NCBI GenBank assembly: GCA_048938005.1
Contig: JBHLMQ010000015.1
Span: 1-55,962 of the forward strand
Length of the DNA: 55,962 nucleotides
Origin: Promethearchaeota archaeon
Lineage (GTDB): Archaea; Asgardarchaeota; Lokiarchaeia; Sigyniarchaeales; SOKP01
Direction: 5' to 3'
In this document: positions 1 through 55,962 of the stretch, one piece after another
Layout: each line of letters begins with the position of its first letter
Position numbering within the stretch: position 1 is the stretch's first letter
Notes under the pieces: generated by a model
Seen by the model: the letters and a program-made list of their open reading frames with translations, nothing else
Databases searched by the model: none
What the model was told of the DNA's origin: nothing
Program-made: the position numbers and the translations under genes

Positions 1-76
1 ACTTGACATTGAAATTTTTTTCACCAGCATTCCAATCTGCCTTTATGGCCTCATATGTTTCTTTAAAACTTGGCAT
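1..76 (-). CDS. Partial CDS (N-terminus only, runs off window), product unknown
   Basis: ATG at 76-74 opens a frame MPSFKETYEAIKADWNAGEKNFNVK to the window edge; it lies just downstream of the co-oriented 123-503 gene. Confidence 0.5.
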   Translation of the reverse strand, partial: MPSFKETYEAIKADWNAGEKNFNVK

Positions 77-122
77 AATATCTCATCTAATTTAAATTAA
101 ATTTTTTTTATTTTATTTTTTT

Positions 123-503
123 CTAAGCAGTGTGAGCATGATTAGAGTCACTTACACAGTTAGCATTCCCCATTATTCTTAATTTTCCCTGAATAAAGAG
201 TCTTATATTTTCATCAATGCTTGTATTCAAACCTTGATATAAATTTATCTTAACCTGTTGAAAACCCATAAATGGACGCATTCCAATACCGGTTAGAATC
301 ATTTCAGTAATATTTCGTTGTTTCATATTTATAACAGGTTCCATACATCCTGAATGACCATTATTAGCTAGTGCAAAGACTTTTCTATATTTACCATCAT
401 CAAAAATTTCGATTCCGATATAATAATTACAATGTCCAAAATGCGGTGATATGTTATCTGATAGTTCAGTGCCATTAGAGGGTATGCCAATAATTCTTTT
501 CAT
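123..503 (-). CDS. NifB/NifX (FeMo-cofactor biosynthesis-like) family protein
   Basis: Motifs ISPHFGHC, GHSGC and GIGMRP are typical of the NifX/NifB-like family; ATG at 503 preferred over GTG at 512. Confidence 0.8.
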   Translation of the reverse strand: MKRIIGIPSNGTELSDNISPHFGHCNYYIGIEIFDDGKYRKVFALANNGHSGCMEPVINMKQRNITEMILTGIGMRPFMGFQQVKINLYQGLNTSIDENIRLFIQGKLRIMGNANCVSDSNHAHTA

Positions 504-737
504 AGTTCTCACACTTTTTGCTTATATTATTCTTTTAATATTTTAAAAAATTAAATCTTTATTGTGAATAAATATTCTTAAAACTTAAATTTAATTATTA
601 TTCTTTTTGGGAGAAAATAGGACATTTATGTTAAGGTAATTTTGAATGATTATTCATAATATTTAAATTGTTATATGAATATTTATTACATAATCTGCTA
701 ATAATGAATAATTATTCAGATTTAATACTTAATTGAG

Positions 738-941
738 TTGTTGAGAAAATTGAAAACCTATAAAGAGTTAATAAAAGACGATACTTTTCATGCTGAAGAT
801 GAATATTTTGTTGATACTAAACTATATAAAATGTGTTGGGGCTGCGAAACAAAACATAAGTCAGGTCATATGGTTTGGGATGCTTCTAAGAAGCGAAGAA
901 TTTTTTTTTGTAAAGATTGCTATGCGAAGTTGAAAGATTAA
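738..941 (+). CDS. Small putative zinc-finger protein
   Basis: 67 aa with two CxxC pairs (CWGC, CKDC). Confidence 0.55.
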   Translation: MLRKLKTYKELIKDDTFHAEDEYFVDTKLYKMCWGCETKHKSGHMVWDASKKRRIFFCKDCYAKLKD

Positions 942-1085
942 CCCTGATAATTAATCACATCAAAAAAAATCCTAAAAGTTGAATTATAGTAGTCGCTGAA
1001 AGTGTTGACCATTATTTAACCATCAATTTAAAAAAATAAATTTTAAAGATATTATTCAAGAGGTTTTTATATCAATATTGATTAT

Positions 1086-1415
1086 TTGAAAGAGTTTGGA
1101 ATCCATAGTTCTTATGAGGGTATATTCATAATTGTTCTATGTTCTAAATGGTGTAAGTCTTGTAAATTATTCGCACCTATCTTAGGAAAATTTAGAGATA
1201 ATGGTTCTATTATGTTTAAAGAAATTGATATTGATGAAAATAGAAATTTAGTTCGAGAATTGAATATCTACGCGGTACCAGCTTTATTATTTTTTAAGGA
1301 TGGTAAACTTTTAAATAAAAACATTAAGATTAATGAGGAAATATTTGTTAATAAAGGAGTTATGATTGGAACTTTCGGTGAACAGATTTTAAAAGAAATA
1401 ATTAGGCAGGTGTAA
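1086..1415 (+). CDS. Thioredoxin-family protein
   Basis: WCKSC active-site-like motif, IDIDEN, and AVPALLFFKDG cis-Pro motif. Confidence 0.8.
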   Translation: MKEFGIHSSYEGIFIIVLCSKWCKSCKLFAPILGKFRDNGSIMFKEIDIDENRNLVRELNIYAVPALLFFKDGKLLNKNIKINEEIFVNKGVMIGTFGEQILKEIIRQV

Positions 1416-1662
1416 ACTTTAAAAAATTCAAAGCTTAAGTAGTCAAATCATTAGTTTAAATCAAAATAAGACTGGTATTGATAATTAATTTTTACATTTT
1501 TGAAGATTTGATTGTTTCTGGCACATTAATTGAAGTAGTCGAAGATTTAAGCTTAATTCTTTTGAATTATTCTCTAAGGAAAAAAATTGCTTAAATTAAT
1601 CGATCATAATTATAATACCAAACTAATAGTAAAAAATCAAATTAACAGAGAAATATAGCAAA

Positions 1663-2439
1663 TTGAATAAATCGATAGCATTTACGGGAAAGGGTGGCGT
1701 GGGAAAAACTACATGTCTAATTCTTTTTCTAAAATTTCTGATTGAAAGCAAAAAAGAATATAGGATCCTTGTTATAGATGCGGATCCAGACGCAAATATT
1801 GCTGATGTAATCGGTAAAGAAATCCATTTTAAGGATACTATTGCTGGTAAAATGACTAATCTCAGAAAGAAAATTAAAATGAATATTATATTTCCTTACA
1901 ATGATAAAAAGCAAGCAATTGAAGCTGAAATTTTTAATTGCTTTATTCATCTTAAATCTTTTGATGTTATAGAGATGGGAAGAACAGAAGGTGAGGGGTG
2001 CTATTGTAATGTAAATAATGTTTTAAAAAATGCTCTTGACATTATCTCCGAGAATTATGATCTTGTTTTAGTGGATACACCTGCAGGTTTAGAACATTTT
2101 GCTCGAAAGACTGGAAAAGATATATCAGATTTGATGATCATAGTTGATCCAAGTAAAATGGCATTCCATACGTTGAAAAGAATATTAGAAGTATCAAAAG
2201 AAGTAAGCCTGAAATTTAAGAATTATTGGGTTTTAGGCAATAGATTTTCAACAGTTAATAAAGAAATCTTGATTAAGAAATTAAATTTCTCAGATGAGCG
2301 TGAAATTAAATTATTAGGCTTTATCCCGGAAGATGAAGAAATAATGAAATATAACTTACTAGGTAAGAATCTCTTGAAATTATCAAGTGAAAACATTGCT
2401 TATAAACAGGTTAAGGAGATTTTTGCGAAGCATTTTTAA
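1663..2439 (+). CDS. cooC: CooC/AcsF-type nickel-insertion ATPase (MinD/ParA family)
   Basis: Deviant Walker A GKGGVGKTT, IDADPD, Ni-binding GEGCYC, DTPAGLEHF. Confidence 0.8.
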   Translation: MNKSIAFTGKGGVGKTTCLILFLKFLIESKKEYRILVIDADPDANIADVIGKEIHFKDTIAGKMTNLRKKIKMNIIFPYNDKKQAIEAEIFNCFIHLKSFDVIEMGRTEGEGCYCNVNNVLKNALDIISENYDLVLVDTPAGLEHFARKTGKDISDLMIIVDPSKMAFHTLKRILEVSKEVSLKFKNYWVLGNRFSTVNKEILIKKLNFSDEREIKLLGFIPEDEEIMKYNLLGKNLLKLSSENIAYKQVKEIFAKHF

Positions 2440-2630
2440 TTTATAATTTTTTATTGTTATGTGTATAATTAGGCTAATTTCAGTTATTTTATTTAATAAA
2501 GAGCCTTTTTAAAAAAAGAGAATATCAAGATTAAGATATCCTAATTTAATTTTTATTTTTAGCAGAAATAAGTCTCTATAATACTTTTTTTAAAGATTAA
2601 AAATAAGAGAATACAGAATATTTTGAAATT

Positions 2631-3491
2631 TTAAGTTGGAAATTTAATTTTATCTAACGCAATTTCAAAATCTTTTTCTTTTTTGATTAAAACTCCCAAG
2701 AATGGAATTTCTTTCTTTAATTCTTCCATAGAGATACCACTTTTCAATAACACTCCAATCCAATCAAGCAATTCAGATGTTGATGGCATTTTCCTTAGCT
2801 TTGTTATGGCTCTTAATGCATAAAAGTGTTGTAAACATTGGTTTAATAAGTGTTGCTTCAAATTTGGATAATGCAATAAACAAATTTCTGCCATAAAATC
2901 TTTAGATGGAAATTCTATCCAGTGAAATACACATCTCCTTAGGAAAGCATCGGGAAGTTCCTTCTCATTATTGGAAGTAATTACTACAATTGGTCTTGTT
3001 TTAGCTTTTATGAATTCTTTTGTTTCTTTAATATAAAATTCCATAACATCTAATTCTTGCAATAGATCATTAGGAAACTCAATATCAGCTTTGTCAATTT
3101 CATCTATTAAAAGAACAACTTGTTCATCAGAAACAAAAGCATCTCCTAATGGACCAAGAGTAATGTAATCATGAATATTATTAACGTTTCGATCCTCACA
3201 TCCAAACCTACTATCATTTAATCTCTGAACTGTATCATACATATAGCACCCATCAATAGCTTCGCTTGTGCTTTTTATGTTCCAAATTATCAATCTTTTG
3301 TTTAAACTTTCAGCTATTGCATGGGCAAGCATAGTTTTCCCAGTTCCTGGTTCTCCTTTAACTAATAAGGGACGCCCGAGAGCTATGGCAACATTTACGA
3401 TATTTCTAAGCTGAGGATCAGCAAGATATTTAACATTCTCAGTTTTTACGTCTCCTCGGAATTTGTTAAATCCCACATTACTTATACTCAT
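2631..3491 (-). CDS. MoxR-family AAA+ ATPase
   Basis: GEPGTGKT Walker A, LLIDEIDKAD Walker B, TSNNEKELPDAFLRRC. Confidence 0.88.
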   Translation of the reverse strand: MSISNVGFNKFRGDVKTENVKYLADPQLRNIVNVAIALGRPLLVKGEPGTGKTMLAHAIAESLNKRLIIWNIKSTSEAIDGCYMYDTVQRLNDSRFGCEDRNVNNIHDYITLGPLGDAFVSDEQVVLLIDEIDKADIEFPNDLLQELDVMEFYIKETKEFIKAKTRPIVVITSNNEKELPDAFLRRCVFHWIEFPSKDFMAEICLLHYPNLKQHLLNQCLQHFYALRAITKLRKMPSTSELLDWIGVLLKSGISMEELKKEIPFLGVLIKKEKDFEIALDKIKFPT

Positions 3492-3691
3492 AATTAAATG
3501 AAATTAATTTAAAATTAAATAATTTTTTAATATGATAACTTTCTTACATAGTAAAATTCTATTATTAAGATCCATAGAGGATTTTTTTTCTATTTACTAA
3601 AATTAAAAAGTTCTCACTTGATTATCATTATAACTAGACATGACTAGTTCCGTTATTTTCTAAATTCTGCTCTTTATAATTAAAAAAAAGA

Positions 3692-3706
3692 GAAAAGTTT
3701 TAAATA
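3692..3706 (+). promoter_or_regulatory. Putative archaeal BRE/TATA promoter of mscL
   Basis: GAAAAG followed by TTTAAATA about 85 nt upstream of the mscL ATG; the AT-rich background lowers specificity. Confidence 0.35.
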
Positions 3707-3788
3707 GGTCTTCGTAAAATCATAATTTACTATACGTTCTATTTTAGTTCAAAATTCAATATATAGTAAAATTAAGGAGAGGAATCTT

Positions 3789-4154
3789 ATGTCAAAAGAA
3801 GATGATATGTTAGAAGAATTAAAAAAAATTAGAGAATTTCTCAGTCCTCCCCCACCACCTCCGCCACCAAAAAATATGCTTGAAGAATTTAAGCAATTTA
3901 TTAAAAATTATAAAGTAATGGGGCTAGCTGTCGCTTTTATTATGGGAATCTATGTTGGAAGTTTGATTTCCGCTTTGGTTAGTGATTTAATCATGCCAAT
4001 ATTATCTTTTATCCCGGGATTAAGTAATTGGGAAGATTTAGTAGTAGGGGATTTTAGGATTGGTCACTTCCTTAATGCTTTAATAACTTTTATTATCGTA
4101 GCCTTTGTGATTTTCTTGTTAGTAAAACTCACTAAACGAATAGGAATTGAGTAA
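3789..4154 (+). CDS. mscL: Large-conductance mechanosensitive channel MscL-family protein with N-terminal helix and poly-Pro linker
   Basis: MLEEFKQFI, GLAVAFIMG (TM1), SLISALVSDLIMP, GHFLNALITFIIVAFVIF (TM2); purine-rich SD AAGGAGAGG upstream. Confidence 0.85.
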   Translation: MSKEDDMLEELKKIREFLSPPPPPPPPKNMLEEFKQFIKNYKVMGLAVAFIMGIYVGSLISALVSDLIMPILSFIPGLSNWEDLVVGDFRIGHFLNALITFIIVAFVIFLLVKLTKRIGIE

Positions 4155-4201
4155 ATAATTCTTTAATATAAAAAATTAAATAAAAAAAAAAATTTTTTTT
4201 T
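4155..4201. terminator. Putative bidirectional oligo-T terminator region
   Basis: Long A-tract followed by T-tract between the convergent mscL and thiolase genes. Confidence 0.4.
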
Positions 4202-5389
4202 TTAATCTCTCTGTCCTAAGACTGTTACAGAGCAAACTGTAAAAGCACCACCGAGATTGTGGCATAATCCAACTTTTGCATCAGGAACTTGTCTTCCTTC
4301 TGCTCTTCCTTGGAGTTGTTTAGTTATTTCCGTTAGCATCCGACATCCCGTACTTCCAATTGGATGACCAAATGATTTTAGCCCACCTGATGGATTGATT
4401 GCAATTTCTCCGTCCCAATTGAATGTACCATTTTTTAATTCTTCAGCAGCCGTTCCTCTCTCGCAAAATTGTAAATCTTGGCAATTTAAAAGTTCAGTGA
4501 TTGTAAAGCAATCATGAACTTCGGCACAATCAATTTCTTTACGAGGTTCGGAAATTCCTGCTTCTTTATAAGCATAGACCCCAGCCTTTTCAGTTGCAGG
4601 AAAATGTGTAAATTCTGCTCCTGGACCTCCTGAAGGAACATACCAAGGAAAATTGGTTTGACATGAAATTGCATTGGCTTTAACTAAGATATAATCATCA
4701 GCATGAGCATAACTTTCAGCTAATTCGGGTCTTGTTAATATAAGAGCAGCAGCACCATCACTCATGGCACAACAATCAAATCGACCAAGTGGATCAGCCA
4801 TCATGGGGGCTTTCATTACTTGATCAATAGTGATTCTATTTCGAAAATGTGCTTTAGGATGATCAGCGCCATTATCATGATTTTTTACAGCAACTCGAGC
4901 TAAATCTTCTTTTGTCCATCCGTATTCATGAAAGCTTCTTGTGGCAGCCATAGAAAACATCGCTGGTGCAGATGGAGTTGGATATAAAGGATGTCCAAAA
5001 ATTTTAAATCCTGGAAGTCCACTCCCTCCCTCATCCATTAATTTTTCTACTCCACAAGCAAGTACTACATCATATGCGCCAGAAGCAATAGCAAATGATG
5101 CATTTCTAAATGCATCCATTCCACTTGCGCAATAATTTTCAACTCTAGTTGAAGGCTTTCCATCTAACCTTAGAATATCTTCGACCATAGCACCAGAGAG
5201 ACCAGTAAAATAATAAAATATTCCAACCCAGCTGGCATCAATTTCATCTTTTTTAATTCCAGTATCTTTTAGTGCACCTTGAAAAGCCTCAAAAAGAAGG
5301 TCATATTGATTTTTATCCCATAACTCTCCATATTTCGTCATATCACAGCCAATTATTGCAACTTTATCTTTTATTCCTGTTCTTGCCAT
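4202..5389 (-). CDS. Thiolase (SCP2/archaeal acetyl-CoA acetyltransferase type)
   Basis: VENYCASG catalytic Cys, EVHDCF, NPSGGLKSFGHPIGSTG, HNLGG; ATG 5389 lies downstream of a GGAGG SD. Confidence 0.9.
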   Translation of the reverse strand: MARTGIKDKVAIIGCDMTKYGELWDKNQYDLLFEAFQGALKDTGIKKDEIDASWVGIFYYFTGLSGAMVEDILRLDGKPSTRVENYCASGMDAFRNASFAIASGAYDVVLACGVEKLMDEGGSGLPGFKIFGHPLYPTPSAPAMFSMAATRSFHEYGWTKEDLARVAVKNHDNGADHPKAHFRNRITIDQVMKAPMMADPLGRFDCCAMSDGAAALILTRPELAESYAHADDYILVKANAISCQTNFPWYVPSGGPGAEFTHFPATEKAGVYAYKEAGISEPRKEIDCAEVHDCFTITELLNCQDLQFCERGTAAEELKNGTFNWDGEIAINPSGGLKSFGHPIGSTGCRMLTEITKQLQGRAEGRQVPDAKVGLCHNLGGAFTVCSVTVLGQRD

Positions 5390-5404
5390 TTTTATCAACC
5401 TCCT

Positions 5405-6844
5405 TTATGGTCTCCCCCTTTCGGGACGACATTTCCAATAATAATTTTTAAATTCAGCACCTTCATGTTCTTTTCTGAAGGTTAATTCTACCCGCATACC
5501 TATTTGAACATTTTCCTCAGGTTTCTCAATTTCTGTCATGTTTACTAGGACTCTTCCTCCACCATCTAAATCAATCACACATCGAGGTACAGGTATATCC
5601 AAATATGTTCCACCCACCAAATGATCTAAAGTGAATGTAAAGATAGTTCCTTTTAATGAGAGTTTTACACGCTCAAATTGATCATCTGCTCTACAAATAT
5701 AACAAGAACGCAGCATATCCGGATACTGAATTGTTCCGCAATTTTTGCATTTAACTCCATACCACTTGTAAACCGACGCGGTATCACGCCAAATTGTTAC
5801 AGCTGAGCTTTTTCTAGTATACCTATCTTTTTCGAGAATTTCCTTAAAGTCAAGAAACTTATTGTAATTCTTTAGTGATTTCATAGATTTCTGATGACCA
5901 GTGAACCCCATTCGAGTTTTTCCAAGGTCTCTTAGAGCATCTCTATCTCTAACTTGCATTAGAATTGCATCTGCTCCATCACCAAATCCTGCCATTATTA
6001 TTTTCGCATCAGGTTTAGGTCTTCTTAGAGCGCCGATAAGAAGTAAAAATGGCATTGGTGTCCCCAAATCACCAAGTTGAAAAAAGACACTATTTTGAGC
6101 AACTCCTCCAGCAAATTTCATTATTTTTGAAACTCTTCCATGCATTCTAGGATTATTGTAATAGTATGCTGCAGCACTGATCTCTTCAGGTTGTAAATTA
6201 TTTCTCTTTAAAATTTCAGACATTACTTTTGTGATATTTTCAAAATAGAATTTTGTATCCATTTTTGCTTCGAAAGTTCTTATGAATTTATCTTTATCTG
6301 CTCTTTTCCAAGGTCCAGTAACATTAGCAGAAACTGAATAATAATCATCAATCGATAAAGGTAAATTATCTTCTTCTGCTATAAGTAATGCAGCTGCACC
6401 ATCTGCAAATCCAAATTCCCACCATGTTGATGGTTCTGGAGCTCTAGTATCTGCCGCAACTACAAGAATGCTATTAATATCTTTATTAGCTTTAATAGCA
6501 TCAACTGCTCTAGCAACTGCTGTTGTCCCTGCTTTTAAAGAATCTGTAAAATCTGCAGTAATAATATCTTCTCTCAAATCTAATACAGTGGCAATTAAAG
6601 AAGCAGAATCTTTCTCTGTATAAACTTGAGTTGTCGATGCAAAAAATAATCCATCAACAGATTTTGGGTCAATTCCCATTAAACAATCTAAACCAGCTTC
6701 AACTGACATAGTGAGACTGTCTTCATCAGCCATAGCTACTGCTTTTGTACCAGGCACAATAGGAAAATCCCAAGCTTTACCTATTAGCTCACGTGGTAAT
6801 AGATATCTAGGCAAATAAGCTCCATATGATTTTATTCCTATCAA
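5405..6844 (-). CDS. HMG-CoA-synthase-like domain fused to DUF35 (Zn-ribbon + OB-fold)
   Basis: N-terminus GIKSYGAYLP, DEDSLTMSVEA, DGAAALLI; C-terminus CKNC..CYIC followed by an OB-fold ending YYWKCRP. Confidence 0.85.
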   Translation of the reverse strand: MIGIKSYGAYLPRYLLPRELIGKAWDFPIVPGTKAVAMADEDSLTMSVEAGLDCLMGIDPKSVDGLFFASTTQVYTEKDSASLIATVLDLREDIITADFTDSLKAGTTAVARAVDAIKANKDINSILVVAADTRAPEPSTWWEFGFADGAAALLIAEEDNLPLSIDDYYSVSANVTGPWKRADKDKFIRTFEAKMDTKFYFENITKVMSEILKRNNLQPEEISAAAYYYNNPRMHGRVSKIMKFAGGVAQNSVFFQLGDLGTPMPFLLLIGALRRPKPDAKIIMAGFGDGADAILMQVRDRDALRDLGKTRMGFTGHQKSMKSLKNYNKFLDFKEILEKDRYTRKSSAVTIWRDTASVYKWYGVKCKNCGTIQYPDMLRSCYICRADDQFERVKLSLKGTIFTFTLDHLVGGTYLDIPVPRCVIDLDGGGRVLVNMTEIEKPEENVQIGMRVELTFRKEHEGAEFKNYYWKCRPERGRP

Positions 6845-7164
6845 TTTTTATTTTCTCCCCTTTTCTATTTTTAATACTCATTTTAAAATTATTATATATA
6901 TGATTTTGAATGTATCACAATAAATATATTTCCTCAAAATTGAATGAAATTATCAACTGAAATGTATGAATAGGAATATAGATTTTTACTTTTTTGTATT
7001 AATTTTTTTGAAAAAATAACACAACTCAAAAAGAAATATACATATTTTGAAGTTCTGCAACTTTTAAGGAGTTTCCTCGTTATGGGGATAACTATGGGTA
7101 GAATTCTTAGAAAAGTTTTTCAAAGTATCACTCTTTATTCATTTATATTTAATTATATAATAAT

Positions 7165-8547
7165 TTGAAATCAAAAATGAATGGTCCTCCAGAGCCTTTT
7201 AAGATTAAGATGATTGAGCATGTTGGAATGCCTGATCAAAAAAGAAGAACTAAAGCTATAAAAGAAGCGGGTTATAATACATTTCTTTTGAAATCTGAAG
7301 ATGTGTATATTGATCTTTTAACCGACTCTGGAACTTCTGCCATGTCGGATGTTCAATGGTCGGGAATGATGTTGGGTGACGAGGCTTATGCTGGTGCACG
7401 TAGTTTTTATAAACTTGAAAAAGCAATACAAGATGTACTAGGGTATGAATATGTCGTCCCTACTCATCAGGGACGTGGTGCAGAACATCTGATGTATAGT
7501 CATCTTACTAATCCAGGACAAATTGTTCCAAGAAATATGTATTTCACAACATCAAAAGCTCATGTAGAATTAGCAGGAGGAAAAATGGTAGATGCTATAA
7601 TTGATGAAGCACATGATCCACAAAATTTGCACCCTTTTAAGGGAAATATGGATTTAAACAAGCTTCAAGCGTATATAGATGAATACAGCCTTGAAAAGGT
7701 TGCTTTCGTAAATGTGGAATTTAATTGTAATATGTCAGGGGGTCAACCTGTTTCTATGCGGAATTTAAAAGAATTACGCGAATTTTGCAATGATTATAAT
7801 TTGAAGATTATTGTTGATGCAACTAGATCGAGTGAAAACGCTTATTTTATTAGAGAACGAGAAAAAGGTTATGAAAATACTCCTATAGTTGATATTCTCA
7901 GAGAGATGATGAGTTATACAGATGGGTGTATATATAGTGCGAAGAAGGATTGTTTAGTTAATATGGGTGGATTTTTAGCTACTCATAGTAAAGATATTTT
8001 CGATTACACAAGAGGTATGGTTGTTTTATTCGAGGGGCTCCATACTTACGGTGGAATGGCAGGTCGAGATATGGAAGCTGTAGCTCTTGGCTTACGAGAA
8101 GGTGCCCAATATGAATATCTGAAATATAGAATTAACCAAGTGCGTTATTTAGGTGAGTTATTGATCAAAGCGGGAATTTCTATCGTAAAACCAATTGGAG
8201 GTCATGGCGTTTTTCTTGATGCTTTAAAATTCTTACCTCATCTTCCAAGGGATCAATGGCCTGCACAAACTCTTTCAGCTGCAATATACGAAGATTCAGC
8301 AGTGAGAACTATGGAGAGAGGAGCTGTTTCTAAAGGTAGAGATAAAGAAACTGGAGAAAATATCTTTCCTAAATTAGAACTTGTTAGACTTACAATACCC
8401 CGAAGAGTGTACACTAATACTCATATGGAGTACACAGCGGAATCAATAATAAGACTTTATGAGAAAAGGGATTCAATAACAGGTTTAAAAATGGTTTTTG
8501 AACCTCAACATTTGCGGTTTTTCCAAGCTAGATTTGAGCATTTATAA
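7165..8547 (+). CDS. tpl: Tyrosine phenol-lyase (beta-eliminating lyase, tryptophanase family)
   Basis: DLLTDSGT, GDEAYAG, HQGRGAE, PLP-lysine SAKKD. NMYFTT, MERG and LRFF match TPL rather than tryptophanase. Start may be ATG 7177. Confidence 0.8.
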   Translation: MKSKMNGPPEPFKIKMIEHVGMPDQKRRTKAIKEAGYNTFLLKSEDVYIDLLTDSGTSAMSDVQWSGMMLGDEAYAGARSFYKLEKAIQDVLGYEYVVPTHQGRGAEHLMYSHLTNPGQIVPRNMYFTTSKAHVELAGGKMVDAIIDEAHDPQNLHPFKGNMDLNKLQAYIDEYSLEKVAFVNVEFNCNMSGGQPVSMRNLKELREFCNDYNLKIIVDATRSSENAYFIREREKGYENTPIVDILREMMSYTDGCIYSAKKDCLVNMGGFLATHSKDIFDYTRGMVVLFEGLHTYGGMAGRDMEAVALGLREGAQYEYLKYRINQVRYLGELLIKAGISIVKPIGGHGVFLDALKFLPHLPRDQWPAQTLSAAIYEDSAVRTMERGAVSKGRDKETGENIFPKLELVRLTIPRRVYTNTHMEYTAESIIRLYEKRDSITGLKMVFEPQHLRFFQARFEHL

Positions 8548-8583
8548 AAATCAAAAAAAAATTATACAACATGAGATATAAAT

Positions 8584-9072
8584 TTGGAATCAAACAATAA
8601 GCGAGGTATAGGGCAAGAGCATCCTAAATCATATTTGATACAATTTTTAGCGGCGATAATTTTTTTTTCCCTATGGATTTTAGATTCTTTTATTTTTATG
8701 TTCTCAACTGTATTATCAAGTTTTATTCCATTTCTTATCCGTTTAATCTTATTTTTAGGCCTATTAGTAATTGGCTGTTTTTTAATATTCAGAACGGGTC
8801 ATATTTTATTCCATGATGAAAAATTATCTTCTAAGTTGATAAAAACAAGAATTTTTGCACATACAAGACACCCGTTATACCTTGGTATTTTGATCCTTTA
8901 TCTTAGCTTAATTCTTTTAACAGTATCATTGATTTCAATTATCGGATTTATAATAGTCTTTTTTTTATATGATCGAATAGCTACTTTTGAGGAAAAAAAT
9001 CTTGAGAAAGTATTTAAAGAAGAATATTTAGAATACAAGCAAACAGTCCCTAAATGGTTTCCTCGTTTTTAA
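8584..9072 (+). CDS. Isoprenylcysteine carboxyl methyltransferase / PEMT-family membrane protein
   Basis: Several TM helices, RHPLY motif, EEKNL..F.EEY..YK..VP.W. Confidence 0.85.
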   Translation: MESNNKRGIGQEHPKSYLIQFLAAIIFFSLWILDSFIFMFSTVLSSFIPFLIRLILFLGLLVIGCFLIFRTGHILFHDEKLSSKLIKTRIFAHTRHPLYLGILILYLSLILLTVSLISIIGFIIVFFLYDRIATFEEKNLEKVFKEEYLEYKQTVPKWFPRF

Positions 9073-9105
9073 TTCTTATAAAGCAGAATTGACAGGAATT
9101 ATTAA

Positions 9106-9189
9106 GATACAATCCTAAGTTTAAAGATGGTTTTTGAACCTAAATATTTACAGTTTTTCCAGGCTAGATTCGATCAACTTCCTCTTTAA
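9106..9189 (+). pseudogene. Remnant copy of the tpl 3' end
   Basis: Translates DTILSLKMVFEPKYLQFFQARFDQLPL* versus tpl C-terminus DSITGLKMVFEPQHLRFFQARFEHL* (8470-8547); 59/75 nt identical by manual count; in-frame TAA immediately upstream. Confidence 0.8.
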
Positions 9190-9194
9190 TAATC

Positions 9195-9683
9195 TTAAAA
9201 CCTTTTTTCAAGAACTGTAATAATTGGTTGAAAGCCTGCTTTACCAAAAACATCAATTAATTTTTTAGTTGTTTTATAAGCAAGGTTAATTCGGATAGAA
9301 TCACACCCCCATGACTCGAGAATTTGAGTAGCTTTATCTGCTAAGAGTTTACCTACACCTTTGCCAATAAATTCTTTTTTAGTGGCCCAATTATCCAAAT
9401 AACCAATATATCGTCCAAGTGTATTTTTTACTGCTTCAATCATCCCCATACTTACAACTTGCCCAGTAGACTTTAATTCAGCAATTAATGTTATTCGTTT
9501 AAGATTTGGTTTAAATTGCCTTAATCCAGAAGATTCTCTCCATTGTTTTTCATTAAAACCGATATCATATTGATCCTGAAGTTCTTTTAGAATTTCTAAA
9601 GTTACTTGATAATCTGAAGTGCGATAATTTCTGATAATTATATCTTCTTCTTTTATTTCATCATTTGACATTAAAATCTCCAT
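9195..9683 (-). CDS. GNAT-family N-acetyltransferase
   Basis: IIIRNY N-terminal strand, acetyl-CoA motif FIGKGVGKLL, C-terminal F.KAGF. Confidence 0.75.
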   Translation of the reverse strand: MEILMSNDEIKEEDIIIRNYRTSDYQVTLEILKELQDQYDIGFNEKQWRESSGLRQFKPNLKRITLIAELKSTGQVVSMGMIEAVKNTLGRYIGYLDNWATKKEFIGKGVGKLLADKATQILESWGCDSIRINLAYKTTKKLIDVFGKAGFQPIITVLEKRF

Positions 9684-9685
9684 TT

Positions 9686-10735
9686 TTAACTTGTAATTTT
9701 ATTAATTAATTTCAAATCAATTCTTTCGTTAAGAATTTTTTGTCCTTTTCCACTTCCATTCTCTTTTTTAATAGAAAACAAATATTCATCAATATGAGGA
9801 ACAATTGGAGAGATAAACAAGAGTTCCTCTTGAGGGAACCATAAATCTATGTTTTGATTCATTACTTCTTTTTCAAAATATTCTTTAACATGAGTTATAG
9901 TTATAGATATATTCTTCAATTCCTCTTCTGTATTATTCTGAACTGTGATTTCAATTTCTTGGCTATTTTCGATAAAATTAATGTTTTTAATAGAAAGTAG
10001 AGGTTTTGGTACAAGCTCTTCTTTTGCGCTTTTTACAGTATCAAAAAGGTCTACTTCTACAAAATCCCTTTCTCCCTTTAAACTACTAAGAGGAGAAAAC
10101 TCAAATCCTTTTAAAGAGAAATAAGAAATTGCTTTTTGAGTTCTGAGAGATGGTGATTCAGATCTTTTTTCAATAGCTTTTGAAAAGTAATCCTTAATTG
10201 TTCTGTCGATTAATTCCCTCATAAAAACTCTAGTCTTAGTTCCTCTAGATATACGTTCTTGGATTTTTGGTGTCTTTATCACAGTTTCAGAGGCAATTTC
10301 AGTTTCTATGACTTCAGATAATTGATCTTCAAACTTATTTCGTAATTGTTCCGTTAACTCTTTAATGAGCTCATCGCCAAAAATATCTATTTCAACTGGT
10401 AATGATACAATTATAACTATTGTTTCTGGAGTTTCTTCTTCAAGTCCCGCTCTTCGTTTTTGTCTTTTCGATTTTGCGTTAAATTTCTTACCAAAAAAAG
10501 TATATCCCTTATATTCTAAATCTATATGGTCGAGTTCTTCAGTTTCTAAGAACCAAACTGGATGATAATTTATTGGTCGCATGTATCTCTTATCATTTCT
10601 GAGTCTATCATCAGGATACATTAACAGAGGAATTTGTCCTTTTTTTTCGTCAAAATATAATACATACACAACACATAAATCTTCATGAGGATTTTTTTCC
10701 ACTGTTCCATTAAAAATATCCGACACTAGAACCAA
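9686..10735 (-). CDS. Hypothetical protein with possible N-terminal longin/uDENN-like domain
   Basis: 349-aa ORF; VYVLYFDEKKGQIPLLMYP resembles the FDxxxG..YP uDENN/longin start; beta-rich C-terminus. Confidence 0.5.
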   Translation of the reverse strand: MVLVSDIFNGTVEKNPHEDLCVVYVLYFDEKKGQIPLLMYPDDRLRNDKRYMRPINYHPVWFLETEELDHIDLEYKGYTFFGKKFNAKSKRQKRRAGLEEETPETIVIIVSLPVEIDIFGDELIKELTEQLRNKFEDQLSEVIETEIASETVIKTPKIQERISRGTKTRVFMRELIDRTIKDYFSKAIEKRSESPSLRTQKAISYFSLKGFEFSPLSSLKGERDFVEVDLFDTVKSAKEELVPKPLLSIKNINFIENSQEIEITVQNNTEEELKNISITITHVKEYFEKEVMNQNIDLWFPQEELLFISPIVPHIDEYLFSIKKENGSGKGQKILNERIDLKLINKITS

Positions 10736-10909
10736 TCCAAGAGTAGTTTAAAGGACAATAATTGTTCCTTATACAAGAGAAAAAAATTCTTCTTATTCTA
10801 AAAATTTAACTATATAAAAATGTAAACTATTATTAAAAATTTTAATTTAAGCAATATAGCTCAAAAAATATTTATAGATGATTAAATAATTCTTAATCTC
10901 ATTTCCTTT

Positions 10910-12280
10910 TTAATTTATTTTTTTCTCTAATTCTTTTCTTCTTTCTAGCAATATATCACTACAATTTTTTGATTCTTTTGGATAATAAAAGTATACAATT
11001 ATCCAAAGGAATGTTCCTATTAACCAGATGATTAAAACTAAGGAGACCGCAATAGGCAAAAATGAAATATCTCTCTCAATCAAAGAAGATAATAGTAAAT
11101 TACCAATAATACCGCCAATATTTACCATTAAGCCATTCATAGCATTAGTTGTGCTTCTTATTTCAGGAAGGCATACTTCAGAATATATCGCAAACTGATT
11201 TCCTACTGAGAAAGTTGAAAACATATACCCTAGAAAGCCAATTAATATAAAAAATATCCAAGAAAAGATAATTTGTAAAAGATTTGCTGTAAAAAACGGA
11301 GTTAAGTAGAAGATTAATGTTAGTACGACCCCAAGAATTACTCCAATGAGAGAAATGATTGCTCGACCTTTTATTTTACCCTTACTTAGATATATATCTC
11401 CTATTTTTCCACCTATAATTGTTCCTGGGAGCGCACCTGCCCCTGCCAGAAGATAAAGAGTTGTAGCTGCTAATTCTGCGTCAGAACCACCAATTTTTGA
11501 GTTTATATAAAAAATTCCCCACGTTCCAAGAGTAGATGTCGCTAATCCAGAACACAACACATAAATTAAAATGGCAGCAATAGATTTCTTTCGAAATAAT
11601 TCAATAAGATTATTTATTGTAATCTTATAGTTATAATTAATTTCACCCTTAAAATTTTCAAACTCTGGTTCAGCACGACCACGCTCGGGCTCAATTCCTT
11701 CGAAAATATAACTTATTAAAGAAAAGGTTCCTAATATAAAACCAAGGATATAAGCTAATCTCCATCCTAATGGTCCTGCAGTGTAACTTCCTAATAATCC
11801 TCCTGCTATAAGTCCCATGCCATTTCCTAATATAAGAGCAAAGTTCATAATACCAAATTTTTTTCCTCTATCATTTGGCGGGTAAAAGTCTCCTATCATT
11901 GAAAAACCAATAGGTAAAAAAGCCCCCGAACCTATAGCACTTATTGTGAGAAAAAATAAATAATAATAATAGTCTAATGATAAAGCAGCTAGACCATATG
12001 CTACAATCCAGACAAAATTAGTAATAATAAAAATCTTTTTCCTCGAATACTTTTGCGCAATTTTATCAGCGTAATAACCAAAAAATAAAATACTTATTAT
12101 TCCAACGATTAAAGTAGATGCCATTACGAGCCCAACTCCAAATTTTGTTGTTTTTGGTAGATATATTAATAGATTGTCTATATTTACGGGTAAAATTCCA
12201 ATAAAGAAATAGATCATAAAATAGAGAAAGAAAAATGAGCGAAAAGTCTTACGTCTTTCCATTTGATAAAGATCATCCAT
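10910..12280 (-). CDS. Major facilitator superfamily transporter
   Basis: About 12 TM segments, GYYADKIA..SRK motif A, IGDFYPPNDRGK, GWRLAY. Confidence 0.9.
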   Translation of the reverse strand: MDDLYQMERRKTFRSFFFLYFMIYFFIGILPVNIDNLLIYLPKTTKFGVGLVMASTLIVGIISILFFGYYADKIAQKYSRKKIFIITNFVWIVAYGLAALSLDYYYYLFFLTISAIGSGAFLPIGFSMIGDFYPPNDRGKKFGIMNFALILGNGMGLIAGGLLGSYTAGPLGWRLAYILGFILGTFSLISYIFEGIEPERGRAEPEFENFKGEINYNYKITINNLIELFRKKSIAAILIYVLCSGLATSTLGTWGIFYINSKIGGSDAELAATTLYLLAGAGALPGTIIGGKIGDIYLSKGKIKGRAIISLIGVILGVVLTLIFYLTPFFTANLLQIIFSWIFFILIGFLGYMFSTFSVGNQFAIYSEVCLPEIRSTTNAMNGLMVNIGGIIGNLLLSSLIERDISFLPIAVSLVLIIWLIGTFLWIIVYFYYPKESKNCSDILLERRKELEKKIN

Positions 12281-12419
12281 AGTTCAAATCAAACCTTCTA
12301 CATATATTAAGTAACTTTTAAGATCTTTCAAATAATAATATTTGAATTTCATTTTATAATAAGGTTTATTTTCAGAATTAATATAAAATTTCAATAAGAG
12401 ATAATAATAAAATTAAAAA

Positions 12420-14645
12420 TTAGTATAATTCTACTTTAGTAAACTTTCCTATATCTTTACTAAGTGTTTTTAAAATTTTATTTTCTAACTCTTCTGGAAT
12501 ATGCCTGAAAGAAAAAGCTTCTAACTCTGGTAACAAATTCTGGATTGTTAATCTAGTAAGATATTCTAGATGATCACATAAAGCGAATAATTGAAAATGA
12601 GATGAATTTTCTATTAAAACGGCACCTCTACTAACAGTAAAATAATTAACTTGTTGTTGTATCATGTTTTTCCTTATATTATTCCAGAGATCATGAAATC
12701 CTAAAAGATAAGTAACATCTTTTAAGGATCCACTCTTGTCATTTAGTAAAATTAATTCCCATGCAGAATTTTGTGTTCCTATAAAAATTGTATAAACAAC
12801 ACTTTTCTTTTTTGATGTTTTCTCTTCGGTTTTCCTAAATGTTAGTCTATTAAACATTCTTCGTAAAATTGAACCTGCAGATTTTTCAATAATACCGGTA
12901 TTTAGCTGTTCAAGATTTTCATTTATTTCTTTTTCTAAATTTGATAGGTTATATTCCTGTGCTGTTTTTAATGCTTCTTCAAAATATATTTTTGCCTGTC
13001 TTGGTAGTTTACTTTCTGCTGCTAATAGTCCTTTAAGCAAAACCAGTCTACAGAGATCCAAATAACTTTGGTTTTCGATAGCAATGGTTTTTGCTAAATC
13101 TAAATGGTTATATGCATGATTTAAGTGTTCAAGGTTTCCAGACTCTAGAAAATATCTAAAATATCCTTCAGCAAGCCTAATTTCAATATCACTGGCATCT
13201 TCAACAGATTGATTCTTAAACATAATTTCTCGTTCTTCCTTCAAATGATCAATCAATTTTGACCAGTCACTTTGCAATTCTCCTTCTATAGCTTGCAAAT
13301 CATGCATAAAAATATTTCCTACTGGTGATTCTAAGAAATCCGAATCAGTAGGCAAGTTATTTTTTACAAATTCTAATAATTCAAGAGAATCTGTTTTACC
13401 AGCAATTCTTTTCAGAGTAGAAAGAAGATCAAGTTTATAATAAGTAGGTAAATTTTCTTCAGAAAGAACTTTTTGACATAATTCTTTTGATTCACCATAA
13501 CGTTCAGAGATAAAAAGTGTTTCAGCAATAATGCTCAATAATGAGCTTCTTATAAAAAATTCTTCTTGGACAATTGGTAATTCTAATATAGCTTGTTGTC
13601 GCTTCAGAGCTTGATCGTAAAGTCCTTGTTTAGATTCTATGACAGACATATTCGAAGAAACGACTGCATGAGTTCTTTCATCGCCTATTTCTTCACTAAC
13701 TTTTAATACAATTTCGAAAATTTTTAGTGCCTTTTCTAAATCTCCACTAGATTGGTTAACAGCAGCATAAAAATTACCTACCACACTTACTATTTCTCGA
13801 TTTTCTAATAATTGCCCAAAATTAAAAACTGGTTCTATTATGTCAATAGCTTCATTAATCCTTCCAAGAAAATATAATCTAAATCCATAATATCCTTGCA
13901 GAAGCATTAATCCTGTTTTCATTTCAATAGAAGTTAGATTGCCCCATTCTTTTTGACAATTATGATATAATTCTTCAAGAAGATCATAGGCACTTAAACG
14001 AAGGAAAACTTCAGATTTAGCAATTGCTTGTTCTAATTGAATAATCAGTGGAGCAGACTTGAAATCAACTCTCTTAGCTATTTGAATTAATTCGGGTGAG
14101 GGTCCAAACCTTGCTTGTAAACGTAGATACAATAGATAACTCCAAGAAGTAGGTTTATATTTATATTTTATAAGTTCTTTACCTTTTCCAATTATAAAAC
14201 CCCATTTGACGGATAGGAATGTGATGAGTTGATTGTTTGGATGTTTATGCCATAAATCTGTTAAGCTTTCATACCATTCTTTTGGGGTTTTATTGAATGG
14301 CTCTGCTAATGAGACCAGAATATTTTTCTCCTCATCACTAGCTAAAGACAAATATAACCGAAGTTCTAATGGTATATGACGCTGAAGGTTATTCCATTGA
14401 TCAGGAGCTCCTTCTATACTTGGTTTTTCTTCATAATAATCTTTGTGAGCTCGATATTCTCCTTGTTCATCTATGACAACAACATTAACATGTATAGAAT
14501 TTGCTGTAGCATGATGTCCTACTCGTATTGAAAATAATTTTCCAATCATGGGATTTCCTGACTCAGATTTATTGATATATGTCTTTGGATTATTAAGATC
14601 AAAATTGATCTTTTCATTACAAATTTTGCAATTAATCTCAGTCAT
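12420..14645 (-). CDS. TPR/helical-repeat protein with N-terminal Zn-ribbon-like domain
   Basis: CKIC..H..H N-terminus; TPR-like repeats (GRINEAIDII, GDLEKALKIF, GLYDQALKRQ, AKIYFEEAL). Confidence 0.7.
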   Translation of the reverse strand: MTEINCKICNEKINFDLNNPKTYINKSESGNPMIGKLFSIRVGHHATANSIHVNVVVIDEQGEYRAHKDYYEEKPSIEGAPDQWNNLQRHIPLELRLYLSLASDEEKNILVSLAEPFNKTPKEWYESLTDLWHKHPNNQLITFLSVKWGFIIGKGKELIKYKYKPTSWSYLLYLRLQARFGPSPELIQIAKRVDFKSAPLIIQLEQAIAKSEVFLRLSAYDLLEELYHNCQKEWGNLTSIEMKTGLMLLQGYYGFRLYFLGRINEAIDIIEPVFNFGQLLENREIVSVVGNFYAAVNQSSGDLEKALKIFEIVLKVSEEIGDERTHAVVSSNMSVIESKQGLYDQALKRQQAILELPIVQEEFFIRSSLLSIIAETLFISERYGESKELCQKVLSEENLPTYYKLDLLSTLKRIAGKTDSLELLEFVKNNLPTDSDFLESPVGNIFMHDLQAIEGELQSDWSKLIDHLKEEREIMFKNQSVEDASDIEIRLAEGYFRYFLESGNLEHLNHAYNHLDLAKTIAIENQSYLDLCRLVLLKGLLAAESKLPRQAKIYFEEALKTAQEYNLSNLEKEINENLEQLNTGIIEKSAGSILRRMFNRLTFRKTEEKTSKKKSVVYTIFIGTQNSAWELILLNDKSGSLKDVTYLLGFHDLWNNIRKNMIQQQVNYFTVSRGAVLIENSSHFQLFALCDHLEYLTRLTIQNLLPELEAFSFRHIPEELENKILKTLSKDIGKFTKVELY

Positions 14646-14705
14646 TCTATCAACCCCTCTTATTTATCTAGAATGTGAGGGTTTATCCCTGATTATTTAA
14701 CTCCC

Positions 14706-15317
14706 CTAATCATTTGATCTGAGGAGTTTTTTACCCATATTTACAATCTCATCTAATAAAGTATCAACACCACTTCCATCTAATGAACATGTTTCAATAT
14801 ATGTTTGAAAATATTTATCATAACCAACCATTGATTGAATTAATTCCTTTGAAACATTTCTTTCTAAATCTATTTTATTTCCAACTAGAATAAATCCTTT
14901 ATTTCCATTTTTGGCTTTATTCACAAGATCCATTAATTCTATCCAATTGCTTAGATTTTCAAATGATTCATACATATCCACAGCAAAAACAAAGAGGTAA
15001 ATATCTATCATATTGAGTACTTGATTTTGAATAAGATCGAGAGGATGTAGACCTGGTGTTCTTTGCCCAGCTAAATCATAACACTGAAATTTTAAACTTT
15101 TATAACTCCAAGCTTCGATCTCCATAAAGGGAGTACGAGTGACTTTTTTATCATCTAATACTTTAGTGCCAGATGAGTTTTTCACATGATATGTGGTTTT
15201 TCGCAGCAATGCTCGTACGAGTGTTGTCTTTCCAACAGCACCATCCCCTACAACTGTCATACGGACTAATTTTTTTGATCTCTTTAACCATGATAAGAAA
15301 TTAGATAATTTCAGCAA
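14706..15317 (-). CDS. Ras/Rab-like small GTPase
   Basis: G1 GDGAVGKTT, G2 T, G3 DLAGQ, G4 NKID, G5-like ETCS; no C-terminal prenylation motif. Confidence 0.9.
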   Translation of the reverse strand: MLKLSNFLSWLKRSKKLVRMTVVGDGAVGKTTLVRALLRKTTYHVKNSSGTKVLDDKKVTRTPFMEIEAWSYKSLKFQCYDLAGQRTPGLHPLDLIQNQVLNMIDIYLFVFAVDMYESFENLSNWIELMDLVNKAKNGNKGFILVGNKIDLERNVSKELIQSMVGYDKYFQTYIETCSLDGSGVDTLLDEIVNMGKKLLRSND

Positions 15318-15678
15318 TATTAACCCACCAATATTAATTTAAATTATTTTTTAGAATTTTCTATATGTTGAACCCTAACCAAGGAATTAGCTATGTATCT
15401 ATAAATTAGCATTAGAATATAAAATAAATACTTTCAGCAGTTAATACGTGTTATTGAAGGAAACAAACGATTTATCGAATATTTCATATGACTAAAACGA
15501 CTTTGGATAAAATTAATAGGAAATCTTCTTTTCTTCGAAAAAATGATATTAAGTTTCAGTTGGCTAATCTGAAGTGATTAATTCTCTTTAATGTTGCATG
15601 ATACCTTTGACATATTTGATAACTGAAATAATCTTTATCGAGTTGAATTATAAAACCTATGTAATATTGCTATATATA

Positions 15679-16971
15679 TTAAAACTCAATTCCTTCTTTT
15701 CTGTTAATTTTTTTAAAATCTAAGTATAGATTGAACTCTTCTTTATCTTCATTATATTCATGGTTAGAGCTATAAATTAGGGTTTCAATGGTTTCATCAT
15801 CGAGGGAATCAATAAAAGATTTATTTATTTTTGACCAATGAGGCATCCCTTCAAGAAAGATATTCCAAGGAGATTTATCATTATTCTTAGATCTTGCCTT
15901 AACTTCTTTTGAAAGCAGGATCCAAAATAGAATTAATTTGTATGAAATACCAGTATTAATTTTTAATCCCATTCGTTGAAAGCCACCAAATGCCAGAATC
16001 ATTAACAAAGCTAGAGAATATCTCATTTGAATTTTGTAAGTATGGATTAAATATTGATCTTTAATTAAATCCCAATTGAGAGTATTGATGAATTCATTAC
16101 CAACTCCCCTAATACTCTCTTTTAATTTATTGAAATAAAATTCTTTGGTTAAATGTGGTTTTGTTTCAACAAATTGAAATATTCTGAGGGCACCAGCAAG
16201 TCTCCATTCCAGCCATTCTTGAGAGTATTTTTTTGCTTTCTTTAGAGCCAACTCTTTATCTGGCCAAAGATTTAAAATAATTTTCAATTTGGAACTAATT
16301 TCATTATAATATTTAATGTAATGATCAAAGATTTTAGTATAATAGTAGCCAAGAATATCAACATATGTAAAGACTTCTAAAATATCTATGAATTTGTTAA
16401 TGATATTCTCATATGAGAGTAGCTTTCTGAGTTCTGGATCATTAAATAATGAATAAACCTTATAAAAAGTAGATTCTCCAGTATATATGGTAGCAATTAG
16501 CAAGTGATAATTAATTATTTTTCTGATAAGTAATTTATCCATATCTGAAAGCTCAAAAGCTTCAAGTAATTCCATGCTTGATATAAGATGATAACTATGA
16601 TATGGATGTTTTTTATTATCAATGTATCGCCCTATATCATGATACATTAAAAGTATTGGTATAATTAACTGGTTTTGAGAGTCCTGTTTTATTACCTTTT
16701 CTTGAATTATAATTAAAGATTCTTGTGAAAGAGTTTCATGAGAGAATTCTCCGTTTTTTATCAAAAAGAATATCTTATACGATCTAAATATATGTCTTAT
16801 TGTTCTTTGCAATTCCTCCCTATTTTTCTCTCGAGCGTCTTGAAAAATTCTTTCTAAGTTTGGAAATATTGTTATAAGATCAAAAAACTCATCAGAGTTA
16901 TCAATTTCTGCTACTGAATCAATCCAAGAAAGATCTATATTTTGGAATAATTTATTTAGTGAGTCTAACAT
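15679..16971 (-). CDS. Hypothetical protein with HD-domain-like motif
   Basis: LLMYHDIGRY..HPYHS..INYH..D pattern. Confidence 0.55.
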   Translation of the reverse strand: MLDSLNKLFQNIDLSWIDSVAEIDNSDEFFDLITIFPNLERIFQDAREKNREELQRTIRHIFRSYKIFFLIKNGEFSHETLSQESLIIIQEKVIKQDSQNQLIIPILLMYHDIGRYIDNKKHPYHSYHLISSMELLEAFELSDMDKLLIRKIINYHLLIATIYTGESTFYKVYSLFNDPELRKLLSYENIINKFIDILEVFTYVDILGYYYTKIFDHYIKYYNEISSKLKIILNLWPDKELALKKAKKYSQEWLEWRLAGALRIFQFVETKPHLTKEFYFNKLKESIRGVGNEFINTLNWDLIKDQYLIHTYKIQMRYSLALLMILAFGGFQRMGLKINTGISYKLILFWILLSKEVKARSKNNDKSPWNIFLEGMPHWSKINKSFIDSLDDETIETLIYSSNHEYNEDKEEFNLYLDFKKINRKEGIEF

Positions 16972-17930
16972 AATTCATCAATAGTTTTTTCTATTAGTTG
17001 AAAAAAAGGGTTTACATCAATATTACCGCCACTTAAAATTATCCCGATTTTTTTTTTTTCTACTGAGACTTTTTTTGATAATATAGCTGCTAATGGAACT
17101 GCACCTGATGGTTCAACTACAATTTTCATTCTTTCCCAAAGAAATCTCATACCCTCAACTATTTCCATCTCAGAAACAGTCACTATATTATCAACATATT
17201 TTCGAATTATATTGAATGTTCTTTCGCAAAGTGAAGTTCTTAATCCATCAGCAATGGTGTTTGGATAAGTGCTTGGTATGATGTATCCTGCTTCTAATGA
17301 TCTCAAAGCATCATCTGCCAATGAGGGCTCAACTCCAATAACCTGAGCATTGGGACATAATCCTTTAGTAGCTAGAGTTGTTCCACTTAGTAAACCACCA
17401 CCCCCAAGTGGAACAATAACTATATCTAATTTACCTATTTCTTTAATTAATTCATAAGCAGCAGTTCCTTGTCCATTAATTATATTATTATTATCATAAG
17501 GATGGATTAGGATAAAATTATGTTTTTCAATCAACTCTTCAGCAGTTTTAGTTCTTGCTTCAAGGGTATTATCACAAAAAACAATATGAGCACTATATTC
17601 TTTTGTTGCATTAATTTTGTTTATAGGTGCTCCTTTTGGCATTACAATTGTTGCTTTAATTCCTATTAATGACGCTGCAAGAGAAAGAGCTTGAGCATGG
17701 TTGCCACTTGAGTGAGTAATAACTCCCAATTTTTTTTCTTCTTCTGAAAGTAAACTTAATGCATTATAAGCTCCTCGGAATTTAAAAGAACCAGCTCTTT
17801 GAAAATTTTCGCATTTAATATAGATATCTGAATTAATAAGATTATTTAAAGTCCTTGAAGTCATTATTGGCGTTTTATTAACTATGCCACTTATTCTATG
17901 AAAAGCTTCTTCTATACCTTGAAATGACAA
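16965..17930 (-). CDS. PLP-dependent threonine/serine dehydratase / serine racemase family
   Basis: KCENFQRAGSFKFRGA, SSGNH, GGGGL, IADGL, LSGGN; no regulatory domain. Confidence 0.9.
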   Translation of the reverse strand: MSFQGIEEAFHRISGIVNKTPIMTSRTLNNLINSDIYIKCENFQRAGSFKFRGAYNALSLLSEEEKKLGVITHSSGNHAQALSLAASLIGIKATIVMPKGAPINKINATKEYSAHIVFCDNTLEARTKTAEELIEKHNFILIHPYDNNNIINGQGTAAYELIKEIGKLDIVIVPLGGGGLLSGTTLATKGLCPNAQVIGVEPSLADDALRSLEAGYIIPSTYPNTIADGLRTSLCERTFNIIRKYVDNIVTVSEMEIVEGMRFLWERMKIVVEPSGAVPLAAILSKKVSVEKKKIGIILSGGNIDVNPFFQLIEKTIDELC

Positions 17931-18000
17931 TTAATTTTAATTTTTCAGTTATTTGGTTATATCTTTAAAATCCTCTTAAAAATAAAAGGATTTAGAATAA

Positions 18001-19302
18001 TTAATAATGTGTTACTGGTTCTCCTCTTAGTTCTTTAATCTTACCCTTAATAATTGGATCATCTGTTTTTTTCATCCAGTTAAATAGCTTTTGCCTTAAT
18101 TCTATTTTAATATCCTTATAACTCTTATCGTAGGCTAAATTATCCATTTCTGTTGGATCTTTATTAAGATTATAGAGTTCTTCTTCACTCCGTGGTATAT
18201 TGATTAATTTTTCTATATATTTTCCTATTGGGTCGTTAGCATAAAATGAATCAATTTGGTAGCTCCTTTCCATTTTTTCGAAATTAATAATATACTTGTA
18301 TTCTTTAGTTCTTATGCTTCTAATTGGATCATAGAATTCATGAAATGATTTTTCAGTAAAGATCGCTTCTCTAAATGGTTGATCATTATTCGCTAAACAT
18401 GATAAAAAACTCTTTCCTTCAATTTGTTTTGGAATATCTCCCCCTATAAAATCTAATAGAGTTGGAAGTAAATCAACATTGCTTACCATTTGATTATGCA
18501 CTGCTCCATTACTAAATATTTCTGAATTTGGTAATGATATTAAAAGACTTGTTTTGATGCCTGGATCATAAAGGGTACATTTTGCTCTTGGATATGGTTC
18601 TCCATGATCGGTGGTATAAATGAATAGTGTTTTATCTCTTAATCCAATATCTTCTAAATAATTAATAAGTACCCCTATAGTCTTATCTATGACATGAATA
18701 GCGCTATAATACTCAGCTAAATCTTCTTTAATTGATTGATGATTTGGTAAATAAGGAGGAATTTTAACTTTATTGGGATCTACAGAATCTCCATATCCTT
18801 TAAATGGGCGATGTGCTTCCCATACACCAAAACATGCATAAAATGGTTTTTCTTCATTTTTATGATCATATAAAAATCGATAGTATATTTTTTCCATGTT
18901 TTTACATGAATACCTAAATTCCCGTTTTCTTTTACTTATTGTATCATAGCCTAGTGTTGTAGGATCTCTGCTTTCATGTTGTAATCCAATTAAATGTGTT
19001 GAATAACCATTTTCTTTCAAGTACATAGGTAATGTTTTATTAATAGGTGGTAATGTCCATCCTCGATGAACTAAGCCCATTAACTTATTTTGATGAGGGT
19101 ATAATGAGGTTAAAATACTACTTCTACTCGGGCTACATTGGGGTGCCGTACAAAAATAATTTGTGAATCTTATTCCCTTATTCGCAAGCTTATCCAAATT
19201 TGGAGTATTAAGGGAGTTTGGAGTCTGAGGTGAATTATAACAACCAAGGAATTGTCCTTGATCATGTGTTATGAATAATATGATATTTGGTTTTCCCTTC
19301 AT
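18001..19302 (-). CDS. Sulfatase (formylglycine-dependent, Cys-type)
   Basis: KPNIIL, CSPSR motif, TDHG, ELYNL..DP.E..NL. Confidence 0.9.
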   Translation of the reverse strand: MKGKPNIILFITHDQGQFLGCYNSPQTPNSLNTPNLDKLANKGIRFTNYFCTAPQCSPSRSSILTSLYPHQNKLMGLVHRGWTLPPINKTLPMYLKENGYSTHLIGLQHESRDPTTLGYDTISKRKREFRYSCKNMEKIYYRFLYDHKNEEKPFYACFGVWEAHRPFKGYGDSVDPNKVKIPPYLPNHQSIKEDLAEYYSAIHVIDKTIGVLINYLEDIGLRDKTLFIYTTDHGEPYPRAKCTLYDPGIKTSLLISLPNSEIFSNGAVHNQMVSNVDLLPTLLDFIGGDIPKQIEGKSFLSCLANNDQPFREAIFTEKSFHEFYDPIRSIRTKEYKYIINFEKMERSYQIDSFYANDPIGKYIEKLINIPRSEEELYNLNKDPTEMDNLAYDKSYKDIKIELRQKLFNWMKKTDDPIIKGKIKELRGEPVTHY

Positions 19303-19352
19303 ATTAATCTATTTGAATTTTTAGGTTTAAATGATTTAATAAAGTAGATAGA

Positions 19353-20333
19353 TTAAGGTTTAATTAGAATCTTAATAAAATCTCTCTTACTAGGTTCTAC
19401 TAAAGATTGAAATGTTTTTTGAACATCTTTTAATGATATAACTTTTGAAATGAATTTATCTCCATCAATTTTTCTCTTAGCAAATAAATCAATTGTAGCT
19501 AGGATGTCATTTTGATCATGGCTTAAGCATCCTTTAAGGCAAATCTCTTTGTTAATTATTTTAAATGTGGGTACTGATATACCTTTTTGGATTCCTTCCA
19601 GAAGCACAGTTCCACCTCTTTGAATTAAATCGAATGCCATCCTTAAAGTTTCTTCATTCCCGACAGAGTCAAATATAAAAGCAGGATCACCATAATCCTT
19701 TATGAATTTCCTTATTTTAGCTTTACTTGGAGGAAGAGCATTTAAAGCACCAAATTCTATTGCTTTATTTCTTAAAAATTCATGAGGCTCTATTACAATA
19801 ACATACTCAGGATCTTTTTCACTCAGTAAAGTTGCTAAGAAAGCTAATCCAATGGTTCCTCCTCCAATAATCATGATCCTCTGATTATTTTCTATCCTCG
19901 ATCCTCTTATAGCCCTTGTTATATTAGCAAATGATTCAATCATAGCTGCTTCTTTAGTGGAAATTGATTTAGGTGGATAAAACACGTTATTCCTTCGTAC
20001 TTTTACATACTCTGCAAATCCACCATCCTCAAATATTCCTAAACCTTTTAATTGCCCAGAAATATATTGGGCAACATTCATAGCAATTACCTTATCACCG
20101 ATATTAACATCAGTAATATTCTTGCCAATTTCAACTACTTCACCTGAAATCTCATGGCCCATTATTAGAGGAACTTGATACATCTCATATTTGAAATTAA
20201 CTACATCGCTTCCACATATTCCACAGTAATAAACCTTAATTAATACATCATCTGGACCAGGGACAGGCTTAGGATAATCTTCTCTATAGATAATTTTTTT
20301 AATACCTTCAAAAACTGCAGCTCTAATATACAA
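19353..20333 (-). CDS. Zn-dependent medium-chain alcohol dehydrogenase
   Basis: CGICGSD, GHEISG, GGGTIG; the structural-Zn Cys loop is absent. Confidence 0.88.
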   Translation of the reverse strand: MYIRAAVFEGIKKIIYREDYPKPVPGPDDVLIKVYYCGICGSDVVNFKYEMYQVPLIMGHEISGEVVEIGKNITDVNIGDKVIAMNVAQYISGQLKGLGIFEDGGFAEYVKVRRNNVFYPPKSISTKEAAMIESFANITRAIRGSRIENNQRIMIIGGGTIGLAFLATLLSEKDPEYVIVIEPHEFLRNKAIEFGALNALPPSKAKIRKFIKDYGDPAFIFDSVGNEETLRMAFDLIQRGGTVLLEGIQKGISVPTFKIINKEICLKGCLSHDQNDILATIDLFAKRKIDGDKFISKVISLKDVQKTFQSLVEPSKRDFIKILIKP

Positions 20334-20390
20334 TCATCTCTAAAAAATTATACTATGTGTGTATTTATTAAAAAAAAATTATAAAAGTAA

Positions 20391-21140
20391 TTAAATACCT
20401 AATAAAGCGCTCATACTTTTTAAGATGCTATCTATTTCAGTGTCAAATACTTTAACTTGATCGAAAAAAATATTATTTACTTGAAGTAATTGCTTTACAA
20501 CATATTCCGGTGATTGAATAATCTGTTTTGCCAGTTTAATTGATTCATCCAAAACTTCTCCTTTCTCAACTAATTTATTTATAATATTCAACCGATGTGC
20601 TTCCTCAGCGGTGAGAAAAGTCTCTCGAGTTCCTGTATTTAATGTAATTTCTAGAGCTTTTCCACGCCCCACAAGGGTCATATAGGGAAAGAAGAGTGGA
20701 CATGCTCCAAATCTTATCTCAGGATGACCAAAAAGAGCTCCTTTCGAAGCAACCCGAAGGTGACAAATAACAGCTAAGTCAAAAGCTCCCGCTAAAGCGT
20801 ATCCATTTACAGCAGCAATTAGTAATTTAGGAAATTCGAATAAAGTTTGATGAAAAAGATGATTGGAATCGATAAATTGCTGATAATCACCTTTTCCTTG
20901 GACAACGGCTTGTACTTCATCTCTATCAAATCCTGCTGAGAAAAATTCCTCCCCTCCATAAATGATTACAGCTTTTACTCTTTTTTCTTCTTTTAATGAA
21001 TTTAATGCATCTATTACCTCAGCTCTCATAGCCTCGCTTAGGGCATTTTTCTTTTCTGGACGATTAAAATTTATAATCGCAATTTTGCCCTTCCTCTCAA
21101 TATTGATAAGTTCATAATTCTTAATTTCCATATTTTTCAA
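20391..21140 (-). CDS. Enoyl-CoA hydratase/isomerase (crotonase) family
   Basis: NRPEKKNALS, FSAGFD, AAVNGYALAG, FGHPE; start may be ATG 21131. Confidence 0.88.
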   Translation of the reverse strand: MKNMEIKNYELINIERKGKIAIINFNRPEKKNALSEAMRAEVIDALNSLKEEKRVKAVIIYGGEEFFSAGFDRDEVQAVVQGKGDYQQFIDSNHLFHQTLFEFPKLLIAAVNGYALAGAFDLAVICHLRVASKGALFGHPEIRFGACPLFFPYMTLVGRGKALEITLNTGTRETFLTAEEAHRLNIINKLVEKGEVLDESIKLAKQIIQSPEYVVKQLLQVNNIFFDQVKVFDTEIDSILKSMSALLGI

Positions 21141-21250
21141 CTCAATAATTATATTTTGAATTAATTAATGATTAGATATACATCTTTAAATTTATTTTAC
21201 TAAAATTATTAAATTAAAATAATTTTGAAAATTTATTTAAAATTAATATT

Positions 21251-21493
21251 ATGAAACCCCCCGTATGTAGAATATGTGATAAGAAATTAGCAGATATGAA
21301 TGATGGTGGTTTAATATATTTTAAAAAACGCCCTTCCGATCTAGAATGGGAAAAAAGAATGGAAGAAATTGGTGGTGTAGGACATCCACCATATGCAGAA
21401 TGGTTCTGTAAAAAACATTACGAGAAGGCAAATGAGTTAAAACAATTATCTATTGATAAGGCTTTAAGAATTTTAATATCTAGAGAGACCTAA
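21251..21493 (+). CDS. Small hypothetical protein, putative Zn-binding
   Basis: CRIC..GHP..WFCKKH motif, ATG start. Confidence 0.65.
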   Translation: MKPPVCRICDKKLADMNDGGLIYFKKRPSDLEWEKRMEEIGGVGHPPYAEWFCKKHYEKANELKQLSIDKALRILISRET

Positions 21494-21622
21494 CTATTTT
21501 TTATTCTTATTGACATTAATTTTTTAGAAGGGTGCTCTTAGATTTCTATGCAATTTTGGCATTTTATTTTATATAAGTTGAAAGTTTTAATATGTTAGAT
21601 TTTATCATTCGAATGGTAAAAG

Positions 21623-22429
21623 ATGAATTTAACAGAAGAACAGATTAATAGATATTCACGTCAAATTGTTTTAAAGGAAATTGGAGGTATAGGTCAAAAA
21701 AGATTATTAGATTCAAAAATCACCTTAGTAGGGTTAGGAGCTCTTGGATCACCTGTTGCATATTACTTAGTTGCTGCGGGAATTGGCAATTTAAAAGTTA
21801 TTGATTACGATTCAGTTGAACTATCAAATTTGCATAGACAAATTCTCCATTTCACAAAGGACATTAATCGAATGAAAACAGAGAGTGCCGTTGAAAAACT
21901 TAATGGATTAAATCCAGACTGTAATATTGAAATTTTTCCAGAGAAAATCACACCAGATAATGCGAAAGAGATACTTAAAAACTCAGATTTCGTCATAGAA
22001 GGTTCTGATAATTTCCCTACCAAGATGTTGATTAATGATGCATGTGTTTATCTAAAAATACCATTTACTATAGCAGGAGTTCTAAGATTTCATGGCCAGA
22101 TAATGACTGTAGTTTCAGAAGAAAAAACTGCTTGTTATAGATGTCTTTTTGGAGACATTACTGATGTTCCTAGGGGAATGTCATGTTCGGAAGCAGGAGT
22201 TATAGGATTAATTCCAGGGATTCTAGGGTGTATAGAAGCAAATGAAGCAATTAAATGTGTTTTAAACATAGGAGATTTAATTATAAATAAGATTTTGTAT
22301 GTAGATCTTTTACGTAATGCCTTTAATTTTATCGATATTTATAGAGATGATAATTGTTTAGCTTGTGGGGAAAATGCTCAAGATTTGGTTGAAACTTACA
22401 ATTATAGGATTGAGGAGGTATGTCATTAA
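21623..22429 (+). CDS. MoeB/ThiF/UbaA E1-like adenylyltransferase
   Basis: RYSRQ, GLGALG, SNLHRQ, CYRC, catalytic C in SCSEAG, C-terminal CLAC. Confidence 0.92.
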   Translation: MNLTEEQINRYSRQIVLKEIGGIGQKRLLDSKITLVGLGALGSPVAYYLVAAGIGNLKVIDYDSVELSNLHRQILHFTKDINRMKTESAVEKLNGLNPDCNIEIFPEKITPDNAKEILKNSDFVIEGSDNFPTKMLINDACVYLKIPFTIAGVLRFHGQIMTVVSEEKTACYRCLFGDITDVPRGMSCSEAGVIGLIPGILGCIEANEAIKCVLNIGDLIINKILYVDLLRNAFNFIDIYRDDNCLACGENAQDLVETYNYRIEEVCH

Positions 22430-22460
22430 AAAATATAGAAAGTGGTGATCCCCCTAAAGC

Positions 22461-22697
22461 ATGACTACAAAAAAAATTGATATCAAGGGGCATATTTGTC
22501 CAATGACTTTTGTTTATACAAAATTAGCACTTGAAGAATTAAATAAAGATGACATATTAGAAGTTGAATTGAACTTCCGTCCTGCTATTAAAAATATTCC
22601 TGAAAATTGTAAACGGCAAAGCCTAGCTGAATTAATAGAAATAAGAGAAATAAATACAAATGAGGAAATTTTTGAACTAGTATTAAAAAAGCTTTGA
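22461..22697 (+). CDS. tusA: TusA/SirA sulfurtransferase
   Basis: DIKGHICPMT motif, 78 aa; SD GGTGA upstream. Confidence 0.85.
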   Translation: MTTKKIDIKGHICPMTFVYTKLALEELNKDDILEVELNFRPAIKNIPENCKRQSLAELIEIREINTNEEIFELVLKKL

Positions 22698-22747
22698 ATT
22701 CGTAAACTTATTTTTCTAAATTTGGATTTAATAATTATTTAATTTAT

Positions 22748-23677
22748 TTAATCTTGAAAAAGATCTGTTGATAAATACCGTTCACCAGTATCAGGTAAAA
22801 TAATAACAATATTATCTCCTTCTTTAAAATTGTTTGAGACTATATAGATACCAGCCCAAACCGCCGCTCCAGCAGAAACTCCAACAAAGATTCCTTCAGA
22901 CTTTGCTAATTTTCTTGTTGTTTCTACAGCATCTTCATATCGGACTTGGATGACATCATCATAAATACCTGTGTTTAGTACATCAGGCACAAAACCAGCT
23001 CCAATACCTTGGATTTTGTGCGGTCCAGGACTTCCCCCCGATAATACTGGAGAATCTATTGGTTCTACAGCATAAATTTTTACATGATCTCCTATTTTTT
23101 GTTTAAGAACTTCACCTACACCTGTTATTGTACCCCCAGTTCCTATCCCTGCCACAAACCCATCTATTTTACCGTCTAGATCATCTATAATCTCTTCTGC
23201 CGTAGTTTGTCTATGAATTTCAGGGTTGGCTTCATTTTTAAATTGTTGAGGAATATATATCTTATCATTATCTTTAGCTAAATCTTCTGCCTTTTCAATT
23301 GCTCCTTTCATTCCTTTATCCGCAGGAGTTAAAACTAATTCTGCTCCAAATGCTTTTAAGATTTTTCTTCTCTCTATAGACATACTATCTGGCATTGTGA
23401 GAATCAATTTATAATTTTTGGCTGCACAAACTAAAGCTAAACCAATACCAGTATTACCTGAGGTAGGTTCAACAATAGTGGTATATTTGTCAATTATATT
23501 AGCTTTTTCAGCTGCCTCTATCATTGATATGCAAATTCTATCTTTAACACTTGCACCAGGATTGAAAGCTTCAATTTTAACAAAAATATTTGGCTTAACT
23601 CCTTCAGTAATTCTATTAAGTCTTACTAAAGGTGTATTTCCTATTGTTTCAATAATATTATTAAATATTCTTCCCAC
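22748..23677 (-). CDS. cysK: Cysteine synthase A (O-acetylserine sulfhydrylase)
   Basis: IGNTPLV, SVKDR PLP lysine, PTSGNTG, GTGGT, HKIQGIG, DTGERYLST. Confidence 0.93.
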   Translation of the reverse strand: MGRIFNNIIETIGNTPLVRLNRITEGVKPNIFVKIEAFNPGASVKDRICISMIEAAEKANIIDKYTTIVEPTSGNTGIGLALVCAAKNYKLILTMPDSMSIERRKILKAFGAELVLTPADKGMKGAIEKAEDLAKDNDKIYIPQQFKNEANPEIHRQTTAEEIIDDLDGKIDGFVAGIGTGGTITGVGEVLKQKIGDHVKIYAVEPIDSPVLSGGSPGPHKIQGIGAGFVPDVLNTGIYDDVIQVRYEDAVETTRKLAKSEGIFVGVSAGAAVWAGIYIVSNNFKEGDNIVIILPDTGERYLSTDLFQD

Positions 23678-23710
23678 ACTTTTTACCTCTTTTACTTTTT
23701 ATAATTGTAT

Positions 23711-24550
23711 CTAAATACCATGCCCATTATAACCAAAATAAAGTTCGATATCATTCTCTTTTTTATTGGATTCAATACTTAATTTATTTTCTAGAAATTC
23801 AATTCTTTCAGTTAATTTAGAAAGCGTTATAGCTAATGGATCAGGTAAATCTCCATGAGATAAATCAATCTTTTTTATTATTTTTCCCTCTTGAGATATA
23901 ATTTTTCCAGGAACGCCGACTACTACCGAATTTGAGGGTACATCCTTAACAACCACAGAGTTAGCTCCAATTTTCACATTATCTCCAATTGTTATGGGTC
24001 CTAATAACTTCGCGCCTGTACCAACAACTATATTGTTGCCTAATGTTGGGTGTCTTTTAACTGGGTCTATCATTGTCCCTCCTAGAACTACTCCCTGATA
24101 AATAGTCACATTATTCCCTATCTTTGCTGTTTCTCCTATTACAACACCACCTCCATGGTCTATAAAAAAATCCTTACCGATATCAGCACCGGGATGAATT
24201 TCTATTCCAGTAAGTTCCCTTGAAATTTCTGAAAGATACCTTGGCATAAATGGCATTTTGATTTTCCAAAAAAAATGAGCTATACGATGTAATAATATAG
24301 CTTTAATTCCAGGATAACTTGTTAAGACTTCTAAGAGAGATTGAGCAGCAGGATCCTTATTAAAGGCAGCACTCACATCAGATACAAAAAAATCCAAGAT
24401 CTTCTGTAAGTTTTGATCTACCTCTTCACGATTTAACTCTTCAAGTCGAAAATCTAATTTTAAAATGCACTCAGCACAAAAATTATAATGATTTTTCTCT
24501 TTGAGCCCTAAAGTTTTACCACAATTTAGACAATTTAAAAAATCTTCCAT
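23711..24550 (-). CDS. cysE: Serine O-acetyltransferase with N-terminal Cys4 extension
   Basis: [25 protein letters not shown], hexapeptide repeats; N-terminal CLNC..CAEC. Confidence 0.92.
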
Positions 24551-24651
24551 TTTCTACTATATTTTTCAAATGGTTTATTAGGTGGAAAAGAAAATAATGG
24601 AATAAATAATTAAGTGCAATTTTTACATCTATTTTTAAAATAGGAGTTGCA

Positions 24652-24939
24652 CTATCCTCCAGCAATAGCAGGTAGAAAAGAAATTTCATCACCATCTCTA
24701 ATAATGGTATTTAATCCTTCAAATTTACGAATATCCTCTCCATTTAACCCTAAAATAATATATTTACTTAATTTACCTTCTGCGCTAAATATATTCTCTT
24801 CAAAATTTTTTCCAAACAATGAATTAAGTCTCATTAGGAAATCTTTAATTGTTAAAGCGTTATCAAAAGATAAAGATATTTCTTCTTTACCTATTATATC
24901 CACTAATAAAGATAAAAAAGAAGCTTTTATATGTATCAA
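24652..24939 (-). CDS. MoaD/SAMP/Urm1-like ubiquitin-fold sulfur carrier
   Basis: 95 aa, LNGEDI..GL.T...DGDEISFLPAIAGG with C-terminal GG. Confidence 0.9.
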   Translation of the reverse strand: MIHIKASFLSLLVDIIGKEEISLSFDNALTIKDFLMRLNSLFGKNFEENIFSAEGKLSKYIILGLNGEDIRKFEGLNTIIRDGDEISFLPAIAGG

Positions 24940-25075
24940 ACCAAAATCCTTTAAAATTTAAAATTCAGTTTCATTAGATTAATAATAATATCCATAAAAA
25001 TATAGAATTTATTTATTTGGATTATAAATTTTAAAAATTATTGTAATTTTTGTTGATATTCAATAACTTATTTAA

Positions 25076-26026
25076 GTGATACTTATTAAAAAAAACGAAT
25101 TAAACATTGGACATCTATCAACTGCTTATCATACGAATTATATCTTGATGGAAACTGAGGACTTAAGAAAAGATTTAAAAATAGATATAAATTGGATCCT
25201 ATTTGGAACAGGCCCGGCAATGGTTAATGCATTTAAAGAAGGAAAATTAGATATTGGTTATATGGGTTTACCCCCTGCAATTATAGGAATTGATCAAGGA
25301 GTTCCAATCAAATGTGTAGCAGGAGGGCATGTTGAGGGAACTATAATGGTTGCTAAAAAGGGATATAACTCAGTACAACAATTAGATAATGACATAAATA
25401 GAGTTTTTTCTCAATTTAAAGGTAAAGCTATAGGTGTTCCAAGTAAAGGTTCTATTCATGATGTTATATTAATTTATTATTTAGAAAAATATGGTTTATT
25501 AAATGTTATCACAGTTAAAAATTATGAACAAGCTGAATTTATAGCTATGGATATGAAAAAAGGGATTTTAGAGGCAGGAGTTGGAACTCCTGCTTTAGCT
25601 GTTTTTACATCAACTATTTTAGAATCCCATCTTATTATTGAAGCTAAAGATTTATGGTCGTATAATCCTAGTTATGGAATATTTGTACATAAAAAACTCA
25701 TACAAGATAATCCTGATATAGTAATTCAATTTCTAAAACATCATAAATCTGCTTCCAATCTACTTCGAAATTCACCATTAATAGCTGCTGAAAAAATTTC
25801 TAAAACATTTGAAATACTTGATAAAGATTATGCAGAGTTAGTTTTAAAAATATCTCCAAAATATTGTATATCTCTCTCAGAAGGTTATGTAAAAGCTACA
25901 AAGAAATTCGTTAAGACTCTCTATGATTTAGGATACATAAAAAAGAATCTTAAAGTAAAAGACATTTTTGAATTTAAGTTTGTCAATAAAATACATCCAG
26001 AGCCAGAACATTATTCAATAAATTAA
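25076..26026 (+). CDS. NMT1/SsuA/TauA-type substrate-binding protein
   Basis: FGTGPAM, GKLDIGYMG.PP, KGKAIGVP..GSIHD; no obvious signal peptide and no adjacent ABC permease. Confidence 0.75.
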   Translation: MILIKKNELNIGHLSTAYHTNYILMETEDLRKDLKIDINWILFGTGPAMVNAFKEGKLDIGYMGLPPAIIGIDQGVPIKCVAGGHVEGTIMVAKKGYNSVQQLDNDINRVFSQFKGKAIGVPSKGSIHDVILIYYLEKYGLLNVITVKNYEQAEFIAMDMKKGILEAGVGTPALAVFTSTILESHLIIEAKDLWSYNPSYGIFVHKKLIQDNPDIVIQFLKHHKSASNLLRNSPLIAAEKISKTFEILDKDYAELVLKISPKYCISLSEGYVKATKKFVKTLYDLGYIKKNLKVKDIFEFKFVNKIHPEPEHYSIN

Positions 26027-26265
26027 AACTTTACTAGTAATCTTGTAAGACAAGAAAAAGGAAAAAAGGAAACAAATATATCCTGATATAATAAAATAAG
26101 GAGAGATTTATTTTCTTATAAATTTTTATTAAGGGCGGAATCTCTTAAAAGATTGAATAATTTAATTTCCTTTTAAATAATAATGGTTAGAATTTCATAT
26201 ATAAAATTAAATGCAAATATTACATTAATCTTTAATATAATGATTCTATTTAATCGAATTTAATT

Positions 26266-26895
26266 ATGAAATTGAATATTTCTAATAAGACACAAAAAAT
26301 ATTAATAATATCAGGAGTTATTGGTCCTATTTTTTTTTTCATCCTTTTAACTATTCTTGGATTAATGTGGGATGGTTATAATCCCATATCAACAGGGATG
26401 AGTGAGATTGGAGCAGTGGATTCCCCTTTTAAAAATATAATGAATTATTTGGGTTTTTCCTTATTAGGAATTTTTATAGTAATATTTAGTATTGGTTTCA
26501 AGGTCTATTTCAAAAAGAATCTTCAAATGAAAATTGCATTTATTTTATTGTTAATTGGAGGCATTTTTATGTTTTCAGTTGGATTTTTCCCTTGTGATCC
26601 TCAATGCATTGATATTACACTGACTGGAAAACTTCACTCCTTAACAAGTACAATTCCAGCAATATTAATTCCTATATCTGCAATGTTTTCTGCTTATCCA
26701 ATCTCAAGATTTTGGCAAAATAAATGGGGTTATAGTTCATTTTTCCTTGGTGCTTTATCATTGGTATGTGGACCAATTATGTTTATTGAAGGATTAACTA
26801 TCTACTCAGGTTTGATTCAGAGATTAGGAACAGGATTATCTCTTCTGTGGATTTTTCTGGTATCATTAAAAATAAATAAAGAGATACGTCTTTAA
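26266..26895 (+). CDS. DUF998-family membrane protein
   Basis: GYNP....MSEIGA..SP, FPCD, LH, GLIQR. Confidence 0.8.
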   Translation: MKLNISNKTQKILIISGVIGPIFFFILLTILGLMWDGYNPISTGMSEIGAVDSPFKNIMNYLGFSLLGIFIVIFSIGFKVYFKKNLQMKIAFILLLIGGIFMFSVGFFPCDPQCIDITLTGKLHSLTSTIPAILIPISAMFSAYPISRFWQNKWGYSSFFLGALSLVCGPIMFIEGLTIYSGLIQRLGTGLSLLWIFLVSLKINKEIRL

Positions 26896-27047
26896 CCACT
26901 AAGGAATATATCGACATGATAAGAATATAACAAGAAAACTGAAACTATTTAATTTTGGGTTTTAGAAATAAATGTAAAAGAGATTCCTTTTTTTCTGGAT
27001 TTTGTTTTATTGTATCTTTTTATGGTAAGTATTCTTGTATTTATATT

Positions 27048-27611
27048 ATGGGATTAGATAACATAGATAAGCAAATCATTAATGCTTTATATGATAAAGG
27101 ACGTGAAAGTTTAATTAGTATAGGCGAAAAAGTATTCAAATCAGATAAAGATATAATGAGCCATGCTGGTGTTAGAAAAAGAATTGTAAAAATGGAAGAT
27201 TCAGAGATTCTCAAAGTCCAAGGTAACATCAATATTAACGCTCTAAACTATAAAGCATGCTTAATTCTTCTAGAAATGAAAAATTATGATGAAGTAAAAA
27301 AGATTATTAGCGCATATTCCGATTGCCCAAGAGTCTTTTTACTTGCCCAAATTACCGGACATTATAACTTAATAATGGGAATAATAGGTCAAAGTATAGA
27401 TGTTTTACATAGATATATTAACTACTGTGGCCCCACTAATAAAGAAGGGATATTACATTCTGAAATCCTTTTTATTTCAAAGTTAAAAGCCCCGGAATAT
27501 CTACCTCTAAACCTTTTTAGCAAAAAAAGTCAAGAAGCTAAATGTGGGAACATATGTAAAGATTGTGAAGCTTTTTTGGACGGTAAATGTGATGGATGCG
27601 GTAATTTTTAA
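27048..27611 (+). CDS. Lrp/AsnC-family regulator with C-terminal Cys-rich tail
   Basis: ATG 27048 gives MGLDNIDKQII..L...GR, HTH, TGHYNL AsnC-like domain; tail CGNICKDC..CDGC. Confidence 0.8.
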   Translation: MGLDNIDKQIINALYDKGRESLISIGEKVFKSDKDIMSHAGVRKRIVKMEDSEILKVQGNININALNYKACLILLEMKNYDEVKKIISAYSDCPRVFLLAQITGHYNLIMGIIGQSIDVLHRYINYCGPTNKEGILHSEILFISKLKAPEYLPLNLFSKKSQEAKCGNICKDCEAFLDGKCDGCGNF

Positions 27612-27813
27612 AATTATTATTATTGGAAAGCGAGAAAGAAAGTTTTAAGAAAGTTTCAATTTGAAACTAATTATTAAATCTTGTATTAAATTGAAACTAA
27701 CATTGATTCTATCGTTTAATTTAATCAAAATCCAAAATACTTATATAATAGTAAAGTGTATTATAATTTGAGAATTTTCCTAAATAATTTTAATCTCTTG
27801 AAGGGAAAAATAT

Positions 27814-28071
27814 ATGATTGTGGAAGATAAATATTTTGTATCAAATTATGAAGAAAAACTTAATTTGTATTCTCTATCTCCATCAAGCAAATTTATATTA
27901 TATTTATTAAAACAAAGGGGACCATTAAGTCAAATTGATATATTAAAGAAAACGCTTCTCCCTAAACGTACAGTTGCATACGCTTTAAAAAGACTTCAAG
28001 AAAATCATTTTATTCAAAAATCAAAAGCTAAGGCTGATAAGCGTGTAAGTATTTTTGAAATCTTAATTTAA
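27814..28071 (+). CDS. MarR-like winged-helix DNA-binding protein
   Basis: LSPSSKFILYLL..GPLSQ..I..T.LP.RTV.YAL..L, DKR wing. Confidence 0.8.
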   Translation: MIVEDKYFVSNYEEKLNLYSLSPSSKFILYLLKQRGPLSQIDILKKTLLPKRTVAYALKRLQENHFIQKSKAKADKRVSIFEILI

Positions 28072-28643
28072 TTGAATTTTTTATAATTCCTCCCAATTTT
28101 ATATGCTTTTCCAATTTCTTGACCTAAACTCCAATATGTTCTATTCGAAGTTGAATAGGTTATGGGATTTATTTTTTTTATATCTGGAATTTCATTTGTA
28201 AAACAATCTTTACTAATATAGGTATCTATTATCTGCCCGATATAAAGATCCTTTTTACTTGCAAGTTCTACATTCTTTACTACTTTACATGCATGATTAA
28301 CGGACGCTTCACTTATTAAAGGTGCATTTTTCAGATCTCCAAAAAACACATTAAAAATTTCTGACTTGTCAATTTCTTTTCCTGATTTAATACCAATAAA
28401 GTCAGTAACTTCTACCATTTGCACTGAAGGGATATTAATACTAAATTCCATATTCTTTCGAATACCTTTTGTTGTGTGATGACTTGGACCACATTCAATT
28501 GAAATCATAGGGGGAGTAAGATTTACAACTCCACAGAATGCAATTGTACAATAATTTGGCTTTCCATCAACCATCGATCCTACAATAACTACTGGCGTTG
28601 GATATAATAAGGTTCTTGGCTTTGGTAATCGTTTCTTTCCCAT
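28068..28643 (-). CDS. Flavin reductase-like protein (flavoredoxin family)
   Basis: YPTPVVIVG, GKPN, EFSINIP, SG...DK, APLI.E. Confidence 0.85.
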   Translation of the reverse strand: MGKKRLPKPRTLLYPTPVVIVGSMVDGKPNYCTIAFCGVVNLTPPMISIECGPSHHTTKGIRKNMEFSINIPSVQMVEVTDFIGIKSGKEIDKSEIFNVFFGDLKNAPLISEASVNHACKVVKNVELASKKDLYIGQIIDTYISKDCFTNEIPDIKKINPITYSTSNRTYWSLGQEIGKAYKIGRNYKKFN

Positions 28644-28848
28644 TTTTTCAACCTTAAGTTATATGTTCAAGTACTTTTAATTATATTGCTTATTTTTTTA
28701 AGAATTATTTAAAAAAAACCGCAAACCTTGCACCTATATTTTAAATTTTGAAACTGAATATCTCAAAAAACTTGATTTTTAAAATTTGTCAAGATTTATC
28801 GTTCACAGAATAGACAGAATAAGATTTTTTTATTTAGAATTAAAGATT

Positions 28849-29283
28849 TTAATGTTTAAAAGGACCTAGTTTCTTAATTTGGTTAGTAAATTCTGTTATA
28901 ACTTCAGCAAACCTTTTTCCTTCAGATGCACTAACCCATTCTAACCGAACACGTTTTGGATCTATGCCTAATTGTTTGATTAAAATGTTATGTAAACGTT
29001 CAAATCGTTCTTGTGTATATTCGTTTCCAGAAATATAATGGCAATCTCCTATATGGCATCCACTTACAAGGACTCCATCAGCACCATTCTTTAGAGCTTT
29101 TAAAACAAAAGAAGGGTCTACTCTTCCAGAACACATTACCCTTATTACTCTAATATTTGGAGGATATTGGAATCGTGAAACCCCTGCTAGATCTGCTCCA
29201 GCATAGCTACACCAATTACAACAAAATACGAGAATATTTGGTTCATATCCTTCTTGTTTTGCTTTCTTTTTTGACTTTGACAT
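28849..29283 (-). CDS. mvhD: MvhD-type [2Fe-2S] subunit (Cys form), copy 1
   Basis: [36 protein letters not shown]. Confidence 0.92.
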
Positions 29284-29302
29284 GATTTATCCACATTCTA
29301 TT

Positions 29303-32300
29303 TTAATTTTGTACTTCCTCCTTTTCTAACAAATAGGAATCAATCATAGCTGAAATTTGATCAAAATCATAATGTTTTACCATAATCGCTCCTACCGGAC
29401 ATGTTGCTGCACATGTTCCGCATCCTTTACATAATGCCGAATTAATAGAAGATTTTGTTACAACAATACTTACATCTTCAAATTCTTTTGTTGTTTCTAT
29501 AAGCTCTATAGCTTTATATGGGCAAACTTCTTCACATTTACCGCATCCTATACACTTATCTGGATTTACTTCAGCAACTAAACCTGATGTAGTGATTTCT
29601 TTTGAACTTAAAAATCTACTTGCTCTCCCCGCTGCCCCATTTGCTTGTGATATTGAATCTTGTATGTTTTTAGGCCACTGAGCACACCCACATAAGAAAA
29701 TACCATCAGTAGCAAAATCTAAAGGTCTTAATTTAACATGAGCTTCTAAGAAAAATCCAGTTCTATCTAGAGGAACCTTAAGCATTTTTGCTAATACCTC
29801 TAGATTATCTGCAGGTATCATTGGAGTTGCTAAGACAATCATTTCAGTATCATAAGCTATCTCATCTTGTAGATTTGTATCAAAAACCTTAATTCCATAC
29901 TTTACTGAACTTTTCTTCTTCACTTCTGGTAAATTATCTAAATCATATCGTAAGAACATAGCATCTTTTCTTCGATTTCGATAATACTCTTCAAATTCCT
30001 TTTTAGCCATTTGAAAATCTCTATATAGAACGACAATTTCTAATTCCGGTTTTAATTCTTTTAGGATGTTTATATTTTTAATTGAAGTCCCGCAACACAC
30101 ATTTGAACAATAAGTTATACCTTCCTTTTGGCGGGCATTAACACATAATATAAATGTTATACGGTTAACCTTATGAAGCCAAGATTTATCTGTGTTTTGG
30201 AGTTTTTGTTCCAATTCCAATTGAGTTAAAACATTATCATTTTTATCTTCATATTCAAATAATCCTTTAGGTTTAAATTCCTGAGCTCCAGTGGCTACAA
30301 TAATGGTACCAATTTTTAATTCTTCAAGATCTTTCCCAGTATTACTTATAGATACCTCATAATTACCCACGTATCCTTTAATTGAATCAATTTTGGACTT
30401 GAATAAAACCTCAATATTCTTATGTTTATGTACTTTTTCTGTGATTTCTTTTAAGAAGAGTGAAGCATCCTCTTGAATAGGATATAAAATATTTAAATTA
30501 TTTAAGTTTCCTCCCAGTTTATCCTCCTTTTCAACTAGATATGCTTTAAATCCTTGATTTGCTATTTCCAAGGCAGCAGTCATGCCTGAAACACCTCCGC
30601 CTATGATTAAAGCAGTTGGTGTTATTTTTAATTTTTCCTCTGACTGAGGTTTAATTAATCGAGCTTTTGCTACTGCCATCCTCAAAAGATCCTTTGATTT
30701 TTCTGTAGCAGCTTCCTTTTCAGTCATATGAACCCAAGAACATTGATCCCGGATATTAACCATTTCAAATAAATATTTATTCATTCCAGCTTCTTGACAG
30801 GTTTCTTGAAATAGTGGTTCATGTGTCCGGGGAGTACATGAAGCTACGATGAATCTATTTAAATCATGTTGAGCAATTAATTCTTTAATTCTCTCTTGTG
30901 AATCAGAGCTACAAGAATAAAGATTATCTTCACAATGTACTACATTAGGTAATGTTTTTACATATTCTCTTACTTCAGGAACATCCACGTATTTTCCAAT
31001 ATTAATACCACAATGGCAAATAAGGACTCCAATTCGAGGTTCATCTGTTATTTTTACTTTTTTCTCGGGAATTTCAAAAACCTTTTCTTTAACTTCAGTG
31101 AATTTAGCGGAATTTAGCAGAGTTGCTACTTGAGATGCTACTCCACTAGCATCTGCTACAGTCTCCGGGATATCCATTGGACCTTGACAAAATCCACATA
31201 AGAAAATACCATCTTTCGAGGATAAAGATTTATTAAAGTAGGATTTTTCTTTAAAAAAGTTATACTGATCTAAATTAATATCTAAGGTTTTAGCCAATTC
31301 AATCGTTCCCTTAGAAGGAACCAAAGGTGTTGCTAATACAACTAAATTAGCTTTAAAATCTTTAAATTCTCCTGTTTTTAGATCCTCATAATGAATAATT
31401 AAATCTTTTGTTTCAGGATCTTCTTCGATTGTGCTAATTTTTGTTTGAAAATATTTTACTCCATATTCTTCTTGGGCTCTCTGAGTAAATTCATAGAAGT
31501 TTTTTCCATATGCTCTAATATCATGTCGAAATACATAACATTTTGAATGCTCAGAGTGCTCCTTGGTAATGATAGCCTCTTTAGCTGTATACATACAACA
31601 TACTGAAGAACAATAAGGTACATTTTCATGCAAATCTCTTGAACCTGCACATTGAATGAACGCGATTATTTCCGGTTCTTCCTCGTCACTAGGACGTAAG
31701 ACATGTCCACCAAATGGCCCTGAAGCACATAAAATTCTTTCATACTCTAGAGCATTAACTACATTTTCATATTGATATCCCCATCTTGAGGATAATTCTT
31801 CTGCAAACATATCAAAACCTGTTGCGACTACTATAGCTCCAACATTTAATTCGATTTCGTGTGGTTTTTGTTCATAATCTATAGCTTCTGCTGTGCAAAC
31901 CTTCTCACAGACCCCACAGACTCCCCTAGTCAGTTTTAAACACATATTTGGATCAATTAAATAAATGGGGGGAACAGCTTGAGGAAATGGAATATAAACA
32001 GATCTTCTTTTTCCTAAATTCATGTCAAAAATATTAGGTGCTTCAATCTTTGGACACTTAGCAGCACAATCTCCGCAGCCTTTACATTTTGCCTCATCAA
32101 TATATCGAGGTTTTTTAAGTACTGTTACTTTAAAATCTCCAGGTTCTCCTGAGACTTTTTGGACTTCATGATAAGTCATTAATTCAATGTTGGGATTTCT
32201 ATATACCTCTACCATTTTTGGGGCTAAAATGCATAAACTACAATCATTAGTAGGAAACGTTTTGTCAAGTTGAGCCATTCGTCCCCCAATTGAGGGATTT

Positions 32301-32398
32301 CTTTCAACTAAATAGACTTTGAATCCTAATTCTGTGAGGTCTAATGATGTTTGGATCCCAGCAACCCCTCCTCCAATGACTAGCACTGAACCTTGCAT
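29303..32398 (-). CDS. hdrA: Large tandem HdrA-like flavoprotein (two FAD modules plus ferredoxins), copy 1
   Basis: GGGVAG, DKTFPTNDCSLC, ferredoxin insert, CSSVCC, second module CHCG/SCTPRTHE/GGGVSG, C-terminal 2x[4Fe-4S]; TAATG overlap with the upstream gene. Confidence 0.9.
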   Translation of the reverse strand: MQGSVLVIGGGVAGIQTSLDLTELGFKVYLVERNPSIGGRMAQLDKTFPTNDCSLCILAPKMVEVYRNPNIELMTYHEVQKVSGEPGDFKVTVLKKPRYIDEAKCKGCGDCAAKCPKIEAPNIFDMNLGKRRSVYIPFPQAVPPIYLIDPNMCLKLTRGVCGVCEKVCTAEAIDYEQKPHEIELNVGAIVVATGFDMFAEELSSRWGYQYENVVNALEYERILCASGPFGGHVLRPSDEEEPEIIAFIQCAGSRDLHENVPYCSSVCCMYTAKEAIITKEHSEHSKCYVFRHDIRAYGKNFYEFTQRAQEEYGVKYFQTKISTIEEDPETKDLIIHYEDLKTGEFKDFKANLVVLATPLVPSKGTIELAKTLDINLDQYNFFKEKSYFNKSLSSKDGIFLCGFCQGPMDIPETVADASGVASQVATLLNSAKFTEVKEKVFEIPEKKVKITDEPRIGVLICHCGINIGKYVDVPEVREYVKTLPNVVHCEDNLYSCSSDSQERIKELIAQHDLNRFIVASCTPRTHEPLFQETCQEAGMNKYLFEMVNIRDQCSWVHMTEKEAATEKSKDLLRMAVAKARLIKPQSEEKLKITPTALIIGGGVSGMTAALEIANQGFKAYLVEKEDKLGGNLNNLNILYPIQEDASLFLKEITEKVHKHKNIEVLFKSKIDSIKGYVGNYEVSISNTGKDLEELKIGTIIVATGAQEFKPKGLFEYEDKNDNVLTQLELEQKLQNTDKSWLHKVNRITFILCVNARQKEGITYCSNVCCGTSIKNINILKELKPELEIVVLYRDFQMAKKEFEEYYRNRRKDAMFLRYDLDNLPEVKKKSSVKYGIKVFDTNLQDEIAYDTEMIVLATPMIPADNLEVLAKMLKVPLDRTGFFLEAHVKLRPLDFATDGIFLCGCAQWPKNIQDSISQANGAAGRASRFLSSKEITTSGLVAEVNPDKCIGCGKCEEVCPYKAIELIETTKEFEDVSIVVTKSSINSALCKGCGTCAATCPVGAIMVKHYDFDQISAMIDSYLLEKEEVQN

Positions 32399-33678
32399 TA
32401 TTTTTCTCCCTCCGAATTTTCATTGGAATTAACAATATTTATTAACCCAACTAAGAATTCAGAAAAATCCACAATTTCTATCGAAGCTATATCATCATAA
32501 TCATCTTGTAGACAAGATAAATGCATTTTACACTTTGGACATGATGTAACCATTATTTCTCCTGCATCTTTTGCTTCTAGAAGCCTTTTATATCGTAAAG
32601 CTTTTGATCGTTCATTACAATTCATCCATGAACTTACACCACAACACAACGCTTCAGTTTTATTGTGTGCCATTTCATTAAATTGATATCCGATTTTTTT
32701 TAAATAAGAAAAAATTTCACGCACATTTTCTATTATTTTATTATCTTTAGGTAAAAACCTACTTAAACGACATGGATCATGATATGTGAAGGGAATAGTC
32801 TGTTCTGCTTCAGAAGGATTTTTGAACTCAATTTTATTTGCTTTCCAATTTTCATAAATATATTCAATTAAATGTTTAACGATGAATTTATCTTTAAAAT
32901 TCTCAAAAATATTGGGATAGTCTACTTTAAAAGTCCGATAACATTCTGCACAGGCAGTGATAATTGTTTTTACTCCAGTTTCTTCAATCCTTTTGATATT
33001 TTTTTTTCCTAAATTAATGAAAGCTTCAAGTTTTCCTTGACCCCAATATAGATCGTGTCCACAACAGATTTCATCTTGAAGAACCACTATAGGTTCTTTT
33101 TCAATTTGACACAGTATTTTCAATGTGCTCTCTGCTATCGAATTTGAATTTTCAAATTCAAAATTAAAATATGGTAAACATCCAACATAATACATGATGC
33201 CTCCTTGGTCCGAAATTTCACATTCCTTTGGAACCCAATCAAGAGATCTATCCGGCTTTATATGAGACTCACTCATTATTTCTGAAATAGTAGTATATAC
33301 TCCTTTGTGAGCAACATAATCATCGGGATTTTGATTATGAGATTTTCGCATTTTATATTTTGCCATTCTTACAATATCAGCGAAATTTATTCCCTCAGGA
33401 CAATTTTGAAGACAGGCATTACATGTAAGACAGTCCCATAATACTCCACTGTCAATGATTTTGTCTTCAAATCCCTCTAATATCATTTGAATTATTCTAC
33501 TAGGTTCAAAAGATTGAACCTTGCTGAGTTGACAGACACCACTACAACGAACACATTGATAACATCTATATAATAATTTTCTTATATTTGGTTCATAAAC
33601 TTTTTCGATATAAAAATTGATATCATCACTGAGTTCTTCCGATTCATCTGTTTTTTTAGTCTCAGTAATATTATTCAC
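32398..33678 (-). CDS. HdrD/GlpC-like Fe-S oxidoreductase (HdrC-like ferredoxin plus two CCG domains), copy 1
   Basis: CYQCVRCSGVC, CLTCNACLQNCP, CCG, CAEC, HDPC, CCG, CPKC. Confidence 0.85.
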   Translation of the reverse strand: MNNITETKKTDESEELSDDINFYIEKVYEPNIRKLLYRCYQCVRCSGVCQLSKVQSFEPSRIIQMILEGFEDKIIDSGVLWDCLTCNACLQNCPEGINFADIVRMAKYKMRKSHNQNPDDYVAHKGVYTTISEIMSESHIKPDRSLDWVPKECEISDQGGIMYYVGCLPYFNFEFENSNSIAESTLKILCQIEKEPIVVLQDEICCGHDLYWGQGKLEAFINLGKKNIKRIEETGVKTIITACAECYRTFKVDYPNIFENFKDKFIVKHLIEYIYENWKANKIEFKNPSEAEQTIPFTYHDPCRLSRFLPKDNKIIENVREIFSYLKKIGYQFNEMAHNKTEALCCGVSSWMNCNERSKALRYKRLLEAKDAGEIMVTSCPKCKMHLSCLQDDYDDIASIEIVDFSEFLVGLINIVNSNENSEGEK

Positions 33679-33815
33679 TTCATTCAGTTAATTCAAATTT
33701 TAATAATTTGAACTGATAATGATTAGAAAAAAAGTAGAAAGAATTTATTTTTTCTGATTAGTTTTCATAACTCTATTGGCAAAGGAGGAATAGATTTTTA
33801 TAATGAGCTGATAAA

Positions 33816-34331
33816 TTACAATTCTTTTGTGTAGTAAGAGTCTAATGTTTTTATAACAAATATTTTAACTATAACTAAAAATAGAGATAGTAAACCACAA
33901 TAAAAACCAGGTAATATTCTTTCATTTATAGATATATTTTTCCAATAATCAAAAAAAATCATATCATCTCCAGCCACCTCATAAAAAAGAATTGGAATAA
34001 TAAGGCTGCCTATCAACGCTATGATCATCAATACCAAACTTAAATAGTAAGGAATTGATTTGTCAAAATTTCTATAAAAAATGAATTGCGCAAAAACTCC
34101 TTGTACAAAGAAAATTGATAAAATAATATATACAGGTTGGCCATAGACACTACTGTAAGGATAAGTAAACATACTATAATTCCAAACTGCATAAAAAGGC
34201 TCAGAATATTCAAATTCCTGGAGATACCATTCAATGTGAAATATTCCTAATATTATAGTTAGAAGGACGGTTAAAAGAATAATCGAGTTGAATATCAATT
34301 TTACTATAATGGATTTTATTGTATTTTCCAT
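33816..34331 (-). CDS. Hypothetical membrane protein
   Basis: 171 aa with about 4 hydrophobic segments, ATG start, no recognisable motif. Confidence 0.55.
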   Translation of the reverse strand: MENTIKSIIVKLIFNSIILLTVLLTIILGIFHIEWYLQEFEYSEPFYAVWNYSMFTYPYSSVYGQPVYIILSIFFVQGVFAQFIFYRNFDKSIPYYLSLVLMIIALIGSLIIPILFYEVAGDDMIFFDYWKNISINERILPGFYCGLLSLFLVIVKIFVIKTLDSYYTKEL

Positions 34332-34458
34332 TATTTTTGATATTTTTGTTAAATTATATTGTGATTGTATATCCCAAGATCCTTTTAAATTTAGTCATAA
34401 TTCTAATACGAAATGAGGATATGCTTAAAAAAATGAAACGGATTTCTTATATTTCAAT

Positions 34459-37400
34459 TTACATAGCAAGTGTTTTTATCATAGCATTAATTTGTTCAAA
34501 ATCATAGTGCTTTATAGAAATTGCCCCAACTGGACAATTCACAGCACAAGTCCCACATCCTTTACATAGTCCTGAATTTACAGAAGAATTTTTTATTGGT
34601 AAACTCACTTCTTCAAATTCCTTCATGACGCTCTTAGTTTCTATAGCATTATAGGAACAGGTTTCCTCACATTTTCCACATCCGATACACGTCTCTGGAT
34701 CTATTTCTGCTATTAACCCCGATGTAGTAATTTCTTCTGCGCTTAAAAATCTACATGCTCTTCCTGCGGCTCCATTTGCTTGTGATATTGAATCTTGGAT
34801 ATTTTTTGGCCAATGAGCACAACCACACAAGAATATCCCATCAGTAGCAAAATCTAATGGCCTTAATTTAACATGAGCCTCTAGAAAAAATCCATTACTG
34901 TCTAGAGGAACCTTGAGCATTTTTGCAAGCTCATCTAAATTGTCAGCGGGAACCATAGGTGTCGATAATACTAATAAATCTGTACTAAATTTGATATTAT
35001 CCTGTAAATTGGTATCAAAAACTTTAATTTCAAACGTACTTGTTTCTCCATTTATCTCTTTGATTACAGGTGGATTATCTAAATCATATCTCAAAAAAAT
35101 AGCATCTTTTCTTCGCTCACGATAATATCTTTCAAATTCTTTCTTTGCCATTTGAAGATCTCTATAAAGAACAATTAATTTGAGGTCATGCTTTAATTCT
35201 TTTAGAAGGTTAATGTTTTTTATTGCACTTTCACAACAAATATTTGAGCAATAGGTTATCCCTTTTTCTTGTCTAGCATTGACACATAATAGAGTAGTTA
35301 TATGATTAAGTTTGTTTAGCCATGATTTATCTTCATCCTTTAATTTCTGTTCAAGTTGTAATTGTGTAATTACATTGTGGTTTGTATAAGTATATTCAAA
35401 AAATTCATTAGGTTTTAATTCTTGTCCTCCTGTGGCAACAATAATAGTACCAATTTTTAATTCATGAATCTTATTACCGGAATCACTTAGAGAAACATCA
35501 TAATTTCCGATATATCCATTGATATTTTTTAAATCAGAATTTAAAAAGATTTGAATGTTCTTATTTTGTTTAACTTTTTCTATAGTTTCGTTTAGTAAGA
35601 CTGAAGCGTCCTCTTGAGTAGGATATAGCATATTCAAATACTTTAAATTTCCACCTAAATATTTATCTTTTTCTATAAGATAAGCTTTAAATCCTTGATT
35701 AGCAATATTTAATGCAGCAGTCATTCCAGATATACCTCCACCAATTACTAATGCTGTTTGAGTGATTTTTAGTTTTTTTTCTTCTTGCGATTTTAATAAT
35801 CTTGATTTAGCGACTCCCATCCTTATTAAATCAACTGCTTTTTCCGTAGCGAGCTCCTTCTCTGTCATGTGTACCCATGAACATTGGTCACGGATATTTA
35901 CCATTTCGAATAAATATTTATTTAAACCAGCTTCTTGACAAGTTTCTTGAAATAAGCTTTCATGCGTCCTAGGAGTACAAGACGCTACAATAAATCTATT
36001 TAAATTGTATTCACCTATTACTTCTTTAATTCGTTCTTGAGAATCTGAACTACAAGAATACAAATTATCTTCACAAAACACTACATTGGGTAAAGTTTTT
36101 ACCTGTTCTATAACTTGAGGAATGTCAATATATTTTCCAATATTAATACCACAATGACAGATAAGGACTCCAATTCTTGGAATATCTGTTTCTTTAACTA
36201 TTTTTTCCGGTATTCCAATAATTTTTTCTTTCGTTTCAGTAAACTTAAAAGAATTAAGTAAAGTTGCTACTTGTGAAGCTACCCCACTAGAGTCAGCAAC
36301 CGTTTCTGGTATATCCATCGGACCTTGACAAAAACCAGCTAAAAAGATACCTTCTTTAGTGGATAAAGATTTATTAAAATATGATTTCTCTTTAAAAAAA
36401 TTATATTGATCTAGTTCAATATTTAAAACTTCAGCTAATTCTTTAGTTCCAGCTGAAGGGACTAGAGGTGTAGCCAATACTACTAAATTAGCATGAAAGT
36501 CCTTAAATTCACCCGTTTTTAGATCTTCATAATGAATTACTAAATCATTTGTTTCTGGATTTTCGATTATTCTACTAATTTTTGTTTGTAAATATTTTAC
36601 TCCATATTCTTTTTGAGCTCTCTGGGTAAATTCATAGAAATTTTTTCCATATGCTCTAACATCATGTCTAAATACAAAACATTTTGAATTTTCAGAATGT
36701 TCTTTTGTAATAATGGCTTCTTTGGCAGTATACATACAACATACACTTGAACAATAGGGAATTCCCTCACGTAAATCTCTTGAGCCTGCACATTGAATAA
36801 ATGCTATTATCTCAGGTTCTTTCTCATTACTAGGTCGTAAAATATGACCCTCAAATGGTCCAGAAGCCGATAACATTCGTTCATATTCTAAAGCACTTAC
36901 TACATTTTTATAATTATATCCCCACCTTGAAGTTAACTCTTCCCCTAACATGTCATATCCAGTAGCAACAACGATAGCACCAACTTTTAAATTGATTTTT
37001 TGAGGTTTCTGTTCATAGTCTATTGCTTCTGCCTTACAAACTTTTTCACAAACCCCACATACTCCTTTAGTAAGTTTCAAGCATAATTCTTGGTCAATTA
37101 AATATACTGGAGGTACTGCTTGCGGAAAAGGAATGTAGATAGATTTTCTTTTACCAAGATTCATATCAAAGATGTTAGGGGTTTCAATTTTTGGACATTT
37201 AGCAGCACAGTCACCACATCCCTTACATTTCGTCTCATCAATATAACGAGGTTTTTTAAGGACTGTAACCTCAAAATTTCCTGGCTTTCCTGTAACTTTT
37301 TGAACTTCATGGTATGTCATTAATTCAATATTAGGATTTCTAAATACTTCTACCATTTTCGGAGCAAGAATGCATAAAGAACAATCATTTGTAGGAAATG

Positions 37401-37539
37401 TTTTGTCAAGTTGAGCCATCCTCCCTCCAATTGAAGGGGCTTTTTCTACAAGGTAAACTTTAAATCCCAATTCAGTTAAATCTAAAGAAGTTTGTATCCC
37501 TGCTATCCCACCACCAATAACTAATACTGATCCTTCCAT
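34459..37539 (-). CDS. hdrA: Large tandem HdrA-like flavoprotein, copy 2
   Basis: Same architecture and motifs as 29303-32398. Confidence 0.9.
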   Translation of the reverse strand: MEGSVLVIGGGIAGIQTSLDLTELGFKVYLVEKAPSIGGRMAQLDKTFPTNDCSLCILAPKMVEVFRNPNIELMTYHEVQKVTGKPGNFEVTVLKKPRYIDETKCKGCGDCAAKCPKIETPNIFDMNLGKRKSIYIPFPQAVPPVYLIDQELCLKLTKGVCGVCEKVCKAEAIDYEQKPQKINLKVGAIVVATGYDMLGEELTSRWGYNYKNVVSALEYERMLSASGPFEGHILRPSNEKEPEIIAFIQCAGSRDLREGIPYCSSVCCMYTAKEAIITKEHSENSKCFVFRHDVRAYGKNFYEFTQRAQKEYGVKYLQTKISRIIENPETNDLVIHYEDLKTGEFKDFHANLVVLATPLVPSAGTKELAEVLNIELDQYNFFKEKSYFNKSLSTKEGIFLAGFCQGPMDIPETVADSSGVASQVATLLNSFKFTETKEKIIGIPEKIVKETDIPRIGVLICHCGINIGKYIDIPQVIEQVKTLPNVVFCEDNLYSCSSDSQERIKEVIGEYNLNRFIVASCTPRTHESLFQETCQEAGLNKYLFEMVNIRDQCSWVHMTEKELATEKAVDLIRMGVAKSRLLKSQEEKKLKITQTALVIGGGISGMTAALNIANQGFKAYLIEKDKYLGGNLKYLNMLYPTQEDASVLLNETIEKVKQNKNIQIFLNSDLKNINGYIGNYDVSLSDSGNKIHELKIGTIIVATGGQELKPNEFFEYTYTNHNVITQLQLEQKLKDEDKSWLNKLNHITTLLCVNARQEKGITYCSNICCESAIKNINLLKELKHDLKLIVLYRDLQMAKKEFERYYRERRKDAIFLRYDLDNPPVIKEINGETSTFEIKVFDTNLQDNIKFSTDLLVLSTPMVPADNLDELAKMLKVPLDSNGFFLEAHVKLRPLDFATDGIFLCGCAHWPKNIQDSISQANGAAGRACRFLSAEEITTSGLIAEIDPETCIGCGKCEETCSYNAIETKSVMKEFEEVSLPIKNSSVNSGLCKGCGTCAVNCPVGAISIKHYDFEQINAMIKTLAM

Positions 37540-37622
37540 TATTTAACACTTTTAAATTTTTTTAATAAAAATTAGTTTTCCGCATCTTTTTTTCCATTGA
37601 ATAAAAAATAAAGAAATGTAAT

Positions 37623-37637
37623 TATATAAATATTTTT
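37623..37637 (-). promoter_or_regulatory. Putative BRE/TATA internal promoter upstream of hdrA copy 2
   Basis: Minus-strand AAAAATA-TTTATATA about 85 nt upstream of ATG 37539, within a ~560-bp intergenic gap. Confidence 0.35.
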
Positions 37638-38103
37638 ATGAAAAATGATCGGAATCCACCATTTTTCGCTTTTAAAATGATCAGTCCCATGCATCTATCA
37701 TTTCTAGGTTTTCGTAATTAGTCATAGTCTACATCTTTCTTTAATATTTCTGAATGTTTTGTTCGTTTTTGTTAGGAATATAAGGGAAAGAGATCCAGAA
37801 TGATAATTTTTCTTTTATGTATGATAGATTTGGGTAGGATTATATTTTTCAGTTTTCTTTAATCTGCATTATGTTAATTGTTGATAATAATACAAGTTAT
37901 AATGATCAATCTCTAGCACATTATACATTTTAAATAGCGAGATCGATCAAGAATTAAAATAATGCAAAAAATGGAAAGGGTATTGACATATTAGAGGATA
38001 ATTTGAACATATAATTTTAATATATCTTTAGAATAATGAAAAAATTAATTTAATCCTCTAATAAATATTAGAGTTATTTATTTTTTTTTATGAAAAGTAA
38101 TTT

Positions 38104-38535
38104 TTAGATTGGTCTTAAGGGACCTAGTTCTTTAATTTGATTTGTGAATTCTGTAATGACTTCAGCAAATCGTTTTCCTTCAGATGCACTTACCCACTCA
38201 AGTCTAAATCTTTTTTCAAGATTAAACATTCTTAAAATTTCTCGGAAATTTTCAAATCTATCTCTTGCAAACTCATTTCCCTTCAAGTAATGACAGTCGC
38301 CAATATGACATCCAGTTACAATGACTCCATCAATTCCATTTTTAAATGCCTCTAAAATAAAAGCGGGATCTACCCTTCCAGAACACATTACTCTGACAAT
38401 TCTAATAGTAGAGGGGTATTGAAATCGTGAGACTCCGGCTAAATCAGCTCCAGCATAGCTACACCAATTACAGCAAAAACACAAAATATTTGGGTGAAAT
38501 TCCTTTTTACTTACTTTCTTTTTTGACTTAGACAT
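38104..38535 (-). CDS. mvhD: MvhD-type [2Fe-2S] subunit (Cys form), copy 2
   Basis: [29 protein letters not shown]. Confidence 0.92.
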   Translation of the reverse strand: MSKSKKKVSKKEFHPNILCFCCNWCSYAGADLAGVSRFQYPSTIRIVRVMCSGRVDPAFILEAFKNGIDGVIVTGCHIGDCHYLKGNEFARDRFENFREILRMFNLEKRFRLEWVSASEGKRFAEVITEFTNQIKELGPLRPI

Positions 38536-38553
38536 ATATTAACACCTTATAAT

Positions 38554-41500
38554 TTAACTTTGAACTAAAAGAGCAGAAATCATGGCATTTATTTGTTCAA
38601 AACCAAAATGCTTAATAACTATTGTTGAATTGGGGCATTGTGCACCACATGTACCACAACCTTTACAAAGCGCAGGATTTACATGAGATTTCCTTATAGT
38701 CATTGTGATATCTTCAAAGGATCTTTCTGTCTCAATTAATTCTATAGCATTAAATTGACAGACTTCTACACAGCTTCCACAGCCAATACAATTTTCTTCT
38801 ATTACAACAGCTACAAGTCCAGAAGTTACAAGTTTTTCTGTACTTAAAATTTTGACTGCTTGAGCAGCAGCGCCATTGGATTGTGTAATTGATTCTCGAA
38901 GATCTTTGGGTGAATGAGCACACCCACATAAATATATTCCATCTGTAGCAAAATCAATTGGTCTCAGTTTAACATGAGCTTCCAAAAAGAATTTATCCTC
39001 ATTAAGTGGGACTTTTAACATTTTTGCTAACTCTTCATTTTCTTTTATGGGTGCTACGAGTCCTGTACTTAGCACAAGTAAATCAGGATTTATTTCAAGA
39101 TCCCCTAAGTCTGGATTGTTTACTTTAATTGTTAACTGTTCTTTTTTAATATTTAATTCTGGAGGTTTAGATTCATCAAACCTAAGAAATATAATCTTTT
39201 TATCTCGTGCTAAGTTGTAAAATTTTTCTTTAAAACCATATGTTCGAATATCACGATATAGAACTACTATTTCAATATTAGGGTTGATTTCTTTTGCTTT
39301 TAATGCATTTTTAATGGCTTCAGAACAGCATATTCGACTACAATATGGATGTTCTTCATTTCGTGATCCAACGCATTGAATCATAACTATTGATTTCAAA
39401 CCTTTTATTTTATCAGTAGTAAAAAGATCTTTTTCAAATTCAGTTTGGGATATAATTCTTTGATCTTCCCCAAAACTATATTCTTTTGGTTGATATTCTT
39501 TCGCTCCAGTAGCTACAATTATTATTCCATGTTCAAGATCAACACTTTTGCTATTATTTCCATAACTTACATTTGTGGAAAAATTCCCGATATATCCTGA
39601 TATTGAATTGATTTGAGCATTTTTAATTACGTGGATAAATTGATTATTATCAACTTTTTTAATTAGGTTTTCAAGAAACTCTTGAACATCATCATTTTCG
39701 AGGGTTCGATAAATATTTTTAGCAAATCCACCTAGAGAATCTTCCTTCTCAATTAAGAAAACTTCATAACCTTGAGAAGCTAGATTTAATGATGCAGACA
39801 TTCCAGAAACACCCCCACCTATGATTAATCCTTTAGGTATTACGGTTATTTCTTGTTCCTGTAATGGGATTAATTGGCTAGCCTTTGCTACTGACATACG
39901 CAATAAGTCTTTTGATTTTGCAGTTGCTTTTTCATGTTCGTGCATATGAACCCATGAACATTGATCTCGAATATTAACCATTTCAAAAAGGTATTTATTT
40001 AAACCAGCTTCTCTAATTGTTGCTTGAAATAAAGCTTCATGAGTTCTTGGAGTGCATGAAGCAACTATAACTCTATTCAGTTGATTTGCTTCTATTTTTT
40101 CTTTTATACTTGTTTGAGTATCTGCAGAACAAGTATATAAATTGTGCTCAGCATAGACTACATTAGGTAATGTTTTAACATATTCAACAACTTCAGGTAC
40201 GTCAACAACACCACCTATATTTATCCCACAATGGCAAATAAATACACCTATGCGTGGTGGTTGATCGCTTACATCTAATTCTTCAGGAAGTTCTTTTTTT
40301 GAGACCAATTTATTTCTTGCTTCTGGCAGGAGTACATTCACACGTCCTGCAGCTGCACTTGCTTCGATAACAGTTTCTGGAATATCTTTAGGTGATGCAA
40401 ACGCTCCACATACATAAATTCCCGGTTTTGAAGTCTCTACTGGACTGAAAGTATTGGTTTTACAAAAACCATATTCATTTAACTCGATATTTAATTTCTG
40501 AGCTAAATCTTTTGCTCTTTGATTAGGTTGCATTCCTACTGAAAGAACAACAAGGTTAAAAATTTCTTCAATAATTTTTCCATTTTCTGTCTCATAATAA
40601 ACTTTCAAATCTTTAGAATACGGGATCTCTTTAATAGACGATATTCTACGTCTAATGTATCTTACTCCATATTCATCTCTCGCTCGTTCAATATATTTGT
40701 CAAAATCCTTACCGTATGCTCGGATGTCCATCGTAAAAATGGTTGGTTCTACAATATCCATGTGTTCTTTAGCAATAACTGCTTCTTTTGTAGTATACAT
40801 ACAACAAACTGAAGAACAATAATCAATACCATGTTGTTTATCTCTTGAACCAATACATTGTAAGAACGCTATTTTTCTAGGAATAATTCCATCAGAAGGG
40901 CGAAGTATTAAACCAGCATGTGGTCCACTAGCGCTTAATATCCGTTCGAATTCAGTACTCGTGATAACATTTAAATATTTACCATAACCAAGTTGAGTTA
41001 AAGGAGTTGGATCATACTCATCAAAACCAGTTGCTAGTATTACCGCTCCTACATTAAGTTGAATATTTTTATCTTGAAGTTCATAATTTATAGCTTCGGC
41101 TTTACATATTCCTTCGCAAACTCCACAACCTACACATTTGTCTTTATTAATTGAAAAAACTAAAGGAACAGCCTGTGGAAATTTCACGGAGATTGCTGTT
41201 TTGTTTGAGAGGCCTTTATTAAAAATGTCAATTGCTTCTATAGGGCATTTTTGAGCACATAACCCGCAACCTGTACATTTATTTTGATCCAAATAAAGTG
41301 TCTTTTGAGTTAAATCAACTATAAAATTTCCTGGTTCTCCTTCAATTTTTTCTATATTTGAGTTTATTAAAATGTCAATATTTTCATGGCGACCAGTTTG
41401 TACTAATTTCGGAGCAAGAATGCATATAGCACAATCATTAGTTGGAAAAGTTTTATCTAATTGAGACATTACTCCTCCTATACTTGTTGTGGATTCAGCT

Positions 41501-41595
41501 AGATAAACCTTATATCCTGAATCTGCTAAATCTATAGAACTCTGAATTCCAGCAATACCCCCTCCTATAACTAAAACAGCGCCGACTTTCTCCAT
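38554..41595 (-). CDS. hdrA: Large tandem HdrA-like flavoprotein, copy 3 (most divergent)
   Basis: GGGIAG, DCAIC, QCIGSRD, CHCGINI, QCVGSR, C-terminal ferredoxin. Confidence 0.9.
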   Translation of the reverse strand: MEKVGAVLVIGGGIAGIQSSIDLADSGYKVYLAESTTSIGGVMSQLDKTFPTNDCAICILAPKLVQTGRHENIDILINSNIEKIEGEPGNFIVDLTQKTLYLDQNKCTGCGLCAQKCPIEAIDIFNKGLSNKTAISVKFPQAVPLVFSINKDKCVGCGVCEGICKAEAINYELQDKNIQLNVGAVILATGFDEYDPTPLTQLGYGKYLNVITSTEFERILSASGPHAGLILRPSDGIIPRKIAFLQCIGSRDKQHGIDYCSSVCCMYTTKEAVIAKEHMDIVEPTIFTMDIRAYGKDFDKYIERARDEYGVRYIRRRISSIKEIPYSKDLKVYYETENGKIIEEIFNLVVLSVGMQPNQRAKDLAQKLNIELNEYGFCKTNTFSPVETSKPGIYVCGAFASPKDIPETVIEASAAAGRVNVLLPEARNKLVSKKELPEELDVSDQPPRIGVFICHCGINIGGVVDVPEVVEYVKTLPNVVYAEHNLYTCSADTQTSIKEKIEANQLNRVIVASCTPRTHEALFQATIREAGLNKYLFEMVNIRDQCSWVHMHEHEKATAKSKDLLRMSVAKASQLIPLQEQEITVIPKGLIIGGGVSGMSASLNLASQGYEVFLIEKEDSLGGFAKNIYRTLENDDVQEFLENLIKKVDNNQFIHVIKNAQINSISGYIGNFSTNVSYGNNSKSVDLEHGIIIVATGAKEYQPKEYSFGEDQRIISQTEFEKDLFTTDKIKGLKSIVMIQCVGSRNEEHPYCSRICCSEAIKNALKAKEINPNIEIVVLYRDIRTYGFKEKFYNLARDKKIIFLRFDESKPPELNIKKEQLTIKVNNPDLGDLEINPDLLVLSTGLVAPIKENEELAKMLKVPLNEDKFFLEAHVKLRPIDFATDGIYLCGCAHSPKDLRESITQSNGAAAQAVKILSTEKLVTSGLVAVVIEENCIGCGSCVEVCQFNAIELIETERSFEDITMTIRKSHVNPALCKGCGTCGAQCPNSTIVIKHFGFEQINAMISALLVQS

Positions 41596-42368
41596 TATTT
41601 CCCCTCCTTAATTGATATAAATGTTGGAATCTCTTCATGTATTTCATCAAGATCAACCAAACCTCTCTGTCTTAGAGTGACAATATGATTTAATACTTCA
41701 TTTGGCTTAACTTGTATCTCGTTCGATATTTCTGGTACTGATTTGCTCGAATCTTTAATTTTTTGTAATATTTTGTAACGAATAAATTCATTATATAAAC
41801 TATCATCAAGAATTTCTTCAAATTCTTCTTTTGGTATTATTTCATTATATACATTACCTTCTGTAGTAATTAGCCTTTCTCTACTAACTAATGTTCTAAT
41901 TCTAGAATCAGCCAATACAGATTTAATTACTTCAAAATTCTCTAATAATTCTTTTTTCAATTTTTTGTTTTTTATAGGTGAAGGACCTAAATTAGTAATA
42001 AATTCATTAAAATCATTTACTAGTTGAGCAAACCTATTACCCTCAGAAGCCGAGACCCAATCCAAACGAAAACGTTCTGAAAATCCAACATAATTTAATA
42101 ATTTTCTAAGCATGTTCATTTTCATCTCTGCTTCATAATTACCGGTCATATAATGACAATCTCCTGGGTGACAACCTAAAACAAGGACCCCATCAACTTT
42201 TTTTAAGAAAGCTTCAGCTATAAAAATGGGATCAACTCTCCCACTGCACATTACTCTTATAATTCTAATATTAGGAGAATATTGAATTCTACTTACACCC
42301 GCAAGATCAGCTCCAGCATAAGAACACCAATTACATAAAAATCCTAAAATTTTTGGTTTAAATGCCAT
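41595..42368 (-). CDS. mvhD: MvhD fused to a C-terminal helical/winged-helix domain
   Basis: ATG 42368 after SD GGAGGAG; [19 protein letters not shown]; about 120-aa extension ending in wHTH-like SVPEIS..I......VLNHIVTLRQRGLV. Confidence 0.88.
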   Translation of the reverse strand: MAFKPKILGFLCNWCSYAGADLAGVSRIQYSPNIRIIRVMCSGRVDPIFIAEAFLKKVDGVLVLGCHPGDCHYMTGNYEAEMKMNMLRKLLNYVGFSERFRLDWVSASEGNRFAQLVNDFNEFITNLGPSPIKNKKLKKELLENFEVIKSVLADSRIRTLVSRERLITTEGNVYNEIIPKEEFEEILDDSLYNEFIRYKILQKIKDSSKSVPEISNEIQVKPNEVLNHIVTLRQRGLVDLDEIHEEIPTFISIKEGK

Positions 42369-42372
42369 CTCT

Positions 42373-45300
42373 TTATTCTCCTCCATAGGCAGTAATTTCT
42401 GATAAAATTTGCTCATTTGTAAAATGAAATACTGTTATTGCATTTTCTGGACAACTCGCACCGCATACACCACAGCCTTTACAAAGCAATTTATTTATAA
42501 CTACATTTCCCTCTTCGTTCTTTGATATGGCATTATATGGGCAGAGTTTTATACACACTTTACAACCAACACATAATTCATTATTCACTTCTGCTACTAA
42601 TCCCGAAGCAATAATATCTGCTGAACTTAAAATTCTACTTGCTCTTCCTGCTGCACCATTCGCTTGAGTGATAGATTCTTGAATATGCTTTGGCCAGTGA
42701 GCACACCCACATAAAAATACACCATCAGTAGCAAAATCTACTGGTCTCAATTTAGCATGAGCTTCTAAGAAAAAACCATGTTTATCTAAAGGTACTTTAA
42801 GCATTTTTGCCAATTTTTCTGAATCATCTGAGGGAACCATAGGAGGTGATAATACGATTAAATCCGTATCAAAATTGATAATATCTTGTAAATTAGTATC
42901 AAATACCTTTATTCCGTATTTTTCAGGTTTATTGCTAATTTTAGTGATTTCTGGTGGCATATCTAAACTATATCTCAGAATCATAGCATCCTTCCTTCTA
43001 TTAAAAAAATATTCTTCAAATTCTTTTTTAGCCATTTGAAAATCTCTATAAAGAATTATTATTTCGAGATCTGGCTTTAGGTCTTTTAGGATGTCCATGT
43101 TTTTGATAGACGTAGCACAACAAATATTTGAACAATATGTGATTCCTTCTTTTTGTCTAGCATCGGCGCATAATATAGTTGTAACACGCTTGATATTATC
43201 GAGCCAAGTTTTATCTTTCTTTTTTAAATTCCGTTCTAATTCTAATTGAGTAATTACATTTTGATTTTTATTATTATATTGAAGATATCCAAGAGGTTTT
43301 AATTCTTGACCTCCAGTGGCAACAATAATAACACCAACTTTAAATTCGTTAATTTCATTTTTGGAGTCAGTAATAGTTATATCATAATTACCTACATATC
43401 CTTTAACATCTTTTACTTTAGATTCTAAACTAATTTGTATATTTTTATTTGCTCTAACATCCTGTTTTATTTTTTCTAAAAATTCTGATGTATCTTCATG
43501 AGTGGGATACAAAAGATATAAATCATTCAGAATCCCCCCTAGTATTTTTTCTTTTTCTACAAGATAAACTATAAATCCTTGATTAGCGAGATTTAATGCA
43601 GCAGTCATTCCGGATACTCCACCACCAATTATTAATGCTTTCTGAGAAACTGAGAGCTTTGGTTCTTTTTGGGACCTCAATAATCTGGATTTAGCAACGG
43701 TCATTTCGATTAAATCTTTAGCTTTCTCGGTAGCTAATTCCTTTTCAGTCATATGAACCCAAGAACACTGATCACGAATATTCGCCATTTCAAAGAGGTA
43801 TTTATTTAATCCAGCTTCTTGACAAGTTTCTTGAAATAAGGATTCATGCGTTCTTGGGGTACAAGAAGCCACAATAAATCTATTTAAATTATATTCATTT
43901 ATAACTTCCTTAATTCTTGCTTGTGAATCACTAGAACATGAATATAAATTATCTTCACAATATACTACATTAGGTAATTTTTTTATGTAGTCTACAACAT
44001 TAGGAACATCGATATATTTTCCAATATTAATACCACAATGACAAATTAGTACACCAATTCTAGGTTCATCTGTTAAATTAACTTCTTTTTCTGGTATATC
44101 AAATACTTTTTCTTTTATTTGAGTAAATTTAGCAGAACTTAATAAAGCTGCTACTTGAGATGCTACCCCACTGGCATCAGCTACTGATTCTGGTATATCC
44201 ATCGGACCTTGACAAAATCCTGATAAAAATATACCTTTTCTTGAAGATAAAGATTTAGTAAAATGATTTTGTTCCTTAAAGAAATTATAATCATCTACGT
44301 TAATATCTAGAATCTTTGCTAATTCTCTAGTTCCTTTAGATGGCACTAAGGGTGTAGCTAAAACAACCATACTTGCCCTAAATTCGTTAAGTAATCCAGT
44401 TTGTAGATCTTCATAACGAATAACTAAATCATTTGTTTCTGAATCTTCTACAATTTTACTAATTTTCGAATGAAAATATATTACTCCATATTCTTCTTGA
44501 GCTTTTTGAGTAAATTCATAGAAGTTTTTTCCATAAGCTCTAATATCATGTCTAAATACATAACATTTGGTTTGCTCTGAATGTTCCTTAGTTATTATTG
44601 CTTCTTTCGCTGCATACATGCAGCATACACTTGAGCAATAGGGGACTCTTTCGTGTAAGTCTCTTGAACCCGCACATTGAATAAAAACTATAGTTTCGGG
44701 TTCTTTTTCATCACTAGGACGTACAACATGTCCACCATATGGTCCAGATGCGCATAAAATTCTCTCATATTCAAGGGCAGTTACAACATTTTCATAACGA
44801 ATACCCCACCTTGATGTTAGATTATCTCTAGTCATATCAAAACCGGTTGCTACGACGATTGCTCCTACATGCAATTCAATTTCTTGAGGCTTTTGTTCGA
44901 AATCTATTGCTTCCGCTTCACATACTTTCTGGCATACACCACATACATCTCTAGTTAATTTTAAGCACATCTCAGGATCAATTAAATAGACGGGAGGAAC
45001 TGCCTGAGGAAATGGAATATATATAGACTTTCTTTTTCCTAGATTCATGTCAAAAACATTAGGAGCTTCAATTTTTGGACACTTAGTAGCACAATCACCA
45101 CAGCCTTTACACTTATTTTCATTAATGTATCGAGGTTTTTTAAGTACTGTTACTTTAAAATCTCCAGGTTCTCCTGAAACTTTTTGGACTTCATGATAAG
45201 TCATTAATTCAATGTTAGGATTTCTGTATACCTCTACCATTTTTGGGGCTAAAATGCATAAACTACAATCTAAAGTTGGGAAAGTTTTATCCAGTTGAGC

Positions 45301-45423
45301 CATTCTCCCTCCAATCGAGGGTGTTTTTTCTACAAGATAAACTTTCAAACCTATTTCAGTCAAATCCAAAGATGCTTGAATTCCGGCTATCCCCCCACCA
45401 ATGACTAACACTGAGCCCTCCAT
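42373..45423 (-). CDS. hdrA: Large tandem HdrA-like flavoprotein, copy 4
   Basis: Same architecture as copies 1 and 2; TAATG overlap with the upstream gene. Confidence 0.9.
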   Translation of the reverse strand: MEGSVLVIGGGIAGIQASLDLTEIGLKVYLVEKTPSIGGRMAQLDKTFPTLDCSLCILAPKMVEVYRNPNIELMTYHEVQKVSGEPGDFKVTVLKKPRYINENKCKGCGDCATKCPKIEAPNVFDMNLGKRKSIYIPFPQAVPPVYLIDPEMCLKLTRDVCGVCQKVCEAEAIDFEQKPQEIELHVGAIVVATGFDMTRDNLTSRWGIRYENVVTALEYERILCASGPYGGHVVRPSDEKEPETIVFIQCAGSRDLHERVPYCSSVCCMYAAKEAIITKEHSEQTKCYVFRHDIRAYGKNFYEFTQKAQEEYGVIYFHSKISKIVEDSETNDLVIRYEDLQTGLLNEFRASMVVLATPLVPSKGTRELAKILDINVDDYNFFKEQNHFTKSLSSRKGIFLSGFCQGPMDIPESVADASGVASQVAALLSSAKFTQIKEKVFDIPEKEVNLTDEPRIGVLICHCGINIGKYIDVPNVVDYIKKLPNVVYCEDNLYSCSSDSQARIKEVINEYNLNRFIVASCTPRTHESLFQETCQEAGLNKYLFEMANIRDQCSWVHMTEKELATEKAKDLIEMTVAKSRLLRSQKEPKLSVSQKALIIGGGVSGMTAALNLANQGFIVYLVEKEKILGGILNDLYLLYPTHEDTSEFLEKIKQDVRANKNIQISLESKVKDVKGYVGNYDITITDSKNEINEFKVGVIIVATGGQELKPLGYLQYNNKNQNVITQLELERNLKKKDKTWLDNIKRVTTILCADARQKEGITYCSNICCATSIKNMDILKDLKPDLEIIILYRDFQMAKKEFEEYFFNRRKDAMILRYSLDMPPEITKISNKPEKYGIKVFDTNLQDIINFDTDLIVLSPPMVPSDDSEKLAKMLKVPLDKHGFFLEAHAKLRPVDFATDGVFLCGCAHWPKHIQESITQANGAAGRASRILSSADIIASGLVAEVNNELCVGCKVCIKLCPYNAISKNEEGNVVINKLLCKGCGVCGASCPENAITVFHFTNEQILSEITAYGGE

Positions 45424-46703
45424 TATTTTTTTACCTCCACACTTTTAACAGAATCAATTGTTTCTATCATATCTACCAAAAATTCTGAGAAATCTAAAAT
45501 TTCAATTTTAGAGAAATCATCATAATCTTTTTTTAGGCAATTTAAATGGTTACGGCATTTGGGACACGAAGTAATCATTTTTGTTCCGACAGCTTTAGCT
45601 TCTGAAAGACGTTTGTATCGTAAAGCCTTAGATCGCTCGTTACAATTCATCCAAGAGTTAACTCCACAGCAATAAGAATTTTCTTTATTATGTTCCATTT
45701 CCCTAAACTCATAACCTATTTTTTTAAGGTGTTGAAAAATCTCTCGAACTTGCTCAATGATTTTATTATCTTTTGGTAAAAATTTACTTAGTCTACAGGG
45801 ATCGTGATATGTAAAAGGGATAATTTCATCAGATTTAGTTGGATTTTTGAATTGAACTTTACCCTGCTTCCATTTATCAAAAACATATTCAATTAAATGT
45901 TTAACTTCAAATTTTTCATTAAAATCTTCAAATAATTTTGGATAATCTATTTTAAATGTTCTATAACATTCAGCACAAGCTGTTATTATTGTTGAGATTC
46001 CCGCTTTTTTGAATAATTTTAAATTTTTCTTCGCTAATTCAATAAAAACTTCGAATTTTCCTTGACCCCAATATAAATCATGACCACAACATATCTCCTC
46101 TTTAAGAATTACTATTGGTTCTTTCTCAATTTGACAAATGATTTTCAAAGTGCTTTCCGCAATAGAGATAATATTCTCAAATTCAAAAGTAAAAAAAGGC
46201 AAACATCCTACATAATATAAAATATTTCCTTTATCTGAAATTTTGCAACCTTTTTGAACCCAATCCAACGGTCTTTCAATTTCAATATTTGGTTGACTCA
46301 TTAATTCAGACATCATAGGATAGATACCTTTATGAGCAATAGATCGATCAAGGTTGTGAATACCTTTCATTCGCATTTTATATCGAGCAATTCTTACAAT
46401 ATCAGCAAAATTTATATCCTTAGGACACATCTGAAGGCAACTATTACACATTAAACAATCCCATAATACCCCACTCTCAATTACCTCATCTTCAAAACCT
46501 TCTAATATCATCTGGATAATTCTACTGGGTGTAAATTTTTGAACTTTACTTATTTGGCATACACCTGAACAACGAGCACATTGATAACATTTTTTTAACA
46601 AGTTAACTAAATCTGGCTCGTATATTTTTGCTAAGTACGAATCAAATTCATTAACTTCTGGTTTAATTTTCTCAGACTTTTCCAATTCTGTTATCAAGCT
46701 CAC
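45423..46703 (-). CDS. HdrD/GlpC-like Fe-S oxidoreductase, copy 2
   Basis: CYQCARCSGVC, CLMCNSCLQMCP, two CCG domains; clear paralog of 32398-33678. Confidence 0.85.
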   Translation of the reverse strand: MSLITELEKSEKIKPEVNEFDSYLAKIYEPDLVNLLKKCYQCARCSGVCQISKVQKFTPSRIIQMILEGFEDEVIESGVLWDCLMCNSCLQMCPKDINFADIVRIARYKMRMKGIHNLDRSIAHKGIYPMMSELMSQPNIEIERPLDWVQKGCKISDKGNILYYVGCLPFFTFEFENIISIAESTLKIICQIEKEPIVILKEEICCGHDLYWGQGKFEVFIELAKKNLKLFKKAGISTIITACAECYRTFKIDYPKLFEDFNEKFEVKHLIEYVFDKWKQGKVQFKNPTKSDEIIPFTYHDPCRLSKFLPKDNKIIEQVREIFQHLKKIGYEFREMEHNKENSYCCGVNSWMNCNERSKALRYKRLSEAKAVGTKMITSCPKCRNHLNCLKKDYDDFSKIEILDFSEFLVDMIETIDSVKSVEVKK

Positions 46704-46707
46704 TTCC

Positions 46708-47820
46708 TTATTGTAAATTTTTCATGAATTCTTCTTTTCGCTTTATTTTTGATTCAGAAAACTTAATTAGTAGCTCTTTCATATCGGTTTTTGCTTTAGC
46801 GTCAAGTTCTAATGATTTAATAATATTTTTGTCTAATACTTCATGAAATAGTTTTTTACCTTTATCAGTTCGAGGTATTACAGTAGTATATTTATCTTGA
46901 GAACCAAGTCCTCCAAATGAAATATCTGAATATATATTTGTAAAGTCAATACAAGAATGACAAGCAGGTCGTATATAATCAACTAGCTGATCGAAAGGAA
47001 TACGGATAATTTTCTCTTTAGAATTTTTATCTTCTACTTTTAAAATTAGAGCCTCCTTAATATTTATTTTTTTAATATTTTCAAACTTGATTTTAAAATT
47101 TTTTTCAAATTTTTCTTTTTTAGATTTATCGAATAAGAAATTATGATAACAAAATAATCCTAAACAAATTTCGATATATTCTGAGGGTGTGACACCCAAA
47201 TTTTGCATACACCTTATTGTGTAGATTTGACAAGGTGTGCCCACTATAGCTAATTTTTTAAATTTATAATGATTCAATTTTACAATAGAGCGAGTATAAG
47301 TACTAAATCTTTGTATCTCGTCTAATTGTGAAGTTATTTCTAGTTTTGTCCCGGAAGCTTTAATTAATTCATCCTTTTTGCCTGCAAACATGGATTCTCT
47401 AGAAAATGGAGCATCAAATTTAGATACTATTGCTCCATCAATTACTTTTTTTTCTAATAAGTAATTTATTAAAGTATTTACAACACCTCCATCAGTTCCA
47501 TATTTTAAGAATTCAGGGTCATTGGTTTGACAGGAATAGATATCTTCTAATTTGCCAAGAGGCTTGGAAGCAAAATCTGTAAATTGATAAGTTTTATTGA
47601 GATCCTCATCTAAAATATGTGTTTGAGGGCAAATACAATAACATATACCACATTCAAGGCATGCATCCTTATTTATATACTCCGGAGGTGAAAATGGCTC
47701 TTTAAAGCCGATTACATTTTCAAATGTTGCTGAACAGAAAGAAGTACATCCCCCACATTCCTGGCAGATGCCTTTTTCATGAACTTCCTTAATTAAATCT
47801 TGAAATGTTTTTGAACTCAT
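46708..47820 (-). CDS. FrhB/FdhB-family (F420-interacting) subunit with N-terminal ferredoxin
   Basis: ATG 47820 (MSSKTF); CQECGGC, CLECGICYCICP, DGGVV, VGTPCQ, GLFC, CHSC.DF...SDISFG. Confidence 0.85.
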   Translation of the reverse strand: MSSKTFQDLIKEVHEKGICQECGGCTSFCSATFENVIGFKEPFSPPEYINKDACLECGICYCICPQTHILDEDLNKTYQFTDFASKPLGKLEDIYSCQTNDPEFLKYGTDGGVVNTLINYLLEKKVIDGAIVSKFDAPFSRESMFAGKKDELIKASGTKLEITSQLDEIQRFSTYTRSIVKLNHYKFKKLAIVGTPCQIYTIRCMQNLGVTPSEYIEICLGLFCYHNFLFDKSKKEKFEKNFKIKFENIKKINIKEALILKVEDKNSKEKIIRIPFDQLVDYIRPACHSCIDFTNIYSDISFGGLGSQDKYTTVIPRTDKGKKLFHEVLDKNIIKSLELDAKAKTDMKELLIKFSESKIKRKEEFMKNLQ

Positions 47821-47830
47821 AATATTAATT

Positions 47831-49333
47831 TTATTTTTCTTTCTTTTCCAATTTAATTGGTTCACAATTTTTTCTTTTTGTCCCAGCAATCCTTTCTAAT
47901 AAGGGTTGTCCTGGTTTAACATCTTTTAAACTTTTAGATTCTATTAATCCTGCTTTAATGGCTTCTTTATAGATTTTCTCACCTTTTTTATTTCGTGTAA
48001 TTACTGAGGACCAACCACTAGGTGAACCAATTGATCCTACAGAAATATCCGCAAAATCTGCAGTCAAATCCTCGCAGTAATGACAATTGTGCCGAGCATA
48101 AGATTTCACATCTTTTAATGGTACTTTTAAATCTCCGCCCGAATCTAAATAGATGATAAATTTACCACCACTTATATCCATTTTTGTTATTTTAGTATAA
48201 TCTTTATCAAATTGTTCCTTAATTAAGTTAAGTATACCCTCATAGGGAAAAGATTCCATGCAAAAAAGCCCAATTTTATATTTAATATTTTTGAAAAAAG
48301 GTAAGCCACTCGGAAACAAATTTCCTTTCTCTAAAGCATTCATCATACAAGGAACTCCTACAATTGCTATATTTTCATATTGTTTTGTATCATCTATTAT
48401 AGAGAGTGTTGAGGCGTTAGCATATTTAGTTCCTCCAGTCTTATATAAATCTTTAACATCCTCTATTATAACTGGCTCAGGTTTCCATAATTCCTTTGAA
48501 TGCTGTACTGCTACGATTGCGTCAACTAGTTTATTTTTGAGTAAATATTCAAGGATCGAGGTTACAATCCCTCCATCTTGTCTTACTTTTTTAATCTCAT
48601 CCTTAGTGGTTGTGGCAGAATATGCATTAATATAACCATTAATCTTTTCTGAAAATTTCAATGCTTTATCGAGTTTATTAATACTTTTGCCCACTTGTTC
48701 AATTGAAAATGATCTGGGACAAACAGAATAACACAAACCGCATTTTATGCAATTATCATCATCTATATCTAAAGTATCTGCTGTCGCTTTAATAGCATTT
48801 ACGGGACAAATTGATGAGCACCAACCACATTGACAGCATACTTCAGATTCAAACACTAAAGAGACTGGTTCAAAAAAGTGTTCAATGAAATCCTCAGGAA
48901 TATCTTTAAATTGATACCTATAGAAATATTCTTTTTCTTCGACTTCTTTTTCTTCTCCTTTAATTTTTTTAATTACTTTTTTAGTTTTTATTTCAATATA
49001 TTCTTCAACATATCCTTGTTCTTTCAGATAGATTATATCACGAATTACGTTTTCTTGAGGAAAATCGTTTACAATTTTTGCAATTTCCTCTAAAAATAAC
49101 GGTTCATTACCCTTTAATTTCTCTAACACTAATTTGCGCTCTGTTTCAGCATCAATCATGGCATCTAATATTTCATAGAATTCTTCTTCAGAATATTTTC
49201 CAGTATTCAAAATTTCCTCTTTTGCTTCGTAAAAAGCTCGAATTTGAAAATTCTCGACTGCTTTATAGGTAGCATCCATTAAATTTTTTGGCGATATTCC
49301 ATTGAAATTGATATTTTTAGCAATTTGAACCAT
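47831..49333 (-). CDS. FrhB/FdhB-family subunit with N-terminal helical/winged-helix domain and ferredoxin
   Basis: CCQCGWCSSICP, CIKCGLCYSVCP, QDGGIVT, GTKY, GVPCM, GLFCME, CHYC.D..ADISVGSIG. Confidence 0.88.
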   Translation of the reverse strand: MVQIAKNINFNGISPKNLMDATYKAVENFQIRAFYEAKEEILNTGKYSEEEFYEILDAMIDAETERKLVLEKLKGNEPLFLEEIAKIVNDFPQENVIRDIIYLKEQGYVEEYIEIKTKKVIKKIKGEEKEVEEKEYFYRYQFKDIPEDFIEHFFEPVSLVFESEVCCQCGWCSSICPVNAIKATADTLDIDDDNCIKCGLCYSVCPRSFSIEQVGKSINKLDKALKFSEKINGYINAYSATTTKDEIKKVRQDGGIVTSILEYLLKNKLVDAIVAVQHSKELWKPEPVIIEDVKDLYKTGGTKYANASTLSIIDDTKQYENIAIVGVPCMMNALEKGNLFPSGLPFFKNIKYKIGLFCMESFPYEGILNLIKEQFDKDYTKITKMDISGGKFIIYLDSGGDLKVPLKDVKSYARHNCHYCEDLTADFADISVGSIGSPSGWSSVITRNKKGEKIYKEAIKAGLIESKSLKDVKPGQPLLERIAGTKRKNCEPIKLEKKEK

Positions 49334-49415
49334 AATTCCATCCTTCAGGAATATATTTTTTTGAAAAATTTAACTTTTTAATTGAATACTATTTAAAAAC
49401 CCCTTCCTTTGCTAG

Positions 49416-49461
49416 GTTAGTCTTCTTATAACCAGAATTTTTTTATAAGAATCATTCTAAC
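49416..49461 (-). ncRNA. Eukaryote-like SECIS element (cis-acting Sec insertion hairpin)
   Basis: Minus strand reads GUUAG-A-AUGA-UUCUUAUAA-AAAAAUUCUGG-UUAUAAGAA-GA-CUAAC: 5-bp lower stem, AUGA/GA kink-turn core, perfect 9-bp upper stem, A-rich apical loop; sits at the 3' end of UGA-containing genes. Confidence 0.85.
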
Positions 49462-49913
49462 GGGGTAGTTATAATTTCTGTTGTTTCAACTTTTGATTCT
49501 TTATCTACTAAATTAATTGGACTAGGTCCAGCTTTTTTTAGTTTTTCATAAGCGTCCTCAACAGATTCGACAAATTTCCCAGCATCTCCTCCACTTAACC
49601 AATACATATTAATTCTTTGATTTCCGAAACCTCTGGATTCTAAGATTCTATTTGCTAATTCAACATGTCTTTCAGCAGTAAAATTGCCATTTTTAAATTG
49701 ACATTCATTAGGGCGTCAACCAACAATCATAACACCATCAGCTCCCGCGCGAATGCTATATAAGATGTGCTTAACATCAATTCTGCCAGTACATCTTACT
49801 TTGACAATTTTGACAGCAGGTGTATATTTCAATCGAGAAACTCCTGCTAAATCAGCCGCGCTATATCCTCACTTTAAACAAGCGAATACAACCATTTTAT
49901 AAGTATTTTCCAT
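49452..49913 (-). CDS. vhuD: Selenoprotein MvhD/VhuD (153 aa, Sec15 and Sec66); absent from the ORF track
   Basis: ATG 49913: MENTYKMVVFACLK-U-GYSAADLAG..RCTGR..GADGVMIVG-U-RPNEC..WLSGGD..GPSP..TPLE*. TGA at 49869-49871 and 49716-49718 align with Cys of CNWC and GCH in paralogs; SD GGAGGT upstream. Confidence 0.92.
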
Positions 49914-49919
49914 GTCTGT

Positions 49920-51863
49920 CTAACCACCTCCTAAAAGACCATCAATTTCAGCAAATAGTTGATGATCTCGATAATACCTTATATCAATAGCCTGAGTTGG
50001 ACAGCATGTGGCACAAATACCGCATCCATCACAGTTTATCTCATCAATAAACGCTCCAATATCCTCTTCAATCCTAATGGCATTTTTTGGGCATTCTTTT
50101 TCACACCTTCTGCATGAAATACAAAATTCGCTGTCAACTTCAGCTGTTATCAGTTCTAAATCGATTTCTCCGGGAGCTGTTAATTCAGCTACTTTACTAG
50201 CGGCAGCTCTAGCTTGAGAAACTGAATAAGAAATATTTTTTGGACCCTGAGCAAACCCAGCTATAAAAATCCCTTTTGTCTTTGTTTCTTGCGGCATTAA
50301 ACCAAAGTGTGATTCTGTAAGGAAACCATATGTATTAGTATCAAGATTTAATACTTGAGCAATCTGTTGAGTACCTTTTGAAGGGAGTGCTGCTGTGGAT
50401 AAAACTACTAAATCAGCATCAATTTTTACAATCTTATCTGTAAGAGATGAATACACCCGAACTTTCACGTTTTTTGTTTCAGGATCTTCAGAGATTTCAC
50501 CTACTTTTCCTCGAATCATTTTAATCCCTGCTTCTTTAGCTCGTTCATAGTACTCTTCAAATCCTTTTTCAGGAGTTCTTATGTCAATATAACAAATTGT
50601 AATGTTTGCATCAGGAAATTCTTCTAAAAGTAATCGTCCATTTTTAAGAGCAAGCATGCAGCAAACACCACTACAATAAGTACGCTCAGTTTCTCGACTT
50701 CCTACGCATTGTATAAATACAATTTCTTTGGGTTCCTTGTTATCCGAAATTCTATGCACATGTCCCTCAAGAGGTCCATTTGGGGCTAATATACGTTCTA
50801 ATTGAGGTTGAGTTATGACATTTTCGAACTCTCCATATCCATATTCTCCAAATGGTTCATAAATGTCCCAACCAGTTGCTATAATGATCGTTCCAACATT
50901 AATATTAACTTCTGTTGGTACTTGACTAAAGTCAATAGCATCTAATTCACAAGCATCTACACAGGAGAAGCACTCTACACAAGCATCTCTGTCGATATCA
51001 TAAAGAAACGGTACTGCTTGACCAAATGGAATGTCTATTGCCTTTCGTGCTCCTAAATATTCGTCGAAATAATTAGTTGTGTAAACTGGACAAACTTCAG
51101 CACATGCTCCACATCCATTGCATTCATCTGTTGTATAACGTGGTTTCTTTTCAATCGTTACATTGTAATTACCAACATAACCTTCTATATTCTTTACCTC
51201 GCAAAATGTTAATAATTCAATATTTTCATTTCTGTTAACTTCAAGCATTTTAGGTCCGCAAATTCATATAGCACAATCGTCTGTAGGAAATGTTCTGTCC
51301 AATTGAGCCATTCTTCCACCGATGGTTGTTTTATGGTCAACTAAGTAGACTTTAACGCCTTGATTTGCAAGATCCAGAGCTGCATTCATTCCACCAATCC
51401 CTCCTCCAATGACCAATGTAGCCTTTGTAACCGGAACGGTTCTAATAGGGACTGGCTCTAAGAGTTTGGCTCTGTCAATACCACTTTTAACCAATATTTT
51501 TGCTTTTTCTGTAGCTTCTTCTTTGCTATCTGTACACCAAGAACAATGTTCACGAACATTAACCATTTGAAAATAATATGGGTTTAAATCTGTTTTTGCT
51601 ATAGTACCTCGGTAAATTACTTCATGTGTCCGTGGGGTTCAAGCCGATGCTACAATTCTGTTTAAATTCTTTTCATTGATATCCTCAATTATTTCATTTT
51701 GCGCATTATCAGTTCAAAGAAATGAGTTTTTCTTTGAAATTATGATTTCGTCTCCAAGGTTTTTTACATAGTCTACTAATTCATCGCAATCTACTTTACT
51801 TCTAATATTAATACCTCATTGACAAGCATAGTATCCAATCCGATGATTTTCTTTATCACTCAT
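49920..51863 (-). CDS. hdrA: Selenoprotein HdrA (647 aa, Sec16, Sec50, Sec75, Sec200); split in the ORF track
   Basis: ATG 51863 after SD GAGGTGG; single frame to TAG 49920-49922 with TGA at 51816-18 (CQ-U-GINI), 51714-16 (SFL-U-T), 51639-41 (SA-U-TPRTHE) and 51264-66 (DCAI-U-ICGPK), each matching Cys in paralogs. Confidence 0.92.
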
Positions 51864-52262
51864 CTATTTTTACACACCACCTCGCAATTATACAAAATTG
51901 TAAATTTAACTGTGAATTTCTTAGATTTTTATTGGATGTTTTTTAAGTTCCAATATTGATCTTTATTTTAATATCGAACTTAAATATTTTTTTTTAAAAA
52001 TTATTCATTTTTAATATTTTTAATTCTTTCTGTTAATCGATATAACAAATATTTTATTAGGCGGTCACAACTTCAAGATATTTTTGACCAGACCGAAGAT
52101 TATTGATTATTTGATTTTAGAAATCGTTAAAGCTTAAAGAGATTTGTGATTAATTCTCAACATTCTTTGAAGAATTATTTTTAAAAAAGTAAATATAAAT
52201 TAAAAAAAGGGATGGTAAACAAAAAATTTTCTAATATTTTTATTGAGTTTGATAAGACTAGG

Positions 52263-53252
52263 TTAATTTTTATTTAAATATTCTTTATAATAATGAGATT
52301 TATTTAAAAGGTATTTTCGAGCAATTGATCTAAACATTATTGTAAAAAATCGTGAAATAGCTACTTTTTTTCTAACTGCATTAAAGTAGTCATCAATGGT
52401 ATACCTTTGATAATTTAAAAGAGCTTGACTTTTATCAGTAGTCATAAATCCACAATGAAAGCCTTTTGTACTAAATGCTTCAGCAGGTAGAACATCATAT
52501 CCAATCCCAAAAATATTTAACATTTCATTAAGATATTCTCGATATGAGATCCGACATCTTTCTCCACCAGCAATATGCATTACTTCCCCCCATATTTCTT
52601 TATTTTCCACTGCATTAGTAAGAGCGAGACCAACATCTTTTGTATCACAGATTTCTATACAAGTATCAAGAGGCATTTCAAACATTAATGGATCCATTTG
52701 TAATTTATTCAAAGAGACGATATACGTTAAGCGAAAGATTGCCCAATCCAAGCTTGATTTTTTAATTAGCTCCTCACACTTGACCTTCTGTTTAGCATAT
52801 TCATCATCCGGATTAGGATTGAGTGGATCATCAGGAGTTATTAAAGGACTTTCAAGTCGATCACCATATATTGCAACTGAAGACGTAAATATGAGTTTTG
52901 GTTTTTTAGGCTGTTTTTCCATTGCTTTAATAATATTGGCAGTTCCTCCAACATTAACGGATTCTGCATACTTTGGTTTTTTATCGGCAAGGGGAGGAAT
53001 AATCGCTCCAACATGGATAATGACATCTTTGTCAGAAACAGCTCTCTCGACATCCTTATAATAGCGTAAATCTCCCCAAAAGATTTTAATATCTTTTTTA
53101 TATTTATTGGCAATTCTTTTATTTCTTTTTGTCTTAATATCAAAAACTCTAATATTATAATTTCGCTTAATTAGTTCTTTTAGTGTACTTAATCCTACAT
53201 TCCCAAATGCTCCTGTAAGCAAAACATTCAGTTTAATCACCTTTCTTTCCAA
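52263..53252 (-). CDS. NAD-dependent epimerase/dehydratase (extended SDR)
   Basis: TGAFGNVG, FTSS, YAKQK catalytic motif; exact start uncertain (53252 or ~53240). Confidence 0.85.
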   Translation of the reverse strand: MERKVIKLNVLLTGAFGNVGLSTLKELIKRNYNIRVFDIKTKRNKRIANKYKKDIKIFWGDLRYYKDVERAVSDKDVIIHVGAIIPPLADKKPKYAESVNVGGTANIIKAMEKQPKKPKLIFTSSVAIYGDRLESPLITPDDPLNPNPDDEYAKQKVKCEELIKKSSLDWAIFRLTYIVSLNKLQMDPLMFEMPLDTCIEICDTKDVGLALTNAVENKEIWGEVMHIAGGERCRISYREYLNEMLNIFGIGYDVLPAEAFSTKGFHCGFMTTDKSQALLNYQRYTIDDYFNAVRKKVAISRFFTIMFRSIARKYLLNKSHYYKEYLNKN

Positions 53253-53435
53253 AATTGATTAAATATTTGATTTTGAAATTCAATGAATATAGCTAATATA
53301 TTTTTATATGGCCAATCTTTATTCTTCTGGCATAAATTAATATTGAACCTTACTAAGATAATAAAAGAATTTACATTTATGTTCTAGGGTTGCAATCGCA
53401 ACTTTTTTTTCATTTCAAATATTTATTAAAATACC

Positions 53436-54125
53436 ATGAAAATTGTAAGATTACAAATTCCAGGGAATTTTTTGGAGTATATTGATACTGGATTTGTTGA
53501 TTTATTTCAAAACCTTGAATTTGTTGAAATCCTAAATGCATTTCAATACGATCAAAAGAATTTTTTTACTCTTCAAAGGATCCGGTTTAAACCAAACTCA
53601 TTTCAAGATTTAAACAAATTTATTAGGGATCGTTTCAAACCTCAATTTTTTAAATTATTACATCAGTCTGGAAATGAAATAATATGTATAATGAGACAAA
53701 GTAGATCTTCAGGATTTTTCCCTATATTTGAATCAGCACAAGGATGGGCTCTTCTTTTCCCTATTCATGTGTCTCAAGAAGTCCTCTTAATAAATATCAT
53801 ATCCCAAACTAAAAACATCAATAAATTGTTTAACATAATTTCCTCTTTCACAAATGATTATAAGATCATAGCTATGACTGATGTTGATAAATTAGATAAG
53901 TTTGATAATACTCTTTGGAAATCTGCTATGCCATTTCCAGAATTTACAGAACGTCAGAGAGATATTGCATCATTTGCCGCAAAATATGGTTATTTTAAGT
54001 CCCCAAAAAAAATCACTGCTCTTGAAATTGCAGAAAAATTTGGAATTTCAGTCTCTGCTGTTAATAAGTTATTAAAAAAAGCAGAAAATACTGCAATGGA
54101 GTTCTTCTTTGGAAAGTATCCCTAA
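53436..54125 (+). CDS. Transcriptional regulator with C-terminal HTH_10 (Bat-like) domain
   Basis: FTERQRDI...A...GYFKSPKKITALEIAEKFGIS.SAV..LLKKAE. Confidence 0.85.
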   Translation: MKIVRLQIPGNFLEYIDTGFVDLFQNLEFVEILNAFQYDQKNFFTLQRIRFKPNSFQDLNKFIRDRFKPQFFKLLHQSGNEIICIMRQSRSSGFFPIFESAQGWALLFPIHVSQEVLLINIISQTKNINKLFNIISSFTNDYKIIAMTDVDKLDKFDNTLWKSAMPFPEFTERQRDIASFAAKYGYFKSPKKITALEIAEKFGISVSAVNKLLKKAENTAMEFFFGKYP

Positions 54126-54187
54126 TTTTAATTTAAAATTTTAAAAAAAATATTAATCTATTTTAAGATTTTTCTCTTAATCCTTTT

Positions 54188-54925
54188 TTATCTTGATATT
54201 AACTCAGTTTTCAATAGCACTATTAGTGAAAGTGGTATTATCCAAATTAGTATTGAGAAGAGCAACATCCATTCCAATAATTCAGTGCCATATATTAGAT
54301 TCAGAATTGCCACTGTTAATGGCCCAAATATCCCATAGATTCCCAAAATTTTAGAGATTTTAGTATTATATATAACTATCATCAAGCCCATAAAGAACGC
54401 GCCAAGGGTAAATCCACCAAATGCAAGATATGACATTAGTTTGTGCGGACCTATTCCTAAAACGGATAAAAAGTTATAATCGCGATCTGCACTAAAGATT
54501 CCTACTCCAATATATGCAAAATTCCCGATAATACTAAACAGGAAAGCAAAACTACTTAATCGAAAACGTAATCGAGAATAATGTTCCCCTCTCAATTTAG
54601 TTCTCTTAGGCAATGGTGCCAGTAATTTCTCCATATAGAACGTGAGTGGAATAGTCATAGAACCCGCAACAATACATGCTATATCATATAAGTATGGCGC
54701 GGGCGTGTCATTAATTGAACCAAGATCAGAAATCCAGTTATCCCAAATAGTGTATCCATCGGGGTCAAGGAGAGCTGCTACGATCACCCCAATTATGAGT
54801 AATGAGATATATCCAAACATAACGCCCATTGCACTAATTTTAACAACATTATAGTTTGTAGCAAAATTGTATAATTTGGCTCTAAATTTATTTATTGATT
54901 CGCGTACTGTCATAGTAGTGTTCAT
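54188..54925 (-). CDS. DUF998-family membrane protein
   Basis: GYTIWDNWISDLGS...TPAP, GVGIF, H, EW motifs; true start likely 54925 or 54913. Confidence 0.72.
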   Translation of the reverse strand: MNTTMTVRESINKFRAKLYNFATNYNVVKISAMGVMFGYISLLIIGVIVAALLDPDGYTIWDNWISDLGSINDTPAPYLYDIACIVAGSMTIPLTFYMEKLLAPLPKRTKLRGEHYSRLRFRLSSFAFLFSIIGNFAYIGVGIFSADRDYNFLSVLGIGPHKLMSYLAFGGFTLGAFFMGLMIVIYNTKISKILGIYGIFGPLTVAILNLIYGTELLEWMLLFSILIWIIPLSLIVLLKTELISR

Positions 54926-55088
54926 TCTATAATTGAATAAATCATATTTGATTTGACTTAATATAAATATGATTATATTTTTGCGTTCTAAAAAAAAATG
55001 ATGTTTCACATAAATAATAGTTTAATAAAAAAGAGGGATTAACGTTTTTGTTTTCTTTTTATATTCTCTTTCAATTGATATGAGCTTG

Positions 55089-55350
55089 TTAGAGATCTTT
55101 ACTTGCCATAAAAGCCAGAAATCTATCTACTTCGTATAACGCAGATTGAGCTGGTGGGGATACTTGTGGAAGTATCAAGTCGAAGATGTGATCTACCCTC
55201 GGAAAAACCACGTTGATTGCTGGTACACCTGATTCAACCAGTTTTGCGTATAGATCCAGTGTACCTTCAATAGGCACAATGAAGTCTATATCCCCTTGTA
55301 TGAGTAGAGTCGGTGGGGAACTAGATTGAACATGAGTGGTTGGACAAGCA
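55089..55350 (-). pseudogene. 5'-truncated alpha/beta-hydrolase (esterase/lipase) fragment
   Basis: Frame reads ACPTTHV..SPPTLLIQGDIDFIVP..VDHIFD..FL (catalytic Asp/His half only); upstream in-frame TAG at 55368-70, no nucleophile motif. Confidence 0.75.
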
Positions 55351-55962
55351 AAACAACAATAAACATACTAAGTATTTAAAGACATAAGTATTTTGATTTC
55401 AACTAAGTGTAGTAAAATTCACTTAGTTACTCTCATCATTGTATGTCGTTACTTGATCTTTGATTTTAAAAATATCCCTTTTCTTTTCAAAAAGTTAAGA
55501 TACCTTTCCATTAATGAAATGTGCAATTTCAGTTCAAATTGGAGGAGGAATTCCAGGATCTAATCTCTTCATTCTGCTTGGCATTCTATCAGTTATAATA
55601 ATCATTATGGGCAAAAAATTGAAGAATTCTTAGATTCTTTTTTTTAAAGGAATTTTCATTGAAATCAGACGCTAAATTTTCTATTCACGAACAATAAAAA
55701 TCAAGATATATTAGGAATCCGTAATTTTCTTTTAAAGGCTTGCCAATATCAATTGTTTTTACTGTTTTAGGTAGGTTATTTCTGGCTTTATGTTTGATCT
55801 GAGTAACATTTTTATAATCAGTGATCAATAATTGATAATTAAACAAGATAATAAGTTATGTTTTAAAAAAAACAGGTTTGAATTCATAATCAATGTTAAA
55901 AGTAAGAAATCATCCTCGTGAAATTTATCAGAGAAGGGAAGAGTTTGGTTTAAAAAATTCAG

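Follow-up and report, generated by a model that had tools for sequence, protein, structure and literature searches.

In the analysed window, a 55,962-nt stretch of DNA from a Promethearchaeota archaeon, a vhuD/mvhD-type gene occupies positions 49452 to 49913. The initial annotation had placed a two-selenocysteine (Sec) MvhD/VhuD frame in this apparent intergenic gap without giving its strand, which is the minus strand. Reading of the ORF and a full-length match to the family profile PF02662 bear out the proposed frame, which opens with an ATG at 49913, runs for 153 sense codons, and closes with a TGA at 49454-49452. Two further TGA codons lie within it at the motifs that had been pointed out, the first at codon 15 (49869-49871, context CLK-U-GY) and the second at codon 66 (49716-49718, context VG-U-RPNEC). 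The start region also agrees with the earlier description, as 6 nt separate the TAG stop of the upstream hdrA gene (49922-49920) from the vhuD ATG, and a Shine-Dalgarno-like GGAGGTGG is found at 49924-49931 (minus strand), within the last hdrA codons and 10 nt 5' of the vhuD start. Under translation table 11, the sole minus-strand ORF of at least 40 aa between 49452 and 49913 is a 51-aa C-terminal piece (49452-49607) that has its own ATG.

The upstream gene is an hdrA of the Sec type (49920-51863, minus strand) with 647 sense codons and four in-frame TGAs ahead of its TAG stop, and its product contains FAD/Pyr_redox and 4Fe-4S domains. The TGAs are located at codon 16 (51816-51818, CQ-U-G), codon 50 (51714-51716, FL-U-T), codon 75 (51639-51641, SA-U-TPR), and codon 198 (51270-51272, CAI-U-ICG), all on the minus strand, and each matches, by eye, a Cys motif found in the window's long Cys-type HdrA genes. 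The last of them occupies the canonical HdrA Sec position at about residue 200 (PMC4989117), and Sec197 has been described in HdrA of Methanococcus maripaludis (PMC13518236). The arrangement is constant among relatives: in all 46 orthologous sequences with at least 2 kb of upstream DNA, an hdrA-like frame ends 3 to 18 nt before vhuD. All four sites are U in 34 of these sequences, and site 2 is Cys in 3 of them. With TGA read as Sec, the hdrA frame closes with TAA in 33 cases and with TAG in 13, and the orthologous C termini end in GGG, GGD, or EGG, in the region that carries the vhuD Shine-Dalgarno sequence.

With U read as C, the vhuD product matches the FlpD/MvhD family (Pfam PF02662) over profile positions 2 to 123 of 123, and the E value of 8e-42 and the score of 142.6 bits against a cut-off of 22.3 show that the match is not due to chance. 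A six-frame search of the genome with the same profile recovered the vhuD locus at 132.6 bits with its two TGAs inside and found 15 FlpD copies in total, of which 4 carry two TGAs and 3 are Cys-type copies in the window. The latter, all on the minus strand, were used for comparison and lie at 41595-42416 (with a C-terminal helix-turn-helix [HTH] extension), 38104-38535, and 28849-29283; they share 34 to 37% identity with the Sec copy. When the four proteins are aligned, both UGA positions of vhuD correspond to invariant Cys columns, and C12, U15, C41, U66, and C71 of its product are all in invariant columns, so that the conserved Cys/Sec pattern of the family (C-x2-C, C, C-x4-C) is present. 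Cys-type MvhD proteins, including chain D of PDB 5ODC and the three paralogues in the window, thus share the fold family and the same five Cys/Sec positions with the Sec copy; they differ from it in having Cys at the two Sec positions, in having no SECIS, and in posing no problem for gene finders.

Among solved structures, the best relative is VhuD of M. maripaludis (PDB 9SFI chain K; E = 5e-39, residues 8 to 134), the delta subunit of an F420-non-reducing hydrogenase contained in entries 9SFI and 9T1S, which represent the Hdr-Vhu-Fwd and Hdr-Vhu-Fdh complexes (PMC13518236). The sequence of this chain shows X, a non-standard residue, at exactly the two positions that align with the vhuD UGAs. 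We read the X as Sec because it is a non-standard residue in a protein that PMC13518236 calls a selenoprotein complex. The initial annotation had invoked both the Cys residues of the window's three Cys-type copies and Sec in methanococcal VhuD at the equivalent positions, and had proposed a comparison with VhuD/MvhD relatives; in that comparison, the TGAs do fall opposite Cys in the former and opposite non-standard residues in the latter. The assignment of vhuD as a genuine two-Sec gene of the VhuD/MvhD family is supported by these data. The name "Vhu" reflects orthology rather than a shown partner.

The end of the vhuD frame coincides with an element that matches the lokiSECIS features given in PMC4989117 (49421-49455, minus strand). 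It begins with an AUGA (49455-49452) whose UGA is the closing codon of vhuD, followed by a 9-bp stem (49451-49443 with 49431-49423) in which all nine pairs are formed, an 11-nt loop (49442-49432) that begins with AAAAA and ends with G, and a GA 3' of the stem (49422-49421). As described in that paper, a lokiSECIS comprises AUGA, a 9-bp stem, an 11-nt loop with an A-rich first five nucleotides and a final G, and GA or AA on the 3' side, and every feature it lists is found in the window element; the nucleotide preceding the final loop G, most often A there, is G here. Neither the SECIS nor the double position of the third TGA, as stop and SECIS core, had been mentioned in the initial annotation.

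The element was present in 49 of 49 orthologous sequences with downstream DNA, a count that leaves aside two loci whose contigs end before the SECIS. The AUGA columns are invariant in these 49 sequences, the loop is 11 nt long in 47 (10 nt in one and 12 nt in one), and the stem was recovered by RNAalifold, with double-sided changes at 6 of its 9 pairs. Across the 3.72-Mb genome, a strict lokiSECIS pattern was found 10 times, as opposed to 0, 0, 0, 1, and 2 times in five first-order Markov simulations. A looser scan gave 52 hits, from which nine were picked by their loop features; seven of the nine sit 4 to 135 nt past the end of an ORF with an in-frame TGA, and the two located within ordinary ORFs were discarded. 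The SECIS of the fourth hdrA-vhuD pair in the genome (contig C49) has 7 of 9 stem pairs and falls below the scan threshold. Within the window, the only other loose hit, at 33626, is without the loop features, and the pattern scan found no second SECIS in the hdrA span (49920-51863).

General RNA searches were uninformative at this locus. No Rfam family reached its gathering score in the window, and no Rfam SECIS family matched; standard SECIS tools are reported to fail likewise on lokiSECIS (PMC4989117). Weak Rfam matches between 49200 and 52100 (E up to 10) involved implausible miRNA and lncRNA families and were treated as chance, as was a RybB match within hdrA on the opposite strand (30.6 bits; gathering score, 40). 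The folding energy of the SECIS region, with z scores of +0.37 (127 nt) and -1.0 (96 nt), is not significant alone. A 5-bp helix immediately beside the core (49461-49457 with 49420-49416) pairs without mismatch in the window but was rejected as a general feature, since the orthologues do not keep it.

The genome contains the genes of a Sec toolkit. A tRNA-Sec scored 61.7 bits against a cut-off of 47 and was identified by ARAGORN as tRNA-SeC(tca); a SepSecS gene (382 bits) adjoins it. A SelB/EFSec-like factor encoded about 4 kb from the tRNA-Sec gene scored 231.9 bits, just below the cut-off of 242.25, and a full-length PSTK-like protein scored 146 bits, below the equivalog cut-off of 290.5; each is the best candidate for its function, and both cut-offs belong to models built on other lineages. 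Two SelD genes, with one TGA each, are also present. Elsewhere in the genome, a conserved protein with adjacent Sec-Sec was observed, which may be newer.

Near-cognate decoding could in principle insert Cys or Trp at the UGAs of vhuD, or TGA could carry a new meaning throughout the genome, so that no Sec would be involved. In keeping with such a reading, none of the 41 long ORFs in the window ends in TGA, and in related contigs, another TGA-bearing protein has public gene calls that in some cases translate the codon as W. Against it, TGA ends 293 of 2265 long ORFs genome-wide, and in these the next in-frame TAA or TAG follows after a median of 9 codons, a pattern that argues against genome-wide reassignment. 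The Sec toolkit (with PSTK and SelB as best candidates), the SECIS, and the solved methanococcal orthologue with non-standard residues at both sites also argue against decoding as a standard amino acid, which we consider improbable.

Orthologues of vhuD were found at 54 loci, almost all of them in metagenome-assembled genomes (MAGs) of Promethearchaeota or other Asgard archaea, in a scan that covered one genome per species; the best was 86% identical. All 52 sequences compared at site 1 and all 51 compared at site 2 have TGA, the window among them in both cases; these counts left out a C-terminal fragment, a Cys paralogue (35% identical), and a bacterial match (33% identical) and, for site 2, also an N-terminal fragment. 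Substitutions were evaluated over 118 codons that form an ungapped core in 49 sequences. The share of differences falling in third positions was 0.68 before, 0.71 between, and 0.68 after the UGAs, and the synonymous share of differing codon pairs was 0.66, 0.74, and 0.64 in the same segments. Since both biases are seen in all three segments, the vhuD frame is under protein-coding selection throughout. Decay or frameshifts among orthologues had been named in the initial annotation as observations that would speak against the gene; both were looked for, and the TGAs are kept and no frameshift occurs in the 49-sequence core.

The selection over all 153 codons also bears on the possibility that translation ends at the first UGA, leaving only short products, such as that of the 51-aa ORF, and a region with a regulatory role. 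In favor of this alternative, the 51-aa ORF possesses its own ATG and has been recorded as a called protein; against it, the piece lacks all five conserved Cys/Sec positions, and the Shine-Dalgarno sequence and the ATG at 49913 are conserved at 3 to 18 nt from the hdrA stop, making an origin of short products alone very unlikely. Least probable of all is a decaying pseudogene, in which a former Cys-type mvhD copy would have acquired nonsense mutations under the redundancy afforded by three intact Cys-type paralogues in the window, and of which standard gene calling would leave only a fragment, as it does here: the TGAs are retained in every sequence counted and sit exactly on Cys columns, the frame stays intact in the core with its third-position and synonymous bias persisting past each TGA, and a conserved SECIS follows the gene. 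Identities of 65 to 86% exclude the orthologues being assembly copies of one sequence.

The two-Sec vhuD gene type and its recoding signal are real, correctly interpreted, and already known for Lokiarchaeota, since the same architecture was described by Mariotti et al. in 2016 (PMC4989117) and by Huang et al. in 2024 (PMC11227280); the initial annotation did not mention this prior publication for the phylum. According to PMC4989117, Lokiarchaeota HdrA contains up to four Sec residues at five possible positions and VhuD contains two, each HdrA-VhuD pair has one lokiSECIS for up to six UGAs spread over about 2 kb, HdrA always ends with UAA or UAG, and UGA stops can overlap the AUGA. A model in which a shared lokiSECIS recodes the UGAs of both genes was already proposed in the same paper. 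Among 227 Asgard genomes with 1439 selenoprotein sequences, hdrA and frhD/vhuD were always adjacent, with a SECIS common to both (PMC11227280). The window locus resembles these pairs in having vhuD very close after hdrA on the same strand, a VhuD of about 150 aa with two Sec positions next to an HdrA with four (up to four in the published pairs), and a single SECIS after vhuD for six UGAs over about 2 kb; nothing essential differs. In nearly every member of the orthologue group of the window gene, vhuD terminates with the UGA of the AUGA core, whereas in PMC4989117 a stop within the AUGA is explicitly described only for VhuU.1.

The methanococcal and eukaryotic systems are more distant parallels. 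VhuD of M. maripaludis belongs to the same family as the window protein, with non-standard residues at both UGA-aligned positions; it is recoded by a euryarchaeal SECIS (PMC4989117), whereas the window gene has a lokiSECIS. Its partner is a [NiFeSe] hydrogenase or a formate dehydrogenase, whereas the neighbors of the window gene encode FrhB-like and Hdr-like proteins, and the HdrA of M. maripaludis contains one Sec in contrast to the four of the window HdrA. Eukaryotic SECIS elements, such as those of selenoprotein P, resemble lokiSECIS in having an AUGA...GA core in the 3' untranslated region and an A-rich apical loop and in acting on distant UGAs with an apparent minimal-distance rule (PMC4989117). 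The lokiSECIS differs from them in its shorter upper stem and in acting across two cistrons of a polycistronic mRNA (PMC4989117). The authors of that 2016 study did not find SBP2 in Lokiarchaeota (PMC4989117).

Taken as a whole, the locus is best explained by a functional two-Sec VhuD gene that is paired with hdrA and served by one lokiSECIS for six UGAs, with the core UGA as its stop, a reading to which we give a probability of about 0.92. Under this explanation, hdrA and vhuD would most likely be cotranscribed on one mRNA, whose 3' lokiSECIS would recruit the Sec-specific elongation factor carrying Sec-tRNA(Sec). Six UGAs, 263 to 2363 nt upstream of the AUGA, would then be decoded as Sec, the four of hdrA at distances of 1.8 to 2.4 kb and the two of vhuD at 0.26 and 0.42 kb. 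Service of both cistrons by one element is proposed on the sole basis that no second element is found near hdrA. Translation of hdrA would stop at its UAG and that of vhuD would start from the Shine-Dalgarno sequence and ATG 6 nt downstream, and the seventh UGA, in the AUGA core, would act as the vhuD stop because it is too close to, and in fact inside, the element for recoding.

By homology to the corresponding chains of 9SFI and 5ODC and to the complexes in PMC13518236, the vhuD product is predicted to be a small [2Fe-2S] adaptor that docks on HdrA. In M. maripaludis, VhuD holds the K1 [2Fe-2S] cluster and feeds the FAD of HdrA (PMC13518236); the window protein would similarly take electrons from an input module and deliver them to the bifurcating FAD of HdrA. 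Two FrhB-like genes lie directly downstream of vhuD (47831-49333 and 46708-47889, minus strand). The surrounding minus-strand array includes two HdrB/C-like genes with CCG domains, a flavin reductase gene, four "double" HdrA genes encoding 1013 to 1031 aa, and the three Cys-type MvhD genes. No hydrogenase large subunit was seen in the annotated part of the window from 28 to 55 kb, and three are encoded elsewhere in the genome. A non-hydrogenase input module at the vhuD locus is plausible, since hydrogenase and formate dehydrogenase are alternative partners of one HdrA/VhuD surface in M. maripaludis (PMC13518236), and one of the two FrhB-like proteins may be this module instead of a hydrogenase.

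The locus adds another example of a published system, in which one 3' SECIS apparently serves six UGAs in two cistrons, from the archaeal lineage closest to eukaryotes, and the practical value of the vhuD finding is in annotation. The statement in the initial annotation that standard gene callers miss the gene entirely holds for the full-length vhuD and not for its 51-aa C-terminal fragment, which is on record in a public protein collection as a called, unnamed protein. In the same collection, hdrA is represented only by its 442-aa C-terminal part, which belongs to a cluster of 82 members that bear the name "4Fe-4S binding protein" or "heterodisulfide reductase subunit A". With vhuD and hdrA recorded as fragments, metabolic reconstructions of Asgard archaea that start from standard gene calls misjudge their Hdr/Mvh modules. 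The hdrA-vhuD locus would also be a compact, natural system in which to study lokiSECIS function with a reporter; from the published lokiSECIS descriptions, we know of no experimental test of that function.

Contigs were also compared from four sequencing runs, two of them labeled metatranscriptomic but flagged as "probably DNA" and two of them DNA runs. Contigs from relatives in these runs extend across the two UGA sites of vhuD and its junction with hdrA, which indicates presence only. One DNA run contained pieces identical to the window over 49380-50095 that may stem from the source sample.

The SECIS may be part of a larger structure. An outer helix (P1) is predicted between 49462-49466, within the final sense codons of vhuD (Thr-Thr-Pro), and 49399-49403, and a small hairpin (P3) of three pairs (49406-49416) separates the SECIS stem from the 3' strand of P1, all on the minus strand. 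In the orthologue alignment, 96.6% of the P3 cells are paired, and compensatory variants of the outer helix occur. The outer helix has at least 5 bp in 49 of 49 sequences, with a mean of 6.2 bp versus 5.1 bp in a composition-matched shuffle; with the shuffle mean already so high, its length alone is weak evidence. For the 17-pair structure made up of all three helices, 92.3% of cells are paired versus 42 to 58% in slid controls, nine pairs show double-sided changes, and the covariation score was reached by 0 of 500 shuffles, a control to be read with the caveat that the sequences are related. Minimum-free-energy folds of the eight lokiSECIS elements of the genome, whose neighboring genes are unrelated and whose helix sequences differ, show all three helices in five cases and the SECIS stem with the small hairpin and without the outer helix in two; the window element folds with the outer helix and the stem, and its hairpin is replaced by an alternative pairing.

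A lower stem and an internal loop were modeled for the SECIS in PMC11227280. We saw no mention of the outer helix or the 3' hairpin in PMC4989117 or PMC11227280, whose supplements may show them. The folds and alignment tentatively suggest a recoding element larger than the 35-nt lokiSECIS, conceivably a k-junction-like three-way junction that combines P1, a kink-turn core formed by AUGA/GA, and a hairpin with a GNRA-like loop, and we consider this less likely than not; the extension beyond the published core is a lead rather than a result. If a three-helix element were real and required, a terminating ribosome would have to melt it each time, which would explain the use of the core UGA as a stop and might set the rate of Sec decoding along the two-cistron mRNA. 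Directly after P1, a T5 tract (49395-49399, minus strand) could, judged from its sequence, be an archaeal termination signal, contribute to a TATA-like box of the following gene, or do both.

An open reading frame of 158 amino acids that may represent a new selenoprotein family lies elsewhere in the genome assembly from which the window comes, on the forward strand of contig C17 (G000:C17:134497-134970; loci L067, L095, and L070-L094). This frame carries two in-frame TGA codons side by side, in the context VVHAD-UU-AD, and is followed 11 nt past its stop by a Lokiarchaeota-type SECIS element (lokiSECIS; C17:134982-135016, forward strand). Of 25 related Asgard loci, 24 retain the TGA-TGA pair, the other one not having been read in frame by the script, and the 38 residues downstream of the pair are also conserved among these loci. 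The SECIS scan was positive in 20 of the loci related to this gene.

Most of the 120 listed public homologues have a length of about 118 amino acids, as expected of a protein truncated at the first TGA, and those that are named carry the label "hypothetical protein." Nine longer public homologues (148 to 164 amino acids) were retrieved; all nine have WW at the position of the TGA pair, and none has Cys-Cys there. A Pfam search with the 158-amino-acid sequence gave no family at E values up to 1. The AF2 model of the protein (pLDDT of 78) had its best PDB fold matches in the beta-grasp proteins SAMP1, Urm1, and MoaD; the match is weak (E value of 2.4e-3). Genes encoding an ArsR-type regulator, an SBF/ACR3-type transporter, an HD protein, and two SAM methyltransferases lie nearby, and these neighbors hint at a metalloid context for the adjacent Sec-Sec protein. 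The texts consulted, which include passages of PMC4989117 and PMC11227280, do not name it among the selenoprotein families of archaea.

Two further frames of the same genome, each with a single in-frame TGA, are candidate small selenoproteins. Both encode small predicted single-pass membrane proteins, one of 45 amino acids ending in GTG-U-GG (C73:12141-12278, forward strand; L068:142-279) and one of 78 amino acids containing EPT-U-PSTC (C80:580-816, reverse strand; L069:101-337), and downstream of each is a lokiSECIS that also shows the proposed outer helix and small hairpin around its core.

On contig C78, a two-Sec hdrA gene (a 678-codon frame) ends approximately 14 nt before a lokiSECIS of its own at C78:9123. 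No vhuD gene follows it on the same strand; a Cys-type FlpD gene is present on the opposite strand (C78:10390-10758). According to Mariotti et al. 2016 (PMC4989117), hdrA and vhuD of Loki genomes invariably form tandem pairs.

Directly after the SECIS region of the two-Sec vhuD gene in the window (49371-49400, minus strand), and at the same place in orthologues, is a T5 tract with a TATA-like run, and after these comes a conserved block some 20 nt long. Roughly 30 of 49 orthologues have almost the same sequence in this block (alignment columns 96 to 115), which sits about 40 to 65 nt upstream of the ATG (49333) of an FrhB-like gene. The region may combine a terminator with a promoter or a regulatory site for the genes that follow.

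None of the 41 nonoverlapping window frames of 120 amino acids or more ends in TGA (36 end in TAA and 5 in TAG). Genome-wide, 12.9% of long frames do, a rate at which about 5 would be expected in the window (probability of zero, approximately 0.004). The lack could be due to chance, to codon choice linked to expression, or to the long Hdr operons of the minus strand avoiding UGA as a stop. In the genome as a whole, 18 long TGA-ended frames stay open for at least 100 codons past the TGA; some may run into in-frame neighboring genes, and others could encode additional selenoproteins, for example of the SelD type, whose SECIS takes another form.

Hdr-type modules are also packed unusually densely on the minus strand of the window (28000-47900). 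The array comprises four "double" HdrA genes (1,013 to 1,031 amino acids), two HdrB/C-like CCG proteins (426 amino acids), three Cys-type MvhD genes, one of which carries a fused HTH domain, two FrhB-like genes, and a flavin reductase.

Follow-up and report, generated by a model that had tools for sequence, protein, structure and literature searches.

A conserved lokiSECIS at the 3' end of a Promethearchaeota hdrA-vhuD gene pair carries the vhuD stop codon in its AUGA core

How one mRNA can present UGA six times as a putative selenocysteine (Sec) codon and once as a stop codon is the question raised by two adjacent minus-strand genes of the window, i.e. the whole stretch of 55,962 nucleotides of DNA analysed here. 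The position of each UGA relative to a single SECIS-like hairpin is the only discriminator visible. The upstream gene (49920..51863) codes for an HdrA-like protein of 647 residues with Fer4 and pyridine-nucleotide-disulphide oxidoreductase domains according to Pfam. Translated with TGA=U, it harbours in-frame UGA codons at residues 16, 50, 75 and 200 (51818-51816, 51716-51714, 51641-51639 and 51266-51264, respectively), and it ends with TAG (49922-49920). Six nucleotides separate this stop codon from the start of vhuD/mvhD (49452..49913, ATG at 49913), which contains in-frame UGA codons at residues 15 (49871-49869) and 66 (49718-49716) and whose 153-residue product belongs to the FlpD family (PF02662, methyl-viologen-reducing hydrogenase delta subunit, E 7.8e-42 in Pfam). 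The preliminary description of the locus had placed these six Sec UGAs on one mRNA, with a seventh UGA (49454-49452) that is in frame and terminates vhuD and whose read-through would add only U-F-L before UAA, and this reading of the frames proved correct. The six putative Sec codons precede the terminal UGA by 264 to 2,364 nt; those at vhuD residues 15 and 66 and at hdrA residue 200 agree with positions given in the main text of Mariotti et al. 2016 (PMC4989117). An FrhB/FdhB-like gene devoid of UGA codons (47831..49333, minus strand, 500 residues) begins 62 nt past the end of the hairpin element as modelled below. The genome to which the window belongs as contig C12 (3.72 Mb, 101 contigs, 29.8% G+C) encodes a tRNA-Sec and SepSecS (E 2.6e-114), as well as two PF01248 proteins of the L7Ae family in open frames of 125 and 143 residues.

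The minus strand from 49461 to 49416 reads GUUAG-A-AUGA-UUCUUAUAA-[AAAAAUUCUGG]-UUAUAAGAA-GA-CUAAC, identical to the hairpin as it had been spelled initially. The UGA of the AUGA core (49452..49455) is the vhuD stop codon. The core is followed by the 5' arm of stem II, UUCUUAUAA (49443..49451), which contains the in-frame UAA two codons past the core UGA, by an apical loop of 11 nt, AAAAAUUCUGG (49432..49442), and by the 3' arm, UUAUAAGAA, together with the core GA (49421..49431, GA at 49422-49421). Stem II comprises 9 bp, nearly all of them A-U, with one C-G pair. The loop is A-rich at its start, as had been noted, since it begins with AAAAA, and it ends with G (AAAAA....G). The main text of Mariotti et al. 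2016 (PMC4989117) gives the lokiSECIS these very features, namely AUGA, a stem of 9 bp, a loop of 11 nt with leading adenines and an ultraconserved terminal G, and GA or AA on the 3' side. The element thus shows every published feature of the eukaryote-like SECIS of Lokiarchaeota, the type to which it had been assigned, and judging from the main texts of that paper and of Huang et al. 2024 (PMC11227280), which calls the element type I eSECIS-like, nothing essential differs.

Taken alone, the sequence of the window says little about the hairpin. Its predicted fold has an energy of -10 kcal/mol (RNAfold, z = -1.25), and 23 of 200 shuffled sequences fold equally well, so that fold energy by itself is no evidence for the element. 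In the minimum-energy structure, GUUAG pairs with CUAGC and not with CUAAC. A loose IUPAC pattern without pairing constraints gave two matches for 0.48 expected and was discarded as too weak to use. Rfam yielded no match at the gathering threshold across the whole window and, at E <= 10 in the interval 47500-52500, weak unrelated matches but no SECIS family.

The picture is different once relatives are included. A search for related loci returned 54 of them in Promethearchaeota (Lokiarchaeota) MAGs, 49 of which have an element and a vhuD 3' end that can be read. These form one orthogroup, with 65-86% protein identity. Three loci whose vhuD 3' end lies off the contig (L059, L060 and L063) and a bacterial match at 33% identity (L064) were excluded from the ortholog counts; a paralog at 35% identity (L062) has no element and ends with TAA. 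Of 35 orthologous hdrA genes that are complete, 30 have four UGA codons, and 46 of 48 orthologous vhuD genes have two within their first 150 codons, the third UGA found in the remaining two being apparently the core UGA itself. The AUGA was found in 49/49 orthologs, its TGA and leading A being invariant in all 50 aligned sequences (the window and 49 orthologs). Pattern scanning gave a stem of 9 bp in 45/49 orthologs and of 10 bp in the other four, and a loop of 11 nt in 45/49, both dimensions occurring together in 44/49. The loop-terminal G is invariant in the MAFFT alignment (A1), and the dinucleotide 3' of the stem is GA in 45 orthologs and AA in four.

Pairing is conserved along with sequence. 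Stem II is 95.1% paired across the 50 sequences of the MAFFT alignment, compared with 43-58% in controls in which the 3' partners were slid by one to three columns. Six of its nine pairs show compensatory changes, and its covariation score was reached by none of 500 shuffles. The hairpin and core are therefore conserved at orthologous vhuD 3' ends, where covariation had been proposed as a check. A covariance model built from the window and the 49 orthologous elements, hereafter R1, scores the window element with 92.4 bits and an E-value of 1.7e-20 in its own 3.72-Mb genome. At E <= 1, this element is the sole match within the window, and the three Cys-type vhuD paralogs of the same window give none. 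With relatives included, the element is far beyond chance.

The alignments also led us to redraw its lower part. The preliminary description had closed the hairpin by a 5-bp outer helix, GUUAG/CUAAC, of which only the inner portion stands: the two inner pairs are conserved in 50/50 and 42/50 sequences, but the third is found in 20/50 and the outer two in 4/49 and 3/50, and we rejected the 5-bp helix as a conserved feature. The conserved lower helix (helix I) is instead formed by ACCCC (49466-49462), within Thr-Pro codons of vhuD, and GGGGU (49403-49399), and it encloses a mini-hairpin (III) predicted by RNAalifold, CCU-AGCAA-AGG (49416-49406), which follows the GA core and precedes GGGGU. In the MAFFT alignment, helix I is 84.8% paired; in a model-fitted alignment (A4), which leans towards the model and whose 58 sequences include eight paralogous elements of the same genome, it is 92.4% paired, with double changes in all five pairs. 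Where the Thr codon changes synonymously from ACC to ACU, the opposite strand shows the matching change from G to A. Mini-hairpin III is 96% paired, with one covarying pair in A1 and two in A4. As modelled, the lokiSECIS comprises three helices and 72 nt (49396..49467, minus strand), and it overlaps the stop codon and the final five sense codons of vhuD. This lower structure is an addition to the published element, as neither the lower helix nor the 3' mini-hairpin is described in the main texts of PMC4989117 and PMC11227280, although their supplements may hold them. The layout around the core, with a C-stem of only 2-3 bp (AG/CU), a bulge AAU and G.A/A.G followed by stem II, fits a kink-turn with a very short C-stem, as far as can be judged from sequence. 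Downstream, GGGGU leads into a T-tract (49399-49395) that many orthologs conserve. With a TATA-like block it makes up TTTTTAAATAG (49389..49399), part of a stretch kept in many orthologs; we infer that here the mRNA ends and/or the next gene has its promoter.

The lokiSECIS is of interest as a proposed link between archaeal and eukaryotic Sec decoding, and the present locus is a clean and well-conserved example of it. With the eukaryotic type I SECIS (Rfam SECIS_1) it shares an AUGA...GA core able to form tandem sheared G.A pairs, unpaired adenines atop the stem, and a place at the mRNA 3' end from which it would act on distant codons. It differs by its shorter upper stem (9 bp) and the lack of an Rfam match, and also because it overlaps the stop codon, with no long 3'UTR, and would serve two cistrons. 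Eukaryotic SECIS elements use SBP2, a long protein with an L7Ae domain, whereas the main text of Huang et al. 2024 (PMC11227280) reports no gene for it in Asgard genomes. The SECIS of Methanococcales and Methanopyrus resembles the window element in lying close to the stop codon in the 3' region, in its vhuD context and in the AUGA of its vhuD version. According to the main text of PMC4989117, the euryarchaeal element has a GAA_A internal loop and its vhuD version AUGA...GAC/AAC; by contrast, neither the sequence nor the fold of the window element contains a GAA/A asymmetric loop with G-C clamps. SECISearch3 finds no match to lokiSECIS according to both papers (PMC4989117, PMC11227280, main texts). 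In Methanococcus maripaludis, a lokiarchaeal SECIS was not functional according to Peiter et al. 2025 (PMC11881835), and as far as that account goes the function of lokiSECIS remains bioinformatic. No RNA run was listed as containing the interval 48900-50400 of the window.

The gene arrangement is likewise the published one. In the main text of PMC4989117, each HdrA-VhuD pair is described with a single element for as many as six UGAs spread across about 2 kb, and the window shares with those pairs the single element after vhuD for both genes, the short hdrA-vhuD spacer, the non-UGA hdrA stop and the overlap with the end of the coding sequence. The same text reports that many Loki selenoprotein stops are UGA and HdrA stops never are, proposes a minimal distance, and already explains that a UGA too near the SECIS cannot be recoded. 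The overlap of stop codon and core, which had been presented as a highly novel feature, is in print for VhuU.1 in its Discussion, and Huang et al. 2024 (PMC11227280) describe it as frequent in Lokiarchaeia; vhuD is not named as a gene with a core-UGA stop in either main text, but the supplements may hold it. We conclude that the window element is a genuine, conserved lokiSECIS, but that it is already known, as both the element and the overlap have been published. What the present analysis adds on the overlap are counts of its fixation, and on the distance rule a rough bracket; both are given below.

In 47 of the 49 orthologs and in the window, i.e. in 48 of 50 elements, vhuD ends in frame at the core UGA, and the overlap itself is conserved. 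As these belong to one orthogroup, they amount to essentially one inherited state and not to 48 independent events. In the two exceptions, the SECIS is kept: a 1-nt deletion puts an in-frame UAG 5 nt upstream of the core in L045, and L058 has a TAA stop 17 nt upstream. The hdrA stop, situated approximately 470 nt upstream of the vhuD stop, behaves differently, being TAA in 35 and TAG in 13 of 48 cases and never UGA, and the last 100 hdrA codons include no UGA except one at a Cys position in L024.

We consider it probable that the element is a single lokiSECIS shared by a bicistronic hdrA-vhuD mRNA, that its core UGA works as a stop by virtue of its position, and that the overlap is a neutral by-product. 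The lokiSECIS would direct Sec decoding of the six distant UGAs. A ribosome covers about a dozen nucleotides 3' of its A site. By the time the core UGA is in the A site, the ribosome would already have melted helix I together with the core and the 5' arm of stem II. The core UGA most likely terminates translation because no SECIS is then left in cis to recode it. The proposal made for this locus, that a ribosome reaching the core UGA has to unfold the SECIS, is a reasonable deduction, and the same argument is found in the Discussion of Mariotti et al. 2016 (PMC4989117). A positional, minimal-distance rule would thereby separate the Sec UGAs from the stop UGA, and the overlap would, in the simplest view, be a frozen by-product of tight packing. 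On this view, requirements of the RNA keep the core UGA invariant, so that, once in frame, it is locked in as a stop. Only an upstream nonsense mutation or indel could pre-empt it, as happened in two of the 49 orthologs.

To place the overlap in a broader context, we examined ten elements of the same genome, namely eight R1 matches (E <= 0.0012) and two pattern-scan candidates on contigs C21 and C9. An initial pattern scan had lacked the elements of contigs C49, C80 and C60, and candidates on C20, C32 and C85 were dropped as doubtful, the last of these having no model match and abutting a tRNA-like sequence. The stop codon coincides with the core UGA in two of the ten, the vhuD of the window and a vhuU-type gene on C9. 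Two further vhuD genes, on C49 and C18, have a UAG stop 5 nt upstream of the core UGA (-5), and the stops of the six remaining elements lie at -12, -15, -18, -24, -24 and -90.

Beyond this genome, R1 gave at least 65 matches at E <= 0.001 in nine of the 13 genomes searched, with 150 candidates scored per genome. All nine belong to one genus, and at the same threshold and depth there was no match in four genomes of other families. We classified 50 non-orthologous R1 matches from eight congeners. Six of these loci have their stop at the core UGA: four of vhuU type, one of an hdrA-like gene (L116) and one of a small ORF (L080). Eleven congener vhuD paralogs have UAG at -5, and in most remaining loci the stop is a TAA or TAG that precedes the core by 11-40 nt. 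Nine loci stayed unclassified (L078, L081, L089, L101 with masked N, L106 at a contig end, L113, L115, L118 and L120), three of which may have coding sequences that cross the core in another frame. The overlap is thus fixed in two orthogroups, hdrA-vhuD with 48/50 and vhuU-type with 5/5, and sporadic elsewhere. In L116, the TAA at -15 that serves as stop in relatives is lost and the gene now ends at the core UGA. This would be the converse of the step taken by L045 and L058, and it is, to judge from the sequences, the 'default backstop' behaviour of the core UGA caught in the act.

These loci also bracket the distance rule. Judging from ORF structure, no apparent Sec UGA is nearer to the core than 77 nt (77 in L075, 81 in L080), apart from an unclear candidate at 49 nt (L113), and the apparent UGA stops lie at 0, 10 (L120) and 42 nt (L104 and L119). 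Stops at 42 nt or less and Sec codons at 77 nt or more fit such a rule, if only as a rough bracket. In eukaryotic selenoprotein mRNAs, the minimal spacing between UGA and SECIS is reportedly roughly 51-111 nt (attributed to Martin et al. 1996). The two situations have in common that a UGA too near the SECIS is a stop and a distant one Sec; they differ in that the rule concerns archaea here and is derived from ORF structure alone. The idea is not new, but the hdrA-vhuD locus is a good natural substrate on which to test it in archaea.

The overlap might alternatively be a selected regulatory device, in which the terminating ribosome melts the SECIS, evicts its factors and thereby throttles Sec decoding of the six UGAs as a form of feedback or pacing. 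The great stability of the overlap in two hydrogenase-linked orthogroups speaks for it, and its fixation in all five vhuU-type elements could equally reflect selection. Most other lokiSECIS elements of the genus are no more than about 40 nt away from their stop, which suggests that nearness to a terminating ribosome may matter. However, this same distribution, with stops mostly 0-40 nt from the core, makes unfolding at termination a generic property and not one special to the overlap. Moreover, the stops of L045 and L058 have moved upstream with the SECIS intact, and the eleven congener paralogs and the two in the same genome use UAG at -5, where a halting ribosome melts the core equally, so that nothing specific is gained from the UGA overlap. 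Even with no selection on the overlap, an in-frame UGA that is invariant would be expected to remain a stop. We therefore find the built-in feedback suggested for this locus unsupported, and regard a regulatory role as improbable. A broader version, which we likewise hold to be unlikely, is that the overlap, or the start of the lokiSECIS within the last codons, is functional in that each terminating ribosome would reset the SECIS and a putative binding factor, pacing or coupling Sec decoding of hdrA and vhuD, and that the lower three-way junction of helix I and the mini-hairpin with its GNRA-like loop would be a dock replacing SBP2 in Asgard archaea.

Conceivably, some ribosomes decode the core UGA, either as Sec or through near-cognate read-through, and yield VhuD with a U-F-L tail, the UAA within the stem being the real stop. 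An in-frame stop does occur two to three codons past the core UGA in 46 of 50 sequences, 43 of which have UAA at +2 codons. The other two frames of this AT-rich stretch are, however, also stop-rich (in frame +2, for instance, 40/50 sequences have a stop after five codons), and four orthologs have no in-frame stop for 21-26 codons. A selected backup UAA in the stem is thus not separable from background, and we rejected it. The tail codons change along with the 3' arm of the stem, which points to an RNA constraint and not to a protein one, and L045 and L058 end before the core. Decoding of the core UGA is accordingly very unlikely.

That the hairpin is a generic 3'-end element, such as a transcription terminator, a stabiliser or an L7Ae-binding kink-turn, and not a Sec signal would agree with the T-tract behind helix I, with the kink-turn-like core and with the two L7Ae-family proteins of the genome, but we deem it very improbable, as all ten elements examined in the genome directly follow ORFs with in-frame UGA, as do most of the 50 congener matches (several loci list none or stayed unclear), the Cys-type vhuD paralogs of the window have no match, and the T-tract is missing from several paralogous elements.

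Starting from SECIS elements instead of proteins also gave a lead to candidate small membrane selenoproteins, as many strong R1 matches follow small ORFs. Pfam reported nothing above cut-off for nine of these (four members of the family described here and five related small types). We collected one family using the ORF at L098:451-696 as seed. It is not one of the seven selenoprotein families that the main text of PMC11227280 (2024) lists for Asgard archaea and, as far as the accessible text goes, is absent from a 2026 review (PMC13188914), and a literature search of limited coverage found nothing on it. By its sequences, it looks like an undescribed family of small membrane selenoproteins. 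Homologs, with 29-99% identity, were found in 13 of the 31 genomes of the genus. All 13 have exactly one in-frame TGA and, directly downstream on the same strand, a full-length R1 match (E 2e-14 to 2e-6). In the family alignment, U is invariant in a GG[GCTD]GU motif, right behind a single predicted membrane helix.

We identified a candidate new family of small membrane selenoproteins, defined by sequence features, among the genes that precede copies of the lokiSECIS, the element which in the window (49396-49467, minus strand) ends the hdrA-vhuD pair. The seed of the family lies at positions 451-696 on the plus strand of locus L098 from another genome, and relatives were found at loci L124 to L135, L076, L079 and L083. 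The genome under study has a member on the minus strand of its contig C80, immediately 5' of a SECIS at 501-570. These proteins are 70-88 residues long, with a basic N-terminus followed by a single hydrophobic helix and a GG[GCTD]GU motif, in which the in-frame UGA is invariant in the alignment. Homologs of the L098 ORF were retrieved from 13 of the 31 genomes of the genus; all 13 contain exactly one TGA and are followed by a full-length lokiSECIS 12-16 nt past their TAA or TAG stop codon. A Pfam search with these ORFs gave no match, and the family was not found among the Asgard selenoprotein families described in the publications consulted.

Short versions of these ORFs were also found, one on contig C73 of the same genome, ending approximately 90 nt upstream of a SECIS at 12354-12424, and the other at L075 (228-383, minus strand). 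They terminate in ...GTGUGG* or ...GTGTUPG*, with the putative Sec residue two or three residues before the C-terminus. At 77-99 nt, their UGAs are the apparent Sec codons closest to any SECIS core.

Further types of small ORFs have a lokiSECIS in 3' position (L074, L082, L084, L094, L097, L108 and L115, and also L080, L081, L089 and L113). Among the first seven loci, five matches to R1, the covariance model built from the window element and 49 orthologous elements, are found between 9.6 and 15 kb on contig C17 in the congener genome G007. One type, which forms a tandem cluster on one contig, harbours an ..AUG[RH].. or ..VTUVPP.. motif together with a pair of hydrophobic segments; in another, a helix is followed by a poly-Asp/Gly run and a C..U motif. 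The coding sequences of L081, L089 and L113 may use a different frame to pass through the SECIS core, terminating in the loop, or these through-core frames may represent frameshifts or assembly errors.

The core UGA of the window element is the vhuD stop codon, and an hdrA-like gene at L116 (G002:C2:317793-318660) similarly ends at a core UGA. Its relatives (L090, L096, L102, L110 and contig C78 of the genome under study) stop at a TAA 15 nt before the core; the L116 gene has lost this TAA and extends five codons further, an independent origin of the stop/core overlap. In a single ortholog, L024, hdrA has a fifth UGA, 34 codons before the stop and approximately 570 nt from the SECIS. It is located in a ferredoxin-type C..C..C motif (..CDGUGIC..) in which other orthologs have Cys at this position, and is a putative lineage-specific Cys-to-Sec change. 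Antisense to the 5' portion of hdrA, window positions 51665-51735 (plus strand) reached 30.6 bits (E = 0.0028) with the Rfam model of enterobacterial RybB, below its gathering score of 40; this is almost certainly a chance match in AT-rich archaeal sequence.

Directly 3' of the window SECIS, the block GGGGTTTTTAAATAGTATTCAAT (49385-49403, minus strand) is near-identical across many orthologs in the alignments. It probably holds both the oligo-T stretch at which the hdrA-vhuD transcript ends and the TATA/BRE of the frhB-like gene, in which case the SECIS would be the 3'-terminal structure of the hdrA-vhuD mRNA.

The window encodes three additional FlpD/vhuD paralogs on its minus strand (28858-29235, 38116-38487 and 41922-42353), which contain no in-frame TGA and gave no R1 match in the scan of the window. 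Genome-wide, 4 of 15 vhuD-like matches contain two TGAs. SepSecS is encoded on contig C97 (100492-101649, minus strand), and the sole tRNA-Sec found by Aragorn, at c[101872,101964], may adjoin it, as the coordinates suggest.

Follow-up and report, generated by a model that had tools for sequence, protein, structure and literature searches.

The idea of one SECIS element shared by two adjacent archaeal genes is already known. Mariotti et al. 2016 (Mol Biol Evol, PMC4989117) proposed a shared lokiSECIS on a polycistronic mRNA with up to six UGA codons over about 2 kb, and Huang et al. 2024 (ISME J, PMC11227280) repeated the proposal. In the Lokiarchaeota pairs described in the former paper, hdrA and vhuD stand in tandem with a very short or overlapping junction, HdrA has up to four Sec residues and VhuD two, hdrA never stops at UGA, and the one SECIS, whose stem measures 9 bp and whose A-rich loop 11 nt, occurs only after vhuD and may overlap the coding sequence. 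The SECIS described for methanogens has a GAA opposite A internal loop between a basal stem and a G+C-rich apical stem (PMC11881835), and methanogen hdrA has its own element (PMC4989117). A Methanococcus 3′-UTR SECIS worked at distances of 88-679 nt with no strict distance limit (PMC9622424); in the M. maripaludis reporter it acted at a distance, as would be the case here, and was also functional from the 5′ UTR, while Methanococcales vhuD likewise combines two UGA codons with one element (PMC9622424, PMC11881835). Within the parts of the literature that our search covered, we found neither an experiment on any Asgard SECIS nor, for any selenoprotein of Asgard archaea, evidence from transcripts, protein or selenium.

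We analyzed a 55,962-nt stretch of a Promethearchaeota archaeon genome (contig JBHLMQ010000015.1, positions 1 to 55,962; hereafter the window) that carries such a pair, and we found no essential difference from the Lokiarchaeota pairs as PMC4989117 describes them: the tandem order, the short junction, the four and two predicted Sec codons, the SECIS geometry and its place after vhuD are the same. A sequence-only reading of the window had placed the two genes 6 nt apart and counted six in-frame UGA codons over them, and both statements were borne out: the spacer (49919-49914) could be read directly from the sequence, and there are four such codons in hdrA and two in vhuD. The genes and their translation signals are the following.

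51877 to 51883, minus strand: Shine-Dalgarno-like GAGGUGG in the hdrA leader, conserved in an alignment of 28-29 leaders
49920 to 51863, minus strand: hdrA (heterodisulfide reductase subunit A), 647 codons with stop TAG, the frame reading through four in-frame TGA codons
49914 to 49919, minus strand: hdrA-vhuD spacer, 6 nt
49452 to 49913, minus strand: vhuD/mvhD, coding for the hydrogenase delta subunit in 153 codons and probably stopped by the UGA within the SECIS core
47831 to 49333, minus strand: FrhB-like gene (Pfam FrhB_FdhB_N/C), downstream on the same strand, given as context

The gene identities agree with the Pfam domains, which are Fer4 families, Pyr_redox_2 and FAD-binding families in hdrA, and FlpD/MvhD (PF02662, E 7.8e-42, 142.6 bits) in vhuD. 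UGA terminates 271 of the 2147 long ORFs in this genome (12.6%); it is thus otherwise a real stop, and a gene-specific recoding signal is needed. Sec machinery is present in the genome as well: a tRNA-Sec gene (C97:101872-101964) adjoined by a SepSecS gene, and, 4 kb off, a SelB-like factor that scores 231.9 bits, just below the bacterial selB cut-off of 242.

The predicted recoding signal lies at the end of vhuD and is listed here with the extended structure around it.

49416 to 49462, minus strand: lokiSECIS, eukaryote-like type I, scoring 61.4 bits with model R1 and 58.0 bits with model R2 and overlapping the probable vhuD stop codon
49400 to 49465, minus strand: extended SECIS structure, with an outer helix of CCCC (49465-49462) and GGGG (49403-49400) and a small 3′ hairpin at about 49415-49406
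49395 to 49399, minus strand: run of five U right after the outer helix, a putative archaeal termination signal

The core comprises AUGA (49455-49452) and GA (49422-49421) with tandem G.A/A.G pairs and an AAU bulge. Above it, all nine pairs of the 9-bp main helix are formed (49451-49443 with 49431-49423), closed by an A-rich apical loop of 11 nt (AAAAAUUCUGG, 49442-49432), and the lower helix pairs GUUAG with CUAAC (49461-49457 with 49420-49416). The element shows the lokiSECIS/Asgard type I features of an AUGA/GA core, a 9-bp stem, an 11-nt loop opening with a run of A and a position at the vhuD end. Among 34 sequences, changes on both sides were observed at eight of the nine main-helix pairs and at three of the four outer-helix pairs, and the AUGA is invariant in all 32 aligned elements. 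Both AUGA_GA and AUGA_AA cores occur in the sampled elements, as in the Asgard eSECIS-like type I elements of PMC11227280. In contrast to the description there, which gives no conserved nucleotides for the lower stem and internal loop, the elements analyzed here have a conserved outer helix and a small 3′ hairpin: under a constrained fold, the outer helix formed in 45 of 46 elements, and the outer helix together with the 3′ hairpin in 34 of 46, versus 21% with shuffled flanks. We also observed small membrane ORFs, absent from the annotation, that contain a UGA and have a SECIS.

The AUGA core includes a seventh in-frame TGA (49454-49452), followed by TAA two codons on. This UGA is probably the vhuD stop, and 19 of the 22 ortholog loci examined have a vhuD ORF that terminates, in frame, at the AUGA core; an AUGA-core stop is described for VhuU.1 in PMC4989117.

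The sequence-only reading had found by eye no further AUGA/GA hairpin in the gap below the element (49334-49415) or in the hdrA leader (51864-52262), and had proposed a covariance-model scan of the hdrA coding sequence and leader. Covariance models and descriptors agree with it on the two flanks and detected no additional SECIS in the coding sequence or leader, the search being sensitive to elements that resemble known SECIS types. Model R1, built from seven elements of this genome and run with filters off over 47000-53500, gave the known site at 61.4 bits and the next best match at 11.6. Because R1 did not recover the C21 element even when unfiltered, we built the broader model R2 from 32 diverse elements, which finds the C21 element at 45.4 bits; in an unfiltered search of both strands of the whole window, its second-best match reached 16.6 bits, against 58.0 for the known site. 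A relaxed AUGA/GA hairpin descriptor matched this site and no other on the contig. The methanogen-type GAA_A descriptor had no match in the 2929-nt sense region (shuffled sequences average 0.045), so no element of the methanogen type was found; the element at the vhuD end is AUGA/GA, and unlike methanogen hdrA this hdrA has no SECIS of its own among the types searched. No Rfam SECIS family reached its gathering score in the window or an E-value of up to 10 in 49200-52400, and the eukaryotic model SECIS_1 did not match the lokiSECIS itself. As for bacterial-type hairpins directly after a UGA, the six 60-nt stretches that begin at the UGA codons show no more stable folding than shuffled sequences do (z from -0.58 to +1.83), and synonymous change is not suppressed in the stretches after the UGA codons.

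Several weaker candidates were rejected. An internal look-alike at hdrA codons 448-460 (AUGA, 9, 11, 9, GA) forms seven of nine pairs in the window and four to nine among 26 orthologs; its AUGA is lost in six of the 26, and its synonymous observed/expected ratio is 0.93. Weak second matches of R2 with filters off, in L035 (19.4 bits) and L024 (14.2 bits), fall at differing upstream places and are not shared. A RybB-like Rfam match on the plus strand at 51665-51735, antisense to hdrA, scored 30.6 bits where the gathering score is 40, and looks like a chance match to an enterobacterial family.

A synonymous scan over 26 orthologs addressed RNA elements embedded in hdrA more generally and found no suppression apart from the two gene ends: among 639 nine-codon windows, values below 0.7 were obtained for those starting at codons 1-10 and at codon 633. 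As a positive control, the last six vhuD codons, which overlap the SECIS, gave 162 observed against 287 expected changes (0.56). The low value at codon 633 belongs to the end of hdrA, where the last codons contain the vhuD Shine-Dalgarno sequence (GGAGGUGG).

All six recoding candidates are conserved, and their columns were compared in 36 aligned HdrA sequences (30 orthologs and six paralogs) and in 19 aligned VhuD orthologs.

51816 to 51818, minus strand: UGA, hdrA codon 16 (predicted Sec), TGA in 34 of 36 aligned HdrA, Cys in two Cys-type paralogs
51714 to 51716, minus strand: UGA, hdrA codon 50 (predicted Sec), TGA in 26 of 30 orthologs, Cys in four orthologs and all six paralogs
51639 to 51641, minus strand: UGA, hdrA codon 75 (predicted Sec), TGA in 30 of 30 orthologs, Cys in all six paralogs
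51264 to 51266, minus strand: UGA, hdrA codon 200 (predicted Sec), TGA in 34 of 36 sequences, Cys in two Cys-type paralogs
49869 to 49871, minus strand: UGA, vhuD codon 15 (predicted Sec), TGA in 19 of 19 aligned orthologs
49716 to 49718, minus strand: UGA, vhuD codon 66 (predicted Sec), TGA in 19 of 19 aligned orthologs

The hdrA frame is kept past each TGA, with the orthologs in the 29 fetched loci being 81-95% identical, and all six TGA-bearing HdrA columns hold Cys in paralogs or orthologs. Six such columns were found here and five are named in PMC4989117, which gives position ~200 as the canonical Sec site. Some orthologs have five TGA codons in hdrA, and thus seven with the two of vhuD, beyond the number described in that paper. 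In another ortholog variant, hdrA is split by a 39-nt insert carrying a stop. The hdrA stop codon in 28 loci is TAA (21) or TAG (7), a tally for which the script admitted these two codons alone and in which the ORF ends agree with the alignment.

A further possibility is that some hdrA UGA codons are read by a near-cognate tRNA (Cys or Trp), or often terminate translation, instead of inserting Sec. We regard this as very unlikely, since one base change would suffice to turn TGA into a Cys codon and yet all 30 of 30 orthologs retain it at codons 16, 75 and 200, which argues for selection for Sec itself.

The arrangement is as conserved as the codons. Exactly one strong SECIS, located after vhuD, was present in each of the 27 orthologous loci whose 3′ flank is complete; R2 with filters off gave a single SECIS in 18 of 18 orthologous loci (next best match, 19.4 bits), and one SECIS was also found in each of 20 paralogous loci sampled from other genomes. 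The gap between hdrA and vhuD ranges from -8 to +8 nt in 26 of the 28 loci with both genes; for the remaining two (L022 and L028), the gap of 1665 nt returned by the script is an artefact of an in-frame stop in hdrA. Two loci, C78 and L066, have hdrA without vhuD, and there the SECIS lies directly behind hdrA, which fits a need of hdrA for the element in cis. These observations bear on the possibility that an internal promoter or processing gives hdrA and vhuD transcripts of their own, with the hdrA UGA codons recoded in trans or independently of a SECIS. Such a scheme is hard to reconcile with the 6-nt gap and its narrow range among relatives, the vhuD ribosome-binding site within hdrA, the SECIS kept behind the vhuD-less hdrA genes and the use of UGA as a working stop elsewhere in the genome, and we consider it extremely improbable.

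The proposal of the sequence-only reading, one distal SECIS for six UGA codons across two cistrons, is therefore supported by comparison, in that the element is single and the layout is conserved in orthologs and paralogs, and the refuting finding it had named, further SECIS elements inside or upstream of hdrA, did not turn up. As our best explanation, we consider it probable that a single kink-turn SECIS, starting in the last vhuD codons and being the sole Sec-insertion signal, recodes six UGA on one mRNA from which both hdrA and vhuD are read. A Sec-specific elongation factor with Sec-tRNA(Sec) would be recruited through the SECIS and would recode the four hdrA UGA codons, 1.8-2.4 kb upstream, as well as the two in vhuD. 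A ribosome arriving at the AUGA-core UGA would already have unwound the lower helix and the core, so that termination would follow at this UGA or at the UAA two codons later. Vertebrate selenoprotein P, a monocistronic and SBP2-dependent eukaryotic case with two SECIS elements, similarly has several UGA codons decoded from distal 3′ kink-turn SECIS elements, whereas here two cistrons would depend on one. A point against this explanation is that coupling of transcription and translation, if it occurs, would bring ribosomes to the first UGA, 45 nt into the message, long before the SECIS, 2.4 kb further on, is made. The first hdrA UGA is 2363 nt from the AUGA core, about 3.5 times the longest distance tested in M. 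maripaludis (PMC9622424), and no SBP2 was detected in Lokiarchaeota according to PMC4989117.

As an alternative, the distal SECIS may be necessary but not sufficient, a second cis element of another kind aiding the decoding of the UGA codons near the 5′ end. The candidate combines the conserved leader with a slow-evolving 27-nt stretch that ends at the first UGA.

51812 to 51845, minus strand: slow-evolving nucleotide block, hdrA codons 7-17, ending at the first UGA

For codons 7-15 the synonymous observed/expected ratio is 0.36, versus a median of 1.01, and the low-scoring windows at the 5′ end of hdrA start at codons 1-10. The codons CGG, ATT and TAC are near-invariant in the block among 26 orthologs with a median pairwise nucleotide identity of 78%, and the first 75 codons hold three of the four UGA codons of hdrA. 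The unusual conservation holds within two genera; the same codons are more variable and change synonymously in 12 more distant orthologs, and 2-Sec paralogs vary freely at this position. Block and leader have no consensus fold (alifold -0.41 kcal/mol, essentially empty), the block has no SECIS-like match with R1 or R2, and no comparable block accompanies the UGA at codons 50, 75 or 200. We therefore judge such a second element very unlikely, and equally the reading in which the near-invariant 27-nt stretch 51845-51819 and the extended SECIS junction form a second cis layer; if they did, this layer would permit decoding of UGA codons that follow the start of the bicistronic message, 2.5 kb long, by only 45-225 nt, with the SECIS at its far end. 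Two possible partners of the block were rejected. It can pair over 12-13 bp, G.U pairs counted, with a conserved block immediately past the SECIS, but 23% of random 100-nt genome segments pair as well or better, and the second genus keeps the 5′ block without the 3′ block. A short-word BLAST of the genome for a trans partner gave only chance-level matches of 11-13 nt.

The 3′ side concerns the extent of the mRNA that would carry the shared SECIS. In all 28 loci with 3′ sequence, the FrhB-like gene comes next on the same strand, and in the window it starts 87 nt past the end of the SECIS lower helix and 82 nt past the GA core. A run of at least four T begins 20-21 nt past the core in 21 of 28 loci and is absent from the other seven. 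Since seven loci are without the U run and the FrhB-like gene is always next, the SECIS may be internal to a longer mRNA of three genes (hdrA, vhuD and the FrhB-like gene) and not a terminal 3′ UTR element. This is a tenable though less probable arrangement, as most loci show the T run next to the outer helix and, beyond it, a conserved TTTAAATA-like block. In the window, the U run at 49395-49399 is possibly an archaeal termination signal and the TTTAAATA-like block could be a promoter for the next gene, both readings being based on motifs.

The locus is a clean and typical instance of the shared-SECIS pair, to which our analysis makes small additions: the seven-UGA orthologs, the 39-nt insert, the extended junction, the slow-evolving stretch and the small membrane ORFs. 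The seven-UGA orthologs, the vhuD-less hdrA genes with their own SECIS and the hdrA with a stop-carrying insert are natural variants for comparison. If the shared-SECIS explanation is true, this decoding would exceed in range and in number of sites any other proposed for Sec in a prokaryote, with six or seven UGA codons served over 2.4 kb and across a cistron boundary, and it would represent a plausible intermediate towards the eukaryotic Sec system, a point already printed in 2016.

The Sec-type hdrA-vhuD locus lies on the minus strand and is organized as follows.

51863-49920, minus strand: hdrA, with four in-frame TGA codons (16, 50, 75 and 200)
6 nt, minus strand: spacer between hdrA and vhuD
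49913-49452, minus strand: vhuD, with two in-frame TGA codons (15 and 66)
49333-47831, minus strand: FrhB-like gene, separated by 82 nt from the SECIS core

A seventh TGA in frame, at 49454-49452, supplies the UGA of the AUGA motif that opens the SECIS hairpin. The hairpin continues with a stem of 9 bp, a loop of 11 nt (AAAAAUUCUGG) and GA, and a lower helix (GUUAG/CUAAC) flanks it. This geometry is the one printed for 'lokiSECIS', the eukaryote-like AUGA/GA hairpin, in the available text of Mariotti et al. 2016 (PMC4989117). The element is part of a larger structure (49400-49465, minus strand): it stands on an outer helix, in which the last coding nucleotides of vhuD pair with the 3' flank, and carries a small additional hairpin on its 3' side. 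The additional hairpin is 3-5 bp long, directly follows the lower helix and nearly always has G(C) in its loop, and the same layout is present in the fetched loci L001-L007 and L050-L069. No such larger structure around lokiSECIS was found in the available texts of PMC4989117 and PMC11227280. Conservation and covariation are seen in the aligned elements. In 19 of the 22 ortholog loci examined, the AUGA core supplies the in-frame end of vhuD, with UAA two codons further on, within the stem. A run of U follows the SECIS in 21 of 28 loci and the FrhB-like gene lies downstream in all 28; the SECIS may therefore be terminal or intercistronic.

The TGA codons show a Sec/Cys pattern. In an alignment of 30 HdrA orthologs and 6 paralogs, TGA appears in six columns (16, 50, 75, 200, 301 and 614), and in every one of them other sequences have Cys. 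Codons 16, 75 and 200 are TGA in 30/30 orthologs, the frame past each hdrA TGA is conserved at 81-95% identity, and both vhuD TGA codons are retained in 19/19 orthologs. Two orthologs possess five TGA codons in hdrA, giving seven UGA per single SECIS.

No further SECIS was detectable by several independent routes. Rfam gave no match at the gathering score, and relaxing the threshold to E = 10 brought up no SECIS family. A covariance model trained on seven elements of the window's genome (R1), run without filters over 47000-53500, scored the known site at 61.4 bits and the runner-up at 11.6, and was judged too narrow because it missed the true element of contig C21. A second model (R2), trained on 32 elements from several gene groups and genomes, scored 58.0 and 16.6 bits, respectively, in an unfiltered scan of the whole window. 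The known site was also the sole match on the contig to a relaxed descriptor ([AG]UGA, an 8-12 bp stem tolerating a single mismatch, an A-rich 9-29 nt loop, GA or AA), and a methanogen-type descriptor, defined from the available text of PMC11881835, had no matches. The 60 nt from each UGA folded no better than shuffled sequences. Finally, a synonymous-site scan, independent of any SECIS model, was performed on 26 orthologs that share a median 78% nucleotide identity in pairwise comparison. It registers the 3' end of vhuD, where the gene overlaps the SECIS (162 observed vs 287 expected), and along hdrA synonymous change proceeds at the expected rate except over the first 15 and the final 15 codons, the latter carrying the vhuD ribosome-binding site. 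The observation in the sequence-only reading, one SECIS for six UGA codons in two genes, was confirmed.

Close orthologs of the 4-Sec hdrA occur in most genomes of two genera within the family. Among the 28 fetched loci holding both genes, 26 have an hdrA-vhuD gap of -8 to +8 nt; the 1665-nt gap recorded in L022 and L028 is an artefact of the script halting at the stop codon of an insert. One strong SECIS follows vhuD in all 27 loci with sufficient 3' sequence, the two remaining loci, outside this count, ending at a contig edge. Without filters, R2 found one SECIS after vhuD in 18/18 loci, with a runner-up of 19.4 bits whose position is not common to the loci. The window's genome contains three more Sec-type hdrA-vhuD pairs, on contigs C18, C21 and C49, and a SECIS-like hairpin lies behind each pair; a filters-off scan found a sole element in both C18 and C49 and did not pick up that of C21, and R2 confirmed one element behind each. 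Exactly one SECIS is present in 20/20 paralogous loci of other genomes. An hdrA with two TGA codons on another contig of this genome (C78:7075-9162), like its counterpart L066, lacks vhuD; both have a short C-terminal tail resembling that of vhuD and a SECIS ~100 nt past the end of HdrA homology, as expected if hdrA requires the element in cis.

The further proposal that this single distal SECIS serves all six UGA codons across the two cistrons draws its support from comparison. Under this model, hdrA and vhuD would be carried on a single transcript, the Sec elongation factor would be recruited via the SECIS kink-turn, and recoding would take place at all six UGA sites, the first lying 2363 nt upstream of the AUGA. 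A ribosome at the AUGA-core UGA must by then have opened both the lower helix and the core, which would explain termination there; the available text of PMC4989117 gives the same unfolding argument for VhuU.1. In Methanococcus, a 3' SECIS is functional at 88-679 nt, according to the available text of PMC9622424.

The genome (G+C content, 29.8%) encodes tRNA-Sec with an adjoining SepSecS gene and, nearby, a SelB-like gene (231.9 bits, slightly under the bacterial family cut-off). UGA terminates 271 of its 2147 long ORFs and is therefore an ordinary stop elsewhere, so recoding has to be gene-specific.

Two orthologs of the 4-Sec hdrA, L022 (G046:C91) and L028 (G082:C4), are interrupted at codon ~105, between QMVNIR and EHCSW (matching window ~51550), by a 39-nt insert that includes an in-frame stop (TAA or TAG). 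The insert also contains a hairpin, whose stem (AAGAGU/ACUCUU) is conserved and whose loop varies. It could represent either a split gene, with three cistrons for one SECIS, or an element resembling a small intron.

The 5' region of hdrA contains two conserved segments.

51812-51845, minus strand: frozen synonymous block, including hdrA codons 7-15
51864-51883, minus strand: conserved leader

The stretch of codons 7-15 (CAU CGG AUU GGA UAC UAU GCU UGU CAA), just ahead of the first UGA, is near-invariant at the nucleotide level in 26 orthologs and has the lowest synonymous observed/expected ratio of the gene (0.36). The Shine-Dalgarno-like leader GAGGUGG(A)UGUGUAAAAA is likewise conserved. The block has no consensus fold; its conservation is without parallel in 2-Sec hdrA paralogs and is relaxed in 12 distant orthologs. 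Further upstream (51940-52130, minus strand), an otherwise divergent leader contains conserved palindromes (GGUCA..N..UGACC and UUGAUCU..AGAUCAA) adjoining a TATA-like block rich in A/T; the palindromes may be sites for a regulator. Directly behind the start codon of many 2-Sec hdrA paralogs (C18:~17251, C21:~7372, C78:7075; L071-L087) lies a conserved inverted repeat, GUCUGA-N3-5-UCAGAC, which encodes SE.QT and possibly forms a hairpin where translation begins.

Seven loci in six genomes carry small ORFs (44-88 codons), each followed by a lokiSECIS after 11-86 nt.

C73:12141-12278 (window's genome, G000), plus strand: small ORF; SECIS at C73:12358-12404
C80 (L007:583-816), minus strand: small ORF; SECIS at C80:520-566
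L091, L094, L098, L100 and L101: small ORF relatives

Each product is basic at its N-terminus, has a single hydrophobic helix and ends in a short tail, in most cases rich in Gly, where the one in-frame TGA lies (e.g. GGTGUGG, GGGGUTSC, GGCGUGG, EPTUPSTC); none matches a Pfam family at its cut-off. They are not among the seven families listed in the available text of the 2024 paper on the Asgard selenoproteome (PMC11227280), whose main text lacks the words 'membrane' and 'transmembrane'. They may constitute an undescribed family of small membrane selenoproteins. Another ORF of this genome (C17:134700-135021) contains a pair of neighbouring in-frame TGA codons (HAD-U-U-ADV), with a lokiSECIS ~100 nt downstream. 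Within the window, at ~28800-45500 (minus strand), Cys-type, domain-split HdrA-like genes form four clusters, and an MvhD-like gene was detected in three of these; the clusters contain neither in-frame TGA codons nor a SECIS match.

The one-SECIS arrangement is already known, and its recovery here is a correct rediscovery. In the available text of Mariotti et al. 2016 (PMC4989117), all tandem HdrA-VhuD cases have only one lokiSECIS, downstream of VhuD, and in that of Huang et al. 2024 (PMC11227280), hdrA and frhD are invariably adjacent, nearly all with a common SECIS. The available part of a 2026 review adds nothing experimental, and the literature searched, as far as its text was available, yielded no experimental test of any SECIS from Asgard archaea. 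The additions beyond these available texts are modest: orthologs with seven UGA codons, the 39-nt insert, the junction structure of the SECIS and the frozen block.
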